In this document: positions 1 to 64,000 of the stretch, piece by piece | How positions within the stretch are numbered: position 1 is the first letter of the stretch | Layout of the letters: each line of letters opens with the position of its first letter | Source: an uncultured Bacilli bacterium | Lineage (GTDB): Bacteria; Bacillota_I; Bacilli_A; RF39; UBA660 | Direction of reading: 5' to 3' | DNA: 64,000 nt | Assembly (NCBI GenBank): GCA_934122395.1 | Contig: CAKOWQ010000003.1 | Span: 186,299-250,298, forward strand | Notes under the pieces: generated by a model | Seen by the model: the letters and a program-made list of their open reading frames with translations, nothing else | Databases searched by the model: none | Told to the model about the DNA's origin: nothing | Made by a program: the position numbers and the translations under genes

Positions 1-680
1 TATCTGATATACATGATTTGTTAGCACTTAAAATAATGGTAGATGAAGTAGAAAATTGCTATAGAACATTATATTTAATACATAATGAGTATCATCCAAT
101 AAACGATAAATTTAAAGATTATATTTGTAATCCAAAAACAAATATGTATCAAAGCTTACATACAACAGTTTTTGGACCTGATGATAGGTTAGTACAAACA
201 CAAATTAGAACTTTTGATATGGATAAAGTGGCATCCTTTGGTTTGACTGCATACTGGGATGAACAAAAGGGAAAAGCAAGAGATGCAATGCAAGATGATT
301 TAAAACAAAAATTTCAATTTTTCAAATCATTAACAGAAATTAATTCCATGTTCGGAGATAATCAACAATTTGTAAATCAAGTAAAGACTGAATTATTTGC
401 GGACAAAGTTTATGTTTATACCACAAAGGGTGATATAATAGAATTGCCAAAAGGGGCTACACCAATAGATTTTGCATATAAAATACATACTGATATAGGA
501 AATACAATGGTAGGAGTATTTGTAAATGATGAGTTTGTACCAATAGATTATGCATTAAGAAACAAAGATAGAGTTAGAATTGTCACTGATGAATTATCTT
601 ATGGACCAAGAGAAGATTGGATAGATAAAGCTCAAACAAGTTTAGCAAAAAGAAAAATAAGAGAATTTAATAAAAAGTAG
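1..680 (+). CDS. rel: RelA/SpoT-family (p)ppGpp synthetase/hydrolase, 5'-partial at the window edge; ends about 50 aa after the TGS domain, so it is C-terminally truncated relative to a canonical Rel
   Basis: Synthetase-domain motif YQSLHTTV; TGS domain (VYVYTTKGDIIELPKGATPIDFAYKIHTDIGN...VNDEFVPIDYALRNKDRVRIVT); stop at 678-680 within the helical linker; no ACT/zinc-finger region follows. Confidence 0.85.
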   Translation, partial: SDIHDLLALKIMVDEVENCYRTLYLIHNEYHPINDKFKDYICNPKTNMYQSLHTTVFGPDDRLVQTQIRTFDMDKVASFGLTAYWDEQKGKARDAMQDDLKQKFQFFKSLTEINSMFGDNQQFVNQVKTELFADKVYVYTTKGDIIELPKGATPIDFAYKIHTDIGNTMVGVFVNDEFVPIDYALRNKDRVRIVTDELSYGPREDWIDKAQTSLAKRKIREFNKK

Positions 681-690
681 ACTGGAAGTA

Positions 691-1230
691 ATGAATGTGA
701 AAAGAAAATTTTCTAAGATTACAGAAACTAAATTTGTAAAAAAAGATATTATTTATCAAGATACAAAAGGAACGGTTTTTTGCATAAAATTTGATTCTAA
801 TATAACCCCTTCATTTGTTGAAGATGAAATACCTAAAATATGTATAAAAGATAAAGATTATATTTGGTTTGAATTTTATCCGAATGAAAAATCTTATTTA
901 TTAACTATAATGTTTGATGATAAACTAAATATTATTCAATGGTATTTTGATGTTTCCAAATTTGTTGAGTGTAACAATTGCATACCATATCAAGATGATT
1001 TATATCTAGATTTAGTTATTAAACCAACTGGGAAATTTAAAATACTTGATGAAGATGAATTGTATGAAGCATTACAAAAAAAAGAAATTACAATTGATGA
1101 ATTTAATTATGCATATGAAATATTAAATCAACTGATGAAAAAATTTGCTAATAATTATAATTACTTACTAAATTTAACTAACCATATCTTGAAGATGTTT
1201 GAGGAGGAAATAAAGAATGGAAAAATATAA
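691..1230 (+). CDS. DUF402-like (FomD/Ntdp-type nucleoside-diphosphatase fold) protein; assignment tentative
   Basis: 179 aa; C-terminal segment DLYLDLVIKPTGKFKILDEDELYEALQKKEITIDEF recalled as resembling DUF402 proteins; starts 11 nt after the rel stop with no terminator between. Confidence 0.4.
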   Translation: MNVKRKFSKITETKFVKKDIIYQDTKGTVFCIKFDSNITPSFVEDEIPKICIKDKDYIWFEFYPNEKSYLLTIMFDDKLNIIQWYFDVSKFVECNNCIPYQDDLYLDLVIKPTGKFKILDEDELYEALQKKEITIDEFNYAYEILNQLMKKFANNYNYLLNLTNHILKMFEEEIKNGKI

Positions 1231-2092
1231 TGGAAAATATGTAACTATAATGTTATGTTCACAATGTAATAATAATTGTAAACATTGCTATATAAGTTAT
1301 TCAGGAAGATTTGCTGATGAAGAATTATCAAGAATAATTCCAAATTTAAATGAAAAATATACAATTTTATTAAATGGTACAGAACCGATTATGTATCCTG
1401 AATATTATAAATATTTTAAAATGGTAAACGAACATAGAATAATAACAAACGGAATAACAATTCTTGAAAATCCAAATGTTTTGGATCAATTATCGGAAAA
1501 TGGAATTAATGAAGTTTGGCTTTCATACCATTTTGGTATTCAAAACGAAATATCAAGAATTAATGAAAATCAGTTAAATAATGTTATTCAGATTCTTAAA
1601 AAGAACAATTTTTTAGTAAAATTGATGTGTTCTTTATCAAAACATAATTATCAAAATGTTTCTAAATTCTGTGAAAGAGCATTAGAAATTGGAGCTGACA
1701 AAATAAAATTTACTAATTTTATTAGTCAAGGAAGTGCAAAAAGCAACTTTGATAACTCAGAATTTTTAAATCAAGAACAAATAAATTTTGTTTTGGAAGA
1801 AATAGAAAAAATGAGATCAATTATACCAAAGGAAGATTTGAATATACAAAGATGTGGAACATTTGGACCAAATATTCATAAAAACAATTTTCGATGTTTG
1901 GCTGGACAAGATATGATAGTTCTTACTCCAGATAGAAAACTATACAATTGTGTATTTAACATATCAAGTGATGATTGCATTGGATATATGGATAATGACT
2001 ATAATTTAATTATAAATTCAGAAGTTGCACCAATAAATCAATCATATTGTAAGGTACTAAAAAAACACAACGGAGTTGGAGGAATAAATTGA
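1217..2092 (+). CDS. Radical SAM enzyme with C-terminal SPASM/twitch-like Cys domain
   Basis: CxxxCxxC motif (CNNNCKHC) near the N-terminus; C-terminal CGTFGPN...FRCLAGQDMIVLTPDRKLYNCVF...DDCIGY resembles a SPASM/twitch auxiliary-cluster domain; overlaps neighbours on both sides (operonic). Confidence 0.75.
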   Translation: MEKYNGKYVTIMLCSQCNNNCKHCYISYSGRFADEELSRIIPNLNEKYTILLNGTEPIMYPEYYKYFKMVNEHRIITNGITILENPNVLDQLSENGINEVWLSYHFGIQNEISRINENQLNNVIQILKKNNFLVKLMCSLSKHNYQNVSKFCERALEIGADKIKFTNFISQGSAKSNFDNSEFLNQEQINFVLEEIEKMRSIIPKEDLNIQRCGTFGPNIHKNNFRCLAGQDMIVLTPDRKLYNCVFNISSDDCIGYMDNDYNLIINSEVAPINQSYCKVLKKHNGVGGIN

Positions 2093-3126
2093 AAATTTGT
2101 GGAAGAATTATAAATGTAAAACTAAAAACAAATGTATTGTTTTTATTGATTGAAAACAATAAAATCACACAAATAGTCATAAAAAATAATATTGAATATT
2201 TCTTAAATAATTTGAATGCTGGTGATATAGTTGAATGTCTCGTCACTAAAGATAGAAATAACAACGGAAAATATAAGCCAAAATATGATTCTTTTTTACT
2301 TAGAAGTCTAAAGATAATTAGTAAAAATAAAAAAAATTACAAATTAACATTAAATAAAACAAATATTATAAAATATAGTGATGTTAAATATGAAATAAGA
2401 AAATATTTACACAAATTAGGATATTTAGAAGTTACGTTGCCTATTTTAACTAATGGAGAAGTATCTTCAAAGTCAGAATCATTTTGTACTTTATATTCTA
2501 AGAAAAATATTAAATTATATTTGCGAAAAACTATGGACATATTTTTAAGAATGTATTCTTGTAGTGATTTTAATAAAATTTATTGTATAGGAAATTGCTA
2601 TAGAAATGAATATCTTACAAGTAAATATAAGCCAGAATTCGAAATGCTTTCCATCTTTAGCAATTATCTAAGTAAAAATAATGCAATAAAATTAGCTATA
2701 AAAATAATAAAAATTATAACTTCCAAGGATATTGAATGCAGTTTTATAGATGAAAAATCATATAATGAAATCACCCCGAGTGATAATACTTTTTATGTGA
2801 TAAATAATTATGCCAATTCTACAAATAGTTACTGTGATGTGCTTGAAAATGACAAAACAGATGAATTTAAAGTTAAATACAAAGGTGTTACCATTGTTCA
2901 TGGTGTAAGTGAAATATGCAATTATGATGAATATGTAAAAAAAATAGAGCTTCAAGGGAAAAAAGATGATTATGGTGAATTGCAAATTATTGAGAATTTA
3001 ATTGATTCTGGTGCTCCACAATGTTATAATCTGGGTATTAGTATAGTCAGACTTTTAAGTTTATATAATAATCTAAAAATTAAAGATTATGATATATTTT
3101 CATTTGATAGATTAGGAGAAATTTAA
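2089..3126 (+). CDS. Miniature class IIb aminoacyl-tRNA-synthetase paralog (LysRS/AsnRS-like; OB-fold N-domain plus truncated catalytic core); probable amino-acid ligase
   Basis: TTG start with GGAGG RBS. N-terminal OB-fold-like KICGRIINVKLKTNVLFLLIENNKITQIVIK. Class II motif 1-like LHKLGYLEVTLPIL, motif 2 YRNE...PEFEML (LysRS-like FRNE/PEF) and motif 3-like NLGISIVRLL. Only 345 aa, against about 450-500 for a true aaRS. Confidence 0.7.
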   Translation: MKICGRIINVKLKTNVLFLLIENNKITQIVIKNNIEYFLNNLNAGDIVECLVTKDRNNNGKYKPKYDSFLLRSLKIISKNKKNYKLTLNKTNIIKYSDVKYEIRKYLHKLGYLEVTLPILTNGEVSSKSESFCTLYSKKNIKLYLRKTMDIFLRMYSCSDFNKIYCIGNCYRNEYLTSKYKPEFEMLSIFSNYLSKNNAIKLAIKIIKIITSKDIECSFIDEKSYNEITPSDNTFYVINNYANSTNSYCDVLENDKTDEFKVKYKGVTIVHGVSEICNYDEYVKKIELQGKKDDYGELQIIENLIDSGAPQCYNLGISIVRLLSLYNNLKIKDYDIFSFDRLGEI

Positions 3127-4203
3127 ATGAAAGAAGAAATTGATTTAAAAAAACTAACAAAAGAATATTTAAAATCTTATTATTCTATTAATTCTTATAT
3201 AGGATGTACAATAAATTGTGGATACTGTTTTTTAGCACCAATTAAAATAGTTCCAATGCGTCCAATAAAAGTCATAGATGAAAAAGAATTGATACGTAAT
3301 ATGATTAATGACAATTATTTTGAAAAAGGTAAAACTGTTATATCTTTGAATAATAGAACAGACCCATTTATATCACAAGAAGTTAAAAATAGTACTTTTA
3401 AATTATTAGATATTATGGAAGAATTGAATCTTAAAAATATTGTTACAATAACATCAAAAGGTCTATTAACTGAAGAAGATGCAAAAAAATTAGATAGTTA
3501 TAATAATATTAAAATCGTTATTATTGTAACTTATAATGGAATCCCTTTAAAAATACAACCTATTAATAAAATAAATCAAGAAAATACTATGAAAAATGTT
3601 TCAAAATGTAAAAATGTTTATTTGTTGCATCAATTTAGGCCTATTATTCCTGGGGTAAATGATGATGAAAAAACAATTAGAGAAGTAGTTGATTTTGCTA
3701 AAAAGTATTGTGATGCAACGATTTTCCAAGGAATTAGAGTTAACGATTATATAAAAAATAGACTTGAAGAAAGAGAATACTTGTATAGTGGTACAGTTGG
3801 TGATTCACATAAACAAAAAAGTGCGAGTACGGACGCGATATTTGAACAACTAAGACTTGAAGATAAAAATTATCAAATTTTCGATCATACATCCTGTGCT
3901 TTAAGTTATATTTTTAAAACGGCAGATTATAACTTACATTATTCTAAAAATAATTGCTCTAAATTGTGTAAAAATTATGAATTATGTCATAACTTAAATT
4001 ATAAATTACCTGTAGACTTAGAAGGTAAACTAAGAAAAATTGGTGTTAATTCCAATTGGGAGCTAAGGGATAAAACTTTAATAATTGATGGTTCATTAAA
4101 TGATGAACAAAAATCTTATATTAAACATATATTGAATCTTAATGTGAAAGCTAAAATTAGGGAAAATACATATTCAGAAAAAATAATGGAGGGAAAAAAG
4201 TGA
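3127..4203 (+). CDS. Radical SAM enzyme, SPL/COG1533-like
   Basis: IGCTINCGYCF = CxxxCxYC cluster motif typical of the spore-photoproduct-lyase-like radical SAM group; GGAGAA RBS. Confidence 0.65.
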   Translation: MKEEIDLKKLTKEYLKSYYSINSYIGCTINCGYCFLAPIKIVPMRPIKVIDEKELIRNMINDNYFEKGKTVISLNNRTDPFISQEVKNSTFKLLDIMEELNLKNIVTITSKGLLTEEDAKKLDSYNNIKIVIIVTYNGIPLKIQPINKINQENTMKNVSKCKNVYLLHQFRPIIPGVNDDEKTIREVVDFAKKYCDATIFQGIRVNDYIKNRLEEREYLYSGTVGDSHKQKSASTDAIFEQLRLEDKNYQIFDHTSCALSYIFKTADYNLHYSKNNCSKLCKNYELCHNLNYKLPVDLEGKLRKIGVNSNWELRDKTLIIDGSLNDEQKSYIKHILNLNVKAKIRENTYSEKIMEGKK

Positions 4204-5474
4204 ATATAAAAATATTTTTTGATTTTCACGATGTATTTGTTGATGCAAAAAGCGCGTGGATTAAAGCATTAAAAGAAAAAACTAAATCAAATAAGGCAGA
4301 AATTGACTACAATAGAGGGTTATCAAAAAAAATAATATGCGAAAAATATAAATTAAATTATGAACAACTAGAAAAACTTTACAGAGTATATTTAAATCCA
4401 ATTAATGATAATATTGATTTTGCTGAAAAATTGAGTCAATCATATAAAATAAATATTTTATCTATGTCTAGAAAAGACAGATTACTTAAAGATATGCAAA
4501 AATTCAAACTTATTAATTTGTTTGATACGATAATCTCTAAAGAAGATATAATAGAATATAAAACAAAAGATGAATATTTAGTTTCTATTTCTTCTGATTA
4601 TGATTGGATTATATATTTTAATCATGAAAGTAATACTATTATTCAGAAAGATAATATTATTTATTTACCAGTAAATTTAAAAGGAGATTTATCTAAATTT
4701 AAAAATATTAGTTTTACTGAACATGCTAAAAACAAATTGCTATATAATGACTTATCTAAATATTATATGTATGCGATTGCTAATGATACTTCTTTGGAAA
4801 CAAACTTTTTATCAGAAATATATAAAAGATATAATTTGCCAACCGATGGAAAAATCCTTGATTGCTGTTGTGGTGTAGGACGACATGACTATTTACTTGC
4901 AAATGCTGGCTATCAGGTCACTGGAATCGATATTTCTAAAGAACAAATAACTAATGCAAAAAGAATTCATAATCATAAGAACATTGATTATCATGTTATG
5001 GATGTAAGGCATATTGATTTATTAGAAAAAAATTATGATATGTCAATTTGTATGTGGACAACTTACAATTATCTTTCCCAGGATAGTGATTTTGTAAGCT
5101 TTATCAAGTCAAATTATCAGCACCAACATAAAGGATCATTGATAGTATTAGATTCAAAAAACATTCCTAGATTAAATAATAGACGAGTTTATAAAAGAAA
5201 TAGTTCAACTGATAACGGAATAGAAATAGAACTAATTGTAAACAAATATATTATTAACAACATACAAAATTCACAATACCTATACTTTATAAAAGATAAA
5301 GACGATAAGAAATTTTATTTTGATGATGAATTCGTAAGATTTTATACTCTTGATGAAATTACAAAATTGGTAAATGAGTATTACGAAGTGGTAGATGTAT
5401 TTGGAGATTTTGATTTTAGTTCCTATGATAAAAAAATGAGTAATAGATTTATTGTGGTATTAAGGAGAAAGTAA
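4200..5474 (+). CDS. Two-domain protein: N-terminal HAD-like hydrolase fold (non-canonical motif I) fused to a class I SAM-dependent methyltransferase
   Basis: GTG start with GGAGGG RBS; HAD motif-III-like NLFDTIISKEDIIEYKTKDEY; MTase motif I ILDCCCGVGRHDYLLANAGYQVTGIDIS. Confidence 0.7.
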   Translation: MNIKIFFDFHDVFVDAKSAWIKALKEKTKSNKAEIDYNRGLSKKIICEKYKLNYEQLEKLYRVYLNPINDNIDFAEKLSQSYKINILSMSRKDRLLKDMQKFKLINLFDTIISKEDIIEYKTKDEYLVSISSDYDWIIYFNHESNTIIQKDNIIYLPVNLKGDLSKFKNISFTEHAKNKLLYNDLSKYYMYAIANDTSLETNFLSEIYKRYNLPTDGKILDCCCGVGRHDYLLANAGYQVTGIDISKEQITNAKRIHNHKNIDYHVMDVRHIDLLEKNYDMSICMWTTYNYLSQDSDFVSFIKSNYQHQHKGSLIVLDSKNIPRLNNRRVYKRNSSTDNGIEIELIVNKYIINNIQNSQYLYFIKDKDDKKFYFDDEFVRFYTLDEITKLVNEYYEVVDVFGDFDFSSYDKKMSNRFIVVLRRK

Positions 5475-5983
5475 TGAATAATGAATTAAAAAAATTAAAT
5501 TCATTATTTGATGGTAGTGATGAATCTGCTATGAATATTGCATATGACATTGCACATAAATATTCTTCTTGCAGATTATGTGGAGTTGGTAAAGGTGTTG
5601 GTGCAGTTATAATTAAAGATAATAAAATAATTTGTTATGGATATAATGGTATAATTGATAATATTAAACCATGCACTAAAGATAGTTGTCTAAGAATATC
5701 TAGAAATATTGAACATGGCACAAGAAGAGATGAATGTTATGGAGATTGTGCAGAAAAACGTGCATTCATTAATGCTTACCAAAATAATATAGACATAAAA
5801 AACTCAAAAATATATATTACAAAATCTCCTTGTGTATCATGCTGTAAATTACTAATTAATTTAGGAATAAAAGAAGTCATATATAATGAAATATATAGTA
5901 ATTCAGATTTTTCTTTTGAACTTTTAAATTTAGCTAGAATTAAATATAAAAAATTAGAAAATTTTTATAGAGATGATCATTAA
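5474..5983 (+). CDS. Cytidine/deoxycytidylate deaminase-fold (CDA) zinc enzyme
   Basis: CAEKRA (CAE zinc/catalytic motif) and SPCVSCCKLLINLGIKEVIY (PCxxC zinc motif); GGAGAA RBS; last gene of the 691-5983 operon. Confidence 0.8.
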   Translation: MNNELKKLNSLFDGSDESAMNIAYDIAHKYSSCRLCGVGKGVGAVIIKDNKIICYGYNGIIDNIKPCTKDSCLRISRNIEHGTRRDECYGDCAEKRAFINAYQNNIDIKNSKIYITKSPCVSCCKLLINLGIKEVIYNEIYSNSDFSFELLNLARIKYKKLENFYRDDH

Positions 5984-6059
5984 AATTTTAAATATATAAT
6001 TTTTTTTAAAAATAGTTGAAATTTTAAAAAAGAAATTGTAAAATAATAAATATGTTAAA

Positions 6060-6262
6060 TGTATTGATTGGGACACGGCTAATAACAATTATTTACAAAG
6101 CGAATTGTGGAAGGTGAAAGGCAATTAAATAACTTATTAGTTACTACCCATAAACAGGACTCGAAAGATGTTCCCGGTAATAGCCGTTATTAGTAATTAA
6201 GTTAAACCAAGGATGGTACCGTGTAATTCACTCCTGTTAGAATTTCTAGCAGGAGTTTTTAT
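6060..6262 (+). promoter_or_regulatory. T-box riboswitch leader (Thr specifier) controlling thrS
   Basis: T-box sequence AACCAAGGATGGTACCGTG at about 6205-6225; ACU-ACC threonine codons at about 6145-6150 (candidate specifier); terminator hairpin CACTCCTG...CAGGAGT plus U tract at 6229-6262; upstream promoter-like TTGAAA-17-TAAAAT around 6013-6043. Confidence 0.85.
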
Positions 6263-6279
6263 TTTTAGGGGGAAAATAA

Positions 6280-6465
6280 ATGAACGAAACAAAGAAAGAG
6301 TTAAAAAGACAATTATTTGAATTAAGATTAGCTCAAGCATTTTATATATCAGAACATAAAGAAGATAGTGAAGAAATAGTAAAAGATATTAAGGTATTGA
6401 AAAAGAAATATGCAAGAGTATTGCTTAATGAAAAAATGGGAGGAAAAGAAAATGATAAACATTAA
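6280..6465 (+). CDS. Small 61-aa ORF between the T-box terminator and thrS, overlapping the thrS start by 14 nt
   Basis: Strong RBS AGGGGG 8 nt upstream of ATG 6280; charged, helical, non-repetitive peptide; could be a translated leader peptide or a small protein. Confidence 0.35.
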   Translation: MNETKKELKRQLFELRLAQAFYISEHKEDSEEIVKDIKVLKKKYARVLLNEKMGGKENDKH

Positions 6466-8197
6466 AGAAGATGAAAAATTAAGTGTTATGAATCACTCAT
6501 GTGCTCATTTACTAGCACAAGCAGTAAAACATTTATATCCAAAAGCATTATTTTGGGTAGGACCTGTTATAGAAGATGGATTCTATTATGATATAGATTT
6601 AGGTGATGAATCTATTAATGATGAAGATTTAGCAAGAATTGAAAAAGAAATGAAGAAAATTGCTAAAGATGGAAAGAGAATTGTAAGAGAAGAAATAAGT
6701 AAAGAAGAAGCTTTAGAAAGATTTAAAAATGATCCATATAAAATAGATTTAATTTCTAGGATGGATGAAAATGATACAGTTATTTCTTGCTATACTCAGG
6801 GAGATTTTACTGACCTTTGTAGAGGACCACATCTTGAAAGTGTTAAAGAATTAAAGTATTTTAAATTACTCAAAGTAAGTGGTGCTTATTGGAAAGGTGA
6901 TTCTAATAACAAAATGCTTCAAAGAATTTATGGCATTTGTTTTGATAATGAAAATTCTTTAAGTGAATATTTGGCTTTTTTAGAAGAAGCTAAGAAAAGG
7001 GATCATAAAAAACTAGGTAAGGAATTAGATTTATTTATGATGAGTGAATATGGTCCAGGATTTCCTTTCTTCTTAAATAATGGAATGATTTTAAGAAATC
7101 AATTAGAAAATTTTTGGTATGAAGAACATACTAAAGAAGGGTATGAATTTGTTAAAACTCCAATTATGTTAAATAAAGAACTTTGGGAATTATCTGGACA
7201 CTGGTTTAATTATAGAGAAAATATGTATACAAGTGAAATTGATGATAAAGTATTTGCAATTAAACCTATGAACTGTCCTGGTGGAATGCTTGTATATAAA
7301 AATTCTCTTCATTCTTATAAAGATTTACCATTAAGAATCGGAGAATTAGGTCAAGTACATAGACATGAAGCAAGCGGAGCATTAAACGGTCTATTTAGAG
7401 TTAGAACATTTACGCAAGATGATGCTCATATATTTATGAGAGAAGATCAAATAGAAGAAGAAGTTATAAGATTAATTAACTTTATAGATAGAATGTATTC
7501 TATATTTGGATTAACTTATGATATTGAATTATCGACTAGACCAGAAGAAAAATATATTGGAAGTATTGAAATTTGGAATAAATCTGAAAAAGCTTTAGAA
7601 GAAGCATGTCATAGAGCAGGACATGATTGTAAAATAAATCCTGGTGATGGTGCTTTCTATGGACCTAAATTAGACTTTCATATTAAAGATTCTTTGGGTA
7701 GAGTATGGCAATGTGGAACAATTCAACTTGATATGAATTTACCAGAAAGATTTGATTTAACATATATTAGTTCTGATGGAAGTAAGAAAAGACCAGTTAT
7801 GTTACATCGCGTAATATATGGCTCAATTGAAAGATTTATTGGTATTTTAATTGAACATTATGCTGGAGCATTTCCACTTTGGCTTAGTCCAGTACAAGTA
7901 AATATTATTCCAGTTAATAATGAACTACATATGAATTATTGTAATGAAATTAAGAATTTACTTGAAGAAAATAATATTAGGGTTAAAGTTGATGCTAGAG
8001 ATGAAAAATTAGGATATAAAATGCGTGAAAGTCAAATCAAAAAAATACCTATAACTTTAATTATTGGAGATAATGAAGTTAATAAAAAACAAATTAGTTA
8101 TCGTAAATATGGAAATCAAGAAACTTATACTTGTGAAATTGATGAATTTATTAGTGAAATTAGTAAATGCTTAAAAGATAAAAAATATAATATTTAA
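6452..8197 (+). CDS. thrS: Threonyl-tRNA synthetase (lacks the N-terminal TGS domain)
   Basis: MINIK start with GGGAGG RBS; HSCAHLLAQAVK editing-domain motif at residue about 15; class II core and anticodon-binding domain; preceded by T-box. Confidence 0.9.
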   Translation: MINIKEDEKLSVMNHSCAHLLAQAVKHLYPKALFWVGPVIEDGFYYDIDLGDESINDEDLARIEKEMKKIAKDGKRIVREEISKEEALERFKNDPYKIDLISRMDENDTVISCYTQGDFTDLCRGPHLESVKELKYFKLLKVSGAYWKGDSNNKMLQRIYGICFDNENSLSEYLAFLEEAKKRDHKKLGKELDLFMMSEYGPGFPFFLNNGMILRNQLENFWYEEHTKEGYEFVKTPIMLNKELWELSGHWFNYRENMYTSEIDDKVFAIKPMNCPGGMLVYKNSLHSYKDLPLRIGELGQVHRHEASGALNGLFRVRTFTQDDAHIFMREDQIEEEVIRLINFIDRMYSIFGLTYDIELSTRPEEKYIGSIEIWNKSEKALEEACHRAGHDCKINPGDGAFYGPKLDFHIKDSLGRVWQCGTIQLDMNLPERFDLTYISSDGSKKRPVMLHRVIYGSIERFIGILIEHYAGAFPLWLSPVQVNIIPVNNELHMNYCNEIKNLLEENNIRVKVDARDEKLGYKMRESQIKKIPITLIIGDNEVNKKQISYRKYGNQETYTCEIDEFISEISKCLKDKKYNI

Positions 8198-8227
8198 AAT
8201 TAGAAATGTAAGATGTTATTGGTTATA

Positions 8228-8250
8228 AAGACGAGATTTCGTCTTTTTTT
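8228..8250 (+). terminator. Rho-independent terminator after thrS
   Basis: AAGACGAGATTTCGTCTTTTTTT hairpin plus T tract. Confidence 0.7.
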
Positions 8251-8293
8251 AGTTTGTGGTATAATTTTGTTAGAAATATAGGTGTGATTAAAT

Positions 8294-8890
8294 ATGAAAA
8301 AAGATATTAAACATTATAAACAATCTGGAAACGCTTGTGCTATAGCATGTTTGTTAATGATTTTGGAGTATTATGATGTGATTACAAAAGCTAATTATGT
8401 TTATGAGAAAAAGTACTATAATTCATATTCTTCTCAATATTTATTAGGAGTTCCGTTATCAGCAGTATTTTGGCATTTAATAAAGAATAATATAAATGCT
8501 GAAATGTTTCATTCAGAAAAAAACTTGTTTTCTAATAATAAACAAATAATTGACAATAATATTTTTAATCTTGCAATTATTGAATATAAAGAGTATCTGG
8601 AATATGCAATTCTAAAAGGCGCCAAAGTATACAATGGTGTAAATATAAATATCGATTTAATACAAGAAAAGGTCAAAGACAATTTCATTATTCTTGCTGG
8701 GGTAATCAATCAGAATTTTCATACTATTTTAATTACTTCTTTTAAAAATGATTACTTTATAGTTAATAATCCTGCAGTTAATGTATCTACAAATATAGAA
8801 GGTGAAAAAGTTAATGAGTTTATGAATACTGATATTGGAAAATGGTTTATCGCAATACCAAAAGGAGAAGTCTATGAAAAAGAAATATGA
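8294..8890 (+). CDS. Peptidase C39-like (papain-fold) domain protein
   Basis: KQSGNACAIACLLMILEYY matches the C39 catalytic Cys region (Q...C-G/A-x-A-C-L-x-M-I). Confidence 0.5.
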   Translation: MKKDIKHYKQSGNACAIACLLMILEYYDVITKANYVYEKKYYNSYSSQYLLGVPLSAVFWHLIKNNINAEMFHSEKNLFSNNKQIIDNNIFNLAIIEYKEYLEYAILKGAKVYNGVNINIDLIQEKVKDNFIILAGVINQNFHTILITSFKNDYFIVNNPAVNVSTNIEGEKVNEFMNTDIGKWFIAIPKGEVYEKEI

Positions 8891-9569
8891 AGATGATAAT
8901 TATGTTATATATTATCCTGATGCTTTAGAGGAGTTTGTAAATGATATGATAATTTGTACTAAGGCACAGATAAATAATATATATACTTTCTTTAATGTAA
9001 AAAATCTTAGAAAAATTCAAGTTAATTTATTTGATAATATAGATGAATTTAGAAAATTTGTTATTGATTTGCGTAGTGGTGATGAAAAATCATTACCTCA
9101 GTATGCAAAGGGAACTTTTGATGATGGGATGATTAATGCTTATATTGAACCTAACTTCATTAAAACTTCTAGTCTTTATGAAAAAAGAAAACGCATGATG
9201 CTACATGAAACTGTTCATTTGATATATAATGAAATTCTTTTAATGAATAATTTTGATAATAGAGTAGTATGGCTTGATGAAGGCCTTGCTCAAAACTTAT
9301 CTTTAGAAGAAGAGAAAAATGATAAAAAAATTAAGCAAAGTATTATTTCTAACAATATAGCAATTGATATAAATGATTTGAGTCATGGGGATATTTTTAT
9401 TACTAGTGAATATAACGGTTATGATTTATCATATTTTGCAGTTAGATATTTATTAGATACTTTGAATAGTAAACAAATAATAGAAATTATAAAAGATAAA
9501 GATAAGGCAATTAAACTTGGTAAGACAATAATTATAGACGCAATTAATTTTTATAAAAGGAGAGTATAA
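8874..9569 (+). CDS. Zinc metallopeptidase-like protein (HExxH ... EGLA; Peptidase_MA_2-like)
   Basis: LHETVHLIY (HExxH) followed by WLDEGLAQ; start MKKKYEDD with AAGGAGAAG RBS, overlapping the upstream gene. Confidence 0.5.
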   Translation: MKKKYEDDNYVIYYPDALEEFVNDMIICTKAQINNIYTFFNVKNLRKIQVNLFDNIDEFRKFVIDLRSGDEKSLPQYAKGTFDDGMINAYIEPNFIKTSSLYEKRKRMMLHETVHLIYNEILLMNNFDNRVVWLDEGLAQNLSLEEEKNDKKIKQSIISNNIAIDINDLSHGDIFITSEYNGYDLSYFAVRYLLDTLNSKQIIEIIKDKDKAIKLGKTIIIDAINFYKRRV

Positions 9570-9570
9570 T

Positions 9571-10587
9571 ATGAAAGAATTTATAACTAATGATAATAAT
9601 TTAAAAGAAGAAGATGTAACTGAAATAGTAAAGAGAGTAAAAGTATTAATAATTAATTCAAGTAATGAAGTGTTACTAGGATATTCTCACAATGATTATC
9701 AATTCCCTGGGGGACATGTTGAAGATGGTGAAACTTTGTTAGATACTGTTAATAGAGAAGTTATGGAAGAAGTAGGGATTAACTTAAATGTTAAAGAACT
9801 AAAACCTTTTGCAAAGATGATAGGTTATTATAAAGATTGGCCAGCAATAGGGAAAAATAGAAAAATCGAAATATATTATTATGAAGTTAAAACTGATGAA
9901 AAACCTAACTTGGATAATTTGCAGTTAACTGAGTATGAAAAGGATGGGGGATTTTGTCTTAAATATATTCCTCTTGAAAATATAGAAGAAGAACTTATTA
10001 ATAATATCAATATATATAGTGATAAACATGGTATAACCAAAGAAATGTTAGAGGTGCTTGAGTATTATAAAAAAGAAAAAAGCAAACTAAAACTCGAAAA
10101 TTTGAAATGTGTAGATAATAATATTGATTTGGATAAATACATAAATTTTTATAATAAATTAAAAGCAACTATGGAAGATCCGTCATGGTTAGGAGATTTT
10201 ACTAAAACCGATATAGAATTTATACTAAATAATGGTGGTAAGATATGGATTTATTATTTAAATAATGATCCTGTTTGTTCTATGATGTATATTCCATCTT
10301 CTATAAAAAGTTGTCAAAAACTATTAGATGGTAAGTATGATTATAGAGAAGTTATAGATTATGGCCCTATGATGGTATGGTGCGATTATTTTGGTAATAG
10401 TCTTCAATATCAAATGTTAGAGGTATTAGATGAGTATTCAAGAAATAATGGCAAGAAATATGCTGTTAGCACAGTTCATCCTGATAATGTTTATTCTATT
10501 AATAATTTATTAAAAGATGATTTTAAACATATTGGTACTAAAACTTTTACTAGAGGAGAAAGAAATATATATTTCAAAGCACTTTAG
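9571..10587 (+). CDS. Nudix hydrolase domain fused to a C-terminal GNAT-like domain
   Basis: Nudix box GGHVEDGETLLDTVNREVMEEVGI; C-terminal about 150 aa has an acetyltransferase-like fold signature. Confidence 0.6.
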   Translation: MKEFITNDNNLKEEDVTEIVKRVKVLIINSSNEVLLGYSHNDYQFPGGHVEDGETLLDTVNREVMEEVGINLNVKELKPFAKMIGYYKDWPAIGKNRKIEIYYYEVKTDEKPNLDNLQLTEYEKDGGFCLKYIPLENIEEELINNINIYSDKHGITKEMLEVLEYYKKEKSKLKLENLKCVDNNIDLDKYINFYNKLKATMEDPSWLGDFTKTDIEFILNNGGKIWIYYLNNDPVCSMMYIPSSIKSCQKLLDGKYDYREVIDYGPMMVWCDYFGNSLQYQMLEVLDEYSRNNGKKYAVSTVHPDNVYSINNLLKDDFKHIGTKTFTRGERNIYFKAL

Positions 10588-10688
10588 ACAATTAATTTAC
10601 ACTTTTTTACTTTTCGCGTTTCTATAATCCGTTGCTTGTTTTTATAATCTATGTTAGGATCAAAGTATAAAATAAGGGAGGATATGTA

Positions 10689-12140
10689 ATGAAAAAGAAA
10701 AGCTTATTTATTTTTATATGTGCTGTTATATTTTCTTTAGGAATGGGTGTAGATGCTAAAGAAATAACAGTATGCTCTGATGCAGCAACTTGTGATTATA
10801 CAGTTTTAAGAGATGCTACTGATGCTTCAATTGCAGGGGATGTAGTAAAATTAAAAGAAAATACTACTATAACTAGAGGAGTGTTATTACATAGTGAAAC
10901 TACATTAGATTTAGGTGGATTTACATTAACAGCTGAACCTGGTACATTTATTGCGGTAATAAACGGTAATAAAGATGTTAAAATTGTTAATGGTACAATT
11001 GAATTAAACAATGCTGCTAATGCTACAGGGCAAAATGCTAATGTGGTAATGCAAGGTGTTACTACTAAAGATGGAGCTACTACTTCATTAACAATTGCTG
11101 AAGACGTTACTATTAATTCAAATTTAAATGGTATTGTTATTCAAGCAGAGGATAAAGAATCATACAACACAATTTTAAATCTTTATGGTAAAATTAATGC
11201 TAAAGAAGTAGGTATTACAATTAATGGTTTTATTAGTGTTGTTGATGCACTTCAACCGGTAGTTAATATTTATGAATCTGCATCAATTAAAACAACAGAA
11301 GGACCTGCAATATATGCTGCTGGTTACGGAAGCTGGAACATTTATGGAGGATACTTTGAAGGAACAGAAGCTGTAAGTGTCAAATCAGGTAATATTAATA
11401 TATCTGGTGGTACTTTTAAAGCAATTGGTGAATATAAGGAAACGCCAACAGTAAATAATCGTGGATGGGAAGATACAGGTGCCGCTTTATCAATTACTTC
11501 GAGTACGAATTCTTATGCTAAAAATGTTACATTAAAAATTACTGCAGGACAATTTATAAGTAAAAATGGTCACGCATTATATGAGGGAATAACTGATGCT
11601 AATACTTCTGCTATAGTAAATGCAAGTATTACTGGTGGTATATTTACTTCAGCTACAGGAAAAGATAGTGTTAAAATCACTTCTAATAGTGATACTTTAA
11701 ATGGAGTTATTACTGGAGGAACATTTAGTACTACTCCAAGAGAAGAATTAGTTAATTCTAATGTTTCATCTTCTACTTTGGATGATGGTACTGTATTAGT
11801 TGGTTCTAAACATGGAATTACTGTAGGAACAATTGAAAATGGTATTGTAACTTTAGATAAAAACGTTGGAATTAAAGGTGAATTAATCAAACTTACTATT
11901 ACCCCAAAAGAAGGGTATGAAATAGATAAGATTGAAGTCTTGTGTGATGGTGATGAAGTATTAAGAACTGATAACGGATTTATTATGCCAGACGGTGACG
12001 TTGAAGTAAAAGTTACATTTAAGAAAGTTATTACTAATCCTAATACTTTTGATAATAGCTTAAATACATTGATAATATTAGGGGTTTGTGCATTAGGCGG
12101 ATTTATAACTTATAGAAAACTTGAAAAAAGTGCTAAATAA
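10689..12140 (+). CDS. Secreted beta-helix-like surface protein with C-terminal NPNTFDN sorting-like signal, TM segment and basic tail
   Basis: Signal peptide MKKKSLFIFICAVIFSLGMGVDA; repetitive Gly/Thr/Asn-rich segments typical of parallel beta-helix adhesins; C-terminus ...NPNTFDNSLNTLIILGVCALGGFITYRKLEKSAK. Confidence 0.6.
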   Translation: MKKKSLFIFICAVIFSLGMGVDAKEITVCSDAATCDYTVLRDATDASIAGDVVKLKENTTITRGVLLHSETTLDLGGFTLTAEPGTFIAVINGNKDVKIVNGTIELNNAANATGQNANVVMQGVTTKDGATTSLTIAEDVTINSNLNGIVIQAEDKESYNTILNLYGKINAKEVGITINGFISVVDALQPVVNIYESASIKTTEGPAIYAAGYGSWNIYGGYFEGTEAVSVKSGNINISGGTFKAIGEYKETPTVNNRGWEDTGAALSITSSTNSYAKNVTLKITAGQFISKNGHALYEGITDANTSAIVNASITGGIFTSATGKDSVKITSNSDTLNGVITGGTFSTTPREELVNSNVSSSTLDDGTVLVGSKHGITVGTIENGIVTLDKNVGIKGELIKLTITPKEGYEIDKIEVLCDGDEVLRTDNGFIMPDGDVEVKVTFKKVITNPNTFDNSLNTLIILGVCALGGFITYRKLEKSAK

Positions 12141-12152
12141 TGAACGATTTTA

Positions 12153-12177
12153 AAAGACTTAGTTATAAGTCTTTTTT
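12153..12177 (+). terminator. Rho-independent terminator
   Basis: AAAGACTTAGTTATAAGTCTTTTTT. Confidence 0.65.
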
Positions 12178-12194
12178 GCTTGAAGAGATAAAAC

Positions 12195-12292
12195 TGGACA
12201 AAATTTAAAAAGTGTGGTATAATCTGTCTCATTGAAGCGCTAGTATAGGCTTTTATAGTTTTTGTACTGCGCTTTTTATTTTTGGAAATGTC
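12195..12292 (+). promoter_or_regulatory. Promoter (TGGACA-17-TGTGGTATAAT) followed immediately by hairpin plus U tract; possible tiny sRNA or attenuator
   Basis: -35 at 12195-12200, extended -10 at 12213-12223; stem AGCGCTAGTA...TACTGCGCT plus TTTTTATTTTT at 12235-12285; a second promoter (TTGCAT 12309-12314, TATATT 12331-12336) precedes the downstream gene. Confidence 0.35.
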
Positions 12293-12367
12293 AATTTTTG
12301 TTAGATATTTGCATTTTTAAAAAAATATGGTATATTTAGTATGTACTTACTAAATTAGGGGGTTAAT

Positions 12368-14323
12368 ATGGAAAACTTTAAAATTAATGAAAAAAAATTA
12401 GAAGAATTAGATAATACATCTATTTCTAAAAAACAATTAACAGGGTATGCATCTATTGATACACCTTGGATGAAGTGGTATAACGAATCATTAAAAGATG
12501 TTGATTTTAAACATACTAACTGTTACGATTACTTTTTTGAAGTAACAAAAGAATTTAATTGGCCATTATGGGAATATTATGGTCGTAAATATACTGTTAA
12601 GGACATAAAGAAAGAAACGGATAAAATTATTAAAAAGTTAACAGCTATGGGTATTAAAGAAGGGGATACAGTATCATTTATATTCTTAAATGTACCTGAA
12701 ACTTTATTCTTCCATTTGGCATTATCTAAAATGGGAGCAATTACTAATTTAATTAAATTTGATGAACCTGCTGAACGTATTAAGTTCATGTGTGATTTAG
12801 CAAAATCTAGATATTTATTTGCAACAGAGATTCCACCTATTATAGATAATGTATTAGAAGCCTTAGATTTAGGTTGTGGTGTTGACCAAGTTATTTCTGT
12901 ACCGCTTACTGAAGCTATGCCTAAAGTTGCAGTATTAAACATGTTACATGAACAAAGTAAAAATAACATTCTAGAAGGTAAATCTACTGCTAATATATTG
13001 GTTGAAATGTCAAATCAATATAAAAGAACTCTTGAAATGCAAAAAAAATTGCAATCAAAGATTCTTACAAATCCACGTTTTATGACATATGATGATTGGA
13101 AGAAGAAATATAATGGGAATGACATGAATGTTATTACAGGTGGTGCTGATAACGTATCAGTTATTGTATATACTGGAGGTACTACTGGTAGTCCTAAAGG
13201 TGTAGAATTAACTAATGATAATTTAAATGCAAGTTCTCATGCTTTTACTAGAAGTGATATGGACTTTGATCCAAAAAGAACTTCTATGAGTATATTACCA
13301 CCATCAATTGCTTATTACTTCAATGCTACATACCAATTAATGTGTTGCGGTGTTAGTGTTAATTTGATTTCTAACTTTACTGTTCCAGAATATCCAAAAT
13401 TAATCGCTAAACATAAGCCTAATATATTTATGGCTGGTCCAATATTATTAAAAGAAATAGCAAAAGCTGATATTATGGATGATGTATCATTTATGATTGC
13501 ACCAATATCAGGTGGAGATAAATTAGAAGTATCTTTAGAGGAAGCATTTAATAATTACTTAAAAGAACATAATGGAGACACTATAGTTCGTCAAGGTTAT
13601 GGTTCAAGTGAATGTACTGCTGCTGCTACTTATATTAATAGACATGCAGCTAAATCAGATTGCCTTGGAAGTATTGGTATACCATTAATAGATATGACAG
13701 TTGCTATATTTGATTATATTCCATATGATGAATTCGATATGAATAATTTGGAAGAAAAGAAATATGGAGAAATAGGTGAGATTTGTATAACTGGACCTAC
13801 AGTAATGAAAGGTTATAGAGACAATCCTGAAGCAACTAATCAAGTGTTAAGAACGCATAAAGATGGTAAAGTATGGTTACATACTGATGACCTTGGATTT
13901 ATGGATGAGGATGGTAGAGTATACCACCGTGGTAGAGCTAAACGTATGCTTACAAGATCTGGTTCTAAAGTATGGTTATCACCTATAGAAGATGAGATTT
14001 CTAAACATCCAATGGTTGATGCTTGCTGTTGTGTTAAACTAGCTGATGAAGAAGAAAGTGAAGTTCCAGTAGCTCATATCGTATTAAAAGATGGTGCTTC
14101 ATTTGAAGAAGTTGCAAATGAATTGGATACCATGGTATCTAAAAATAATCCAGAAGTATATGTTCCAAAATATTATGTTAAACGTGATGAATTGCCAGTT
14201 ACAGAAGTCAACAAAAAAGTTAACTTTAGAGCATTAGAAAGTGAAGATATCTTTGATACCAAAGATTATTCAGTAAATGGTAAATTAATTACTAAGAAAA
14301 ACAAAGTAAAAGTTATGAAATAA
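12368..14323 (+). CDS. AMP-dependent synthetase/ligase (acyl-CoA synthetase-like adenylating enzyme)
   Basis: AMP-binding motif YTGGTTGSPKGV; 651 aa; GGGGG RBS. Confidence 0.8.
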   Translation: MENFKINEKKLEELDNTSISKKQLTGYASIDTPWMKWYNESLKDVDFKHTNCYDYFFEVTKEFNWPLWEYYGRKYTVKDIKKETDKIIKKLTAMGIKEGDTVSFIFLNVPETLFFHLALSKMGAITNLIKFDEPAERIKFMCDLAKSRYLFATEIPPIIDNVLEALDLGCGVDQVISVPLTEAMPKVAVLNMLHEQSKNNILEGKSTANILVEMSNQYKRTLEMQKKLQSKILTNPRFMTYDDWKKKYNGNDMNVITGGADNVSVIVYTGGTTGSPKGVELTNDNLNASSHAFTRSDMDFDPKRTSMSILPPSIAYYFNATYQLMCCGVSVNLISNFTVPEYPKLIAKHKPNIFMAGPILLKEIAKADIMDDVSFMIAPISGGDKLEVSLEEAFNNYLKEHNGDTIVRQGYGSSECTAAATYINRHAAKSDCLGSIGIPLIDMTVAIFDYIPYDEFDMNNLEEKKYGEIGEICITGPTVMKGYRDNPEATNQVLRTHKDGKVWLHTDDLGFMDEDGRVYHRGRAKRMLTRSGSKVWLSPIEDEISKHPMVDACCCVKLADEEESEVPVAHIVLKDGASFEEVANELDTMVSKNNPEVYVPKYYVKRDELPVTEVNKKVNFRALESEDIFDTKDYSVNGKLITKKNKVKVMK

Positions 14324-14331
14324 AGTGTCAA

Positions 14332-14367
14332 AAAGATGATTTTTATATAGATAAATCATCTTTTTTT
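14332..14367 (+). terminator. Rho-independent terminator
   Basis: AAAGATGATTTTTATATAGATAAATCATCTTTTTTT. Confidence 0.65.
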
Positions 14368-14393
14368 GTTATAATAATAATAGAGGTGACGAT

Positions 14394-16190
14394 ATGAATA
14401 GTATAGCTTATACAATAATTTCATGTATATTTAGTATTATTCTATTAATTGTTTATTTTAGCAAAGAAAGAATCAATTATATAGAAAACAAAATTTACTC
14501 AATAATAGTAATTACAACATTTGTAAGTTGCTTTACTGAGATAGTTAGCTTTGTTTTAGTTAAGAGTGGAGTATCAGCTTCTTCACTACTATATCATTAT
14601 GTTATTAAGTTATTGTTTTTAGGCTTTTTAACATGGCTTTATTTGTTTACTCTTTATACGGTTGCGGTTGGTCGAAAACTAAGGGGTGTACTAAGAGACA
14701 ATGCTCTACCTGCAAGAAAACTTACGGCAGGTTTTGTTTTAATAGCTTTAATAGTTCTTCTTTTACCGCTTCAAATAATAGAAACTAATGGGCTATTATT
14801 ACCAGTTGGTACTAGTGTTATGTTAATCTATATTTTAGCAATGATGTGTATTATTGTAATGATTATATCGATGATTTTAGGAAGAAAAAACTTAAGAAGC
14901 AGAAAATATATTCCTTTATATTTGTTAATATTTTTCTTTTCTGTAGTTTTACTTGTTCAAAAATTATTACCAGAATTATTTTTAATAAATCCGGCTTTTG
15001 TAGTTATTACTTTCTCAATGTATTTTACTATTGAGAACCCTGATATGAATATGGTTGACGAATTAATTGAAAATAAAAAACTAATTGAGCGAGCAGCTGA
15101 AGAAAAATCTATTTTCTTATTTAAAATGAGTCAAGGATTAAAAGAACCAGTTAATGCAATCGACAAGCAAATTAAAATATTTGAATCTAATAATTTGACT
15201 AAAAAAGATGTAGCTATTCTTATGGAAAATATTAATCAAAATAATCAGAAGATGAGTTATCTAATTAACGATGTTATAGGACTTAACTCATTTAACAATA
15301 ATATTAAAAAAGTAGAGAATACGTATAATATTTATTCGTTATTGGAAGACGTAAGAGTTCGTTCTAAAGGATATATTGCTAAGAATATAGATTATAGTTT
15401 TACTTCAGTATCAAGTATGCCTAAAGAGTTATATGGAGATGCAATTAAATTAAAACAAGTACTAATGTCTGTTATAATTAATGCTAGTAAAAATACTAAG
15501 AGTGGTTATATTCATGTAGATGTTAATTCATATACTAAGTTTGATATATGTAGACTAGTAATTATGATTGATAGTTCTAGTGATATAAGTATTAAAAAGA
15601 TTAATGAAATTCTAAACCAAGATTTAGAAATTTCGGATAAGGATTATTTAAAAATAGAAAAACTAGATGTTGATTTACCACTTGCTTATAAGATTATCAA
15701 ATCAATTGGTGGTACAATGTTCATTAAGAGTGAAGATGACAAAGGAAGCCGTGTTACTATAACTATTGACCAATATATCGTTGATAATGGTGAGATGAAA
15801 TTAAATAGTAAAGTAGATGCATACTTAAAAGCTCGTTCTAATTTTAAAAGAGTTTTAGTTGTTGATGATGATGAACAAGAGTGTAGGAAAATTAAAACTG
15901 CATTAGAAAAGATGGGATATGAAGTATCAGTTTCTATGTTTGGTAATGATTGTATAGAACGTATTAAAAATGGTGAAAAATATGAGTTTCTTTTAATAGA
16001 TGATGAACTAGAAGAGATGAGTGCTTTAAGTGTTATTCAAGCGATTGATGGATTAAAAGATAAAAGTAAGCGAATAGTAATGCTTGAAGAAGATAAGTTG
16101 TTTATTGCTAAGCATTATTTAAAAGATGGATTCTATAATTACATAGATAAAACTAACTTAATAGAAGAGCTAAAAAATAAATGCCATTAA
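14394..16190 (+). CDS. Membrane-bound hybrid sensor-kinase-like protein with C-terminal receiver domain; H-box is degenerate (Gln in place of the phospho-accepting His)
   Basis: About 6 N-terminal TM helices; dimerisation/H-box-like MSQGLKEPVNAI (canonical SHELRTPL); HATPase-like region (G-rich GGTMFIKSEDDKGSRV); receiver VLVVDDDEQE...FLLIDDELEEM. Confidence 0.6.
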   Translation: MNSIAYTIISCIFSIILLIVYFSKERINYIENKIYSIIVITTFVSCFTEIVSFVLVKSGVSASSLLYHYVIKLLFLGFLTWLYLFTLYTVAVGRKLRGVLRDNALPARKLTAGFVLIALIVLLLPLQIIETNGLLLPVGTSVMLIYILAMMCIIVMIISMILGRKNLRSRKYIPLYLLIFFFSVVLLVQKLLPELFLINPAFVVITFSMYFTIENPDMNMVDELIENKKLIERAAEEKSIFLFKMSQGLKEPVNAIDKQIKIFESNNLTKKDVAILMENINQNNQKMSYLINDVIGLNSFNNNIKKVENTYNIYSLLEDVRVRSKGYIAKNIDYSFTSVSSMPKELYGDAIKLKQVLMSVIINASKNTKSGYIHVDVNSYTKFDICRLVIMIDSSSDISIKKINEILNQDLEISDKDYLKIEKLDVDLPLAYKIIKSIGGTMFIKSEDDKGSRVTITIDQYIVDNGEMKLNSKVDAYLKARSNFKRVLVVDDDEQECRKIKTALEKMGYEVSVSMFGNDCIERIKNGEKYEFLLIDDELEEMSALSVIQAIDGLKDKSKRIVMLEEDKLFIAKHYLKDGFYNYIDKTNLIEELKNKCH

Positions 16191-16218
16191 AGATGTCAAG
16201 TTGACATCTTTTTTTTAT
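16191..16218 (+). terminator. Rho-independent terminator
   Basis: AGATGTCAAGTTGACATCTTTTTTTTT. Confidence 0.7.
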
Positions 16219-16284
16219 TTTTTTTATAAAAATATTTTTTGGGTGTTTACAAAACTAAGTATTAATTATACTATAATAGTAGCA

Positions 16285-16308
16285 GTGGTTGATTGTGGTG
16301 AAAAGTGG
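16285..16308 (+). promoter_or_regulatory. MraZ operator: three GTGG direct repeats at exact 10-bp spacing, just downstream of the mraZ promoter -10
   Basis: GTGG at 16285, 16295 and 16305; -35 TTTACA (16248-16253) and -10 region around 16271-16279. Confidence 0.7.
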
Positions 16309-16316
16309 GGGATTTT

Positions 16317-16760
16317 ATGTTAATAGGTGAATATCATCATAATATTGATGAAAAAGGACGAATTATTTTACCTTCTAAGTTCCGTGAAGACTTAGGAGAC
16401 GAATTTTTTGTAACACGTGGTCTTGAAGAATGCCTATTTGTCTATCCAAAAAATGAATGGGAAAAAATCACCAAAAAACTAAAATCACTACCTTTTACGA
16501 AGAAGGACGCTCGTAGTTTTACGAGATTCTTCCTTTCAGGCGCTACTGCAACAGTATTTGACAAACAAGGTCGAATCAATATTACCTCTCCATTGACCTC
16601 TTACGCCGGCTTGAAAAAAGAATGTGTAGTTGTCGGCGTAGGGGATCGCCTTGAAATTTGGGCTGAAGACAAATGGAATGATTTTTATGAGACTAATAAA
16701 GAAGAAATGTCAAATATTGCTGAAGATCTATTTGATTCAAATTGGGAATCGGGTGAATAG
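16317..16760 (+). CDS. mraZ: Transcriptional regulator MraZ
   Basis: MLIGEYHHNIDEKGRIILPSKFRE matches the MraZ N-terminus; duplicated DxxxR-like halves; start ATG 16317 with GGGGGA RBS (ORF-track start 16305 is a GTG inside the operator). Confidence 0.9.
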   Translation: MLIGEYHHNIDEKGRIILPSKFREDLGDEFFVTRGLEECLFVYPKNEWEKITKKLKSLPFTKKDARSFTRFFLSGATATVFDKQGRINITSPLTSYAGLKKECVVVGVGDRLEIWAEDKWNDFYETNKEEMSNIAEDLFDSNWESGE

Positions 16761-16762
16761 TT

Positions 16763-17686
16763 ATGCATGTTAGTGTTTTACTTGAAGAAGCAATCCAAGG
16801 TCTTAATTTGAAAGATGACGGTATCTACGTTGATTGTACATTAGGATATGCTGGACATTCCAGCGAAATTTTAAAGCGAGTAAGAAGGGGTTGTCTTTTC
16901 GCCTTTGACCAAGATAGTGATGCTATTAAGTATAGTAGGGAAAAGCTATCAAAGATAGGAGACAATTTTACTATTATATATAGTAACTTTGTTAATATTA
17001 AAGAAGAATTATTAAAAAGAGATGTCACTAAAGTAGATGGTATTTTATTTGATTTAGGTGTTTCATCAGTCCAATTAGATGAAGCAGATAGAGGCTTTAG
17101 TTATCATCAAGATGCACACTTAGATATGCGTATGGATAGAAATCAAACGTTATCTGCATATGGAGTTGTAAATAATTATGAAGAAACTAAATTAAGAGAT
17201 ATATTCTTTAAATATGGAGAAGAGAAATATTCTTCAAGCATTGCAAGAGCAATAGTAAAATATCGTGAAAACAAAAAAATAGAGACGACACTTGAATTAG
17301 TAGAAATAATTAAAAGTGCTATGCCTATGAAAGCCAAAAGAGATAAACATCCGGCTAGAAAAGTTTTCCAAGCAATAAGAATAGAAGTTAATCATGAGTT
17401 AGATATTTTGGATAAAGCAATTCGTGATTCACTTAGTCTATTAGATATAAATGGACGTCTTGCAATAATTACTTTCCATTCATTAGAAGATAGAATAGTA
17501 AAAAATATATTTAAAGAAGTTACACATATAGATGAAAGAGTAAAAGGACTGCCAAATATTCCGGAAGAATATTTAAGCAATTTTAAATTAGTAAATAACA
17601 AAGCAATAATTCCTAGTGATGCGGAACTTGATAATAATAATAGATCAAGAAGTGCTAAATTAAGAATAATAGAAAGAATAAGATAG
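16763..17686 (+). CDS. rsmH: 16S rRNA (cytosine1402-N4)-methyltransferase RsmH
   Basis: MraW/RsmH family signature (YVDCTLGYAGHS, FDLGVSSVQLD); follows mraZ. Confidence 0.9.
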   Translation: MHVSVLLEEAIQGLNLKDDGIYVDCTLGYAGHSSEILKRVRRGCLFAFDQDSDAIKYSREKLSKIGDNFTIIYSNFVNIKEELLKRDVTKVDGILFDLGVSSVQLDEADRGFSYHQDAHLDMRMDRNQTLSAYGVVNNYEETKLRDIFFKYGEEKYSSSIARAIVKYRENKKIETTLELVEIIKSAMPMKAKRDKHPARKVFQAIRIEVNHELDILDKAIRDSLSLLDINGRLAIITFHSLEDRIVKNIFKEVTHIDERVKGLPNIPEEYLSNFKLVNNKAIIPSDAELDNNNRSRSAKLRIIERIR

Positions 17687-17696
17687 GGTTGATAAC

Positions 17697-18008
17697 ATGA
17701 AAAAGAAAAAACGTATGAAAAAGATAGTTAGAATGGGAAAGTTTGAGAGACTTTTATATACTTTTACTATTGTCTTATTAGTAATTACACCTTTTGCTGT
17801 CGTTTTTTCTCAAGCAACTTTATCTAAGGTAAACTTCGATGTTGAAAAAGTAAAAAAGCAAATATCAACTCAAGAGAAGAAGAATGAATCTCTTGCTATG
17901 AAAGTTAATGAACTTGCTTCTCTTGATAATATTAAGACTGTTGCTGAGCAACAGGGATTGAGTTATAATAATAATAATATTAAATCAATTATTTCAAGTG
18001 ATGAATGA
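17697..18008 (+). CDS. ftsL: Cell division protein FtsL-like (single TM, coiled coil)
   Basis: 103 aa, basic N-terminus, one TM helix, coiled-coil tail; position between rsmH and the PBP gene. Confidence 0.65.
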   Translation: MKKKKRMKKIVRMGKFERLLYTFTIVLLVITPFAVVFSQATLSKVNFDVEKVKKQISTQEKKNESLAMKVNELASLDNIKTVAEQQGLSYNNNNIKSIISSDE

Positions 18009-18021
18009 TAGGTGAAAAAGT

Positions 18022-20163
18022 ATGAAGAAAAAGCTAGAAAATAATAATGTTAGAATAAGTTTATTCTTAGTTGTTATTGCTCTAGTTTTTTTTGTTTTGA
18101 TTATTGCAAGAACTGCTCAACTTGCTTTATCTAAGAAGATAGATGGAATTGATATACAGGAATTTGCTAGTAGTAGAACTACTAAAAATGAAATATTAAA
18201 GGGTAAAAGAGGTACTATTTATGATAAGAATGGAACTGCTCTTGCACAAAATGTTTCATCTTATACTTTAATAGCTTATTTATCATCATCTAGAACTACT
18301 GATATAAAACATCCTAAACATGTAGTTGATAAAGAATATACAGCAGAAATGTTGTCAACAGTACTTGATTTAAGTAAAGAACAATTATTACAGTATTTAT
18401 CGAAAGAAAATGTATATCAGACAGAGTTTGGTAGTAAGGGAAGAGGGTTAACTGAACTTACTAAAGATGCTATTCTAGCTTTAGGACTTCCTGGAATTGA
18501 TTTTATTGAAACACAAAAAAGATATTATCCTTATGGAGATTTTGCATCATATACTTTAGGTTATGCTAAAACTGAAATAACTGAAAAAGATGATGGAAGT
18601 AGTTCTGAAGCAATAGTAGGTGAAATGGGAATTGAAAAACAATTTGATGAAGAGTTAAAAGGAGAAGATGGTTATACTTTCTATCAAAAAGATAGAGCTG
18701 GTTATAAAATTGCTGGCACTAAAGAAGTAACGGTACCGGCTAAAGATGGTAAAGATGTATATTTAACGATCGATTCAAATATTCAATTGTTCCTGGAACG
18801 TGCTCTTGATAAGGCTGATTGGTATAATTTTGAATGGTCTACTATTCTAGTGGCAGATGCTAAGTCTGGTGCTATTCTAGCTTCATCTTCTAATCCGTCA
18901 TTTGATCCTAATTTAAGAAATATGACTAATTATATTAACTATAATACTAGTTATGCATATGAGCCAGGATCTACTATGAAAATATTCTCTTATATGGCAA
19001 CTATGGAAAATGGAAACTATAATGGTAGTGATACATATAAATCAGGTGTTTATGTAACAAAAGATGGTACTGAAATAGGCGATCATAATCGTAATGGTTG
19101 GGGAGAAATAACTTTTGATTATGGATTTACTTTATCTAGTAACGTAGCAGTTATTAACCTTATTAATAGATACATTAGTGGTGCAATATTAAAAACATAT
19201 TATAATAAACTTGGTTTTGGTTCTAAAACAGGAATAGAGCTACCAAATGAAGTTACAGGAAAAGTAGCTTTTAAATATGAAACGGAAATACTTAATGCTG
19301 GTTTTGGACAAGGGATTACTACAACTCCTATTCAAAATATTAAGGCACTTACTTCACTTACTAATAATGGAGTATTAATGCAACCATATATTGTTGATAA
19401 GATAGTTGATCCTGATACTAATGAAGTAGTATATCAAGGTGGTAAAAAAGAGCTTGATAAAGTTGCTAGTAAAGAGACTGTTGCTAAAATGAAAAATTTA
19501 ATGCGAACCGTTATAGAAGATCCTATGGGAACAGGTCATGGTTATTATATGGAAGGTTATGATTTAATAGCTAAAACAGGTACTGCACAGGTTGCTGATA
19601 AAAGTGGTTATGGTGGTAGTGTTATTCGTGGCTTTGCAGGACTATATCCAGGAAATGACCCTAGTATCATAATATATTATGCATCTAAAGATAATGGTTT
19701 AGGTGGTTTATATGCTATGAGAACAGTTATCAAGGATCTAATTGCAAATGTCAGTAAATATTTAGAACTAGATGGTAATAGTGTAGATAATACTACAGCT
19801 TTAAAGAATTATACAATGCCTTCTTTTATAAATAAAAATACTGTTGATGTTACAAATAAATTAACTAGTGAAGGATTAACTTATATAGTTATTGGTAATG
19901 GTAATAAAATAGTTAAACAATATCCAAGTGTTGATACTAAAGTATCTGAATTAGATAAAATTTTCTTAGTTACTAATGATAGTAATCTTGTTATGCCAAA
20001 TGTAATAGGTTATAGTATAAATGATGCTAAAGTTTTATTAAATCTATTAGGTATTAATCATTCTATAACTGGAAACGGTTATATAACTTCTCAAAGTATT
20101 GCATCAGGTGTAATTATAAAAAAAGAAGATATAGTCTCTTTAGAAGCTAATCCTAAGTTTTAA
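18022..20163 (+). CDS. Class B penicillin-binding protein (FtsI/PBP2B/SpoVD-like) with two C-terminal PASTA domains
   Basis: N-terminal TM; transpeptidase motifs (STMK-like S-T-M-K at GSTMKIF, SSN, KTGT); two PASTA repeats at the C-terminus. Confidence 0.85.
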   Translation: MKKKLENNNVRISLFLVVIALVFFVLIIARTAQLALSKKIDGIDIQEFASSRTTKNEILKGKRGTIYDKNGTALAQNVSSYTLIAYLSSSRTTDIKHPKHVVDKEYTAEMLSTVLDLSKEQLLQYLSKENVYQTEFGSKGRGLTELTKDAILALGLPGIDFIETQKRYYPYGDFASYTLGYAKTEITEKDDGSSSEAIVGEMGIEKQFDEELKGEDGYTFYQKDRAGYKIAGTKEVTVPAKDGKDVYLTIDSNIQLFLERALDKADWYNFEWSTILVADAKSGAILASSSNPSFDPNLRNMTNYINYNTSYAYEPGSTMKIFSYMATMENGNYNGSDTYKSGVYVTKDGTEIGDHNRNGWGEITFDYGFTLSSNVAVINLINRYISGAILKTYYNKLGFGSKTGIELPNEVTGKVAFKYETEILNAGFGQGITTTPIQNIKALTSLTNNGVLMQPYIVDKIVDPDTNEVVYQGGKKELDKVASKETVAKMKNLMRTVIEDPMGTGHGYYMEGYDLIAKTGTAQVADKSGYGGSVIRGFAGLYPGNDPSIIIYYASKDNGLGGLYAMRTVIKDLIANVSKYLELDGNSVDNTTALKNYTMPSFINKNTVDVTNKLTSEGLTYIVIGNGNKIVKQYPSVDTKVSELDKIFLVTNDSNLVMPNVIGYSINDAKVLLNLLGINHSITGNGYITSQSIASGVIIKKEDIVSLEANPKF

Positions 20164-20174
20164 TTAATAAAATT

Positions 20175-20201
20175 ATACAAGACTTTAAGTCTTGTATTTT
20201 T
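20175..20201 (+). terminator. Rho-independent terminator after the PBP gene
   Basis: TACAAGACTTTAAGTCTTGTATTTTT. Confidence 0.65.
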
Positions 20202-20246
20202 ATTTTGTATTTTGTGATACAATATACCTATCAATTGAGGTGAATT

Positions 20247-21119
20247 ATGAAAATAGCAGTTGTTCCTAGTAGTAATAAAGAAATAGATAAATATACAAGT
20301 CCTTTAGTTAGTGCTATAATATTTGGACTAAAAGATTTTTCGGTTAATTATCCAGAATTAGGTCTAGAAGAAATAAAGAATTTTTCTCTTAAAAACAAAG
20401 ATATTGATATATTTGTAAGTATTAATAAAACTATTTTTAATGAAGACTTAGAAAGTGTTGAAAAGTATTTAATTGAATTAGATAAATTATCTATAAAAGG
20501 TGTTTTATTTTATGATTTAGGTATTTTAAATATTTATAAACGTCATAAATTTAAGTATTCTTTAGTTTGGCATCAAACTCATATGGTAACAAATTATAAT
20601 ACATGTAATTACTATTATAATGAAGGAGTTCAATATGGAGTGATTGCAGGAGAAATAACTAAGGATGAGATAATAGAAATAAAAAATAAAACTAAGATGA
20701 AGTTATTTGTTACTTTAATAGCTCGTCCTATTATGGCACATTCTAGAAGAAAACTGTTATCTAATTATTACAAGAGTATTGATAAGAATTATGATGGAGA
20801 GATTAAAACTATAAAAGAAGGCTTACATGATTATTTGATTAAAGAAGATAAGAATGGTACTTGTATATTAGAAGATAAAATAGTAAATGGTCTTACATAT
20901 ATAAACGAATTTAATGATAATAAAATAGAATATGGAATAATTAATGGCATGGAATTAGGAGACAAACTGCTATTAGAATTAATTCCACTAGTAAATGAAG
21001 TATTAAATAATAACGATAAAAAAAGTTTAGAAAAAATAATAAAGTTAATTGGTAATAATACTTTATTCTTTGATAAGAAAACGGTGTTTAAGGTGAAGAA
21101 AGATGAAAAAAAGAATTGA
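20247..21119 (+). CDS. Peptidase U32-family protein (YrrN/TrhP-like, tRNA ho5U-associated)
   Basis: U32 family composition; tandem with the second U32 gene and near greA, as in the Bacillus yrrN/yrrO locus. Confidence 0.6.
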   Translation: MKIAVVPSSNKEIDKYTSPLVSAIIFGLKDFSVNYPELGLEEIKNFSLKNKDIDIFVSINKTIFNEDLESVEKYLIELDKLSIKGVLFYDLGILNIYKRHKFKYSLVWHQTHMVTNYNTCNYYYNEGVQYGVIAGEITKDEIIEIKNKTKMKLFVTLIARPIMAHSRRKLLSNYYKSIDKNYDGEIKTIKEGLHDYLIKEDKNGTCILEDKIVNGLTYINEFNDNKIEYGIINGMELGDKLLLELIPLVNEVLNNNDKKSLEKIIKLIGNNTLFFDKKTVFKVKKDEKKN

Positions 21120-22287
21120 GTTATTATCTCCAGCAGGAGATTTAGAAAGATTAAAAGTAACTTTATTATATGGAGCTGATGCTGTATATATCGGGGGACA
21201 ACATTATAGCCTAAGAGCTAATGCTAGTAATTTTTCGATTGATGAGATAAAAGAAGCATGTGATTTTGCACACTCTTTAGGTAAAAAAGTTTATTTAACT
21301 CTTAATATTGTTTTTCATAACGAAGATATTAAGGGCGTAGAAGATTATATTAAAGATGTAGCGAATGCTGGAATAGATGCCTTTATTGTAAGTGATCCTT
21401 TTATTATTAAATATATTAAAACAAATTTTCCTAGTGTTGAGGTTCATTTAAGTACACAAAATTCTACTTCTAATATAGAAGCAGTTAAATATTTTAAGGA
21501 TCAGGGAATAGATAGAGTAGTTTTAGCTCGTGAGTTATCTTTATGTGAAATAGAAAAAATAATTTTAGCAACAGGTATGGATATAGAAGTATTTATACAT
21601 GGCGCTATGTGTACTTTTTATAGTGGTAGATGTACTTTATCTAATTATTTGACTAATAGGGACTCTAATAGAGGAGGATGTAGTCAGGTATGTCGTTTTG
21701 CATTTAATATTGAAAATGAAGATAAAAAGTTTACTATGGCTACTAAAGATTTAAATGCAGTAAGATATATTAGTAAATTAATTGATATTGGAGTAGCATC
21801 TCTTAAAGTTGAAGGTAGAATGCGTTCGTTATATTATTTAGCTACTGTAATTGGATGTTATAGAAAAACTATTGATAGTTATTATGATGGCGTTTTAACT
21901 AACGAAGAATTAAATTATCAAGAACTCATTTTATCAAGAGTTGCTAATAGAGAAACTTCAGCACATTATTTGTACCATTTAGCAGATGATACTGATCAGT
22001 ATTACACTGGAAGACAAGAAATATCTAATCAAGATTTTTTAGGATTAGTATTGGATTATGATAAGAAAACTAAAATAGTAACTTTAACTGAACGAAATTA
22101 TTTTAGTAAAGGAGATTTGGTTCAATTATTTACTCCTAGTGGTAGTACATATTCTTTTGTGATTGATAAAATGTATAATGAAAAAATGGAAGAAATAGAT
22201 GTTGCAAGGCATCCTGAAGAAATTATTAAAATAGTAGTAGATGGTGATGACATTTGTCCTTATTCAATGTTAAGAAAGAAGGTTTAA
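21103..22287 (+). CDS. Peptidase U32-family protein (YrrO/TrhP/PrtC-like) with C-terminal domain
   Basis: U32 collagenase-like core (E-x-R-MRS/LYYLA; Cys-rich GGCSQVCRF) plus C-terminal beta-barrel-like extension. Confidence 0.7.
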   Translation: MKKRIELLSPAGDLERLKVTLLYGADAVYIGGQHYSLRANASNFSIDEIKEACDFAHSLGKKVYLTLNIVFHNEDIKGVEDYIKDVANAGIDAFIVSDPFIIKYIKTNFPSVEVHLSTQNSTSNIEAVKYFKDQGIDRVVLARELSLCEIEKIILATGMDIEVFIHGAMCTFYSGRCTLSNYLTNRDSNRGGCSQVCRFAFNIENEDKKFTMATKDLNAVRYISKLIDIGVASLKVEGRMRSLYYLATVIGCYRKTIDSYYDGVLTNEELNYQELILSRVANRETSAHYLYHLADDTDQYYTGRQEISNQDFLGLVLDYDKKTKIVTLTERNYFSKGDLVQLFTPSGSTYSFVIDKMYNEKMEEIDVARHPEEIIKIVVDGDDICPYSMLRKKV

Positions 22288-22289
22288 TA

Positions 22290-23423
22290 ATGGATTTAGA
22301 AAAAATTAAAAAGGAAATATTAAAAAGAGAAGATAATTTATCTAGTTATGCTACTCATAGTAGTAGTGCTATTAGACTAAAAGATGAAGAAGTAGATATT
22401 AGACCAGCTTTTTTTAGAGATGTCGATAGAATTATTCATAATATTTCTTATACAAGATATATTGATAAAACCCAAGTCTTTTCGTTCCGCGATAATGATC
22501 ACATATCTCATCGCGTTGTCCATGTACAATTAGTTAGTAAGATTGCCAGAACCATTGGTAGATGTTTAGGATTAAATGAAGACTTGATTGAAGCAATAGC
22601 ATTAGGTCATGATATTGGACATGTTCCTATCGGACATATTGGAGAATCTATCCTAAATGAGATTTCTAAAAAAGAGTTAAATGAATATTTTATGCATAAT
22701 GTTCAAAGTGTAAGAACATATATGAACATTGATAATAATGGAAATGGTGAGAATCTAACAGTTCAAGTGTTAGATGGAATATTATGTCATAATGGGGAAG
22801 TATTGAATAATATTTATGAACCTATTTTTACTAAAACTAAAGAGGATTTTTTAAAAGAATATAATGATTGTTATACAGTATTAGAAACATCTAAAAAAAT
22901 ACGTCCAATGACTCTTGAGGGGTGTGTTGTACGTATATCTGATGTTATCGCTTATATAGGAAGAGATGTTGAAGATGCTATTCAATTAGGAGTAATAAAT
23001 AGAAGTGATATTCCAGAAGATGTTACTAAAGTTTTAGGTAATAATAATAGAGAAATAGTTAATAATATTATTTTAGATATAATAGAAAACAGTTATGGTA
23101 AGCCTTATATTAAATTAAGTGAATCTATTTATGAAGCTATCGATAAATTAAAAGATTTTAACTATAAGAATATATATGCTAAAGCCAATGATGAGACTAC
23201 TTTAAAGTACTATAAAAAAGCTTTTAATATTTTATATAGTAAATATTTAAGTGATTTAGAATATACTAAAAAAGATAGTGAAATTTATACTTTATTTATT
23301 GATAATATGAGTGGTGATTATATTAGTAACACTTCAAATAAAAGAATAGTTATAGACTTTATTGCAGGTATGACAGATAATTTCTTTATTAAATGTTATG
23401 AAAATATAGAAAAGGCGTGTTAA
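22290..23423 (+). CDS. dGTP triphosphohydrolase-like HD-domain protein
   Basis: HD motif (HRVVHVQLV...LGHDIGHVPIGH) characteristic of Dgt-like dNTPases. Confidence 0.75.
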   Translation: MDLEKIKKEILKREDNLSSYATHSSSAIRLKDEEVDIRPAFFRDVDRIIHNISYTRYIDKTQVFSFRDNDHISHRVVHVQLVSKIARTIGRCLGLNEDLIEAIALGHDIGHVPIGHIGESILNEISKKELNEYFMHNVQSVRTYMNIDNNGNGENLTVQVLDGILCHNGEVLNNIYEPIFTKTKEDFLKEYNDCYTVLETSKKIRPMTLEGCVVRISDVIAYIGRDVEDAIQLGVINRSDIPEDVTKVLGNNNREIVNNIILDIIENSYGKPYIKLSESIYEAIDKLKDFNYKNIYAKANDETTLKYYKKAFNILYSKYLSDLEYTKKDSEIYTLFIDNMSGDYISNTSNKRIVIDFIAGMTDNFFIKCYENIEKAC

Positions 23424-23490
23424 CAAAAAGAACTTGACAAATATCAAAGCTTGTAGTATCATTTTAAAGTATATAAAAAGAGGTGATATT

Positions 23491-23961
23491 ATGAGCGAAA
23501 AGAAAATATATTTGACTGAAGAAGGTTACCGCGATTTAAAGAAAGAATTAGATGAATTGATAAATGTTAAACGACCTGAAAATATTCAAGCTATAAAAGA
23601 AGCAAGAGCATTAGGTGATTTATCTGAAAATGCTGACTATGATGCAGCTAAAAACGATCAAGCTGAAATTGAAGGACGTATTAAAAGAATAGAAAAAATG
23701 TTAGAAAACGTTGAAATAATTGAGAAAAAGAGTAGCGATGTAGTAGCACTTGGTTCAACAGTAAGCATTAAATATTGTGATGATGAAGATGAAACTGATG
23801 AATATGAAATAGTTGGAAGTCAAGAAGCAGATCCATTTGTAAGTAAGATTTCTAATGAGAGCCCTATTGCTAAAGCTATCATGAATAAAAAAGTAGGGGA
23901 CGTTGTTGAGGTTGAAAGCCCAAATGGCGTTTATAAAATAGAAATTACTGCTATAAAATAG
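23491..23961 (+). CDS. greA: Transcription elongation factor GreA
   Basis: MSEKKIYLTEEGY...LKKELDEL N-terminal coiled coil; C-terminal FKBP-like domain; AAAGAGGTGA RBS. Confidence 0.9.
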   Translation: MSEKKIYLTEEGYRDLKKELDELINVKRPENIQAIKEARALGDLSENADYDAAKNDQAEIEGRIKRIEKMLENVEIIEKKSSDVVALGSTVSIKYCDDEDETDEYEIVGSQEADPFVSKISNESPIAKAIMNKKVGDVVEVESPNGVYKIEITAIK

Positions 23962-23969
23962 TGTAAACA

Positions 23970-23998
23970 AAAGTGTCATTTTGACACTTTTTTATTTT
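23970..23998 (+). terminator. Rho-independent terminator after greA
   Basis: AAAGTGTCATTTTGACACTTTTTTATTTT. Confidence 0.7.
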
Positions 23999-24056
23999 TG
24001 ATATCTTTACATTTTGCCTATATATGTTATGCTTTATATATAATAAGGAGGATGAA

Positions 24057-24719
24057 ATGAAGAAGTTTAAATTAATTAGTATTGTATTAGCATTTATAGT
24101 ATTTGTTACTATGCCAGTTGTATATGCTCATGAAGTTGAATTAAGTAGTGATATTATTACTATTCCTACTACTAGCGAGTCTGCAATATGGAAAGGTACT
24201 AAAGTTCAAATTGCCAGTAGTTATGGAGAATATAATTTTTATTATCAATATGTAGTAATAACGGACGAACAATATAAAAATTATATAGGAATAAAAGAAG
24301 AACAAAAGAAATATGAAGCGGAGCATAAACCAGTAGCAGGTGCAACTAAAGAAGAACAAAATGCATATGAAGAAGAAATGAAAAACTATGAAAAATCAAA
24401 AGAAGGTATTTTACCATCATATGATGATAAAAAATGGATTGCATCTAGTGATAATACTGTACCAATAGATGAAGAAAAAAATACAGAACCTGCTAAATAT
24501 GTTTTATGGGTAAAAGTTGAAAGTAAAACAGGAACAGATAAAAATGCTAAATACAACGATTTAGTAGTTGTATATAACCCTACTACTAAGAGTGATGATA
24601 ATAGTAAAAGTGAAGAGGAAGCTAATCCAAGTACTAGTGATAATATAATACTATTTGCAGCAGGTGCAGCATTAATTGCTGGTGTTATGGTTGTAAGTTT
24701 TAAAAAATCAAGAGCTTAA
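24057..24719 (+). CDS. Secreted surface protein with C-terminal NPSTSDN sorting-like signal, TM and basic tail
   Basis: Signal peptide MKKFKLISIVLAFIVFVTMPVVYA; charged, Lys/Glu-rich middle; C-terminus ...NPSTSDNIILFAAGAALIAGVMVVSFKKSRA; AAGGAGGA RBS. Confidence 0.65.
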   Translation: MKKFKLISIVLAFIVFVTMPVVYAHEVELSSDIITIPTTSESAIWKGTKVQIASSYGEYNFYYQYVVITDEQYKNYIGIKEEQKKYEAEHKPVAGATKEEQNAYEEEMKNYEKSKEGILPSYDDKKWIASSDNTVPIDEEKNTEPAKYVLWVKVESKTGTDKNAKYNDLVVVYNPTTKSDDNSKSEEEANPSTSDNIILFAAGAALIAGVMVVSFKKSRA

Positions 24720-24723
24720 AATA

Positions 24724-24756
24724 AAATAAAGTAGCAAAAGCTACTTTATTTTTTTG
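24724..24756. terminator. Bidirectional rho-independent terminator between convergent genes
   Basis: AAATAAAGTAGCAAAAGCTACTTTATTTTTTT. Confidence 0.65.
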
Positions 24757-24865
24757 TATAAAACATGATACCAGTTAACAGGATAAGGATTAATAATATT
24801 AAAAACATAATTAACAAATTAAATGTATCAGGAGTAATTGCTCCTGGATTTAATGCTACAAACAT

Positions 24866-25534
24866 TTATAGTACTACTAATGCTAGTAAAATTAAATTAT
24901 AAATAACTCGTGCTATTATGTTTAATATAATATTATTGGTTTTGCTATATAGAAAAGATAAAAATAGTCCCACTAAATAGTAAGAAATAAAGAAAATATT
25001 TAGATTATTATATATCAAGTAAAATATTCCAATTAATATACTAGACACTAATATAAAGACTATATCATTGTTAAATGCTTTTCTTAAATTTTGTCTAAAT
25101 ATTAATTCTTCTATTATTGGTGAATATAGTATTAAGTAAAAACAAGATATAATAAAATTTTTACTGATACTATGTGTGATCGTTAAATCATTATTAGGAA
25201 TATTTATTTTTCTAGTAATTATAAAACTTAATATATTTACTGATAACATAATAAAGAATATTGCAAGGATAGATATTAGTATAATAATACTAGATTTTTT
25301 CTTATCTTTTATAGTTCTATCGATGCTTTTATCAATATCTTTTTTATAAACTAAATATATAATAAAAATATACAATGAATTTAGTATTATCTCATATACT
25401 GATATTAATTTATTATTATGAATACTTAATAGATTAAGAGGAACCTGTATAAAAGTAGACCATAATAAGTAACTAATAATAATTCCTAATGAAATAATAA
25501 ATTCTTTTCCATTTTTTTTATTTTTTAGTATCAC
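24866..25534 (-). CDS. CPBP (CAAX protease/Abi-family) intramembrane metalloprotease
   Basis: Multi-TM; EExxxR motif in SPIIEELIFRQNLRK. Confidence 0.75.
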   Translation of the reverse strand: MILKNKKNGKEFIISLGIIISYLLWSTFIQVPLNLLSIHNNKLISVYEIILNSLYIFIIYLVYKKDIDKSIDRTIKDKKKSSIIILISILAIFFIMLSVNILSFIITRKINIPNNDLTITHSISKNFIISCFYLILYSPIIEELIFRQNLRKAFNNDIVFILVSSILIGIFYLIYNNLNIFFISYYLVGLFLSFLYSKTNNIILNIIARVIYNLILLALVVL

Positions 25535-25757
25535 TTTTATACCTAGATTCTAATAGAAATATAGAAATTGTTTTAACCATTTTAAAAAACTTTTCATTAG
25601 GCCTCCTTTATCCTTATAGAAAGTTAACAAACAAGTAACTTTCTATTTTTAATTTTACCATAGAAAAGGTAAAAGTCAACATTTTGTTAACTTCGGCGTT
25701 GCTTATTGCAAGTAATCGAATAAAGTGTTATTATATAGGAACAAATCGGGGGATTTT

Positions 25758-26927
25758 ATGAGTGAAGTAACTTTAAAAGATAAGAAAGAAGTTCTTGTTA
25801 TGGCAAGTAAAGAAGAAAGGAAAGCTAAAATTTGTAAGGCTCTTATGGAAGCTAATTTTAGTCTTGTGTTTGATATCGCAAATATTCATAATTATTATGA
25901 TCAAGATGAATTAATTTCGGTAGGAACTCAAGGGCTTGTGAAAGCTGCTAATAGTTATGATACTACTAGAAATACACTGTTTAGGAATTATGCTTCAAAA
26001 TGCATTAGTAATGAGATTAATAATTTTTTAAAAAAGGCAAGTATAAGAAATGAAAATGTAAGTTTAGAAACACCAGTACAAACTAGTTATGGTAGTAAAA
26101 GATTAAAAGATATTATAATAGATGATGATCCATTTCGTAAAATATTCGATGAAGATGTTCATGCTTCTATTAGAAGTGCAATTACTTTATTACCATCACC
26201 TGAACGTGAAATAGTACAAATGCGATTTGGTTTTATTGATAATAAAATATTTAGTTTAAGAGATATTGCTAGTAAACTTCATTTATCATATGGTTATGTA
26301 AGTGAACTCTTAAATAATGGCGTAGAACTTGCTGCTATAATACTATCTAAAAAAGGAATAATAGATTTGAATAAGGACGAATATACTCTAGTTCACGATA
26401 AAAAAGGAAAAGTAAGAGCAATAAAAAAAGATAAGTTGTCAATATATAAGTATTTTAGCGATTATAGTGAAGATGAAATTAATTATGCATTATCAACTTT
26501 GACTCAAAGTGAAAGAGGATTGTTACCAAGTGCTTGTGGTGAAGCAATTCCTAATGAAATGTCTGAATTTATATATATTAGTCGAAAATTAAAAAAACGA
26601 CTTGATGCTTTTAGAGAAAATAAAGGTGCTGGTGCTGATAGGTTAACTACTGATGACTATAAAGAAATAGTTGATATATTAAATGGTGATAATATGCCAA
26701 AAAGAATTCAGGCGTTGGAAGAAAGCGAAAAAATTGTGGCATTATTAAGTTTGGGGTATGTAAATGGGAAGTATTTTTCAAGTGAATTTGTTTCAGATAC
26801 TTTAGGTATTCCACAAGAACGCGTTTTGGAAATAATTGATAAAACTGAAGAATTTGCTAGACAAGAGAGAAAAGAAGAAATGGAAAAATATCTAACCGGA
26901 ATAAAAACCAAAAGCAAAAGACCTTGA
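25758..26927 (+). CDS. Sigma-70-family sigma factor with about 185-aa C-terminal extension containing additional region-4-like HTH segments
   Basis: Region 2 (FRNYASKCISNEINNFL) and region 4 (PEREIVQMRFGFIDNKIFSLRDIASKLHLSYGYVSEL). Then LSTLTQSERGLL... and LEESEKIVALLSLGYVNGKYFSSEFVSDTLGIPQERVLEI repeats. Start MSEVTL with GGGGGA RBS. Confidence 0.65.
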   Translation: MSEVTLKDKKEVLVMASKEERKAKICKALMEANFSLVFDIANIHNYYDQDELISVGTQGLVKAANSYDTTRNTLFRNYASKCISNEINNFLKKASIRNENVSLETPVQTSYGSKRLKDIIIDDDPFRKIFDEDVHASIRSAITLLPSPEREIVQMRFGFIDNKIFSLRDIASKLHLSYGYVSELLNNGVELAAIILSKKGIIDLNKDEYTLVHDKKGKVRAIKKDKLSIYKYFSDYSEDEINYALSTLTQSERGLLPSACGEAIPNEMSEFIYISRKLKKRLDAFRENKGAGADRLTTDDYKEIVDILNGDNMPKRIQALEESEKIVALLSLGYVNGKYFSSEFVSDTLGIPQERVLEIIDKTEEFARQERKEEMEKYLTGIKTKSKRP

Positions 26928-26976
26928 ATTAAAACGCTAATTCATATATAATATAATAAGTATTGGAGGAAATATT

Positions 26977-28239
26977 ATGTCAAAAAAAGATAATAAACAT
27001 GAAATTACAGTTAAAATAGAAGGTGAATCTTGGAAAAATGCCTTAGACAAAGCATTTAACGAAGAAGTAAAAAAAGTAAATGTTGATGGATTTAGAAAAG
27101 GTAAAGTACCAAGAGAAATATTTGAAAAGAAGTTTGGTAAGGAACGTTTATATATTCCTGCTGTTGATAACGTTATTGAAGAAGGATATGTTAAAGCATT
27201 AGAAGAATCTAAATTAATACCAGTAGTACAACCAAAACTTGATATTAAAAGTATTGATGAAAATGGTGTTGAATTAATGTTTACTATTATTACTAAACCT
27301 GAAGTTAAAATTAAAAAATATAAAGGATTAAATGTTAAACCAGAAAAAATTAAAGTAACTAAAGAAGAAATCGAACATGAACTTCATCATGTATTAGAAA
27401 GATACAGTGAAGAACGTGTTAAAGAAAATGGTGAAGTTGCTATGGGTGACGTTGCTATTATCGATTTTGAAGGATTTAAAGATGGTGTAGCATTCGAAGG
27501 TGGAAAAGGTGAAAACTATGAATTAGAAATTGGTAGTCATTCATTTATTCCGGGATTTGAAGAACAATTAGTAGGGATGAAAACAGGTAGCAAAAAAGAA
27601 ATAGAAGTAACTTTCCCAGAAGAATATCCAGCTAAAGATTTACAAGGACAAAAAGCTACATTTAAAGTAAAAGTAAATGAAGTAAAAGAAAAAGTTCAAA
27701 GAGAATTCGATAAAGAACTATTTGATGATTTAGGAATTGAAGGCGTTGATTCTAAAGAAAAACTAGAAAAAGAAATAGAAGAAAACCTTAAAGCTCATAA
27801 AGAAGTTGATGCTGAAAATAATTATGTAGATAAATTACTAGAAACAGTTGGAAAAGAAACTGAAGTTGATATTCCTGAAGAAATGGTTAATGAAGAAGTA
27901 GATAGATTATTACATAGATTTGAGGATCAAATTAAAATGCAAGGTATCTCACTAGACTTATATTACCAATTTACTAATACTAAAGAAGAAGATTTAAGAG
28001 CACAATTAGAAAAAGAAGCATACAGTCATGTATTATATCGTTTAATGCTTGAAGAAGTTGCTAAACAAGAAAAAGTTGAAATTACTGATGAAGAAGCAGA
28101 AAAAGAAGCTGATAGTTTATCTAGTAAGTACCAAATGGAAAAAGAAGAATTCTTAAAAATGTTTGGTGGACTAGATATGATTAAATATGACTTAGAAATG
28201 CGTAAAGTAATTGAACTATTAAAAGAATTTAATAAATAA
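26977..28239 (+). CDS. tig: Trigger factor
   Basis: N-terminal ribosome-binding domain (GFRKGKVP signature), PPIase middle and C-terminal arm; 420 aa. Confidence 0.9.
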   Translation: MSKKDNKHEITVKIEGESWKNALDKAFNEEVKKVNVDGFRKGKVPREIFEKKFGKERLYIPAVDNVIEEGYVKALEESKLIPVVQPKLDIKSIDENGVELMFTIITKPEVKIKKYKGLNVKPEKIKVTKEEIEHELHHVLERYSEERVKENGEVAMGDVAIIDFEGFKDGVAFEGGKGENYELEIGSHSFIPGFEEQLVGMKTGSKKEIEVTFPEEYPAKDLQGQKATFKVKVNEVKEKVQREFDKELFDDLGIEGVDSKEKLEKEIEENLKAHKEVDAENNYVDKLLETVGKETEVDIPEEMVNEEVDRLLHRFEDQIKMQGISLDLYYQFTNTKEEDLRAQLEKEAYSHVLYRLMLEEVAKQEKVEITDEEAEKEADSLSSKYQMEKEEFLKMFGGLDMIKYDLEMRKVIELLKEFNK

Positions 28240-28261
28240 GCCAGATCTTGGCTTTTTTTTT
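28239..28261 (+). terminator. Rho-independent terminator after tig
   Basis: AGCCAGATCTTGGCTTTTTTTTT. Confidence 0.7.
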
Positions 28262-28303
28262 ATGTTGTTTTGTGGTAGACTAATTGTAGAATAGGGTGAT
28301 TAT

Positions 28304-28795
28304 ATGACAGATAACAATGGTTCAATTAAAATGGTAGGATATTTAGGTATTTTTATCTTATTATTATTTATTATACTTCCTCCATTATTTAGAGTACTTT
28401 TTCCGGAAGATGAAAATAAAGATGTAGAAAAAGAAAAGTTAGTGATGAATTTAACTTGTACTAAAGATGAAGACTTCGTTGAATATAAACTTAAAACTAT
28501 TATTAGTACTAATTATGTAGATAGTAAAATAAGTGACTCTACTTTTACTTATGAAATTTCAGCAAGTGATTCTTATTTTTCTAGTGGTATTAGTATAGAA
28601 GAATATGAAAGCTTAAAGAAAGTATCTAATGTTGACTTTACTGAAAATAATAATAAATACATATTAAAAATTGATTATGATAAATTTGATTATAGTAATG
28701 AAGAATTATTAAAGAATCATAGTAAAGTTATATCAGAACAAATGGCAATATATAGTGATGATTCTTTTGAATGCACAACTACTAGGAAAAATTAG
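28304..28795 (+). CDS. Hypothetical membrane-anchored/secreted protein
   Basis: N-terminal TM/signal anchor (YLGIFILLLFIILPPLF); no recognisable domain. Confidence 0.4.
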   Translation: MTDNNGSIKMVGYLGIFILLLFIILPPLFRVLFPEDENKDVEKEKLVMNLTCTKDEDFVEYKLKTIISTNYVDSKISDSTFTYEISASDSYFSSGISIEEYESLKKVSNVDFTENNNKYILKIDYDKFDYSNEELLKNHSKVISEQMAIYSDDSFECTTTRKN

Positions 28796-28803
28796 GAGGA
28801 GTT

Positions 28804-30165
28804 ATGAATATTAATAAATATATATTTAGAGGATATGATATAAGAGGAGTATATCCTAAAGATTTAAATAGTGATGTTGCATATATCATTGGTAGAAGTT
28901 TTGGTACATATGTTAATAAGATGGGTAAAAAAACTTGTATAGTAGGAAGAGATAATAGATATTCATCTTTAGAGTTAGCATCATTCTTAATTGAAGGTAT
29001 TTTATCAACTGGTGTTGACGTTATTGATTTAGGACTTGTTACTACACCTATGTATTATTATGCATGTATATTAAAGAATAATCCTACTGGTATCATGGTA
29101 ACAGCTAGTCATAATCCTAAAGATGATAATGGATTTAAATTTGCATTTGATGAACGTGGTAATGCAAGAGGAGAGATGATTGAAGAGTTCCGTGATTTTA
29201 CTTTTAAGGGTGAGTTTATTAATGGTAAAGGAAAATTATCTAAGTATGATGTAAGAGATGAATACATTAAATTAATGATTGATAATATTTCATTAGGAAA
29301 ACGTCCACTTAAAGTAATATTAGATTTAGGAAATGGTACTACTACTTGTATAGCAAAAGATATATATTATAGATTACCAATAGATATTGAAACATTATTT
29401 GGAGAAAGTGATCCTAATTTTCCTAATCATCATCCAGATCCTTGCGTTGAAGAGAATTTGAATTTTTTGAAAAAAGAAGTTTTAGATAAAAAAGCAGACA
29501 TTGGTATTGCATTTGATGGTGATGGTGATCGTGTAGGTATAGTGGATGAAAAAGGAAACTATATTCCTACTGATAAATATATGATTATAATTATTAGAGA
29601 CATAATTGATAAAGTTAAGAAAAAAACATTCTTATATGATGTTAAATGTTCTAAAGCACTTGATGACGAAATAATAAAATTAGGTGGTAAAAGCATTTGT
29701 TATAGAACAGGTAACTCTTATACTAAAGCTAAAGTAAGAGATGAAGACTTGCCTTTTGGTGGAGAATTATCAGGGCATGTTTATTTTAGGGATAGATGGC
29801 CAGGATTTGATTCAGGAATATATGCTGGACTTAGATTAGTAGAAATATTATCTCATACTAATAAGCCACTTAGTGCATTATTAGATGGTATATCACATTA
29901 TGAATCAACACCAGAATTAAAATTTCCATCGCCTGATGATAAAAAATTCATAGTAGTTGATAAAATAATTAATTACTGTAGAAGTAAGGGATATGATACT
30001 TTAACAATAGATGGAGCAAGAGTAACATTTAATGATGGATGGGCTTTAGTAAGAGCAAGTAATACCGGTCCTAATATTACAACAAGATTTGAAGCAACCA
30101 CTAAAGAAAGATTAGAAGAAATACAAAAAGAATTTACTGATTTAATAAATGAATATAATAAATAA
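28804..30165 (+). CDS. Phosphomannomutase/phosphoglucomutase (alpha-D-phosphohexomutase family)
   Basis: FRGYDIRG N-terminal motif, active-site TASHNP, metal-binding DGDGDR and sugar-binding GELSGH. Confidence 0.85.
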   Translation: MNINKYIFRGYDIRGVYPKDLNSDVAYIIGRSFGTYVNKMGKKTCIVGRDNRYSSLELASFLIEGILSTGVDVIDLGLVTTPMYYYACILKNNPTGIMVTASHNPKDDNGFKFAFDERGNARGEMIEEFRDFTFKGEFINGKGKLSKYDVRDEYIKLMIDNISLGKRPLKVILDLGNGTTTCIAKDIYYRLPIDIETLFGESDPNFPNHHPDPCVEENLNFLKKEVLDKKADIGIAFDGDGDRVGIVDEKGNYIPTDKYMIIIIRDIIDKVKKKTFLYDVKCSKALDDEIIKLGGKSICYRTGNSYTKAKVRDEDLPFGGELSGHVYFRDRWPGFDSGIYAGLRLVEILSHTNKPLSALLDGISHYESTPELKFPSPDDKKFIVVDKIINYCRSKGYDTLTIDGARVTFNDGWALVRASNTGPNITTRFEATTKERLEEIQKEFTDLINEYNK

Positions 30166-30186
30166 GGAACTTTGGTTCCTTTTTTT
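30165..30186 (+). terminator. Rho-independent terminator
   Basis: AGGAACTTTGGTTCCTTTTTTT. Confidence 0.7.
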
Positions 30187-30263
30187 GTGAAAAAATAGTG
30201 AAGTTGATTGACTTTATGACAAGGTGTCATATATAATGAAAAAGTACGTTTGGTGGTGATATT

Positions 30264-30869
30264 GTGGCTAAGGATAAATTCTTTGAATTAGATAAAGATA
30301 AACAAGAAAAATTGTTAAAAGCAGCTAAAGTGGAATTTTCAACTAAAAGTTATGAAGAAGCATCTATTAATAAGATAATTAAAAGTATTAATTTAGCGAG
30401 AGGTAGTTTTTACTTGTATTTTGATAATAAAGAGGATTTATATTTATATATACTTAAAAGTTATATAGAGAAATTTAGAGAAAAACTTTTAGTTATTCTA
30501 AATAATAATGACAGAGATATATTTAAAAGTTTAATTATCTTTTACGATGAAATAGTAAAGACTAAAGATAGTGACTATAATTTAGTTCATAATTTATTTA
30601 TTAATATGAATTCTAAACAATTAGATATTGCTTTTCCTAAAGTAATTGAAAGTGAAATTAATGGCTCTATTCTAAATACTATAGACTTTTCAAAGTATGA
30701 TATTTCTTTTGAAGAAAGAAAAATCTTACTTAGTATATTAATGCCTATACTATTTCATTCGATTGCAATATCATTTGATGATTTTCACCAAATTAGTGAT
30801 GTACGTGCACATTATATTGCACAACTTAATATAATTAAAAGAGGCTTAGAAAGGAAGACGTTATGTTAA
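30264..30869 (+). CDS. TetR/AcrR-family transcriptional regulator
   Basis: N-terminal TetR HTH (FSTKSYEEASINKIIKSINLARGSFYLYF); overlaps the ABC transporter gene (operon). Confidence 0.8.
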   Translation: MAKDKFFELDKDKQEKLLKAAKVEFSTKSYEEASINKIIKSINLARGSFYLYFDNKEDLYLYILKSYIEKFREKLLVILNNNDRDIFKSLIIFYDEIVKTKDSDYNLVHNLFINMNSKQLDIAFPKVIESEINGSILNTIDFSKYDISFEERKILLSILMPILFHSIAISFDDFHQISDVRAHYIAQLNIIKRGLERKTLC

Positions 30870-33052
30870 AATTATTTAAATATTTAAAAACATCAATATT
30901 TTCTATACTTATAATTATTGCTTTATTAGTATGTCAGGCTGAGCTTGATTTAGCATTACCAGATTATACTTCTAAAATAATAAACGTTGGTATTCAACAA
31001 AATGGTATAGAAGATGCAGTACCTAGTGTTATGACAGTTGATACATATAATAATTTAATGTTATTAATGAATGATCATGAAAAAGATACTGTTAGTACAC
31101 ATTACAAATTAGTAAATAAAAATGATAAAGATTATGTAGCTAAATATCCAATTTTAAAAAGTGAAGATATTTATGTATATAACGGTAAGGATAGAAAAGA
31201 TGTAAATGATTCATTGGAGCATGCTTTTGCTATATCTTATATTGCTACTATGATTGACAAGAATCCATCTAGTTTTGATATTAATTTACCTAATGGAACA
31301 TCTTTTTCCGATATGCTTAAAATGATGGATGATAATACAAGAAGTGAAATTATTAAGCGTATTGATGAAAAACTAGAAGATATGCCAGGAACCATTTTAA
31401 GTAGCGCAGCAATCGAAAGTATAAAATCAGAATATGAAAAAGTAGGTCTTGATTTAGGAAAAATTCAAACTAATTATATTTTAATTAGTGGTGCTAAAAT
31501 GCTAGGAATAGCATTATTAATAATGGCTATTGCTGTATTAATTATTTTCTTTGGATCACGTCTTGCAGCAAGACTTGCTAAAACATTAAGAGAGAAAGTG
31601 TTTGACCGAGTAATACATTTTTCTAAGAGCGAAATGAAAGAGTTTGGTACTTCATCATTAATTACTAGAACTACTAATGATATTCAACAAATACAGCAAG
31701 TAGTAGTTATGCTTATGAGAGTAGTATTCTATGCACCAATTATTGCTATAGGAGGAATACTTAAAACTACTAGTGCTGAAAACTCAATGCTTTGGATAAT
31801 TATTATTGCTGTAGCTGCACTTTTGATAATAGTTGGTACGTTATTTATTGTAGTAATGCCTAAATTTAAAATATTCCAAAGTTTAGTAGATAAATTAAAT
31901 TTAGTATCACGTGAAATATTAGAAGGAATTCCAGTTATAAGAGCTTTTAGTAATGAACGACATGAAGAAAAAAGATTTGATGATGCGAATAAAAACTTAA
32001 CTAAAGTAGATTTATTTGTTAATAGAACTATGTCTCTTATGATGCCTTTAATGATGCTACTTATGAATGTAGTATGTATTGCTATTGTATGGTTTGGTTC
32101 TAAAGGAATAGATGCTGGTACTATCCAAGTTGGAGATATGATGGCATATATTCAATATACAATGCAAATAATTATGGCTTTCTTAATGATATCTATGATT
32201 TCGATTATGTTACCAAGAGCATCTATTTCAGCTAAGAGAATTATTGAAGTAATTGATACTCCATCTAGTATAAATAATCCTTTAGAAGAAAAGAAATTTG
32301 ATAAGGATAAGACTGGTATTATAGAATTTAAAAATGTATGTTTTAGATATCCTGATGCTAATGAGGATGTAATAACTGATGTCAATTTTACAGCTAAAAA
32401 GGGTGAAGTTATAGCGTTTATTGGTTCTACTGGAAGTGGTAAATCAACTTTAATTAATTTGATTCCTAGATTCTATGATGTTACAGAAGGCTCTATTACA
32501 GTAGATGGTGTTGATATTAGAGATATAAATATTGATACATTAAGAAAAAGAATTGGTTATGTTCCTCAAAAAGGAATACTATTTAGTGGAACAATAGAAA
32601 GTAATATTAAGTATGGTAATGATAAAATTACTGATGATAAAATGATATCTTCGGCTGAAATTGCTCAAGCAACAGAATTTATTGATGCAAAAGAAGATAA
32701 GTATTTATCTCCTATAGCACAAGGTGGTACTAATGTATCTGGTGGTCAACGTCAAAGATTATCTATAGCAAGAGCAATTGCAGTTAATCCGGATATTTAT
32801 ATCTTTGATGATAGTTTCTCAGCACTTGACTTTAAAACTGATGCTAAACTTAGAAAAGAATTAAAGAAAGTTACAAAAGATAGTACTGTATTTATAGTAG
32901 CTCAAAGAATTTCTACTATTATGAATGCTGATAAAATAATTGTGTTAGATGAAGGTAAGGTAGTAGGAATAGGCACTCATAAGGAACTCATAGATACTTG
33001 TGAAGTATATAAAGAAATCGCACTATCACAGTTAAGTAAGGAGGAGATATAA
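30863..33052 (+). CDS. ABC exporter permease/ATPase subunit (heterodimer partner 1) with about 160-aa extracytoplasmic insertion after TM1
   Basis: 6-TM domain plus NBD: Walker A GSTGSGKST, signature VSGGQRQRLSIARA, Walker B IYIFDDSFSALD; long soluble segment between TM1 and TM2. Confidence 0.85.
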   Translation: MLKLFKYLKTSIFSILIIIALLVCQAELDLALPDYTSKIINVGIQQNGIEDAVPSVMTVDTYNNLMLLMNDHEKDTVSTHYKLVNKNDKDYVAKYPILKSEDIYVYNGKDRKDVNDSLEHAFAISYIATMIDKNPSSFDINLPNGTSFSDMLKMMDDNTRSEIIKRIDEKLEDMPGTILSSAAIESIKSEYEKVGLDLGKIQTNYILISGAKMLGIALLIMAIAVLIIFFGSRLAARLAKTLREKVFDRVIHFSKSEMKEFGTSSLITRTTNDIQQIQQVVVMLMRVVFYAPIIAIGGILKTTSAENSMLWIIIIAVAALLIIVGTLFIVVMPKFKIFQSLVDKLNLVSREILEGIPVIRAFSNERHEEKRFDDANKNLTKVDLFVNRTMSLMMPLMMLLMNVVCIAIVWFGSKGIDAGTIQVGDMMAYIQYTMQIIMAFLMISMISIMLPRASISAKRIIEVIDTPSSINNPLEEKKFDKDKTGIIEFKNVCFRYPDANEDVITDVNFTAKKGEVIAFIGSTGSGKSTLINLIPRFYDVTEGSITVDGVDIRDINIDTLRKRIGYVPQKGILFSGTIESNIKYGNDKITDDKMISSAEIAQATEFIDAKEDKYLSPIAQGGTNVSGGQRQRLSIARAIAVNPDIYIFDDSFSALDFKTDAKLRKELKKVTKDSTVFIVAQRISTIMNADKIIVLDEGKVVGIGTHKELIDTCEVYKEIALSQLSKEEI

Positions 33053-34861
33053 ATGGCTAATGGACCAATGCATGGATCTAAAGGTCCTGATAAAGCAAAG
33101 GACTTTAAAGGTACTTTAAAGAAAATATTAAATTATACTAAAAAGTATCGTATTGCTATTATTATAGTAATGATATTTGCTATATTAAGTACAATCTTCT
33201 CTATAATAGGACCTAATATTTTAGGAGATGTTACTACTGAAATATTTAATGGATTAGTAAGAAAAATTACAAGACAAGGCGGAATGGACTTTGACTTTAT
33301 CAAAAAAACTTTATTACTTTTATTAGGCTTATATGCTTTCAGTGCTTTTTGTTCTTTTATCCAAAGTTTTATAATGAATTCAGTAGCATGTAAAATATCT
33401 TATAATTTAAGAGATCAAATAAGTAAGAAATTACATAAATTACCATTATCTTATTTTGAGACTAGAACTCATGGTGAAATATTATCTAGAATTACTAATG
33501 ATGTAGATACTTTTTCTCAGAATTTAAGTCAAACACTAAGTCAATTAGTATCATCATTTGCAACTTTAGTTGGTACTATAATAATGATGATTAGTATTAG
33601 TGGTAAAATGACTATTGCATCTATTATAATTCTTCCTATATCAGTAATGGGAATGGGATTTATTATGAAAAAATCGCAAAAGTACTTTACTAGACAACAA
33701 CATAATTTAGGTAATATGAACGGCCTTGTTGAGGAAGTGTATGGAGGACATGATGTAGTAAGTGTTTTCTGTGCTGAAGATAAAGAATTAGCTCGTTTTA
33801 AAGAGTTAAATGATAAATTATATGATTCAGGTTGGAAAAGTCAATTTGCATCAACATCAATGCATCCATTGATGAACTTTGTAGGTAATATCAATTATGT
33901 TTTAGTATCTATTTATGGTGGTTATTTAACTATAAAGAATCAAATGAAAGTAGGGGGAATATTATCTTTCTCACAATATGTTAGAAACTTAAATAGTTCT
34001 GCTGCTACACTTGCTCAAATATTTTCAATGTTACAACCTACAGTGGCATCAGCTGAACGTATTTTTGAATTTTTAGATGCTAAGGAAGAAGTGTCTGATG
34101 TTAAAAATCCAGTATCAGTTGCCAATATTCGTGGTAATGTTGAGTTTAAAGACGTTAAATTTGGATATGACGAAGATAAAGTTGTAATTCATGACTTTAA
34201 TGCCAAAGTAAAACAAGGTCAAAAAATTGCGATAGTAGGGCCAACCGGGGCTGGGAAAACCACTATGGTGAAATTATTAATGCGTTTTTATGATGTTAAT
34301 AGTGGAAAAATACTAATAGATGGACATAATATTAAGAACTTTAAGCGAAGTGATTTAAGAAGTTTATTTGGTATGGTACTACAAGATACTTGGTTATTTA
34401 ATGGTACTATTGCTGATAATATTAGATATGGTAAGTTAGATGCTGATATAGAAGAAGTTAAGAATGCTGCTAGAAGTGCTAGTGTTCATCACTTTATTAA
34501 AACATTACCAGATAACTATAATATGGTTTTAAATGAAGAAAGTGATAATATATCAGGTGGTCAAAAACAACTACTTACTATTGCTAGAGTTATTTTAGCA
34601 GACCCTAAAATATTAATACTAGATGAAGCAACCAGTAGTGTTGATACTAGAACTGAAATACTTATTCAACAAGCAATGGATAAACTTATGGAAGGTAGAA
34701 CGAGTTTTATTATCGCACATAGATTATCTACTATTAAAAATGCTGATTTAATATTGGTTATGGATAATGGTGATATTGTTGAACAAGGTAGTCATAAAGA
34801 ATTATTAAAGAAAAATGGCTTTTATGCTAAACTATATAATTCACAATTTGATAATGTATAG
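33053..34861 (+). CDS. ABC exporter permease/ATPase subunit (heterodimer partner 2)
   Basis: Walker A GPTGAGKTT, signature ISGGQKQLLTIARV, Walker B ILILDEATSSVD. Confidence 0.85.
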   Translation: MANGPMHGSKGPDKAKDFKGTLKKILNYTKKYRIAIIIVMIFAILSTIFSIIGPNILGDVTTEIFNGLVRKITRQGGMDFDFIKKTLLLLLGLYAFSAFCSFIQSFIMNSVACKISYNLRDQISKKLHKLPLSYFETRTHGEILSRITNDVDTFSQNLSQTLSQLVSSFATLVGTIIMMISISGKMTIASIIILPISVMGMGFIMKKSQKYFTRQQHNLGNMNGLVEEVYGGHDVVSVFCAEDKELARFKELNDKLYDSGWKSQFASTSMHPLMNFVGNINYVLVSIYGGYLTIKNQMKVGGILSFSQYVRNLNSSAATLAQIFSMLQPTVASAERIFEFLDAKEEVSDVKNPVSVANIRGNVEFKDVKFGYDEDKVVIHDFNAKVKQGQKIAIVGPTGAGKTTMVKLLMRFYDVNSGKILIDGHNIKNFKRSDLRSLFGMVLQDTWLFNGTIADNIRYGKLDADIEEVKNAARSASVHHFIKTLPDNYNMVLNEESDNISGGQKQLLTIARVILADPKILILDEATSSVDTRTEILIQQAMDKLMEGRTSFIIAHRLSTIKNADLILVMDNGDIVEQGSHKELLKKNGFYAKLYNSQFDNV

Positions 34862-34887
34862 AATTCTTGAAAAAGAATTCTTTTTTT
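34861..34887 (+). terminator. Rho-independent terminator
   Basis: GAATTCTTGAAAAAGAATTCTTTTTTT. Confidence 0.7.
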
Positions 34888-34991
34888 AGGAATTTAATAT
34901 AGATAAGGATAATAATATAATTAGGAATATGTATATTATTGACAAAATTCTTTTTAACTAGTATAAGTATAAAGAGTGAAGGAGTGGTTTC

Positions 34992-37013
34992 ATGCCTAAG
35001 AATTTAGTAATTGTGGAGTCTCCAAGTAAAAGTAAAACAATTGAAAAATATTTGGGAAAAGATTATAAAGTAGTGTCTAGTAAAGGACATATTAGAGATT
35101 TATCTACTACTGGTAAATTTGGATTAGGAGTAGATGTAGATAATGATTTTAAACCTAATTATATTCCTATTGCAGGAAAGAAAAAGGTTATTAGTGAATT
35201 AAAAAAATATATAAAAGAATCAGATAAAATTTATCTTGCAACTGACCCAGACCGTGAAGGGGAAGCTATATCATGGCATTTAAAAGATGCATTAGGTATT
35301 AAAGATAAAGATTATGAACGTGTATTATTTCATGAAATTACTAAAGATAAGGTTATTGAAGCATTTAAAAGCCCACGTAAAATAGATGATAATTTAGTTC
35401 ATAGTCAAGAAACTAGAAGAATTTTAGATAGAATTATAGGATTTAGATTAAGTAGATTAATGCAATCTAAAACAGGGGGAAAGAGTGCCGGACGTGTACA
35501 AAGTGTAGCGCTTAAACTTGTTGTTGATAGAGAACGTGAAATAGAGAACTTTGTTAAAGAAGAGTACTGGACTATTACTGGTATTTTTGATGAGTTAACA
35601 AGTGAGTTATTTAACTATAATCATAAAGATATTGAAATAAAGAGTGAAGAAGCAGCAGATAAGATATTAAAAGAATTAAGTGATAAATTTACAGTAGAAA
35701 GTATTGAATCTAAAAAGAAAAATAAGAAAGCTAAACCTCCTTTTATTACAAGTACATTACAACAAGAAGCTTCTACTAAATTAGGATTTACTGCTAAAAA
35801 AACTATGTCTATTGCCCAAAAGCTTTATGAAGGAATAGATTTGGAAAATGAAACAGTAGGTTTAATTACTTATATGAGAACTGATTCTATTAGATTAAGT
35901 GATGAATTTATTAAAAGTGGATATGCTTATATAAATAAAGAATATGGTAAGGATTATGTTGGGTATGTTAAAACTACTAAGAAAAAAGAAAATGTTCAAG
36001 ATGCTCATGAAGCTATAAGACCTACTAGTGTTAATAGAGATCCGTTAAGTGTTAAAAAGTATTTAACAAATGATGAATATAAACTTTATTCAATTATTTA
36101 TTATAGAGCACTAGCAAGTATTATGGCTGATGCTAAGGTTGATGCTACTACTATTATTTTTGATAATAATAATTATCAATTTAAAACAACGGGGCAAGTA
36201 CTTATCTATGATGGGTATTTAAAAGTATATAAGGATTATGAGAAAAGTGAAGATAGAGTTCTACCATCTATAAAAGAGGGTGAAGTTTTAACATCAAAAG
36301 AGATAAAGAAGGAACAACACTTTACTCAACCGCCTGCAAGATATACTGAAGCTAAATTAATTAAAGAGATGGAAGATTTAGGAATAGGTAGACCATCTAC
36401 TTATGCTAAGACAATTGATACTATAAAAGAACGTGACTATGTAACACTTGAAGATAAGAAGTTTAAACCAACAGAAATAGGAATTGAAACTACTGATAAG
36501 TTACAAGAGTTCTTTTCTGACTTGATAAATGTTGAATATACGGCTGCAATGGAAGAGGATTTAGATAAAGTTGCAGAAGGTAATAAGGATTCTATAAAAA
36601 TATTGAGGGATTTCTATAATCAATTTGAACCAGAAGTAGAAGCAGCATTTAAAAATATGGAAAAGAAAAAAGCAGAAGAGACTGGAGAAGTTTGTCCAGA
36701 ATGTGGAAGTCCTTTAGTGATTAGAAAGGGTAGATATGGAGAGTTTGTTGCATGTTCTAACTATCCGGTTTGTAAATATATAAAAAAAGAAGAAAAAGAG
36801 ATAAAGGTAGTTTGCAAGTGTCCTAAGTGTGGAAACGATATGGTAGAAAAGAAAACTAGAAAAGGTAAGATTTTCTATGGATGCTCTAATTATCCAAAAT
36901 GTAGGGTGGCAGTTTGGGATCTTCCAACTGGAGAAACATGTCCAGAATGTGGTGAACTTCTAGTAGAAAAGAATAAGAAAATTAAATGTAGCAGTTGTAA
37001 TTATGAAAAGTAA
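34992..37013 (+). CDS. topA: DNA topoisomerase I
   Basis: TOPRIM start (LVIVESPSKSKTIEKYLG); active-site region; three C-terminal C4 zinc ribbons (CPECG...C..C motifs). Confidence 0.9.
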   Translation: MPKNLVIVESPSKSKTIEKYLGKDYKVVSSKGHIRDLSTTGKFGLGVDVDNDFKPNYIPIAGKKKVISELKKYIKESDKIYLATDPDREGEAISWHLKDALGIKDKDYERVLFHEITKDKVIEAFKSPRKIDDNLVHSQETRRILDRIIGFRLSRLMQSKTGGKSAGRVQSVALKLVVDREREIENFVKEEYWTITGIFDELTSELFNYNHKDIEIKSEEAADKILKELSDKFTVESIESKKKNKKAKPPFITSTLQQEASTKLGFTAKKTMSIAQKLYEGIDLENETVGLITYMRTDSIRLSDEFIKSGYAYINKEYGKDYVGYVKTTKKKENVQDAHEAIRPTSVNRDPLSVKKYLTNDEYKLYSIIYYRALASIMADAKVDATTIIFDNNNYQFKTTGQVLIYDGYLKVYKDYEKSEDRVLPSIKEGEVLTSKEIKKEQHFTQPPARYTEAKLIKEMEDLGIGRPSTYAKTIDTIKERDYVTLEDKKFKPTEIGIETTDKLQEFFSDLINVEYTAAMEEDLDKVAEGNKDSIKILRDFYNQFEPEVEAAFKNMEKKKAEETGEVCPECGSPLVIRKGRYGEFVACSNYPVCKYIKKEEKEIKVVCKCPKCGNDMVEKKTRKGKIFYGCSNYPKCRVAVWDLPTGETCPECGELLVEKNKKIKCSSCNYEK

Positions 37014-37035
37014 TTAAGCACTAACAATTTTGTTA
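37008..37035 (+). terminator. Rho-independent terminator after topA
   Basis: CACTAACAATTTTGTTAGTG plus TTTTTT. Confidence 0.65.
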
Positions 37036-37119
37036 GTGTTTTTTATTTATTTTTGGTTGCTTAATATTAAAAAATAAACTATAATTATCTTAGAATAGAA
37101 GATAGTTGGTGATTAGGTA

Positions 37120-38400
37120 ATGAATAAGAAGATACTATTGATGTTTACTTTTTTATTTTCATTTTTCATGTTTAAAGATAATGTTTTCGCTGGTACCGTT
37201 CTAAAAGAGACTGATTATACTTTAGAATGTTTATATAGTGATGGAGGCCTTTATACCAATGAGTGGTCTAATGGAAGGGGAGCATATATAGTAAATCGTA
37301 CATCATATAATTTAACTGATGCTTCACAATCAGATACTAATAAAGGTGGAGATATGGTTTTTGTAAATACACCCGCTATTAGAGGTAGGACTAATCAACA
37401 ATACACAACATGTGCTTTAAAACTGTATTCTGCTGTGGTTCAAGGAAGTAATGATGCAGCAATGTCATATTTTAAATTCAATACCTCTTTTACTTGCAAT
37501 ACTTCTGATAATTCATGTCCTGAATTTGGCGTTGAAAAAAGTGGATGGTCAAAATTTTGGGGAACTGCTGGAGCTTTAAAAGAATATGCATCAGCTGCAG
37601 AAGCTGCTAATAATTCTCCTTATAATTTGATTTCTGAACGTTATTTATTTAGCAATAATATTCCGGAACCCAACAAGACTTTATATTATGTATTACCGGC
37701 TACTCAAAAAATAGGAACTAATATGTATGTAAAAATATATATTTACGACAATATCACTTTGTTAGATAAAGATGGGCGCATTACTAGATTAGATGGTGAT
37801 ACTAGTCTATTTTCTCAAACAACTTTGCCAGAAAAAATATATTTAAATTCCCCAGAGCCTATTCCAGTTACAGGAACTAATTCTGTTGTTTCTTATAAAT
37901 ATAATGCAGATCAAATAATTTATTCTTTTACAACTGCTTCAGATCCTACTCACACTATAGGATTTACAAATTCAACTGATAATCCACCTGATGATAGTGA
38001 TACAAGTAGTAGTTTATGTACTGAAAAATTAAAAAACACATCTCCTGTGTTGAAAAGTATCATTCAATTTGGTCAAATTTTACTTCCTGCGCTTGTTATT
38101 ATTTTAACAGGATTGGATATTGGAAAAATAGTTGTAACAGGTAATATCGAAGAAGAGTTACCTAAACGTAAGAAAACAATAATTAATAGAGCTATAGTAT
38201 TGTTAATTTTATTATTCTTACCTTTACTTGTTAAAGTTATGTTGAAGATAGTTAAGGATACTGGTAGTGATATTGCAAATAACATTGAATATATTGATTG
38301 TTTATTTGATTCTAGTGCTAAAGCAGGAACAGCTAAAAAAGGTTCAACAACAAAAAAATCAAATAATTCAAAAAATGAAAATGTTGCCGTAGAAAAGTAA
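37120..38400 (+). CDS. Secreted Cys-containing protein with two C-terminal TM helices and Lys/Ser-rich tail
   Basis: Signal peptide MNKKILLMFTFLFSFFMFKDNVFA; about 300-aa extracellular region with 8 Cys; C-terminal hydrophobic helices (ILLPALVIILTGL, AIVLLILLFLPLLV). Confidence 0.55.
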   Translation: MNKKILLMFTFLFSFFMFKDNVFAGTVLKETDYTLECLYSDGGLYTNEWSNGRGAYIVNRTSYNLTDASQSDTNKGGDMVFVNTPAIRGRTNQQYTTCALKLYSAVVQGSNDAAMSYFKFNTSFTCNTSDNSCPEFGVEKSGWSKFWGTAGALKEYASAAEAANNSPYNLISERYLFSNNIPEPNKTLYYVLPATQKIGTNMYVKIYIYDNITLLDKDGRITRLDGDTSLFSQTTLPEKIYLNSPEPIPVTGTNSVVSYKYNADQIIYSFTTASDPTHTIGFTNSTDNPPDDSDTSSSLCTEKLKNTSPVLKSIIQFGQILLPALVIILTGLDIGKIVVTGNIEEELPKRKKTIINRAIVLLILLFLPLLVKVMLKIVKDTGSDIANNIEYIDCLFDSSAKAGTAKKGSTTKKSNNSKNENVAVEK

Positions 38401-38442
38401 TACGGCAAAGAAAAGTAAGAAATTTAATATTGAGGTGATAGC

Positions 38443-40458
38443 ATGGTAGACTTTTTTGCGGCGGCTCAAAGAGTTATTTCAATGATTATGACTGGTACTG
38501 AGTTAGTGTTTATTGTATGGCTTACTTCTGGTGGCGTTATTTTTGTACTAAGAGGAATAAGCTTTTGGATAGATTGTACTATAGTAAAGTGCATTGGTGC
38601 AATTTATAGTTACTTTATGACATTATTAAATGGTACTATGTTTAACAAAACACTGGTTAATGCAGTTATGAAAAATGTATATATATTTATTGGAGTGTTT
38701 ATATTCTTTAGAGTAGCCATGCTTCTTATTAAATATATAATGAATCCGGAAATGGTTGCCGATCAGAAAGCCGGTGCTAATGCATTAATTAAAAGAGTAA
38801 TAATTGGTATGATGGGAATAATTTTTATACCAACTATATTTGATTATGGTTTAAAACTTCAATCTGCTGTAATTGAGGATCAACTGATTCAACAGTTATT
38901 TATTCCAAGTGATATGATAAAAGAGGTTGAAAAACAAACAACAAATGGAGGAAATGGAATAGGTACCACAATTTTTTCTGGTTTTATTAATCCTAGCTCC
39001 AAGGCGCCGGATAAAATTAAGAATGAATACAAGAAGGCCTTGGAACAGAAGGATTTATCATCTATAAATTTTAATAGCGGGGGATTCCTGGGAATAGGAT
39101 ACTCGAGTTATGATTATAGTTATTTTTACTTAATTTCGACCTTTGTTCTTGGATATGTATTGTATCTTATGCTTAAATATTGTTTAGATATAGTTGTCCG
39201 TTTCTTTAAGCTTTTTCTATTTCAATTAATTGCGCCAATTGCTATGGTGGAATATATGGCGAATGGTGCAGACGATGGCGTTTTCAAAAATTGGAAAAAT
39301 GCTGTTCTTGGTAGCTATTTGATGCTATTTACTAGAATTATGTCTATTTGGTTTGTCTTGTTTGTTATGACTTTGTTAAACGGCAATTTTCCTAATTATA
39401 GCAATGGGTCATTATTAGCTGAAAATGATTACTTATTAAAAGCCTTAATAATGATAGGATTGCTAGCATTTATGATGGATCTGCCTAAAATCATTGGTAG
39501 TATATTTGGCCTTGATCTAGAACAGGATTCATCTGCTACAGGTTTATTAAAATCATTTGGTGGTATGATCAAAGGTGTCGGATTAGGCGCTGTTTCTTTA
39601 GGCGGCGCAGCAGCAGCAGGTGGATTTAAAAGAATTCAGAATGCCGGTGGTGCTGCTAGTAAAATGCATGCCTTAAATCAACAAAAGAAGAGTGATATGG
39701 CAGCAGGAACATTTGATGCTGCTAAATATAATCAAAATAAGGCTGCTATAATGAAAGATTTCAAGACTGGAAAATCAAATGCTATGAGAGCTACAGGTGT
39801 TGGAATGCTTAAATCATTAGCTGGTAATAGTAAGATTGTTGGCGCTGCTTATAGTGGTGCTACTGGTGTTACAGAAGATATTAAAAAGAAAGAGGGTAAA
39901 GCTGAAGCTAAGGCACAAGCTGAGGAAGAAAGAGCTTATAGACAGCATCAAATAGAAGTTACTGATGAAATTAATACTAATACACATGTAATAGTTGGTC
40001 AGCAAGCTGTTGCTAATGTTAAACTTGATAATTTAGTAGACAATTCTGAACAAACATTGACTCAAACCGTTAATATTGATCATAAATTAGGCAATGTTAG
40101 TAATAATGTTGAAGCGATTGCTAAAAATACTGAAACTACAGCTCAACAAACAGTTAACATTGATCAGAAACTAGGAACAGTTAGTGGCAACGTTGAAGCA
40201 ATTGCTCAAAATACTGAGACTGCGGCTCAACATACTGTTAATGTTGATCAAAAATTAGGAAAAATTAGTGGTAAGATTGATACGATTGCAGATAATACAG
40301 AAATTTCTGCTGAACAATCAATTGATATAAATCAAAAAGTTGGTAACATTAGTGGCGATGTAAGTAATATTTCTGATAATACAGAATTAATAGGGGATGC
40401 TACTTTAAACATTGAACATAGCACTAGAGATGATGATAAAGAATCATTAAATAGTTAA
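38443..40458 (+). CDS. Polytopic membrane protein with C-terminal coiled-coil tandem repeats
   Basis: At least 7 predicted TM helices in residues 1-360; Gly/Ala-rich linker; C-terminal five or more 21-aa degenerate repeats (TVNIDQKLG-VSGNVEAIA-NTET-AQ). Confidence 0.55.
   Translation: MVDFFAAAQRVISMIMTGTELVFIVWLTSGGVIFVLRGISFWIDCTIVKCIGAIYSYFMTLLNGTMFNKTLVNAVMKNVYIFIGVFIFFRVAMLLIKYIMNPEMVADQKAGANALIKRVIIGMMGIIFIPTIFDYGLKLQSAVIEDQLIQQLFIPSDMIKEVEKQTTNGGNGIGTTIFSGFINPSSKAPDKIKNEYKKALEQKDLSSINFNSGGFLGIGYSSYDYSYFYLISTFVLGYVLYLMLKYCLDIVVRFFKLFLFQLIAPIAMVEYMANGADDGVFKNWKNAVLGSYLMLFTRIMSIWFVLFVMTLLNGNFPNYSNGSLLAENDYLLKALIMIGLLAFMMDLPKIIGSIFGLDLEQDSSATGLLKSFGGMIKGVGLGAVSLGGAAAAGGFKRIQNAGGAASKMHALNQQKKSDMAAGTFDAAKYNQNKAAIMKDFKTGKSNAMRATGVGMLKSLAGNSKIVGAAYSGATGVTEDIKKKEGKAEAKAQAEEERAYRQHQIEVTDEINTNTHVIVGQQAVANVKLDNLVDNSEQTLTQTVNIDHKLGNVSNNVEAIAKNTETTAQQTVNIDQKLGTVSGNVEAIAQNTETAAQHTVNVDQKLGKISGKIDTIADNTEISAEQSIDINQKVGNISGDVSNISDNTELIGDATLNIEHSTRDDDKESLNS
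40063..40400 (+). repeat. About 63-nt degenerate tandem repeat (about 5 copies) encoding 21-aa units inside the 38443-40458 gene
   Basis: Repeated ...ACnGTTAAyrTTGATCAraAATTAGGaAmaGTTAGTGGyAAyGTTGAAGCrATTGCnmAAAATACTGAaACTrCrGCTCAAcA... Confidence 0.6.
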
Positions 40459-40487
40459 GAGGAATTAGTGATAATTCTTCTTTTTTT
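40459..40487 (+). terminator. Rho-independent terminator
   Basis: GAGGAATTAGTGATAATTCTTC plus TTTTTTT. Confidence 0.55.
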
Positions 40488-40523
40488 GTGTCTAAAATGT
40501 TATAATATTTATAGGTGATTATA

Positions 40524-43136
40524 ATGAAAAGAGTAATATTAATAGATGGTAACAATCTTTTATTTAGAAGTTTTTATGCTACAGCATATACTGGTGCAAT
40601 TATGAAAAATTCTAAAGGATTTCCTACTAATGCTTTATATGGTTTTATTAATATGATTAATAAAATAATTAATGAAGAACGTCCTGAATATGTAATGATA
40701 GCATTTGATAAAGGTAAGACTTTTAGACATGATAAATATCAAGTATATAAAGATGGAAGAAAAGAGACACCTCCTGAGTTAAAGGAACAATTTCCGGTTG
40801 CTAAAAAATTAGTAGAAGCTATGGGAATTGCATGTTACGAAATAGATAACTATGAAGCTGATGATATAATTGGTACATTTGCTAAGAAGGTTGATGAAGA
40901 TCCAGAATATAATGCCACTATAGTAAGTAGTGATAAGGATTTATTACAATTAATTAGTGATGAGGTGGAGGTTAAGTTATTAAAACAAACTGGCTTTATC
41001 AGAATGGATAAAAATGAGTTCATTAATACCTATGGAGTTGAACCTCCTAGAATGGTTGATTTGAAAGCTTTGATGGGTGACCAATCAGATAATATCCCAG
41101 GAGTTAAAGGAATAGGTGAAAAGACTGCTATTAATTTATTAAAGGAATATGGTACTCTTGAAAGCTTATACAATAATATTGATAAAGTTAAGGGTAAAGT
41201 AAAAGATAAACTTATAGAAGATAGAGACAATGCTTTCATGAGTTATGATCTTGCTACTATTTGTAAAGAAGTTCCTATTGATACTAGCTTTGATAAAATT
41301 AAATATCAAGGAATAGACGCTTTAAAATATATCGAAATATTAGAAGAATTAGAATTCTATTCTTTATTAAAAAAAGTAAATATAGATAAAGATATGATTA
41401 GAGATAATGTTGAACATGACATAGAATATGAGGTTCTTAATAATTTGGATAATGTTACTTTTAGCAATAACTATGCAATATATTTAGAAACGTTTGGTTA
41501 TAATTATCATAAAGATACTCCTATAGGAGTTAGTATTTATGATGGGGTTAAATCATATTATATTCCTTTTGAAATATTAGAAAAATATCCTAACTTTTTA
41601 GAATCAAATGTAGAAAAATATACTTACGACTTAAAAAAATTAATTGTAGTATTATCAAGATATAATATTAAAATTAATAATTTAGTATATGATGCGATGA
41701 TTGCAGGTTACATATTAAATTTAAATGTTAAAGATGATATTGGTTACTTAATGAATAATAAAGGTTATAAAGTAGATTTCTATTTAGATTCGTTTGGTAA
41801 TCCTAATAAATTGAAAATGCCTAGCGAAGATATATATATTAAAAATATTGTTAAGAAAGCTAAATTTTTATATGAAACTAAAGATGAAATGATTTCTTCA
41901 TTAAAGAGTGAAGAAGCATATAGTTTATATAATGATATAGAAATACCTCTAGCATTTGTTCTTGCTGACATGGAAATGACAGGTATTAGAATAGACTGTG
42001 AATTCTTAAAAGAAATGGGAAAAGAATTAGATGCTAAAATAGAAATACTTGAAGATACTATTCATGAATATGCAGGAATAGATTTTAATATTTCTTCACC
42101 TAGACAACTTGCTGAAGTATTATTTATTCATTTAGGAATTCCTTATCCTAAAAAGGTAAAGGGAGATGATTATTCAACTAGTAAAGATATATTAGATAAA
42201 ATAGTTGATGTACATCCAATTATACCTGCTATTATGGAACATAGATTATTATCTAAACTAAATAATAACTATGTAACAGGACTTTTAAACGAAGTCCATA
42301 GTGATGGAAAGATTCATACGATATTTAATCAAACTTTAACTAGAACAGGTAGATTATCTTCGTCTAGTCCTAATCTTCAAAATATTCCTATTCGTCAAGA
42401 ATATGGTAAATGGATTAGAAAGGCTTTTGTTCCAGAAGAAGATTCAGTACTGTTATCAAGTGATTACTCACAGATTGAACTTAGAATTTTTGCTCATATG
42501 GCTAAAGCTAAGAACTTAATAGATGCTTTTAAACATGGTAAAGATATTCATACTAAGACTGCAAGTGATATATTTGGGGTGCCTGAATCTATGGTCACTA
42601 AAGAAATGCGTCATCAAGCTAAAGCGGTTAACTTTGGAATTTTATATGGTATAAGTAGTTTTGGGCTTGGGGAAGACTTAAATATTGATTATGTTACTGC
42701 TAAAAAGTTCATTGAAAACTATTTAGCAAGTTATCCTGAAATTAAAGAATACATGGATGCAGTTATTAAGGATGCATATGACAAAGGATATGTTAAAACT
42801 ATTATGAATCGTAAACGTAGTATTGAAGAGTTAAATAGTAAAAACTATATGGTTCGAAATAGTGGAGAAAGAATTGCATTAAATACTCCAGTTCAAGGCA
42901 GTAGTGCGGATATATTAAAGAAAGCTATGGTAGAAATATATAATGAATTTAATAAAAGAAATTTAAAGAGTAAAATGCTTATTCAAGTACACGATGAACT
43001 TGTAATAAATACTTTAAATAATGAAAAAGATGAAGTTGAAGAAATAGTAAAAGATATTATGGAAAATACTTATAAATTAGATGTTCCGTTAAAAGTAGAA
43101 ATTAGTACAGGTTCTAATTTATATGATGCAAAGTAG
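40524..43136 (+). CDS. polA: DNA polymerase I (5'-3' exonuclease plus Klenow-like polymerase; 3'-5' exo domain likely inactive)
   Basis: 5'-nuclease N-terminus (ILIDGNNLLFRSFYA), polymerase motifs (DYSQIELRIFAH, motif B KAVNFGILYG, motif C VHDEL); AGGTGA RBS. Confidence 0.9.
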   Translation: MKRVILIDGNNLLFRSFYATAYTGAIMKNSKGFPTNALYGFINMINKIINEERPEYVMIAFDKGKTFRHDKYQVYKDGRKETPPELKEQFPVAKKLVEAMGIACYEIDNYEADDIIGTFAKKVDEDPEYNATIVSSDKDLLQLISDEVEVKLLKQTGFIRMDKNEFINTYGVEPPRMVDLKALMGDQSDNIPGVKGIGEKTAINLLKEYGTLESLYNNIDKVKGKVKDKLIEDRDNAFMSYDLATICKEVPIDTSFDKIKYQGIDALKYIEILEELEFYSLLKKVNIDKDMIRDNVEHDIEYEVLNNLDNVTFSNNYAIYLETFGYNYHKDTPIGVSIYDGVKSYYIPFEILEKYPNFLESNVEKYTYDLKKLIVVLSRYNIKINNLVYDAMIAGYILNLNVKDDIGYLMNNKGYKVDFYLDSFGNPNKLKMPSEDIYIKNIVKKAKFLYETKDEMISSLKSEEAYSLYNDIEIPLAFVLADMEMTGIRIDCEFLKEMGKELDAKIEILEDTIHEYAGIDFNISSPRQLAEVLFIHLGIPYPKKVKGDDYSTSKDILDKIVDVHPIIPAIMEHRLLSKLNNNYVTGLLNEVHSDGKIHTIFNQTLTRTGRLSSSSPNLQNIPIRQEYGKWIRKAFVPEEDSVLLSSDYSQIELRIFAHMAKAKNLIDAFKHGKDIHTKTASDIFGVPESMVTKEMRHQAKAVNFGILYGISSFGLGEDLNIDYVTAKKFIENYLASYPEIKEYMDAVIKDAYDKGYVKTIMNRKRSIEELNSKNYMVRNSGERIALNTPVQGSSADILKKAMVEIYNEFNKRNLKSKMLIQVHDELVINTLNNEKDEVEEIVKDIMENTYKLDVPLKVEISTGSNLYDAK

Positions 43137-43144
43137 GTGATGTT

Positions 43145-43966
43145 ATGCCCGAATTACCAGAGGTCGAAACAGTTAAGGAAACTTTAAAAAGAAAAATATT
43201 AAATAAAACTATAGATAATGTTATTGTACGTTATTCCGGTATTATTGAAGGAACTAGCATTGATAATTTTGTATCTAAGTTAAAAGGTCAAACTTTTAGA
43301 GATATTACAAGAAGAGGTAAGTGGTTAATATTTCATTTAGATGATTACTATTTATTGTCACATTTACGTATGGAAGGTAAGTATTTCTTAAAAGATGAAA
43401 GTATGGAATTCGGTAAACATGAACATGTTATATTTAAGTTTACCGATCATACTGATTTAAGATATCAAGATACTAGAAAGTTTGGTAGAATGATTTTGGT
43501 TGATAAGGACAAATTAAATAGTTCTAGACCAATGTTAGAACTAGGATTAGAACCATGGGATAAAAGTTTAACAATTGATTATCTTAAAGATAAATATAAA
43601 AATAAAAAACTGCCAATTAAAACAGTTATATTAGATCAAAGTATAATTACAGGAATTGGAAATATATATGCTGATGAAATATTATTTTTAAGTAACATTA
43701 ATCCATTAGTTAGTGCTTCTTCATTAAAAGATAAAGATTTGAAAAAAATTATTTCTAATACTAAAACAGTATTAGAAAAAGCTATTCTAGAAGGTGGTAC
43801 TACTATTAGAAGTTATACATCTGATTTAGGAGTTACTGGAAGATTTCAAAATGAACTTTTTGTACATTGCCGTGAAAATGAAAAATGCCAGAAGTGTGGT
43901 AGTACTATTTTAAAAACTAGAGTAGGTGGAAGAGGGACTTATTATTGTCCTAAGTGCCAAAAGTAA
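43145..43966 (+). CDS. mutM: Formamidopyrimidine-DNA glycosylase
   Basis: N-terminal MPELPEVETV; H2TH; C-terminal zinc finger CxxC...CxxC. Confidence 0.9.
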   Translation: MPELPEVETVKETLKRKILNKTIDNVIVRYSGIIEGTSIDNFVSKLKGQTFRDITRRGKWLIFHLDDYYLLSHLRMEGKYFLKDESMEFGKHEHVIFKFTDHTDLRYQDTRKFGRMILVDKDKLNSSRPMLELGLEPWDKSLTIDYLKDKYKNKKLPIKTVILDQSIITGIGNIYADEILFLSNINPLVSASSLKDKDLKKIISNTKTVLEKAILEGGTTIRSYTSDLGVTGRFQNELFVHCRENEKCQKCGSTILKTRVGGRGTYYCPKCQK

Positions 43967-43968
43967 AA

Positions 43969-43997
43969 GCATAGATATTATATCTATGCCTTTTTTT
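43969..43997. terminator. Bidirectional terminator between convergent mutM and the 43984-44502 gene
   Basis: GCATAGATATTATATCTATGC flanked by T tract (+) and A tract (that is, T tract on the - strand). Confidence 0.6.
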
Positions 43998-44502
43998 CAT
44001 ATAATCCTTCTATACTATATTCTTTTATTTTGCTAGATCTTCTAACTTTACTACTTTGATAGAAGTCTTGCATACTTGTTAGAGTTTTATTTATATTATC
44101 ATAACTTGTAGTGGATAGTTTTTTAACTACCAAGGTATGTGGGTCAGTATCCATTGTATTAAGATACAATTGAAGTAAAAATACTCTAGTTTGGTAACTA
44201 TCAAAAATACTATTTTGGGCTTTAGCAAAATCTAGACTAGCTACATTAGTACTTAATACTCTATTATCTACATTTAGTAAATAAAACTGTTTTAGTAAAA
44301 AGAAATAAATATTATTTTCGCTTATTAGGTTATTAGCAAAAAGAAGCTTAAATGCACCTTCATTTTTTAAAGCAAGTAATAATCTTTCTTCCCCATGAAG
44401 TTCTACTAAATTTCTGCATTTATCTTTGAAGCGACGTTCTTGTTCTGTTTCAACTTCCCACTTTATTATATCATTATTGAAATAAGACATTCCTATTACC
44501 AC
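43984..44502 (-). CDS. Hypothetical protein
   Basis: 172-aa ORF downstream of and co-directional with murD; no recognisable motif. Confidence 0.45.
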   Translation of the reverse strand: MVIGMSYFNNDIIKWEVETEQERRFKDKCRNLVELHGEERLLLALKNEGAFKLLFANNLISENNIYFFLLKQFYLLNVDNRVLSTNVASLDFAKAQNSIFDSYQTRVFLLQLYLNTMDTDPHTLVVKKLSTTSYDNINKTLTSMQDFYQSSKVRRSSKIKEYSIEGLYEKKA

Positions 44503-44551
44503 CTTTGCGAAGTGTTATTGTATCACAAAAGTATATATAAAGCAAAAAAAA

Positions 44552-45913
44552 TTAGTTATTTTCTCTAACTAATTTTTTAAAAGCATTACCTTTTTCTTCA
44601 AAATTTTTAAAATATTCATAGCTGGCAGCAGCTGGTGACATTAAGCATATCATGCCTTTCTTAGTAACTAGTTTTGCCTTATCAACAGCTTCTTCCAACG
44701 TATCAACTAAGTAAATATTTTTGTTTGCTTTGGCATTGATTAAGATATTGGCAATTTTATGACCGGTACTAGGCATACATATTAAATTCTCAATGTCTGC
44801 TGTTTTTAAGTAATCAATAAATTCATTATAATTTATTCCACGATCAAGTCCCCCAAATATTAAAGTATTTACTTTTTTTAGTGCTTTAATTCCATTAACA
44901 GTTGCATCAGGTATTGTTGCTATAGCATCATTATAGTAAGTTACATCATTAAATGTTCCAACTAATTCTAATCGGTGTTCTAAAGGGGTAAAGTTGTTAA
45001 TAGCAGTTGTTGTTTTTGATAAGTCTAAATTTAATATTTCACTTAGGGTAAAGCACATCATAATATTGATTAAATTATGATCCCCAATAAGGTTTCTTTC
45101 TTCTTTTACATCATATATCTTTTTACTATTAACATAGATGAATTTATGATCACAATATGTTTCTATATCTTTAGTATCAAAATTAACCCTAAAAATATTG
45201 GAACATGGGTTTAATTTTTTTATTCGTGTATCTAATGCTTCACATCCATTATAGTATATCAATACGTCATCGCTAGTTTGATATCTTGTAATATTAAGTT
45301 TAGCGTGATAATAATCTTCTAATCCGTTAGTGTGATCTAAGTGATCTTCATAAAAATTTGTAATAAGAGAAATATGAGGAGAATTAGTTATAAACTCTAA
45401 TTGATGTGATGACATTTCTACTACTAGTAATGTATCACTTTCAATTTTATCAATATAATCGAAAATAGGCGTTCCTATATTTCCAAGTAAAAAACATTTC
45501 TTATTATTAGCTTTTAATATTTCATAAATTAATGATGAGGTAGTACTTTTTCCTTTAGTACCAGTAATACCTATAATATTTTTTCTGAAGTATTTTATCA
45601 ATATTTCAAGTTCAGATGAGATTTTATTTTTAATTTTTGATGTATCAATATCTCTAAAAGATATTCCTGGTGCTTTCATAATCAAGTCATATTCGTCTAG
45701 ATTGTCTAGATAATTTTCACCAGTTATAATAGTTGCATTCTTATCATCTTTTAATAATGATTCGTCTTTTATTTTGTCGTTTTTATCTTTTATTGTTAGA
45801 TTAATGTTTCCCAAATATTTTCTTATAAAAGAATAGGTTGATTTTCCCTCTTTACCAAATCCTAAAATAACTATTTTTTTATCTTTAAATTCATTAATTA
45901 TATCATTAATCAT
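44552..45913 (-). CDS. murD: UDP-N-acetylmuramoylalanine--D-glutamate ligase
   Basis: N-terminal Rossmann KIVILGFGKEGKS; Mur-ligase ATP motif GITGTKGKSTT; 453 aa. Confidence 0.85.
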   Translation of the reverse strand: MINDIINEFKDKKIVILGFGKEGKSTYSFIRKYLGNINLTIKDKNDKIKDESLLKDDKNATIITGENYLDNLDEYDLIMKAPGISFRDIDTSKIKNKISSELEILIKYFRKNIIGITGTKGKSTTSSLIYEILKANNKKCFLLGNIGTPIFDYIDKIESDTLLVVEMSSHQLEFITNSPHISLITNFYEDHLDHTNGLEDYYHAKLNITRYQTSDDVLIYYNGCEALDTRIKKLNPCSNIFRVNFDTKDIETYCDHKFIYVNSKKIYDVKEERNLIGDHNLINIMMCFTLSEILNLDLSKTTTAINNFTPLEHRLELVGTFNDVTYYNDAIATIPDATVNGIKALKKVNTLIFGGLDRGINYNEFIDYLKTADIENLICMPSTGHKIANILINAKANKNIYLVDTLEEAVDKAKLVTKKGMICLMSPAAASYEYFKNFEEKGNAFKKLVRENN

Positions 45914-47278
45914 TTAAATCATCTCCTTGTGTAATAGGTCAATATACTTAGTAGGAATATTATTTTCTATATTAAAGTGTTCTTCTAAATTATTGGTATA
46001 GAGTTTATAGTTATCTTTATAAAACTTTAATAAATAAGGAAGCTTTTCGCTTTTTTCTTCTAATCTAAGAATTGTCTTACTACAAGCAAATCTTACCTCA
46101 TCATATGTTCCTACACATTCAAATGGTTTATTTTTAGCATCTCCTAAGAGTTCTTTAAATGTTTCTAACATATCTTCTTTGTCTAATAAATTAGTTGAAA
46201 ATATATTTTGTAACGTATTAGTATCAATATATGGGCTTAGTATAATATATATAAATAAACACTTAGAACAATTACAACACCAGTTAGTTCCCGTTTTTTT
46301 ACTACTTAAATTACAACTTCTAAAAATGTTATAGTATTTAGGATATTTACTAAATATTTTTGCTATTTCAATTTCTAAAAGAGGTCTTAACAAACTAAAG
46401 TATTCTGTTTCTTTATTGAAATATTTATTGGTATAAATTCTAAAATCATTTTCAAATTCTAAGCTTTTAGAGTATTGATGGTTAACATTTGTTCCTTTGA
46501 CATTTCCTTCATTACTACTGTCTTCATTTGATACAATAATATATTTTTTGTTATTAAGATAAGCCATTATATATGCTGCAAAAGCTAATTGTGATGATAA
46601 TGGAACATGGCCATTTAAAAATCCTTCTTTATTTAGTTTAAGTAGGGTACTATCAATTTCAGATGTCAATATAACGATATCATCATCAGTATATCCTGCT
46701 TGATATATGGAATTATATGATGGCATGTTTTTTGGATAAATATTTCTTTCAAAAAGGAAACATAAATTATCATCTTTTTCTTCTTTTAAAATCTCCATTG
46801 AGACAATAGAATCTTTTCCACCACCAACTAGTATTAAATTGCCGCTAGGATTTAATTTAGGTATATTATGTTCTTTTTTATTACTCTTAACTATAAAGTT
46901 AGTAAACTCATCATAAGATAGGTCAATTTCATTACGATAAAAATATTCGCTTAATCCATTAAAGATCAATTTTTTAAAGAAAGATATTTGATCTTCATTT
47001 ATGTAATCTGCCTCGATAATAATTTCCTTTGGACAACTTAATTTGAAGTAATTAATAATATTTACTAATCCAAAATTAAAGAATAAATAATTTAAATAGT
47101 CTTCATCAATATCTTTGGTCTTAATATGTTCTTTATCAATATAAATACTAGGAGTAAAAGTATATTCACCAAGCATATATGTATATTTTACTTGGATGTT
47201 GGTATCATTATTTATAACTTCGTAACTTTTATATATTAACTTATTATATTTTTCTCTTAGTTCTTTGTAATTTGTCAT
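45914..47278 (-). CDS. PP-loop (adenine-nucleotide alpha-hydrolase) ATPase with C-terminal Cys cluster; uncharacterised; co-operonic with murD
   Basis: SGGxDS-type PP-loop LILVGGGKDS at about residue 150; CNLSSKKTGTNWCCNCSKC Cys cluster at about 320-340 plus FECVG; stop abuts the murD start (45913/45914). Confidence 0.6.
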   Translation of the reverse strand: MTNYKELREKYNKLIYKSYEVINNDTNIQVKYTYMLGEYTFTPSIYIDKEHIKTKDIDEDYLNYLFFNFGLVNIINYFKLSCPKEIIIEADYINEDQISFFKKLIFNGLSEYFYRNEIDLSYDEFTNFIVKSNKKEHNIPKLNPSGNLILVGGGKDSIVSMEILKEEKDDNLCFLFERNIYPKNMPSYNSIYQAGYTDDDIVILTSEIDSTLLKLNKEGFLNGHVPLSSQLAFAAYIMAYLNNKKYIIVSNEDSSNEGNVKGTNVNHQYSKSLEFENDFRIYTNKYFNKETEYFSLLRPLLEIEIAKIFSKYPKYYNIFRSCNLSSKKTGTNWCCNCSKCLFIYIILSPYIDTNTLQNIFSTNLLDKEDMLETFKELLGDAKNKPFECVGTYDEVRFACSKTILRLEEKSEKLPYLLKFYKDNYKLYTNNLEEHFNIENNIPTKYIDLLHKEMI

Positions 47279-47416
47279 AATTCCTCCTAATAAAAGGTAT
47301 TCATTTATATATCTAATTATATCACGAATGTAAACTTATATTAACTGAAATGACAAATAGTTGACATATTATTTAAAATGATAGTAAAATAATCTTATGA
47401 TAAGGGGTCGATGAAC

Positions 47417-47917
47417 ATGGGTGATAAGAATACCAAAAATGTAGTAATTGTTATGTTGCTTACCATTATTGTGGTAATGGTAACAGCTGTAGTGGTTTTA
47501 GCTCATAACAATGATATTTATAAACCAAAGCCAGAACATGGTAGATGGAATGTAGTATTTACAAGTATTGCTGAAGGTGAAAAAACTGGTAATGCTAAGA
47601 GCTTGTACTATCCTTATTACACAGCAACTTATGCTTCATTTTATGCAACTTTTGTAGCACCTGGTGACTCAATAGAGTATGATGTTCAAATATCTAATTT
47701 AGGGAATATTGATTCTAGATTAAGTAATATTGTCTATGTGACTAACCCGTATAAGGATGCTATCAAATATGAGATCGAAGGCATTAATAGAGGCGATATA
47801 TTAAAGGCGGGAGAAGTACGCAATATTAAAATAAAAATATCCTATGAGTTAACATCTACTGTAGCATATACTTTTGATAAGCCTATAGCTATATTATTTG
47901 ATTTTGTCCAAGCTTAG
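47417..47917 (+). CDS. TasA/camelysin-like (SipW-type signal peptide) small secreted protein
   Basis: N-terminal TM/signal; ATFVAPGDSIEYDVQISNLGNID resembles the TasA/CalY LKPGD...F.F.N.GSL core. Confidence 0.55.
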   Translation: MGDKNTKNVVIVMLLTIIVVMVTAVVVLAHNNDIYKPKPEHGRWNVVFTSIAEGEKTGNAKSLYYPYYTATYASFYATFVAPGDSIEYDVQISNLGNIDSRLSNIVYVTNPYKDAIKYEIEGINRGDILKAGEVRNIKIKISYELTSTVAYTFDKPIAILFDFVQA

Positions 47918-47942
47918 ACAACCAGATGGTTGTCTTTTTTTA
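47916..47942 (+). terminator. Rho-independent terminator
   Basis: AGACAACCAGATGGTTGTCTTTTTTTT. Confidence 0.7.
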
Positions 47943-48186
47943 TGATTTTTATTGACAGTTTTTTACCTGATTATAAGATATTATAAAATAGTGAAAAGTA
48001 GTGTCTAGTTTTGAAAAAATATTTCTTAAGTCTTTTGAATTGGTAGAATAATATTGTATACTGATATAGTGATAAAGTTTGAAGTGCAATAAATATGATA
48101 GCAAAAAATAAACTATATGTTATAAAAACCAATTAATGCATTAAAAAAGATTAAACTATTAAATGTTGATAGTTTAATCTTTCTTT

Positions 48187-48648
48187 TTATTTACAAGTAT
48201 ACATTTCTCCTTCTTCATAATCTTTTGCAATACTTTCTTTAGTCATTGTACTAGCTTCTTCTTTGTTGTTTTCATGATTTAAATCAGCTTCTTTACTTAC
48301 AGTAAGTACATTGTCTTTTACTGATGCTTTACAATTGATATATCCATATTCTTTACCGTTTTCACAACCTTCTAGATATTTACTTTTTTCTTCGTTCATA
48401 TCTACATCTTTAGTATAAGTATAAGTTGCAATTTCATAGTATCCTAGTAATTTGTCTCCTTCTTTGTTAAAGTCATAAATTTTAGTTATTGTAACTTCAC
48501 CATTACCATTATACATTTTTTCTGTTCTTGTACATTCAAACTTATTAGTATAATCTTTCTTTATAATATCTTCATCTTTTGTTAGCTCTTTACCACCACA
48601 TCCAGTTAGTAGTAGAGCTACACCCATTAATAATAAACCTTTTTTCAT
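48187..48648 (-). CDS. Lipoprotein, unknown function
   Basis: Lipobox LLLTGCGG after the signal peptide; Cys-rich mature part. Confidence 0.6.
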   Translation of the reverse strand: MKKGLLLMGVALLLTGCGGKELTKDEDIIKKDYTNKFECTRTEKMYNGNGEVTITKIYDFNKEGDKLLGYYEIATYTYTKDVDMNEEKSKYLEGCENGKEYGYINCKASVKDNVLTVSKEADLNHENNKEEASTMTKESIAKDYEEGEMYTCK

Positions 48649-48763
48649 TATATTCTCCTTATATTTATTTAACTAAATTATATTATTATTAATGCATTTT
48701 TACAAGGAAATGTTGAATACAAAAATGATTTTTAGTATAATAGTGATCAGTTTGGAGGTATAT

Positions 48764-50488
48764 ATGAATAATCAAAATATTTTCAATGAAATAAGAGAAA
48801 AAATTGATATAGTTGATTTAATCGGTGAATATGTACCTCTTGTTCAAAAAGGTCGTAATTACTTTGGAGTGTGTCCATTTCATAATGATACTAATCCATC
48901 AATGAGTGTTTCTCGTGAAAAACAAATATACAAGTGCTTTTCTTGTGGTGCTAGTGGTAATATCTTTACGTTTGTAAAAGATTATGAACATGTAGATATG
49001 AGAGATGCTTTAGAGATACTTGCAAATAAAGCAGGAGTAACACTAAGGAACAATAATATAGCTAGAAAAACTACTAAATATGATAAATTTTATGAAATAT
49101 ATGACCTTGCTAATAAGTTTTATCAAAATAATATAAATACTAAGGAAGGTATTAATGCTAAAGAGTATTTAAAAAATAGAAATATTAATGAAGATATTAT
49201 TAAAGAATTTGAAATAGGTCTATCTCTTGATAGTATGGATTCACTTACTAAATTATTAACTAAAAAGGGATATGATGACTTAACTTTAGATAAACTAGGA
49301 CTTTCTAGTAATAATCATGACTTATTTATTAATCGAATAATGGTTCCTATCCAAGATATGAATGGTAGAGTAGTAGCGTTTTCTGGACGTGTTTATAATA
49401 AGAAGAGTGACCATAAATATGTAAATACTAAAGAAACTGAAATATTTAAAAAAGGTACTATCCTTTATAATTATCATAGAGCTAAGGAAGAAGCACGTCG
49501 TAATAAATATGTAATTATAATGGAAGGCTATATGGACGTATTTAGAGCATCATCGGTGGGATTTAAAAACGTTGTAGCAATAATGGGAACAGCTTTAACG
49601 ATAGATCAAACTAATTTGGTTAAAAAATTATCTAATAATGTCTATTTATGTTTAGATGGTGATAATCCCGGCCAAAAGGCTATGTTATCAGTTGGTGCTG
49701 AGCTTGAAAAAGCAGGAGTTAATGTAAAAATAGTACTTCTTACGAATGATGAGGATCCTGATACATATATATTAAAGTATGGAAAAGAAAAATTTAGTAA
49801 TTTAATTGATAGTGCTATTAGTTTCAGTGACTTTAAGTTACAAGCATTAAAAAAGGGGGTTAACTTTAATAGTGATTTGGAATTATCACATTATGTTAAC
49901 TCTGTAATTAAGGAAGCTAGTTTAATTGATGACGAGATAAGAAGGGAAATAATACTAAAAAAACTTGCATTAGAAGTGAATTTGAGTTATAATACCCTAG
50001 AAAAAAGGTTGAATGAGTATTTAGAAAAAAGAAAGCCAAAAGATGTAATCATAAAAGAAGTTGTGCCAACTAATAAATTATCTAGATATGATAAAGCAGT
50101 TTATGGAATGATTTATGCTACTTTGATGGATAAGAAATATTTAAAAAGATTTGAAGATGAATCACTATATTTTGTTAATCAAAAAGCTAGATACTTATTG
50201 ATGGAAATTGAATATTATTATAAGAAATTTGGTAACATACAAATAGCGGACTTTTATACTTATTTAATGGACAAAGAAGAACTCTTAGAACTATATAATA
50301 ATATTATTAACTATGTTGATAGTAATAGTATTAGCGATGAAGCAGTTACTGATTTTATGAATGTCATTAGGTCATATAATATGAGGCTAGAGATTAAACG
50401 CCTAACTGATAAATTGAGAAACGAGACGGATGAGTTGGAAAAATCAAAAATTGCTGAGGAGATTAGGTTACTAAGAATAGGGGAGTGA
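48764..50488 (+). CDS. dnaG: DNA primase
   Basis: Zinc-binding [19 protein letters not shown] (EGYMDV...DGDNPG); GGAGG RBS at [19 protein letters not shown]. Confidence 0.9.
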
Positions 50489-50493
50489 ATACA

Positions 50494-51582
50494 GTGGTCG
50501 GAGAAATAAAAACAATAGAAGATAGAAAAAAATCTTTATTAAAGTTTGGAAAAGAAAACGGATATGTCACTTATGAAAAATTAGCAGAAGAATTAAAAGG
50601 ATTAGATGTTGATAGTGATACACTAGATGATATCTATAATATGTTAGTAGAAAATAATATTGAGATTATGTCTGATACAACAGATAATAGTGAAGAAGAT
50701 GAAGATCCTTCTAATTTAGTAGTAGAAGATTTGACCTTAACTAAAGATATTAAAATTAATGATCCAGTACGTATGTACTTAAAAGAAATCGGTCGTATTA
50801 ACTTACTTACAACTGATGAGGAATTTGAATATGCTCGTCTTGCTGAACAAGGCGATGAATACGCTAAAAAGATGCTAGCAGAATCTAACTTACGTTTAGT
50901 AGTATCTATTGCTAAAAGGTATGTAGGTCGTGGTATGTTATTTTTAGACTTGATTCAAGAAGGTAATATTGGACTTATGAAAGCTGTAGATAAATATGAT
51001 CCTGATAAAGGATTCAAGTTTTCTACTTATGCAACATGGTGGATACGTCAAGCAATAACAAGAGCTATAGCAGACCAAGCAAGAACAATACGTGTTCCTG
51101 TTCATATGGTTGAAACTATTAATAAACTTGCAAGGGCACAACGTCAATTAACTCAAGAATTGAATCGTGAACCAACCGAAGAAGAACTTGCAAAAAAATT
51201 AAATATAACAGTAGATAAAGTAAGAGAAGTATATAAAATATCTCAAGATCCTGTATCTCTTGAAACACCTATTGGTGAAGAGGATGATTCTCATTTAGGA
51301 GATTTCATTAAGGATGAGAGAACAATGTCTCCAGAAGAGTATGCAACTGTAGAAATGTTAAAAGAAGAATTAGCAAATGTTTTATTAACTTTAACAGATA
51401 GAGAAGAAAAAGTATTACGTCTTCGTTTTGGACTTGATGATGGACAATGCAGAACACTTGAAGAAGTTGGACAGATTTTTGGTGTAACTAGAGAAAGAAT
51501 TCGTCAAATTGAAGCTAAAGCGCTAAGAAAATTAAGACATCCATCAAGATCTAGAAAATTAAAAGACTTCTTAATAGATTAA
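50494..51582 (+). CDS. sigA: Primary sigma factor (RpoD/SigA)
   Basis: Regions 1.2, 2 ([37 protein letters not shown]), 3 and 4; GTG start (50485 or 50494) overlapping/abutting the dnaG stop. Confidence 0.9.
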
Positions 51583-52244
51583 TGAAATTAAGTAAAAGAC
51601 TTATATCTATAAGTAATTTTATAGATGATAATAGTAAAGTAATAGATGTCGGGTGTGATCATGCACTTTTAGACATCTATTTATTTAAGAATAAAAAAAA
51701 CATTTCGCTAATAGCATCGGATGTTAGAAGTGGTCCTTTAAAACAAGCTAAACGTAATATTGATAAGTATAATTGTGATATTAAAGTAAAATTAGGATAT
51801 GGCATTTCTACTATTGAAAGTGATGTTGATACTGTAGTTATTGCTGGTATGGGTGGAGATACTATTGTTGATATCTTAAATAATGATAGTAATTTATTAG
51901 TTAATGTAGAAAAAATGGTTCTTTCTCCTCAAAGTGAATGGATGAAAGTTAGAAAAGTTATTTCTTCTTTAGGTTTTTATATTAGTAATGAAATACTAGT
52001 TGAAGATGGTACTAAGTATTATTTAATAATTGAAGCTAAAAAGGGGTATAAGGATTATAATGATTTAGAATTAGAATATGGTCCTCTTCTATTAAAAAAT
52101 AAATCTTTAGAATTTTTATCTTACTACAAAAAAGTTTTAGCTGAAGAGAAAAAGGTATTAGAAAAGATTCCTAAAGAAAAAATAGAAGAATATAAGAATA
52201 AAGAAAAAGAAATAAATATATTAAAAAACATGATTAATGAGTAA
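51582..52244 (+). CDS. trmK: tRNA (adenine22-N1)-methyltransferase TrmK-like
   Basis: SAM-MTase fold (VIDVGCDHALL), 220 aa, directly after sigA as in Firmicutes (yqfN position). Confidence 0.7.
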   Translation: MKLSKRLISISNFIDDNSKVIDVGCDHALLDIYLFKNKKNISLIASDVRSGPLKQAKRNIDKYNCDIKVKLGYGISTIESDVDTVVIAGMGGDTIVDILNNDSNLLVNVEKMVLSPQSEWMKVRKVISSLGFYISNEILVEDGTKYYLIIEAKKGYKDYNDLELEYGPLLLKNKSLEFLSYYKKVLAEEKKVLEKIPKEKIEEYKNKEKEINILKNMINE

Positions 52245-52304
52245 TAGTCATGCTTTTTTATTGAATAGAAAATAATTTAATGATATATTTTTATCGGTGA
52301 TATA

Positions 52305-52835
52305 ATGCAAGTAAAAAGAGTAGTTACTGGTGATTTATTAGAGAATTGTTATATTTTAATTAATAATAACAAATGCTTAGTAATTGATCCAGGAGATGAT
52401 TATTTTAAAATAAAAAAAGAGTTGGGCTCTTTAAAAATAGAAGGAGTTCTTTTAACGCATAAACATTTTGATCATATAGGGGCATTAAATGAATTGTTGC
52501 AAGACTATAATACTTTGGTTTATTCTAAAGATAATTTAAAAGAAGGTGTAATTAATATAGACTCTTTTAAATTTGAAGTTATATATACTCCTGGACATAC
52601 TATGGACTCTGTAACTTATTATTTTGAAAGTGATAAAACAATGTTTACTGGTGACTTTTTATTTAAGAATAACATTGGTAGATGTGATTTACCAACTGGG
52701 GATTTTGATATGATGAAGAAGTCTTTGTCTAAGATTAAAAAATATCCTTGTGATACAATTATTTATCCTGGACATAAAGAGAGTTCTACTTTAGATTATG
52801 AATTTAATAACAATTATTATTTATTTACGAACTAG
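52305..52835 (+). CDS. MBL-fold metallo-hydrolase
   Basis: THxHxDHxG motif LLTHKHFDHIG. Confidence 0.8.
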   Translation: MQVKRVVTGDLLENCYILINNNKCLVIDPGDDYFKIKKELGSLKIEGVLLTHKHFDHIGALNELLQDYNTLVYSKDNLKEGVINIDSFKFEVIYTPGHTMDSVTYYFESDKTMFTGDFLFKNNIGRCDLPTGDFDMMKKSLSKIKKYPCDTIIYPGHKESSTLDYEFNNNYYLFTN

Positions 52836-52878
52836 AAAAATTATGATATAGTTATCTATATGATAAAGAGGTGTTAAG

Positions 52879-53187
52879 ATGTATATTGATGTGATAGTAT
52901 TATTAGTTTTATTAGGTGTAGTTATATTCTTGTTTAGAAAGTTTTCTAGTTTTGTTTATGCTGTTGCAATAATAGATATATTTTTAAGAATTTTAACTTT
53001 TATTAGAGATAATAGTGTTCCGGAATTAAAAAGTTTAATTGGTAAATATTTTCCAGAGTCTATTGCAGGTATTATAGGACATTATTCTAGTGGAATATTT
53101 TATACATTATTAATGTGGGCATATGTAATAATATTTGCAATATTCTTAGGATATATAACTAAATACTTTATAAAGAAAAGAAAATAA
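52879..53187 (+). CDS. Small membrane protein
   Basis: 102 aa, 3 predicted TM helices. Confidence 0.4.
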   Translation: MYIDVIVLLVLLGVVIFLFRKFSSFVYAVAIIDIFLRILTFIRDNSVPELKSLIGKYFPESIAGIIGHYSSGIFYTLLMWAYVIIFAIFLGYITKYFIKKRK

Positions 53188-53199
53188 TAGCAGTTGCTA

Positions 53200-53682
53200 T
53201 TATTTTTTTGTACTTTTTTCTAAATATGGATTGTATAATCCGTAATAATCATCTCTTATCCATTTATAGCCACAGCTAGCGGCAGTTCTAATACTAGGTG
53301 TATTATCGTGAGCAATTTTTACTTTTATACATTCTATTTTATTATAATTTTGAAATAAATAATCACTTACATCTTCTAAAGTTCTTTTTCCATAATGTTG
53401 TCCTCTTAAATCTTTATCGATTGCAGCTCTTAAATATACACATTTTTCTTCAGTACTAAATTGACCTATTTCTACAAAGCCTACTAATGTATCTTCATCT
53501 GAAATGAAAAAACCTTTTCCTAGTATTCCATCTTCACTATCTTTTGTTAATTGAGGAAGCATTCCGTTAAATCTGTTAGTAATAGAAGTATCACTAACCA
53601 GTTTTTTTAAAAATAATAAATGCTTTTTATTTTCTTTATCAAATGTCCTTAAAGATAAAGTATTTAATTTTATATCTTCCAT
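53200..53682 (-). CDS. GNAT-family N-acetyltransferase
   Basis: Acetyl-CoA-binding LRGQHYGKRTLEDV (R/Q-x-x-G-x-G/A motif). Confidence 0.75.
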   Translation of the reverse strand: MEDIKLNTLSLRTFDKENKKHLLFLKKLVSDTSITNRFNGMLPQLTKDSEDGILGKGFFISDEDTLVGFVEIGQFSTEEKCVYLRAAIDKDLRGQHYGKRTLEDVSDYLFQNYNKIECIKVKIAHDNTPSIRTAASCGYKWIRDDYYGLYNPYLEKSTKK

Positions 53683-53786
53683 AATATCACCACAAATATA
53701 TTAACATATTCTTTTATTAATATAAAGAATAATGTTATTGTACATTTGTTTGCAATGTGTTATAATCTTATGTGAGGGTGAAGAGA

Positions 53787-54344
53787 ATGTACGATTATAT
53801 TATAGGTAAAATTACAGGTGTTTATAGTACACACATAGTTCTTGAATGTTATGGGATAGGTTATGCTATTAATACTCCTAATCCTTATTCATTTCAAGAA
53901 GGTAATGAATATAAAGTTTATTTATATCAACAAGTAAAAGAAGACGAGTTATCATTATATGGATTTAAAACAGTAGAAGAAAAAGAAATGTTTTTAAAAC
54001 TTATTAGTGTTAAGGGATTAGGTCCTAAAATGACACTTCCTATTTTAGCAACAGGATCAGTTGCTGGTGTATGTGATGCTATAGAAAGAGAAAATCTATT
54101 GTATTTAAGAAAGTTTCCAAAAATTGGTGATAAACTTGCTAAACAAATAATTCTTGACTTAAAAGGTAAGCTAGGTAATGTATCAACATTAGAGTTAAAA
54201 GATAATAGTTATGAAGAATTAATTGAAGTATTAAAAGGCTTAGGTTATAAAGAAAAAGAATTTAAAGCTATTATACCTAAAGTTAATAGTGAATTATCAA
54301 TAGAAGAACAAGTAAAAGAGGCTTTAAAATTGTTACTTAAATAA
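53787..54344 (+). CDS. ruvA: Holliday junction DNA helicase RuvA
   Basis: [13 protein letters not shown]-terminus; HhH motifs ([11 protein letters not shown]; [14 protein letters not shown]); promoter TTGCAA-17-TATAAT immediately upstream. Confidence 0.9.
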
Positions 54345-54355
54345 GAGGTGATAGT

Positions 54356-55375
54356 ATGATTGAAAATAAAATATTAACTGGGGAAGAGCTTAAAGAAGAT
54401 GTATATGAAGAAAGTATTCGCCCTAGCTTATTTAAAGATTATATAGGACAAAGTGATGTCAAAGAAAATATTAAAGTTTTTGTAGAAGCTGCTAAAATGC
54501 GTGAGGAAAGTTTAGATCATGTTTTATTATATGGACCTCCTGGATTAGGTAAAACAACCCTTGCTTATATAATTGCTAATGAACTTGGTACCAATATTAA
54601 AACGGCCAGTGGACCTTCCATTGAAAAAGCAGGAGATTTAGCAGCAATATTATCTTCGCTTGAACCAGGGGACGTATTATTTATTGACGAAATACATAGA
54701 ATGCCATCATATATAGAAGAAATATTATATCCTGCTATGGAAGACTTTACACTAGATATTATAGTTGGTGGAGAAGGGAATAGTAGGAATATTAAAATTA
54801 ATCTACCGCCATTTACTTTAGTTGGAGCAACTACAAGAGCAGGCGATCTAACAAGCCCTTTAAGAGATCGTTTTGGGATTATTTCAAAACTTCAATATTA
54901 TACTGATGATGAACTATTTAGTATTATTAAAAGAACAGCTAAAGTTTTAGGAGTTGAAATAGAAGATGATGCAGCATTAGAACTTGCTAGTAGAAGTAGG
55001 GGAACTCCTAGAATTGCTAATAGACTTTTAAAACGTGTACGTGATTTTTCACTAGTAAAAGGTAACGGAGTTATTGACTTAGAAATTACTAAGATGGCTT
55101 TGGATAAGTTAAAAGTTGATAAGATTGGTCTTGATGAAACTGACTATTTACTACTTAAAACCATCGCATTAAAATTTAATGGAGGTCCAGTTGGAATTGA
55201 ATCCCTTGCTAGTATAATAGGTGAAGAAGTATCAACTCTTGAAGATGTTTGTGAACCATTCCTATTACAAAGAGGACTACTTAAGAGAACACCTAGAGGA
55301 AGAATGCTTACTGATTTAGGATATAAACATCTTAATATGAATAAACAAGGTACTTTGTTTGATTGGAGTGAATAA
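54356..55375 (+). CDS. ruvB: Holliday junction ATPase RuvB
   Basis: Walker [10 protein letters not shown], Walker B LFIDEIHR, sensor/arginine finger, winged helix. Confidence 0.95.
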
Positions 55376-55376
55376 A

Positions 55377-56009
55377 ATGGCAAGAAAGTTTTTATTTTCT
55401 AATCCTAATATGAGCTATGGTGATTATTTAGAAACTGTTAAAGAAAATTCTAAAGATGGCAGTATTATTTTTGCTTCAAAAGAGTGTGCTGAATTAGGAC
55501 TTTTATCTCTTGCTAAATTGGATGATGAAGAAAAGATTAAGAGAATTATGGATTTTTCTTTATTTGTAGATAGAGAATATAATAGTCCTCCTGGGAATAA
55601 TGCTAGTCACAAATTGGCTTATATTTTTAGTGGTGTTAATATGATTTGTAATTATTCTAGTTATGTTGAGGGACTAAATAATAATGAATTGAGTTTACTT
55701 ACATTTTTCTCTTATGTTGTAGATGATTGCTATATGAAGGATCACTTAATGCTTTTTGCGTCACCCGATCTATTAGATTCTGTGTTAGAAAAAACACCAA
55801 AAAGAAGTGAGCAAGCATCTATTTTAGGCATAATAGAAGATAAATATTTTGAATTTGATATTGACACACATAACGAATCTGAGTTTAATAGGTTTAAGCA
55901 AACAAGTATAGATTTTGTTAGAAATAATTCTACCGAAGAACTTTTAAGTCACGTTCAAACTTATAATGATAGAATAGATAAATTAGCAAGCGAAGGAATA
56001 TATTTCTAG
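55377..56009 (+). CDS. Hypothetical protein inserted between ruvB and queA
   Basis: MARKF start with GGAGTG RBS; 210 aa; no recognisable motif. Confidence 0.45.
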   Translation: MARKFLFSNPNMSYGDYLETVKENSKDGSIIFASKECAELGLLSLAKLDDEEKIKRIMDFSLFVDREYNSPPGNNASHKLAYIFSGVNMICNYSSYVEGLNNNELSLLTFFSYVVDDCYMKDHLMLFASPDLLDSVLEKTPKRSEQASILGIIEDKYFEFDIDTHNESEFNRFKQTSIDFVRNNSTEELLSHVQTYNDRIDKLASEGIYF

Positions 56010-56021
56010 TTAGGAGTTATT

Positions 56022-57059
56022 ATGAAATTAGAAGATTTTGATTATGATTTACCAGAAGAGTTGATTGCACAAACCCCATTAAAGGAAAGAGATTCTTCTA
56101 AATTATTAGTTTTAGATAAAGATACAGGTGAAGTGAGTCATTATCATTTTAAAGATATAATTAATTATTTGGATCGTGGTGATGCATTAGTTATTAATGA
56201 TACAAAAGTAATACCTGCAAGAATTATTGGTGAAAAAGAAGATACTAAGGCAGTTATTGAATTACTTTTATTAAAAAATATAGAAGGCGATACTTGGGAA
56301 TGTTTAGCACGACCTGCTAAAAGAGTAAAAGAAGGAACTATTATTAGTTTTGGTAATGGAAAGTTAAGAGCTAAATGTACTTTTATTGGTGAGGATGGAA
56401 TAAGACATGTTAACCTTATTTATGATGGTATTTTATATGAATTATTAGATGAATTAGGAACTATGCCACTACCGCCTTACATTCACGAACAACTAGAAGA
56501 TCAAAGTAGATATCAGACAGTGTATGCAAGATTAGAAGGAAGTGCAGCAGCTCCTACCGCAGGGCTTCATTTTACTAAAGAATTATTAGATGAAATTAAA
56601 GCTAAGGGCGTAAATATTGTTCCAGTAACACTACATGTTGGATTAGGTACTTTTAGACCTGTTAATGTTACTGATGTAGAAAAACATAAAATGCACAGTG
56701 AATTTTATTCTTTAAGTCAAAGTACAGTTGATATATTGAATAAAACTAAAGAAAATAACAAGAAAATAGTAGTAGTTGGTACTACTTCAGTAAGAGTATT
56801 AGAAACTGTTATGACAAAGTATGGCGAATTAAGAGAATGTAGTGGTTGGACAGATATTTTTATCTATCCAGGATATAAATTCAAAATAGTAGATAACTTA
56901 ATTACAAACTTCCATTTACCAAAGTCTACTTTGATTATGCTAATTAGCGCTTTAGCTGGACGTGATCATGTTTTAAGAGCATACAATGAAGCAGTAAAAA
57001 ACAAATATCGTTTTTTCTCTTTTGGAGATAGTATGTTTATTAAAAGTAGTAACAAATAA
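56022..57059 (+). CDS. queA: S-adenosylmethionine:tRNA ribosyltransferase-isomerase
   Basis: [18 protein letters not shown]-terminus, characteristic of QueA. Confidence 0.9.
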
Positions 57060-57104
57060 TATTAATATATTTTAATTTTCTTCATATTATTTACTGGTGA
57101 TATT

Positions 57105-58304
57105 ATGAAGAAATTAATAGTAGTAATGATTATATTTGTAGTTATTACTTTTTTTATTATTGAAAATAAAAAAGAATCATCAAAAGATGAAGCAACGCTT
57201 TCATATAATTTAAAAGATGAAAAAAGGGCAATCTTTATCTCTTACATAGAACTTCAAGAATATTTAAAAGAAAAAGATATCGAAGAAGGAAAAAACGCTA
57301 TCAAAGAGATGGTAAATAATCTTTATAACGATAACTTTAACATGATAATTTTGCATGTTAGACCTTTTTCGGATGCAGTATATAAATCAAGTATTTTTCC
57401 TTATAGTAAAGTAATTTCTAAAGCTGAAGGAAAAGATCCAGGGTACGACGTATTAGAAGTCTTTATAAATGAGGCACACAAAAAGAATATGCAACTACAT
57501 GCTTGGGTAAACCCTTATAGAATAAGAAATACCACAGATACTAGTGATATTTCAAAAGATAATCCTGCTTATAAATATTTAGATACTAATAATGTTAAGG
57601 TAATTGAAAATAAAGGAATTTTTTATAATCCAGCAAGTGATGTTGTGACTGAACTTATAATAGATGGAATAAAAGAGATAGTAAGTAATTATAATGTTGA
57701 TGGAATTCATTTTGATGATTATTTTTATCCGGATGATACAATCGATTTAGAAAATTATCAAGAATATATTGATAATGGTGGAATGTTATCCTTAAGTGAT
57801 TATAGGCTTAATAATACTTCTAATATGATAAAGAAAGTATATGAAACAATTAAAAAAGTTAATAAGAATATTACATTTGGAATATCTCCTGAAGGAAATA
57901 TTAATAATAATTATGATAGTAATTATATAGATACTAAAAAAATATTAAGCGAAGAAGGTTATATTGATTATATAATGCCACAAATATATTTTGGATTTTC
58001 TAATGAATTAATGCCATTTATGGATGTTATTAATATGTGGAACTCTTTGATTAAAGTAAAAAGTGTTAAATTAATGCCTGCTTTAGCTTTTTATAAAGCT
58101 GGTATTAGTGATACTTTTGCTAAAAGTGGTGAAGATGAATGGATTTGTAATAATGATATTATAAAAAAGCAAGTATTAACTAGTAGAAATGTGAGTAATT
58201 ATTCTGGTTATTCTTTATTTAGATATAGTTACTTATATAATGATAATTATAAAACTGATGCAGTTTCTAATGAATATAATAACTATCTTTCAATTGTAAA
58301 ATAA
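57105..58304 (+). CDS. Glycoside-hydrolase-like (GHL10/YngK-type) secreted or membrane-anchored protein
   Basis: N-terminal TM/signal; TIM-barrel-like region (HAWVNPYR, GIHFDDYFYPD) typical of the DUF4015/YngK family. Confidence 0.6.
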   Translation: MKKLIVVMIIFVVITFFIIENKKESSKDEATLSYNLKDEKRAIFISYIELQEYLKEKDIEEGKNAIKEMVNNLYNDNFNMIILHVRPFSDAVYKSSIFPYSKVISKAEGKDPGYDVLEVFINEAHKKNMQLHAWVNPYRIRNTTDTSDISKDNPAYKYLDTNNVKVIENKGIFYNPASDVVTELIIDGIKEIVSNYNVDGIHFDDYFYPDDTIDLENYQEYIDNGGMLSLSDYRLNNTSNMIKKVYETIKKVNKNITFGISPEGNINNNYDSNYIDTKKILSEEGYIDYIMPQIYFGFSNELMPFMDVINMWNSLIKVKSVKLMPALAFYKAGISDTFAKSGEDEWICNNDIIKKQVLTSRNVSNYSGYSLFRYSYLYNDNYKTDAVSNEYNNYLSIVK

Positions 58305-58338
58305 AAAAGCTTTGCAAAAATATTTGCAAGGCTTTTTA
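58305..58338. terminator. Bidirectional terminator between convergent genes
   Basis: AAAAAGCTTTGCAAAAATATTTGCAAGGCTTTTT. Confidence 0.65.
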
Positions 58339-58596
58339 GTAGTAATAATAGTTTTCAGTATATGATGGATAATTATTAGGGGCATAATAAGGCATTGGCA
58401 GAGGGTAAGGATATGGTGCAGGATAATTAGGTCCAAATCCACCTGGCCTTGATAAAATTCCTCCAGTAATTCCACCTAAAATAAAAGGCACAGCAAATCC
58501 ACCACCAAAGAATCTATCACCGTTATTTCTAATATTTCTAAAGCCACCTCTAGGCATATTCATACGATATTGGGGCATAATATTATTTGAATACAT
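58336..58596 (-). CDS. Small (86 aa) Gly/Pro/Tyr-rich protein with C-terminal YYYY
   Basis: GGAGG RBS about 12 nt upstream on the - strand; sequence ...GGGFAVPFILGGITGGIL...YPAPYPYPLPMPYYAPNNYPSYTENYYYY; shares the bidirectional terminator. Confidence 0.5.
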   Translation of the reverse strand: MYSNNIMPQYRMNMPRGGFRNIRNNGDRFFGGGFAVPFILGGITGGILSRPGGFGPNYPAPYPYPLPMPYYAPNNYPSYTENYYYY

Positions 58597-58654
58597 AAAA
58601 CACTTATTCCTCCTTCAGAGTATTTTATGTGTAAAATAAGATAAGGGTGATAAT

Positions 58655-59779
58655 ATGGAAGAAAAACAAGAAAAATTAGCAGATACAATAGTTAATTATT
58701 CATTACATGTAAATGAAAACGATAAAGTACTAATAACGTATCAAAGTATTGAATCAAAAAGCTTTGTTGAAAAATTAATTAAAAAAATATTTTTAAGAGG
58801 AGGTATACCTTTTACTAATTATGTAGATCCTTTTATTAGTAATTTATTAAAAGAAAACTCTACATCAAATAGAATTGATTTAATAAAAGAATATCAAAAA
58901 TTTGAACTTGATCATTTTGATTCATTTATAAATATAAAATATAATTTAAATGATTATGAATCTGGTAGTATCCCTAAAAAGATAAGAGATGAGATTAGTT
59001 TTAAAACTTATGAAATACATAATAAATTAGTTAATGAAAGAAAATGGGTATTATTAAATTATCCAAGTTATGTAGATAGTTATAAGGCTAAAATGAAATA
59101 TGAAGACTTTTTAAATTATAGTTTTGATGTTATGAATGTTGACTATAGTAAAATGAGCAAGGATATTGAACCATTAAAAAAACTAATGGATAAGACTAAG
59201 AAGGTTAGAATAATAGGTAAGGGAACTGATATTACTTTTTCTATTAAAGGAATGAAAAGTATTCCTTGTACCGGTGAATCTAATATTCCAGATGGTGAAA
59301 TATTTACTTGCCCTGTAAGAGATAGTGTTAATGGAGTAATAAAGTATAATACTACTAGTACTTATAATGGGGAAGTATTTAGTAACATTAGACTTGAATT
59401 TATAAATGGTAAAATAATAGATGCAACGTGTGATGATGAGTCTAAGAATGAAAAATTAAATAAAATATTTGATACTGATGAAGGTAGTAGATATGTTGGT
59501 GAGTTTTCTTTAGGATTAAATCCTAAGATTTTAATACCTATGGGTGATATTTTATTTGATGAAAAAATCTTCGGAAGTATTCATTTTACTCCTGGTGCGG
59601 CATATAAAGAATGCTATAACGGAAATGATTCTAATATTCATTGGGATTTAGTTTTGATTCAAAGAACGGAATACGGTGGGGGAGAAATATATTTTGACGA
59701 TGTATTAATAAGAAAAGATGGATTGTTTGTTCTACCAGAACTACGTCATTTAAATTATTATTTAGATACTGTAAAGTAA
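58655..59779 (+). CDS. Aminopeptidase, M29 (AmpS/PepS) family
   Basis: N-terminal LADTIVNYSLHVNENDKVLI and overall about 370-aa length match thermophilic-metalloprotease M29 aminopeptidases. Confidence 0.6.
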   Translation: MEEKQEKLADTIVNYSLHVNENDKVLITYQSIESKSFVEKLIKKIFLRGGIPFTNYVDPFISNLLKENSTSNRIDLIKEYQKFELDHFDSFINIKYNLNDYESGSIPKKIRDEISFKTYEIHNKLVNERKWVLLNYPSYVDSYKAKMKYEDFLNYSFDVMNVDYSKMSKDIEPLKKLMDKTKKVRIIGKGTDITFSIKGMKSIPCTGESNIPDGEIFTCPVRDSVNGVIKYNTTSTYNGEVFSNIRLEFINGKIIDATCDDESKNEKLNKIFDTDEGSRYVGEFSLGLNPKILIPMGDILFDEKIFGSIHFTPGAAYKECYNGNDSNIHWDLVLIQRTEYGGGEIYFDDVLIRKDGLFVLPELRHLNYYLDTVK

Positions 59780-59803
59780 GTTTTTAACTTACTTTTTTTC
59801 TTG
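59777..59803 (+). terminator. Rho-independent terminator
   Basis: TAAGTTTTTAACTTACTTTTTTT. Confidence 0.6.
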
Positions 59804-59856
59804 ATGAAATAGAAATTTAATAGTATACTATACTTGTATAATAATGGAGGCCTGTT

Positions 59857-61638
59857 ATGTATAGTAGCAAGAAAAAAGTTGTAATAATAGTAATGTGCGT
59901 TATGATGATATTTATGGCTATTGGATATGCTGTACTATCAACAAATTTAAATATAAAAGGTACAAGTAATCTTACAGGTACTTGGGGTATTAGAATTGAT
60001 TCAATTACTAGTACTGCTACAGGTAGAGCTTATAATATTACCGATCCTACATATACTGATACTAATATGACATTTAATGTAGGAGTAAAGGAACCGGGAG
60101 ATAAGATGACTTTTGAGGTTGTACTTAAGAACTATGGTTCTATCGGAGCAATATTAGATGATATTGAAGCTAGTAGTAGTGGTAGTCCTTCAATTAATTA
60201 TAGTATTAGTGGCATTAAAAAAGGTGATAAATTAAGTGGGTATGCTAGTACTACTCTTACTATAGTGACAGAGTTTGATATTAATGCAACAGAACTACCT
60301 ACAGCAACTAATAAAACATTAAATATTAAATTATCATTTATTCAAGATGATGGTCAAACTATAACAGGAGATGATCCAACAATTGATGAGAAAGTTGTTA
60401 AAGTTTATGGAAAACCTGATACTATAGGAACTGAAATGCAAATAGGCAATGAAAAATTCTATGTAATATCAAGTAATTCTACTAAAGTTGTAGCTTTAGC
60501 TAAATATGGTTTGGATATAGTTACAGCTGATCCTAATGCGACTTACAAAGGAACTGGAAGGCAGGATAAAAAAATATTAACTTATTCAGAAGATGGGGTA
60601 TTATATGGTACACTTGCATTTACGAGTGATGATTTTTCGGCTTGTTCTAGTTATTGCACAAGTTATCCGTGTGATGCTTTTAATAGTTGTTCTGCTACAT
60701 ACACACCAGTTATGAATTATAAGACTTATTTAGAAAGTTTAGGTGCTCAAATATCAAAAGCTAGATTAATAACTTATGATGAATTAATTAATTTAGGTTG
60801 TACTGGCGATGTTGATAATAGTGGTAATTGTTCAAACGCACCATTTTGGACTCATGATATTTCATATTGGACAGGTACTTCTGGTAGTGAATATAGAGTA
60901 TGGGCAGTAAGTGCTCCATATAACATGTTTGTTAATGATGATTATGATGATAATCCTAGTGCACCTGGTACAACTTATGGAATTCGTCCAGTAATAGAAG
61001 TATTGAAGTCAAATATTGACTATATAGACTTGAAACCTAAAGCAAATGGAAATATTACAAAAGTTGGTACTGATATTCAAATAGGTGATGAACATTTCTA
61101 TGTAATATCTAGTGACTCATCTAAAGTAGTGGCTTTAGCTAAATATAATCTGGATATAAATAATGCACTTCATGTGTATAAAGGCACTGGAATACAAGAC
61201 GAACACGTAAGAGGTGCCGATTCTGATTCTACTACTACTGATTATGGCACTATAGCTTTTTCAACTACTAATTATTGGACTAGTACTTGTTCAAGTTATC
61301 CTTGTTATGTGTATAATAATAATTCTAACTTATATACACATGTTGAAGCATATAAGTCATATTTAAAAAATTTAGGTGTTTCAGTCACTAATGCTAGATT
61401 AATAAAAGCGGAAGAATTAACTGCATTGGGTTGTACAATTACTGGTGGATATATGAATTGTCAAAACAGTTCATACAATTGGATATATGAAACAGCTTAT
61501 TGGGCAGGTACGGCAGCAGAAAGTACTTTGTTAATAAATTCTAATCGCATTGGAAATTCTATCGTAGGAAGCTATACACATACTAATTATCTCGGCGTTC
61601 GTCCAATAATAGAAATACCTAGATCTGAATTTTCATAG
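59857..61638 (+). CDS. Secreted protein: TasA/camelysin-like N-terminal domain fused to two tandem about 230-aa Cys-containing repeat domains
   Basis: SipW-type signal region plus EPGDKMTFEVVLKNYGSIGAIL; internal duplication (KFYVISSNSTKVVALAKYGLDI / HFYVISSDSSKVVALAKYNLDI; LGCTG...C; YWTGT/YWAGT; GIRPVIE/GVRPIIE). Confidence 0.65.
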   Translation: MYSSKKKVVIIVMCVMMIFMAIGYAVLSTNLNIKGTSNLTGTWGIRIDSITSTATGRAYNITDPTYTDTNMTFNVGVKEPGDKMTFEVVLKNYGSIGAILDDIEASSSGSPSINYSISGIKKGDKLSGYASTTLTIVTEFDINATELPTATNKTLNIKLSFIQDDGQTITGDDPTIDEKVVKVYGKPDTIGTEMQIGNEKFYVISSNSTKVVALAKYGLDIVTADPNATYKGTGRQDKKILTYSEDGVLYGTLAFTSDDFSACSSYCTSYPCDAFNSCSATYTPVMNYKTYLESLGAQISKARLITYDELINLGCTGDVDNSGNCSNAPFWTHDISYWTGTSGSEYRVWAVSAPYNMFVNDDYDDNPSAPGTTYGIRPVIEVLKSNIDYIDLKPKANGNITKVGTDIQIGDEHFYVISSDSSKVVALAKYNLDINNALHVYKGTGIQDEHVRGADSDSTTTDYGTIAFSTTNYWTSTCSSYPCYVYNNNSNLYTHVEAYKSYLKNLGVSVTNARLIKAEELTALGCTITGGYMNCQNSSYNWIYETAYWAGTAAESTLLINSNRIGNSIVGSYTHTNYLGVRPIIEIPRSEFS

Positions 61639-61643
61639 AATAT

Positions 61644-61672
61644 AGGATATAGAAATATATCCTTTTTATTTT
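61644..61672 (+). terminator. Rho-independent terminator
   Basis: AGGATATAGAAATATATCCTTTTTATTTT. Confidence 0.65.
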
Positions 61673-61723
61673 GTATATCGAAATATTGTGTGGTATAATT
61701 AATTTACAATAGGAAGTGATACT

Positions 61724-62869
61724 ATGAAGATACTTAGATATATTGATAAGTGGTTATTATTAATTACTACTATTTTATTTGTAATAGGACTAGTTATGGT
61801 ATTTTCTGCATCTAACGTAGCTTCCTTTATGAGATATAAGGCGAGTCCTTATCATTTTATAATAAGACAATCTATCTTTTTGCTAGTGGGAATTATTATC
61901 TCGTTAATTGCTATTAGATTTTCTACTAAAGTATATGGGTTTGTTTCTTGGCCGGGACTTATTGCTATTACAATAGTTTTAGCTTTAGTTTTAGCTTATG
62001 GTAAAATAGCTGGTGGTGCTTCTTCTTGGATTCAATTAGGTCCTTTTAGATTCCAACCTAGTGAATTTGCTAAAGTCATTATGATAGCATGGATGGCAAG
62101 TTTTTATGATATAAATAAAAATAGTTTAAATAGATATTCAACAGCTTTGTTTCCATTACTTATATGTGGTATTATTGTGGTTTTATTAATGCTAGAACCG
62201 GACTTGGGTACTGCTATAATATTTGCGGGAATTGTAACTTTTATATTTATGATTGTACCGATAGATTTAAAAATAAAAGTGCGAACTGTTTTGATTGTAT
62301 TAGTAATTGGTCTTTTAGGCGTTGCTATTTTAATTGGTAATGGTAAGAATTTATTTTTCCATCACCAAATTCAAAGGTTAGATTTTTCAAACCCTTGTAG
62401 TGAATCTAAATTCTATAAAGAAGGTAACCAGGTTTGTAATGGGTATATTGCTATAAACAATGGAGGACTTTTTGGAAAAGGACTTGGTAATAGTACTCAA
62501 AAATATTTGTATTTACCTGATTCACACACAGACTTCATTTTCCCAATTGTTGTTGAAGAATTAGGATTGTTATTTGGAGCCTTTGTAATTTTATTATATA
62601 TATTCTTGTTAGCTCGTATTTTTATAATAGCTCATAATAGTACTAATAATAGAAATGCTATCATGTGTTATGGTGTTGCTTTTTATATTTTCTTACATGT
62701 TGTAGTTAACTTAATGGGTGTTCTTGGAATGATGCCAATGACAGGAGTACCGCTTCCATTCTTAAGTTATGGAGGAAGTTTTACTATATGTTTGATTGTA
62801 GCTCTTACTATGGTTCAAAGAGTAGCAATAGAAAATAATACAAAAAATCTTTCAAAAAATAAAGGATAA
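61724..62869 (+). CDS. ftsW: SEDS-family peptidoglycan glycosyltransferase (FtsW/RodA/SpoVE)
   Basis: 10-TM SEDS topology, conserved PDSHTDFIF and GG...G motifs; promoter TTGTAT-N17-TGTGGTATAAT upstream. Confidence 0.85.
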   Translation: MKILRYIDKWLLLITTILFVIGLVMVFSASNVASFMRYKASPYHFIIRQSIFLLVGIIISLIAIRFSTKVYGFVSWPGLIAITIVLALVLAYGKIAGGASSWIQLGPFRFQPSEFAKVIMIAWMASFYDINKNSLNRYSTALFPLLICGIIVVLLMLEPDLGTAIIFAGIVTFIFMIVPIDLKIKVRTVLIVLVIGLLGVAILIGNGKNLFFHHQIQRLDFSNPCSESKFYKEGNQVCNGYIAINNGGLFGKGLGNSTQKYLYLPDSHTDFIFPIVVEELGLLFGAFVILLYIFLLARIFIIAHNSTNNRNAIMCYGVAFYIFLHVVVNLMGVLGMMPMTGVPLPFLSYGGSFTICLIVALTMVQRVAIENNTKNLSKNKG

Positions 62870-62911
62870 TTTAAAGAAAAAGATAATAATCTCCTTAGGG
62901 AGGTTTTTTTT

Positions 62912-63622
62912 ATGATTTTAGATAAAGTAAAAGATTTTGTTTATGAGCACAAAATTAATATAGCTTTGTGGGGAGTATTGCTTTTAATAATAATATTATC
63001 CAATGCTGGTATTTATTATTGCTTAGCGGAAGAAATTAAAAATATTGATGTTTCTAGTAAAGTTGAAGTTGATACCGAAAAGACGGTGAAAGATTCTAAT
63101 AATGAAATAAAATATTATAAGTTTGATATTAAAGGAGCAGTTGCTAATCCAGGTGTTTATAAGATAGAAGAATCAGCTAGAATAATTGATGCTATTAATA
63201 TGGCAGGAGGACTATTAGAAAATGCTGATACAAGTGTAAATAATTTAAGCAAATTCATCAAGGATGAAATGGTTATTATTATATATACCAAAGATGAAGT
63301 ATTAAATTTTAGTGAGGTTATAGAAAAAGAAATTAAAGAAAATGATACTTGCAAGAAAAATAACGATGTAATACTTAATGATAGCTGTATTAATAATGAC
63401 CAAGAAAAAGAAAGTAATAATGATATAGATAAGAAAATATCTATAAATACAGCAGATTTGGATTTAATGATAACTTTACCAGGAATAGGTGAAGAAAAAG
63501 CTAAAACTATTATTGCGTATCGTAATGAGCATGGTTTATTTGAAAAAATAGAAGATATTATGAATGTTTCTGGTATTGGAGAGAAACTATTTGAAAAACT
63601 TAAAGATTATATTACAGTATAA
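62912..63622 (+). CDS. comEA: Competence protein ComEA (DNA receptor, tandem HhH)
   Basis: N-terminal TM; C-terminal ISINTADLDLMITLPGIGEEKAKTIIAYR...IMNVSGIGEKLFEKL helix-hairpin-helix pair. Confidence 0.85.
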   Translation: MILDKVKDFVYEHKINIALWGVLLLIIILSNAGIYYCLAEEIKNIDVSSKVEVDTEKTVKDSNNEIKYYKFDIKGAVANPGVYKIEESARIIDAINMAGGLLENADTSVNNLSKFIKDEMVIIIYTKDEVLNFSEVIEKEIKENDTCKKNNDVILNDSCINNDQEKESNNDIDKKISINTADLDLMITLPGIGEEKAKTIIAYRNEHGLFEKIEDIMNVSGIGEKLFEKLKDYITV

Positions 63623-64000
63623 TTGGATTTTTTATATTATTTTTATTAGTGCTATTATTTACTGTGTTATTTATAACTTAGTACCACATTCAAGTAAGTA
63701 TAATGTTAATGATAATAGTTTTAAAATTGTTATTATTGATATTAATATTTCTGGTAATTATCTAAAAATAATAGGTAGAGGTAAGGAAAAGATACAAGGA
63801 ACTTACTTTTTTGAAAATTATACTGAGAAAATTAACTTTATTAATGAATATAAAATAGGGGATATAGTAGAACTTTATGGCAACTTAGAAATACCTAGTA
63901 ATAATACTAACTTTAATTTATTTAATTATAAAAAATATTTGTATTATGAAGGGATTAATTTTAATTTGAAGATAGATTCTTATAAGAAAAATGTTAGTTG
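63591..64000 (+). CDS. comEC: ComEC/Rec2 DNA internalisation channel, N-terminal fragment (3'-partial)
   Basis: Open frame to the window end; hydrophobic N-terminus then DUF4131-like region (IGDIVELYGNLEIPSNNTNFNLFNYKKYLYYEGI); TTG 63591 with GGAGAG RBS (alternative ATG 63564); overlaps the comEA end. Confidence 0.6.
   Translation, partial: MKNLKIILQYNWIFYIIFISAIIYCVIYNLVPHSSKYNVNDNSFKIVIIDINISGNYLKIIGRGKEKIQGTYFFENYTEKINFINEYKIGDIVELYGNLEIPSNNTNFNLFNYKKYLYYEGINFNLKIDSYKKNVS

Follow-up and report, generated by a model that had tools for sequence, protein, structure and literature searches.

What does a pair of genes for a secreted and a membrane protein do between topA and polA, two housekeeping genes, in an uncultured gut Bacilli bacterium? 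We addressed this question in a 64-kb window (the whole stretch of DNA analysed, 64,000 nucleotides), for which a reading made from the letters alone had proposed a two-gene envelope module. That module stands, as two same-strand ORFs between topA (34992-37013) and polA (Table 1). The first has the described layout of signal peptide, ectodomain (~275 aa), two C-terminal helices and a Lys/Ser-rich tail, the last confined to its closest relatives; the second has about seven hydrophobic segments where at least seven transmembrane helices had been read, and a Gly/Ala-rich stretch at about 366-399. Judged by its signals, the pair carries a promoter-like site of its own between flanking terminator-like hairpins, the first of which sets it apart from topA, while the second scores under the terminator scanner's threshold. 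Inside the promoter-like site a TATAAT also occurs at about 37080, a GGTGAT ribosome-binding site follows ahead of gene 1, and GAGGTGA lies 5 nt upstream of gene 2. The segment upstream of gene 1 (37041-37129) also occurs, as an 88% identical copy, before the second module of a related locus (L024).

Table 1. Features of the module and its boundaries, in positions of the window.
Feature	Position	Strand	Description
Intrinsic-terminator-like hairpin	37016..37041	+	11-bp stem and T-run directly after topA stop
Promoter-like site	37067..37096	+	TTAAAA-18-TAGAAT, upstream of gene 1; consensus match only
Gene 1, 426 aa	37120..38400	+	Signal peptide, variable ectodomain, T4SS pilin-like hairpin, short tail
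Gene 1 signal peptide, aa 1-24 (...NVFA/G)	37120..37191	+	Signal-peptide-like N-terminal segment
Gene 1 ectodomain, aa 25-299	37192..38016	+	Beta-rich; pLDDT mostly 80-96; invariant C37, C98
Gene 1 pilin-like helical hairpin, aa 300-396	38017..38307	+	C300, TM helix, cytoplasmic loop GNIEEELPKRKK, TM helix, C394
Gene 2, 671 aa	38443..40458	+	VirB6-like polytopic core, variable C-terminal tail
Gene 2 VirB6-like membrane core, aa 1-365	38443..39537	+	pLDDT 80-94; NF045848, NF045889 matches
Gly/Ala-rich linker (aa 366-399) and Lys/Ala-rich predicted helical region (aa 400-539)	39538..40059	+	
Four tandem 28-aa (84-nt) repeats, aa 540-651	40060..40395	+	TRF and protein register
AT-rich hairpin (GAGGAATT...AATTCTTC) then T7	40459..40487	+	Directly after gene 2 stop; read from sequence

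The core of gene 2 places its hydrophobic segments between aa 20 and 352, with a ~90-aa loop at aa 136-225, and the topology predicted for it (from crude hydropathy and charge counts, as for gene 1) has the at least five transmembrane helices and large extracytoplasmic loop of VirB6 proteins. A likeness to VirB6/TrbL had been offered earlier as speculation about topology; it was right, and it extends to homology. The family NF045848 ('MMCAP2_0566 family conjugal transfer protein') matches gene 2 with E 2.1e-16 and 60.1 bits, residues 35-364 aligning to profile positions 8-321 of 322, and NF045889 ('Mbov_0396 ICE transmembrane protein') matches with E 3.2e-8 and 33.4 bits. The sequence-only reading had recognised no described family: these matches to described conjugation polytopic proteins are significant, yet the reading keeps some force in that both scores fall below the curated cut-offs (90 and 70 bits, respectively). 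No VirB6/TrbL-type Pfam model is among the matches of gene 2 at E ≤ 1. In a structure search with the core, R388 TrwI/VirB6 took the top three places among 350,542 PDB chains (Foldseek probability 0.94-0.75, TM 0.40-0.43, about 13% identity), with E only about 0.1. Genomic context points the same way, as all four distant homologues examined (P0085, P0074, P0076 and P0080) belong to full T4SS clusters and lie directly upstream of a VirB3-like gene. After it come a TraC-like gene, VirB4, a cell-wall hydrolase and finally a large gene in which two of the four loci show VirD4 (coupling-protein) Pfam domains and the other two no Pfam match. This is the prgH(VirB6)-prgI(VirB3)-prgJ(VirB4) order of pCF10 (PMC12857230). 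The neighbouring VirB4 matches Mbov_0397 at 1e-109, and P0074, itself embedded in a T4SS, also matches the pLS20_p028 family along its full length. On these comparisons of sequence and gene order, we take gene 2 to be a homologue of the polytopic proteins that occupy the VirB6 position in monoderm T4SS and mycoplasma ICEs.

Gene 1 had been called Cys-rich, which overstates 6 Cys in 426 residues (37, 98, 126, 133, 300 and 394); four of these, C37, C98, C300 and C394, are invariant among 33 homologues. Its C-terminal helices (307-340 and 343-380, hydrophobic at about 314-338 and 359-377, with a KRKK loop between them) had been described earlier with their pilin-like nature missed. Aligned by hhalign, the gene 1 family matches a 114-aa pilin-like protein of L007 with 98.3% probability and E 1.5e-14 over 91 columns, terminal Cys included, and a 365-aa ectodomain-plus-hairpin protein of related T4SS operons with 96.6% and E 4.8e-10; blastp against the pilin-like genes of T4SS operons, in a small database, reaches 1e-13. 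The small pilin-like proteins of related T4SS clusters match PF18895 T4SS_pilin (23.4-23.7 bits, E about 5e-5), and gene 1 itself scores 12.7 bits (E 0.14) against the same model, under the gathering score of 26.6. Gene 1 therefore combines the two hydrophobic helices, short basic loop and preceding signal sequence of a pilin with homology to pilin-like genes inside T4SS operons, and departs from pilins in size, having 426 aa with a 275-aa ectodomain against about 70-130 aa in the mature form. As far as profile alignment can tell, its C-terminal helices form a pilin-like hairpin of the VirB2 type, bracketed by an invariant Cys pair, with homologues in T4SS operons both in the small pilin-like proteins encoded ahead of the VirB6-like gene and in the larger ectodomain-plus-hairpin protein encoded there. 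The strongly conserved hairpin loop (EELPKRKK) hints at a cytoplasmic partner. Searches of PDB and BFVD returned no structural relative of the ectodomain.

Gene 2 has 85 homologues and gene 1 has 35, with E down to 1e-280, and these bear out the idea that orthologues pair the two genes: in all 22 complete modules, drawn from at least 17 loci, both ORFs are intact and gene 1 precedes gene 2 by no more than 65 nt. All 17 related loci, which belong to uncultured gut Bacilli of humans, rabbits and ruminants, have topA and/or polA adjoining the pair, which occurs either once or as two tandem copies. The assembly collection records the exact protein in 50 blocks, the module has no match in plasmids or viral contigs, and its chromosomal position is fixed; the pair has been inherited vertically at the topA-polA site within this lineage. 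The remark that no secretion ATPases are nearby holds for T4SS ATPases throughout the window and within 10 kb of the pair in the 17 related loci, where VirB4, VirD4 and the hydrolase are likewise absent, an orphan status that is local and refers to a 64-kb window on a contig at least 839 kb long. The adjacency to virB3 and virB4 seen in all four distant homologues does not occur in the window or the 17 related loci, nor do the window or the 10 kb around related modules contain a relaxase, coupling protein, VirB4, integrase or replication functions of an ICE or plasmid.

Compared with the related locus L021, dN/dS is 0.04 for the gene 2 core and 0.07 for the gene 1 hairpin (94% identical), alongside 0.05 for topA and polA, and the membrane parts of the pair are thus under strong purifying selection. 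The gene 1 ectodomain is the fastest-evolving part in the same comparison, with 46% amino acid identity and dN 0.50 against 0.04 in the flanks, and evolves about ten times faster. Close relatives also carry whole modules of different type. Identity of the left flank to L022 is 93.8% over 7,039 nt and stops sharply at about 37190, the end of the signal peptide; identity of the right flank to L024 (92.6%) begins at about 40475; between these recombination breakpoints the proteins are 27-31% (gene 1) and 34-49% (gene 2) identical. There are at least five core types, distributed at odds with flank identity. Such very different versions of the module at one fixed site in close relatives would be much like surface-antigen cassettes. 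In L022, an ISL3-like transposase fragment adjoins the module.

We favour, at a probability of roughly 0.55, the reading that the module descends from the pilin-plus-VirB6 part of a Gram-positive T4SS, now stands alone and serves as a cassette-varying surface contact module. Oligomers of gene 2 would form a VirB6-like membrane platform that binds the gene 1 hairpin within the membrane, as has been proposed for VirB6 helix alpha-1 and VirB2 in R388 from structure and co-evolution analysis (PMC9259494). The ~275-aa ectodomain would thereby be displayed on the membrane's outer face for contact or recognition, possibly directed at another cell, host material or phage, and its specificity would diversify through fast ectodomain change together with module gain, loss and replacement. 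The C-terminal tail of gene 2 may couple the platform to a further partner, and the platform itself could be either static or powered by T4SS ATPases whose genes lie elsewhere in the genome. Pilin handling in characterised systems needs VirB4, which would be the counterpoint to a pair active without an ATPase.

Several known systems can be compared with the module. The R388 stalk (VirB6/TrwI, VirB2, VirB5), which supplies the top structural matches, has a VirB6 for which an exposed cap and VirB2 binding through a transmembrane helix are proposed (PMC9259494), paralleling a VirB6-like protein paired with an ectodomain-bearing hairpin; the module differs in its monoderm host without an outer-membrane complex, in gene 1 being 426 aa and not a ~70-100-aa pilin, and in having no VirB4 or VirB11 nearby for pilin extraction. 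The polytopic protein of mycoplasma ICEs (CDS16-type; Mbov_0396/MMCAP2_0566) and the pLS20_p028 family provide the best sequence-family matches of the gene 2 core, across the whole profile, and the VirB4 beside distant gene 2 homologues is closest to mycoplasma-ICE VirB4. Gene 2 differs from them in falling below the curated cut-offs, in lying outside an ICE and away from VirB4/VirD4, in its 300-aa variable tail with 28-aa repeats, and in always being paired with an ectodomain-bearing pilin-like protein. Archaeal Ced/Ted DNA import, a case of domesticated conjugation machinery, is described as a chromosomal, non-mobile use of VirB6-like and VirB2-like proteins (PMC9905601); in this it would resemble the module, and it differs in including a VirB4-like ATPase.

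The chief competitor, which we regard as a genuine if doubtful possibility, is that the pair is the distal part of a complete T4SS dispersed over the genome, with VirB3, VirB4, VirD4 and the hydrolase elsewhere and alternative pilin/stalk subunits here, which would act as variants in specificity or antigenicity. A related type of T4SS abounds in gut Bacilli (7,407 VirB4 clusters at E ≤ 1e-30) and sits at fixed chromosomal sites, with no relaxase or integrase recognised in called genes within 10 kb, and the hairpin of gene 1 has an invariant cytoplasmic loop that would suit contact with an ATPase. Rickettsiales VirB6 proteins have long C-terminal extensions. The scattered Rickettsiales rvh virB6/virB2 paralogues, including the duplicated virB6 of Rickettsia, show tandem duplication (seen at the topA-polA locus too) and strong divergence in reduced genomes (PMC2653234); unlike the module, they belong to diderm Proteobacteria and have VirB6 paralogues beside virB3-virB4 and a complete ATPase set in the genome, none of which is seen at the module. 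In Patescibacteria, VirB2-like and VirB6 genes often lie away from virB4, and tandem, highly divergent pilin arrays are part of a relaxase-less chromosomal T4SS (PMC12102498). The PF18895-type Patescibacteria pilins share the two-helix hairpin and basic loop with gene 1, which differs in its large N-terminal ectodomain, in the invariant Cys pair bracketing the hairpin and in its host, a member of the Bacilli, whose T4SS are generally said to be without VirB2 homologues (PMC12102498). What tells against a dispersed machine is that neither the window nor the 10 kb around the pair in 17 loci contains any T4SS gene, and that related full clusters already own pilin-like and VirB6-like genes; a weak further point is that the listed gene 2 and VirB4 homologues (for VirB4, the best 120 of 7,407) are not placed on the 839-kb, 797-kb and 557-kb module contigs.

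Mycobacterial distributive conjugal transfer has a mating-identity locus, and we consider it unlikely, if conceivable, that the topA-polA locus is something comparable: a recognition cassette, polymorphic in the manner of a 'mating-type' or kin-type locus, that would serve a chromosomal, T4SS-like system of cell-to-cell exchange without a relaxase, and in which the variable ectodomain and its matched VirB6-like platform would set which partner cells are contacted. The essential pilin arrays of epibiotic Patescibacteria would be a second parallel. Recipient-side exclusion of incoming conjugative elements, with orphan VirB6-like and pilin-like proteins hampering, or being recognised by, a donor T4SS as decoys, seems to us distinctly improbable. 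It would drive a donor-recipient arms race, which the type polymorphism and the fast-evolving exposed part fit, and in ICEBs1 the exclusion protein YddJ targets an exposed extracellular loop of ConG, a VirB6 homologue, making a VirB6-type protein the target of exclusion specificity and its loop a site of allele-specific recognition (bioRxiv 10.1101/2021.01.25.428195), in keeping with the polymorphism at the topA-polA locus. Known exclusion proteins, however, are small, recipient-borne and unrelated to VirB6; in known systems the VirB6-like partner acts on the donor side, ConG doing so inside a complete conjugation machine; and at the module PADLOC gave no match and neither a YddJ-like partner nor an ICE or other conjugative element was seen nearby.

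That these are housekeeping envelope proteins whose T4SS likeness reflects transmembrane composition would accord with the sub-threshold family scores, the Foldseek E of about 0.1 and the housekeeping neighbours, but is very improbable given a 2e-16 match spanning the full profile length, four of four distant homologues at the canonical position in T4SS operons, a hairpin alignment at 98.3% that includes the flanking Cys pair, and a hypervariable module confined to one lineage. A decaying remnant of an integrated conjugative element without current function, suggested by homology to ICE and T4SS components and the transposase fragment in L022, is already contradicted by selection and synteny: ORFs are intact in 22 modules at one housekeeping site in at least 17 loci, membrane-part dN/dS (0.04-0.07) equals that of topA and polA, the exact protein recurs across 50 assembly blocks, and integrase, relaxase and att-like structure are absent.

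To our knowledge, Gram-positive T4SS are generally described without VirB2-type pilins, and there is hardly any record of T4SS parts at work outside a complete machine. Here a pilin-like and a VirB6-like gene are paired under strong selection at a housekeeping site, with no neighbouring ATPases and with cassette turnover, in common uncultured gut Bacilli. Should the pair work alone, T4SS parts would have a new minimal use, as a surface structure; should it plug into a T4SS elsewhere, the locus would be a specificity switch for a very abundant chromosomal gut T4SS. Either way it would give a concrete, testable way into how cell surfaces vary and make contact in a lineage without a cultured member, and an experimentally tractable VirB2-VirB6 pair.

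The tail of gene 2 begins with the Gly/Ala linker and a ~140-aa Lys/Ala-rich predicted helical region that leads to the repeats. It is probably cytoplasmic, because its start is Lys-rich; a membrane-spanning Gly/Ala segment could instead put it outside the cell. The repeats had been placed correctly (about 40063-40400) and misread as 5 x 21 aa (63 nt): four full units of 28 aa (84 nt), with consensus about TQTVNIDQKLGxVSGNVEAIAxNTETTAQ, are followed by the 8-residue start of a fifth and an acidic end, up to 40455. TRF reports 40063-40356 with 3.5 copies, 75% matches, no indels and a score of 273. The slipped-strand length variation suggested for them finds no support in this allele, whose units are only 75% identical in DNA and whose five variants at ≥90% identity all have 4 copies and 671 aa. 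Between L009 and L016, relatives that are 99.97-99.99% identical, there is a difference of one exact 84-nt unit, possibly an assembly artefact. The consensus string given with the 21-aa count is itself 27-28 residues long.

The second gene of the module encodes a VirB6-type T4SS protein, for which the genomic context of its distant homologues is the decisive evidence. All four of the distant homologues checked (P0085, P0074, P0076 and P0080; 24-31% identity) reside in complete Gram-positive-type T4SS clusters, ordered as small pilin-like proteins, a larger ectodomain-plus-hairpin protein, the gene 2 homologue, a VirB3-like protein (105-109 aa) and a TraC-like one, and followed further 3' by VirB4, a cell-wall hydrolase and a last, large gene, in which Pfam recognises VirD4 domains at two loci and nothing at the other two. 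The adjacent VirB4 is nearest to the mycoplasma-ICE VirB4 family (1.3e-109). The arrangement agrees with prgH(VirB6)-prgI(VirB3)-prgJ(VirB4) in pCF10, and CDS16, a polytopic protein of the mycoplasma ICE, is taken as the VirB6 of that system (PMC12857230).

The protein itself has about seven hydrophobic segments in aa 20-352, then a Gly/Ala stretch, a Lys/Ala-rich helical region and tandem repeats, in agreement with the sequence-only reading, which had described at least seven TM helices and a Gly/Ala linker. That reading recognised no described family, which holds only in part: residues 35-364 match the whole length of NF045848, the "MMCAP2_0566 family conjugal transfer protein" (NCBIfam, E 2.1e-16, 60 bits against a cut-off of 90 bits), and a second match is to NF045889, the "Mbov_0396 family ICE element transmembrane protein" (E 3.2e-8), with scores under the curated cut-offs. 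Against Pfam, PHROGs and PADLOC, neither protein gave a significant hit, only coiled-coil noise on the gene 2 tail, and PDB sequence searches with the family profiles gave no matches. An AlphaFold2 model of gene 2 built from a 67-sequence alignment has a pLDDT of 80-94 over aa 1-365 (the core) and below 50 over most of the tail. When this model was compared with 350,542 PDB chains using Foldseek, the best three matches were TrwI/VirB6 chains from the R388 T4SS stalk (probability 0.94-0.75, TM 0.40-0.43, E only 0.09-0.27). The likeness to VirB6/TrbL tentatively suggested earlier is thus borne out by homology and by T4SS context, and the weakly scoring structural matches point the same way.

Gene 1 opens with a signal-peptide-like start, followed by an ectodomain of about 275 aa, two C-terminal hydrophobic helices around a KRKK loop and a Lys/Ser tail, a layout anticipated from the sequence. 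In its AlphaFold2 model (pLDDT 79.5), the ectodomain is rich in beta strands (aa 33 to 285) and a long helical hairpin (aa 307-380) comes after it. No match to this model better than E 0.1 was found in PDB or BFVD using Foldseek, which leaves the ectodomain without a structural relative in either. The hairpin shares homology with the small proteins (110-128 aa) that the T4SS clusters encode (hhalign probability 98.3%, E 1.5e-14, 91 columns) and also aligns with the hairpin of the larger protein encoded just 5' of the VirB6-like gene (96.6%, E 4.8e-10); with that T4SS-embedded protein (365 aa) the hairpin alone aligns, and no ectodomain homology was detected. The small proteins match PF18895 "T4SS_pilin" at E ~5e-5, slightly under the gathering score, and gene 1 itself matches at only E 0.14. 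Two cysteines are invariant in the gene 1 family, C300 just before helix 1 and C394 just after helix 2, and the same flanking pair occurs in every T4SS-embedded hairpin protein examined. With the hairpin termini outside and the basic loop inside, both cysteines would lie on the outer face, where a disulphide may close the hairpin. The pilin-like hairpin (window 38017-38307) also weakly matches the first two-helix region of NF045890, NF045889 and NF045848 (NCBIfam; profile positions ~50-130, E 0.002-0.04), which may reflect either similar composition or an ancient kinship of the pilin hairpin and the VirB6-like N-terminal hairpin.

As first described, the two genes form a same-strand module between topA and polA, in a window with a G+C content of ~27%. 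Judging from the hairpins, promoter-like site and ribosome-binding sites that surround it, the pair appears to be its own transcription unit.

Features of the topA-polA interval, with positions in the window
Feature	Position (nt)	Strand	Remarks
topA	34992-37013		upstream neighbour of gene 1
Terminator-like hairpin, strong	37016-37041		directly 3' of topA
Promoter-like site	37067-37096		5' of gene 1, followed by a GGTGAT ribosome-binding site
Gene 1	37120-38400	same as gene 2	426 aa, ORF call
GAGGTGA			ribosome-binding-site-like, 5' of gene 2
Gene 2	38443-40458	same as gene 1	671 aa, ORF call
AT-rich hairpin with T7	40459-40487		3' of gene 2

For polA, a start at ATG 40524 is likelier than the ORF finder's GTG 40515, as AGGTGAT precedes it and the same start is annotated in the related locus L001. 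The window otherwise carries housekeeping genes (for example thrS, mraZ-rsmH-ftsI, greA, tig, glmM, fpg, murD/murL, dnaG). At 44552-47278 on the minus strand, a MurD-like ligase adjoins a MurL-type epimerase (Pfam MurL_N and MurL_epimerase_C, L001 annotation), a pair kept 3' of polA-fpg in related loci. Two further surface proteins are predicted, one of 483 aa at 10689-12140 (Gly/Thr/Asn-rich, signal peptide, C-terminal TM anchor) and one of 231 aa at 24024-24719 (signal peptide, Lys/Glu-rich middle, C-terminal TM anchor).

The gene 1 hairpin and the gene 2 core are under purifying selection, whereas the gene 1 ectodomain changes fast, as measured against L021, a reference relative whose flanks are ~84% identical to the window at the nucleotide level.

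Amino-acid identity and dN/dS of the flanking genes and module parts relative to L021
Region	aa identity	dN/dS
topA (flank)	92%	0.05
polA (flank)	96%	0.05
Gene 2 core	92%	0.04
Gene 1 hairpin	94%	0.07
Gene 2 linker	71%	0.23
Gene 2 repeats	74%	0.29
Gene 1 ectodomain	46%	0.32 (dN 0.50)

Module type is polymorphic, with sharp breakpoints. In a closer relative (contigs L022 and L024 of one metagenome), topA and polA are 96% identical to the window's in amino acids, and nucleotide identity is 93.8% along 7,039 bp that end at 37190, within the signal peptide, and 92.6% again from 40475 onward, 17 nt after the gene 2 stop; between these breakpoints protein identity is 27-31% for gene 1 and 34-49% for gene 2. 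At least five types of gene 2 core exist (30-50% identity between types, 22-31% with T4SS-embedded relatives), and their distribution is at odds with flank similarity. Two tandem modules are present in five loci, one of these loci being nearly a duplicate of another. The promoter/5' region of ~90 bp repeats before a second module (L024 46-135 corresponds to window 37041-37129, 88%), and the repeat-bearing tail is common to different core types (c3 in the window and c2 in L022, 78.6% nucleotide identity); these shared segments and tails are substrates for unequal recombination. We read the locus as a small array evolving by duplication, loss and replacement of whole modules together with tail exchange. 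Silent-cassette antigenic variation within the window was rejected, since neither gene has a further partial copy anywhere in its 64 kb. In L022 (12024-15374), the module is followed on its 3' side by ISL3-like transposase fragments (193 and 125 aa) and then by three reverse-strand genes including one for a 410-aa secreted-looking protein, so the topA-polA interval takes up cargo.

The tandem repeats of the gene 2 tail lie where they had been reported (about 40063-40400), with a period of 84 nt (28 aa) rather than 63 nt (21 aa): four full units (aa 540-651, nt 40060-40395) and the start of a fifth (TRF: 75% matches, no indels). Slipped-strand length variation, suggested earlier, is unsupported for this allele, as all five variants at 90% identity or more are 671 aa long with four copies, and frequent slippage is unlikely between units that share just 75% of their nucleotides. 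Across 22 kb, the loci L009 and L016 are 99.97-99.99% identical and differ by exactly one 84-nt unit in their second VirB6-like gene (3 versus 4 copies; L009 ~11770-11870, L016 ~11800-11900), owing either to a genuine change in copy number or to assembly collapse. The 28-aa repeat occurs in 17 of 91 homologues, mostly in 3-5 copies, three having a single partial match; others bear different tails, for example with a VNQV(L/M)G-type motif. An exhaustive search of 1.84 billion representatives with the tail yielded only 12 matches, those outside the family being unspecific repeat or coiled-coil proteins that carry OmpA, glycosyltransferase or M60-like domains. The repeat is lineage-specific, and the search gave no functional lead.

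Both genes are of T4SS ancestry, strictly paired and locally without ATPases. The module lies between topA and polA in 17 related loci, and whether orthologues always pair, a question raised by the sequence-only reading, is answered by all 22 complete modules, in which gene 1 is at most 65 nt 5' of gene 2. That no secretion ATPases are nearby also stands: VirB4, VirD4, VirB3-like and hydrolase genes are absent from the 64-kb window (of a contig of at least 839 kb) and from within 10 kb in the 17 loci. We propose that gene 2 would form a VirB6-like oligomeric platform that binds the gene 1 hairpin in the membrane, in parallel to the contact of VirB6 helix alpha-1 with VirB2 proposed for R388 (PMC9259494), and that it might thereby display the gene 1 ectodomain on the cell surface, as a variable element for contact or recognition. 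The module descends from the pilin/VirB6 part of monoderm T4SSs and would work like it, but it scores below curated thresholds, has no VirB6/TrbL-type Pfam hit and lies outside a T4SS operon, and the size of gene 1 far exceeds that of a pilin. Our literature search, which was not exhaustive, turned up no earlier account of a pilin-like and VirB6-like gene pair that stands alone, is syntenic and varies by cassette; this is not proof of absence.

The main rival to a stand-alone surface module has the pair feeding into a complete T4SS whose genes lie elsewhere in the genome, as scattered, duplicated and divergent pilin and VirB6 genes are known from Patescibacteria (PMC12102498) and Rickettsia (PMC2653234); we regard this as a real if doubtful possibility. 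An exclusion or decoy role, drawing on ConG/YddJ specificity (bioRxiv 10.1101/2021.01.25.428195), is possible, if little supported. Selection, synteny and context contradict two further readings, which we reject: an ICE remnant in decay, and a housekeeping protein unrelated to T4SSs.

Homologues come only from metagenomes and MAGs labelled "uncultured Bacilli bacterium", one being labelled Erysipelotrichaceae, with recorded sources of rabbit, goat and sheep gut or rumen and other gut metagenome assemblies. No relatives were found in plasmids (tblastn, PLSDB) or viral contigs (IMG/VR), so that a plasmid or phage origin is unsupported. In L004 (6081-21935), L005, L006 and L027 (5452-22295), from different samples, a complete Gram-positive-type T4SS occupies one chromosomal site (tmk-spoU-rimM-trmD, then the T4SS, then rhodanese). 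It holds PF18895-like pilin genes, a VirB6-like gene, VirB3-like, TraC-like and ATPase ORFs of a split VirB4, a SpoIID/M23 hydrolase and VirD4. Pfam recognises neither a relaxase nor an integrase among the genes called within 10 kb. The VirB4 of this system has 7,407 clusters in the database at E<=1e-30, of which one bears the name Candidatus Coprovivens. The system resembles the chromosomal T4SSs described for Patescibacteria, which have pilin arrays and no relaxase. In L007 (2229-19685) and L026 (9161-20320), where the background is of a sporulating type, the T4SS genes follow this order again, and YunB and DUF4015 form a conserved right flank. L007 further has Tad-like pilus genes (RcpC, T2SSE ATPase) immediately 5' of the T4SS and a HicAB pair 3' of it. 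In the more distant relatives L002 (12097-20844) and L010 (12257-20121), the extra genes between the module and polA include those for an unknown protein of 329-359 aa, a PAP2 phosphatase, an Endonuclease_NS nuclease and two ABC exporter components, with a serpin also among them in L002.

Follow-up and report, generated by a model that had tools for sequence, protein, structure and literature searches.

The closest described system is the MurD2/MurL pathway of Xanthomonas oryzae, which has orthologues in Micromonospora and Salinispora (Feng et al. 2017, reviewed in PMC8788868 and PMC5808125). [quoted passage not shown] The one-way epimerization is ATP- and Mg-dependent in the X. oryzae, Micromonospora, and Salinispora enzymes (PMC8788868), and an adenylate was proposed by the discoverers of MurL together with their report of AMP formation (PMC8788868, PMC5808125). 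Where the pathway has been described, it takes the place of MurI (PMC8788868). Within the openly accessible literature, apart from two reviews from the Dairi group, we found no subsequent structural or mechanistic study of MurL, and the published lists of MurD2/MurL distribution do not contain the group of the present host, the uncultured low-G+C gut Bacilli.

We analyzed a gene pair in a 64-kb window (the whole 64,000-nucleotide stretch of DNA), for which three near-identical contigs of the same species were found, from human-gut metagenomes (ERZ27287344 k141_1252908, ERZ28613846 scaffold_1900, and the Hadza NODE_1836). No record of the identical 454-residue protein was found. As the initial annotation had described, a 454-amino acid ORF on the minus strand abuts a murD-family gene (Table 1). 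The TAA stop codon of the first gene (45916–45914) directly precedes the ATG of the second (45913–45911), leaving 0 intergenic bases, and the junction reads AAGGAG-N6-TAA/ATG. Promoter-like sites in the region, among them the one listed in Table 1, did not exceed the number expected from shuffled sequence. The short downstream gene orf172, to which profile searches assigned no family, was dropped from the conserved unit, since its conservation does not extend past the species.

This pair is most likely a new member of the known MurD2/MurL pathway, in uncultured gut Bacilli. With a probability of roughly 0.82, we read the two-gene operon as an alternative route to peptidoglycan D-glutamate, in which L-Glu is added first and is then converted to D-Glu by an ATP-driven epimerization. 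Compared with the route through MurD and MurI, chirality would here be set after ligation, on the nucleotide-peptide, and a second ATP would be spent. Like the X. oryzae pair, the window pair consists of two genes, one for a MurD-family ligase and one for a MurL of ∼450 residues; it differs in its host. Comparisons with X. oryzae were made through the NCBIfam model and published residue equivalences rather than the XOO sequences themselves.

Table 1. Features of the murL-murD2 region, in window coordinates
Feature	Position	Strand	Basis or remark
murL	45914..47278	-	454-aa ORF; NCBIfam NF041275 match
murD2-type ligase	44552..45913	-	453 aa; TIGR01087 334 bits; Mur_ligase_M + Mur_ligase_C
murD2 ribosome-binding site AAGGAG	45923..45928	-	within murL 3' end; sequence read
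murL ribosome-binding site AGGAGG	47283..47288	-	sequence read
Promoter-like site TTAATA-17-TATAAT, extended TG	47316..47344	-	consensus match only
orf172, downstream	43984..44502	-	172 aa (168 aa from ATG); possibly co-transcribed
Hairpin terminator	43969..43989		between converging orf172 and fpg
MurL N-terminal domain, residues 1-135	46874..47278	-	Pfam MurL_N on P0002
PP-loop GGGKDS, residues 152-157	46808..46825	-	strand 147-150 before, helix 155-163
Four-Cys cluster C322-x11-C334-x2-C337-x2-C340, zinc-ribbon-like	46259..46315	-	conservation and QueC pattern
KPFECVGT motif with Cys388	46106..46129	-	candidate catalytic thiol (inferred)
NDAIATI, residues 328-334, for canonical NDSK[AS]TN	44912..44932	-	alignment to solved MurDs
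YEDHLD, residues 188-193	45335..45352	-	Asp190 = E. coli Asp182 = X. oryzae MurD2 Glu197
GGLDRG, residues 354-359	44837..44854	-	Arg358 = E. coli Lys348 = X. oryzae MurD2 Arg358

The 454-residue protein had been described as uncharacterized, with an N-terminal region devoid of recognizable motifs. Neither description holds, since curated NCBIfam and Pfam models for MurL exist. NF041275 (MurL) matched the window protein over residues 71–405 (E = 8.7e-64, 215.6 bits), and a 98%-identical protein (P0002) carries the Pfam domains MurL_N (PF26299), which accounts for the N-terminal region, and MurL_epimerase_C (PF26298). Both domains are also recorded on every listed homologue, several of which are named by JGI [quoted passage not shown] An HMM search had been suggested as a check and was nearly negative with a Pfam set lacking these two models: the window protein gave no match at E ≤ 1, and 8 of 84 relatives touched the QueC model PF06508 weakly (best E = 0.087). 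The equivalog cut-off of NF041275 (700 bits) was reached neither by the window protein nor by its homologue in the related Bacilli genome L029 (248.6 bits). NF041275 derives from Xanthomonadales and its cut-off is clade-specific; the shortfall therefore limits the statement “exact equivalog by model” and not family membership. Because the score lies so far below 700 bits, the orthology rests on gene linkage and conserved residues. With a high-G+C representative as the query, the search yielded Bacteroidota-type homologues.

Gene linkage was conserved. A MurD homologue lies directly downstream of MurL on the same strand in 77 of 80 related genomes (among the matches listed, none of which exceeds 50% identity and whose loci do not include the source genome), and two of the three genomes without it are cut off there by the end of a contig. 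The genomes sharing this adjacency are MAGs labelled Bacilli, Clostridia, and Saccharibacteria. MurL/MurD fusions were represented by 33 cluster representatives, in both domain orders. These results support a functional coupling of MurL to the adjoining MurD gene, as the initial annotation had supposed from their proximity, and since the linkage is conserved they refute the alternative given there of a tRNA-modification gene hitch-hiking in the operon. The same linkage contradicts a QatC-like defence protein. That the gene encodes an unrelated tRNA/queuosine enzyme of QueC/TtuA type or a QatC-like protein that merely stands beside murD is thus exceedingly unlikely, even with QueC and QatC as the top structural matches and with queA elsewhere in the window (56022–57059); in addition to the adjacency and the 33 fusions, neither QatA/B/D nor a TGT-like partner was found nearby, and the MurL model was matched where the QueC Pfam model was not at E ≤ 1.

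The adjoining ligase scores above the TIGR01087 MurD cut-off, shares the three-domain fold of canonical MurD, and keeps all of its catalytic residues (K115, N138, E157, H183, K198, and R302). It differs from canonical MurD in having Ile331 at the position of E. coli Lys319 and Ile334 at that of Asn322. Both residues are retained in 120 of 120 canonical Bacilli MurDs, whereas the Lys319 position is occupied by Ile or Leu in all 77 MurL-linked loci (among the matches listed) and by Ile, Leu, or Ala in all 33 fusions (Ala in one). The canonical D-S-K-A-T-N thus becomes D-x-[IL]-[AS]-T-[IVT] in the MurL-linked enzymes, a signature derived in this analysis and not from the literature. The replacement of Lys319 by Ile or Leu is consistent with an independent result, in which the laboratory MurD mutants K319T (E. 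coli) and K330T (S. mutans) gained acceptance of L-Glu (PMC8788868).

At the site of E. coli Asp182, the 77 MurL-linked MurDs (among the matches listed) have Glu in 59 cases and Asp in 18, and canonical Bacilli MurDs have Thr, Ala, or Val. The window ligase carries Asp190 in place of the Glu found at X. oryzae position 197, and in X. oryzae MurD2 the E197D mutation shifted specificity towards D-Glu (PMC8788868). MurL-linked MurDs further have Arg at E. coli position 348 and Tyr or Phe at 416, and some also have Pro414/Phe416 and therefore the full X. oryzae MurD2 pattern Glu197/Arg358/Pro433/Phe435 (PMC8788868). The window ligase resembles X. oryzae MurD2 in Arg at the Arg358 position, an acidic residue at Glu197, and an aromatic residue at Phe435, and departs from it in the Asp at Glu197 and in Ala at Pro433; the Arg at the Lys348 position does not discriminate in Firmicutes, because 119 of 120 canonical MurDs have it. 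The window ligase groups with the MurL-fused ligases. [quoted passage not shown]

We next considered the fold of MurL. The AlphaFold model (pLDDT 93.8, pTM 0.93) found its best Foldseek matches in the PDB in the 7-cyano-7-deazaguanine synthase QueC (2pg3; E. coli b0444; E = 3.4e-4, TM-score 0.66 on the target) and QatC, followed by TtuA, NMN/NAD synthetases, LarE, and ThiI. When the MurL family profile was compared with PDB sequences, it gave five matches only, all of them PP-loop enzymes aligned at GGGKDS (TtuA, E = 0.0031; MnmA, 0.7–0.9), with the similarity confined to the loop. A single MurL protein gave no match to PDB sequences, and hhalign of the MurL family against E. coli QueC returned a 30-column match at the loop with a probability of 3.4%, so that sequence similarity between QueC and MurL is at noise level and the sequence-only links of MurL to PP-loop families are marginal. 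From the model, the C-terminal two-thirds of MurL are predicted to form a PP-loop adenylating domain resembling QueC; together with the profile matches, the model bears out the PP-loop ATP pyrophosphatase class (adenine nucleotide α-hydrolase fold) assigned at the outset. QatC, of the QatABCD anti-phage system (PDB 9y02_B), aligned over 411 columns, so that its resemblance to MurL may take in the additional N-terminal region as well as the QueC-like core, but its TM-score was 0.39 and its identity 11%, and its gene context has no link to a Mur ligase.

The loop itself, LILVGGGKDS within residues 147–157, had been assigned to the SGGxDS type. It is a PP-loop motif and follows the first strand, as in QueC, but the variant is GGGKDS, beginning with Gly where QueC has Ser; 255 of 270 homologues share it and 6 have SGGKDS. 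It aligns with SGGKDS of TtuA and SGGQDS of E. coli QueC. Among 104 representatives of 50%-identity clusters, G153, G154, K155, and D156 are invariant and S157 is 97% conserved. The cysteine cluster, C..CCNCSKC at residues 322–340, had been likened to that of QueC/TtuA-type enzymes, and both its pattern and its position match E. coli QueC: each protein has a C-xN-C-x2-C-x2-C cluster ∼170–190 residues downstream of the PP-loop, with C188-x8-C197-x2-C200-x2-C203 in QueC and C-x11-C-x2-C-x2-C in MurL. In the same 104 representatives, C334, C337, and C340 show no variation, and conservation of C322 reaches 99%. C335, the second Cys of the “CC,” is not conserved (Gly in 50 of 104), and a fifth invariant cysteine, C388, had gone unmentioned; K384 and P385 beside it are 99% and 98% conserved. 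The GGGKDS and cysteine-cluster motifs are conserved far beyond chance.

The QueC cluster is its zinc site, and the four cysteines of MurL are predicted to bind a metal. We rejected a reading of MurL as an Fe-S thiolase: ATP and Mg suffice for the published enzyme, and the QueC spacing of the four cysteines suggests zinc. MurL departs from QueC in an extra 135-residue N-terminal domain and in a C-terminal helical extension that contains Cys388, a candidate catalytic thiol by its conservation. The MurL reaction also lacks the nitrogen donor of the QueC reaction. In the N-terminal domain Y77, K79, G108, and N116 are invariant and C82 is 86% conserved. Modelled alone (AlphaFold pLDDT 93.7), it had no solved relative in the PDB at E ≤ 1e-3 and only weak matches of RNase H-like topology, from which we assigned no fold.

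QueC adenylates a carboxylate. LarE and TtuA, which share the PP-loop fold with MurL, pass the adenylated substrate to cysteine or Fe-S-bound sulfur, and LarE sets a precedent for attack on an adenylated carboxylate by an active-site cysteine; MurL, unlike these two, inserts no sulfur. From the predicted fold and residue conservation we propose the following mechanism for the second step, in which MurL would turn the terminal L-Glu into D-Glu using ATP. The GGGKDS loop would hold the β- and γ-phosphates of ATP, and the α-carboxylate of the terminal L-Glu would be adenylated with release of pyrophosphate, in an active site that the QueC-like four-Cys cluster may shape. MurL_N probably provides a binding surface for the UDP-MurNAc-peptide. 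The activated α-carbon would then lose its proton and regain it from the other face, a step that could take place directly on the acyl-adenylate or on a hypothetical thioester formed with Cys388. Hydrolysis would yield the D-product and AMP and would therefore make the reaction one-way.

In most PP-loop enzymes, among them QueC, NAD synthetase, asparagine synthetase, and TtuA, adenylation of the substrate is followed by its amidation or thiolation. With such enzymes among the fold matches, the PP-loop protein could instead modify the precursor, for instance by amidating the Glu α-carboxylate to iso-glutamine in the manner of PP-loop amidotransferases, beside an ordinary D-Glu-adding MurD; the Asp that the window ligase keeps at E. 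coli Asp182 and its score above the TIGR01087 cut-off would fit such an arrangement. We consider it quite unlikely. The protein is strongly homologous to the MurL clade, which is defined biochemically (E = 8.7e-64), and the same invariant residues occur throughout the MurL family. The operon has no glutaminase or ammonia-donor partner gene. The loss of Lys319 and Asn322 and the grouping with MurL-fused ligases also speak against an ordinary MurD, and iso-Gln formation in Firmicutes is known to be the work of MurT/GatD on lipid II (PMC6085368). The initial annotation had suggested a modification of the peptidoglycan precursor at Glu. Under the MurD2/MurL reading the enzyme does act on the precursor glutamate, but by epimerizing L-Glu to D-Glu and not by amidation or thiolation of D-Glu.

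The wider window was examined for other sources of D-glutamate. The start of the dcw cluster (mraZ-rsmH-ftsL-PBP) lies on the plus strand at 16305–20163 and is followed in the window by no mur genes; the murD-family gene indeed stands apart from it. No second Mur ligase was found in the 64-kb window. The MurI motifs (DSGxGG and GCTH[YF]) were absent from all its frames, and none of 44 scanned window ORFs matched the glutamate racemase or D-amino-acid aminotransferase families (7 further genes were identified from their positions on a near-identical contig, and 5 evident housekeeping genes fell outside the scan). In L029, a canonical-type MurD (DSKSTN) lies 1.1 kb upstream of murL-murD2; because of this, the MurD2/MurL route need not be the only one. 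A genome that also holds canonical MurD and MurI might use the pair as a redundant or conditional back-up, or for a side product. For the present host we regard this as unlikely, given the window's lack of a second Mur ligase and of a MurI motif, a dcw-cluster start without murD, and the replacement of MurI in the published cases (PMC8788868). The back-up question bears on physiology and not on the identity of the enzyme.

The main value of these findings is the correction and extension of a known pathway. With slightly better than even confidence, we favour a joint reading in which MurL, according to its discoverers a protein without known domain, would be an adenylating enzyme of QueC type, with PP-loop and zinc ribbon, that has gained an N-terminal domain and uses Cys388 as catalytic base or thioester carrier. 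In the same reading, MurD2/MurL would be a widespread D-Glu route in uncultured gut Bacilli, Clostridia, and Saccharibacteria rather than one restricted to Xanthomonadales and a small number of actinobacteria, and MurD2-type ligases could be told from D-Glu ligases by the loss of Lys319/Asn322, many database entries named “MurD (D-glutamate ligase)” being wrong. Automatic annotation would give this pair as “hypothetical protein” and “D-glutamate ligase,” and the second name is probably wrong here and in many genomes. The predicted PP-loop/QueC-like fold offers a first concrete structural frame for the unexplained one-way epimerization that turns ATP to AMP, and it points to K155, D156, S157, the four-Cys site, C388, H224, H267, and K271 as residues of interest. 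MurD2/MurL has been put forward as a target for narrow-spectrum agents against Xanthomonas and Stenotrophomonas specifically; if the pathway is widespread in gut Firmicutes and Saccharibacteria, the case for such selectivity would become weaker.

The two long minus-strand ORFs described in the initial annotation were recovered with the positions and lengths listed in the table. Their junction reads AAGGAGATGATT-TAA-ATG, with the murL stop codon (45916–45914) abutting the murD2 start codon (45913–45911), and the Shine-Dalgarno sequence of the downstream ligase gene sits within murL. The upstream gene is preceded by its own AGGAGG site and by a promoter-like TTAATA-17-TGnTATAAT sequence. Downstream of the dcw-cluster start lie U32 peptidase genes rather than mur genes; within the window, the earlier statement that murD is detached from this cluster therefore holds. 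In the truncated dcw region, two U32 peptidase/TrhP-like genes replace murE-mraY-murD-ftsW, and a lone FtsW/RodA-family gene was also present.

Features of the window
Feature	Position	Strand	Length
murL-type ORF	45914-47278	minus	454 aa
MurD-family ORF	44552-45913	minus	453 aa
dcw-cluster start (mraZ, rsmH, ftsL, class B PBP)	16305-20163	opposite to murL/murD2	
Truncated dcw region with U32 peptidase/TrhP-like genes	16305-22287		
Lone FtsW/RodA-family gene	61724-62869		
Signal-anchored protein	47411-47917	divergent from murL	168 aa
ORF paralogous to its N-terminal region	59857-61638		593 aa
Radical-SAM protein	1217-2092		
Class II LysRS-core/EpmA-like protein	2089-3126		345 aa
Modification-like cassette	1217-5474		
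Two large ORFs	37120-40458		426 and 671 aa
Sigma-70 family protein	25725-26927		400 aa

A scan of the 454-aa protein against a local copy of Pfam gave no match at E ≤ 1. Its sole NCBIfam match was NF041275 (“MurL_Xanthmoales,” UDP-N-acetyl-alpha-D-muramoyl-L-alanyl-L-glutamate epimerase; E = 8.7e-64), with residues 71–405 aligned to model positions 66–396 of 447; the score of 215.6 bits lies below the equivalog cut-off of 700 bits, as expected for a distant clade. In a 5.8-billion-protein collection, all homologues found carried precomputed PF26298 and PF26299 assignments, which are named MurL_epimerase_C and MurL_N on contigs encoding a 98%-identical protein, and some homologues were already labelled MurL-type epimerase by JGI. 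No database record matched the window protein exactly; the nearest records of the region were three syntenic human-gut metagenome contigs. The family is a large one, with 2513 cluster representatives (50% identity) at E ≤ 1e-3, of which 1061 reach E ≤ 1e-30. The MurL/MurD2 pair was first described in Xanthomonas oryzae (PMC8788868), whose MurL, XOO_1319, converts terminal L-Glu to D-Glu in the L-to-D direction only, using one ATP and forming AMP (PMC8788868, PMC5808125). We conclude that the window pair belongs to the MurL/MurD2 system, which is already curated in NCBIfam and Pfam. PF19932 (DUF6395) was weakly matched by 73 of 84 aligned MurL homologues (best E = 3.7e-6) and not by the window protein; this sequence similarity suggests that DUF6395 is a related family that may also consist of PP-loop enzymes.

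When one genome from each species was scanned, at least 597 relatives were confirmed; the best 80 loci, 38–50% identical to the window protein, were analyzed. Their MAG labels were Bacilli, Erysipelotrichaceae, Tenericutes/Mycoplasmatota, Clostridia, Oscillospiraceae, Ruminiclostridium, Saccharibacteria/Nanosyncoccaceae, and a few Bacteroidota. The proposed pairing of murD with the PP-loop gene was conserved in 77 of these 80 loci, where a same-strand MurD homologue lies downstream of MurL, at a distance of no more than about 170 nt in 76. Two exceptions (L059 and L080) have sequence ending 0.05–0.7 kb from MurL, and a single locus (L032) lacks a MurD although its sequence continues for 6 kb past MurL. 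Moreover, 34 of the best 150 cluster representatives are 800–1250 aa long; 33 of these are fusions of MurL with a MurD-type part, which may come first or second, and the remaining one carries a MurC/E-like ligase part. The initial annotation had alternatively considered an unrelated tRNA-modification gene hitch-hiking in the operon, a possibility that the conserved adjacency to MurD and the 33 fusions rule out. Fusions of the MurL-MurD and MurD-MurL orders are found among the representatives P0133, P0136, P0163, P0169, P0185, P0215, and P0244; in P0185 the partner of MurL is a MurC/E-like ligase (PF01225 N-domain), and P0169 has the arrangement MurL-MurD-peptidase M20. Adjacent murL-murD2 genes were seen in seven Saccharibacteria/Nanosyncoccaceae (CPR) MAGs (L002, L007, L019, L020, L026, L030, and L047), with MurL proteins 40–46% identical to the window protein; Saccharibacteria are absent from the published distribution lists (PMC8788868).

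The window ligase belongs to the MurD family (TIGR01087, 334 bits versus a cut-off of 212) and contains MurD-like_N, Mur_ligase_M, and Mur_ligase_C domains. It was aligned to solved MurDs and to E. coli MurD, whose structure numbering is used below, and the catalytic residues K115, N138, E157, H183, K198, and R302 were kept. As a control we used 120 canonical-type homologues that share 56–96% identity with the second MurD at locus L029 (uncultured Bacilli genome MGBC103251, 3497–8686); one checked member had no MurL neighbour.

Glu-site residues in MurL-associated and canonical-type MurDs
E. coli MurD	Window ligase	77 MurL-linked	33 fused	120 canonical-type Bacilli
D182	Asp190	E 59, D 18	E 30, D 3	T, A or V
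K319	Ile331	I 72, L 4, 1 gapped	I, L, once A	K in all
N322	Ile334	mostly I	mostly I	N in all
K348	Arg358	R 77	R 33	R 119
L416	Tyr432	Y 74	Y or F	W in all

Arg348 does not discriminate within Firmicutes, because nearly all canonical-type MurDs also have Arg. The discriminating features are an acidic residue at 182, I/L at 319, I/V/T at 322, and Y/F at 416, and all four place the window ligase among the MurD2-type enzymes. The X. oryzae MurD2 pattern is Glu197/Arg358/Pro433/Phe435 (PMC8788868); Pro414 occurs in 7 of the 33 fused domains, 5 of which also have Phe416 and show the full pattern with Glu182 and Arg348. Two lysine changes reported by the Dairi group, K330T (selected in S. mutans MurD) and K319T (made in E. 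coli MurD), enabled these ligases to accept L-Glu (PMC8788868), an independent laboratory result that the natural loss of Lys319 in MurL-linked MurDs fits. The E197D change in X. oryzae MurD2 caused a shift towards D-Glu (PMC8788868), and the window ligase differs from that enzyme in having Asp at the Glu197 position, a caveat to the L-Glu reading. The MurD2-type ligase of L029 likewise scores well above the TIGR01087 “murD equivalog” cut-off (311 bits), and automatic annotation will therefore label such enzymes D-glutamate ligases.

Within the 64-kb window, a small part of the genome, neither a MurI motif nor another Mur ligase was found, and the scan of 44 ORFs gave no member of a racemase family or of the class IV aminotransferases. 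For 7 more ORFs, Pfam families were taken from a near-identical contig; the housekeeping genes polA, fpg, dnaG, rpoD, and topA were identified by eye or with the help of that contig. Locus L029 carries a canonical-type MurD (DSKSTN; TIGR01087, 392 bits) 1.1 kb upstream of its murL-murD2 pair (DTIATI), indicating that both ligase types can coexist in one genome.

MurL contains the PP-loop LILVGGGKDS at residues 147–157 and the Cys cluster CNLSSKKTGTNWCCNCSKC at residues 322–340. Across 104 representatives and two alignments, G153-G154-K155-D156, C334, C337, C340, and C388 were invariant, with S157 at 97% and C322 at 99%. Y77, K79, N116, G223-H224, P226, N266-H267-Q268, K271, E276, S295, S321, N323, and K339 were also invariant, and R298 was 99% conserved. 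The previously noted C..CCNCSKC cluster stands as C322/C334/C337/C340; the second Cys of its “CC” is variable. In a confident AlphaFold2 model (84 sequences; pLDDT 93.8, pTM 0.93), GGGKDS sits between strand 147–150 and helix 155–163, the classic PP-loop position. The model's first Foldseek match in the PDB was QueC (2pg3; E = 3.4e-4, probability 1.00, TM 0.66 normalized to QueC, 236 columns), followed by QatC (9y02_B; E = 4e-4, 411 columns) and then by TtuA, NMN and NAD synthetases, LarE, and ThiI. The family profile matched only five of 177,635 PDB sequences, all of them PP-loop enzymes with the loop as the aligned part (TtuA, E = 0.0031; MnmA, 0.7–0.9), and hhalign against E. coli QueC gave a probability of 3.4%, though GGGKDS was aligned with SGGQDS. 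The HMM search suggested earlier gave marginal matches to PF06508 (QueC) in only 8 of 84 relatives, and none in the window protein, at E ≤ 1; the PP-loop fold itself was supported by the predicted structure. The C322-x11-C334-x2-C337-x2-C340 motif lies 170–183 residues past the PP-loop, resembling C188-x8-C197-x2-C200-x2-C203 of E. coli QueC, 179–189 residues past its SGGQDS. The four QueC cysteines bind zinc. A PP-loop/QueC-like fold for the C-terminal part of MurL is well supported by the predicted structure and motif geometry, on which the assignment is based, the other sequence-only evidence being marginal.

Residues 1–135 correspond to the Pfam MurL_N domain, whose confident stand-alone model (pLDDT 93.7) shows a sheet of four strands, then helices and two more strands. 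No PDB structure matched it at E ≤ 1e-3, and weak matches had RNase H-like topology. Its invariant residues are Y77, K79, G108, and N116, and we infer a role in binding the UDP-MurNAc-peptide.

In the published reactions, MurD2 ligates L-Glu and MurL epimerizes it in one direction, consuming ATP and forming AMP (PMC8788868, PMC5808125). The initial annotation deserves credit for proposing, from the sequence alone, that a PP-loop enzyme might act on the carboxylate of the glutamate in the MurD product. In the proposed mechanism, the MurL loop would bind ATP, and the Glu alpha-carboxylate would be adenylated with release of PPi. The acidified C-alpha proton would then be exchanged by conserved acid/base residues; Cys388, the prime candidate, could serve as the base or could carry a thioester as in LarE. 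Hydrolysis would free the D-product. In a chemically plausible variant, the activated N-acyl-glutamate would close to an oxazolone that is then opened stereoselectively. Oxazolones racemise easily in classical peptide chemistry.

Several other features were observed in the window. The 168-aa protein upstream of murL has an N-terminal region paralogous to the 593-aa ORF (27% identity, E = 1e-13), and its family matches are limited to weak CARDB/DUF7507-like ones. The radical-SAM gene overlaps that of the EpmA-like protein and is followed by an ORF without a family match and a SAM methyltransferase gene; this group resembles a cassette for an EF-P-lysylation-like or different aminoacyl modification. 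Neither of the two large ORFs has a Pfam family; the 671-aa protein is membrane-rich, ends in several ∼27-residue repeats (VNIDxKLGxVSxNVEAIAxNTE...), and is kept in same-species contigs. In the sigma-70 family protein, the N-terminal half is SigE/SigK-like and the C-terminal extension of ∼200 residues matches no family.

The published distribution of MurL/MurD2 covers Gamma- and Alphaproteobacteria and rare actinobacteria (PMC8788868). Beyond the literature searched, our analysis adds the abundance of the system in uncultured Bacilli, Clostridia, and Saccharibacteria, the model-based assignment of MurL to a PP-loop/QueC-like fold, and the loss of Lys319/Asn322 as a putative signature of MurD2-type ligases. 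These points are extensions of the known MurL/MurD2 system.
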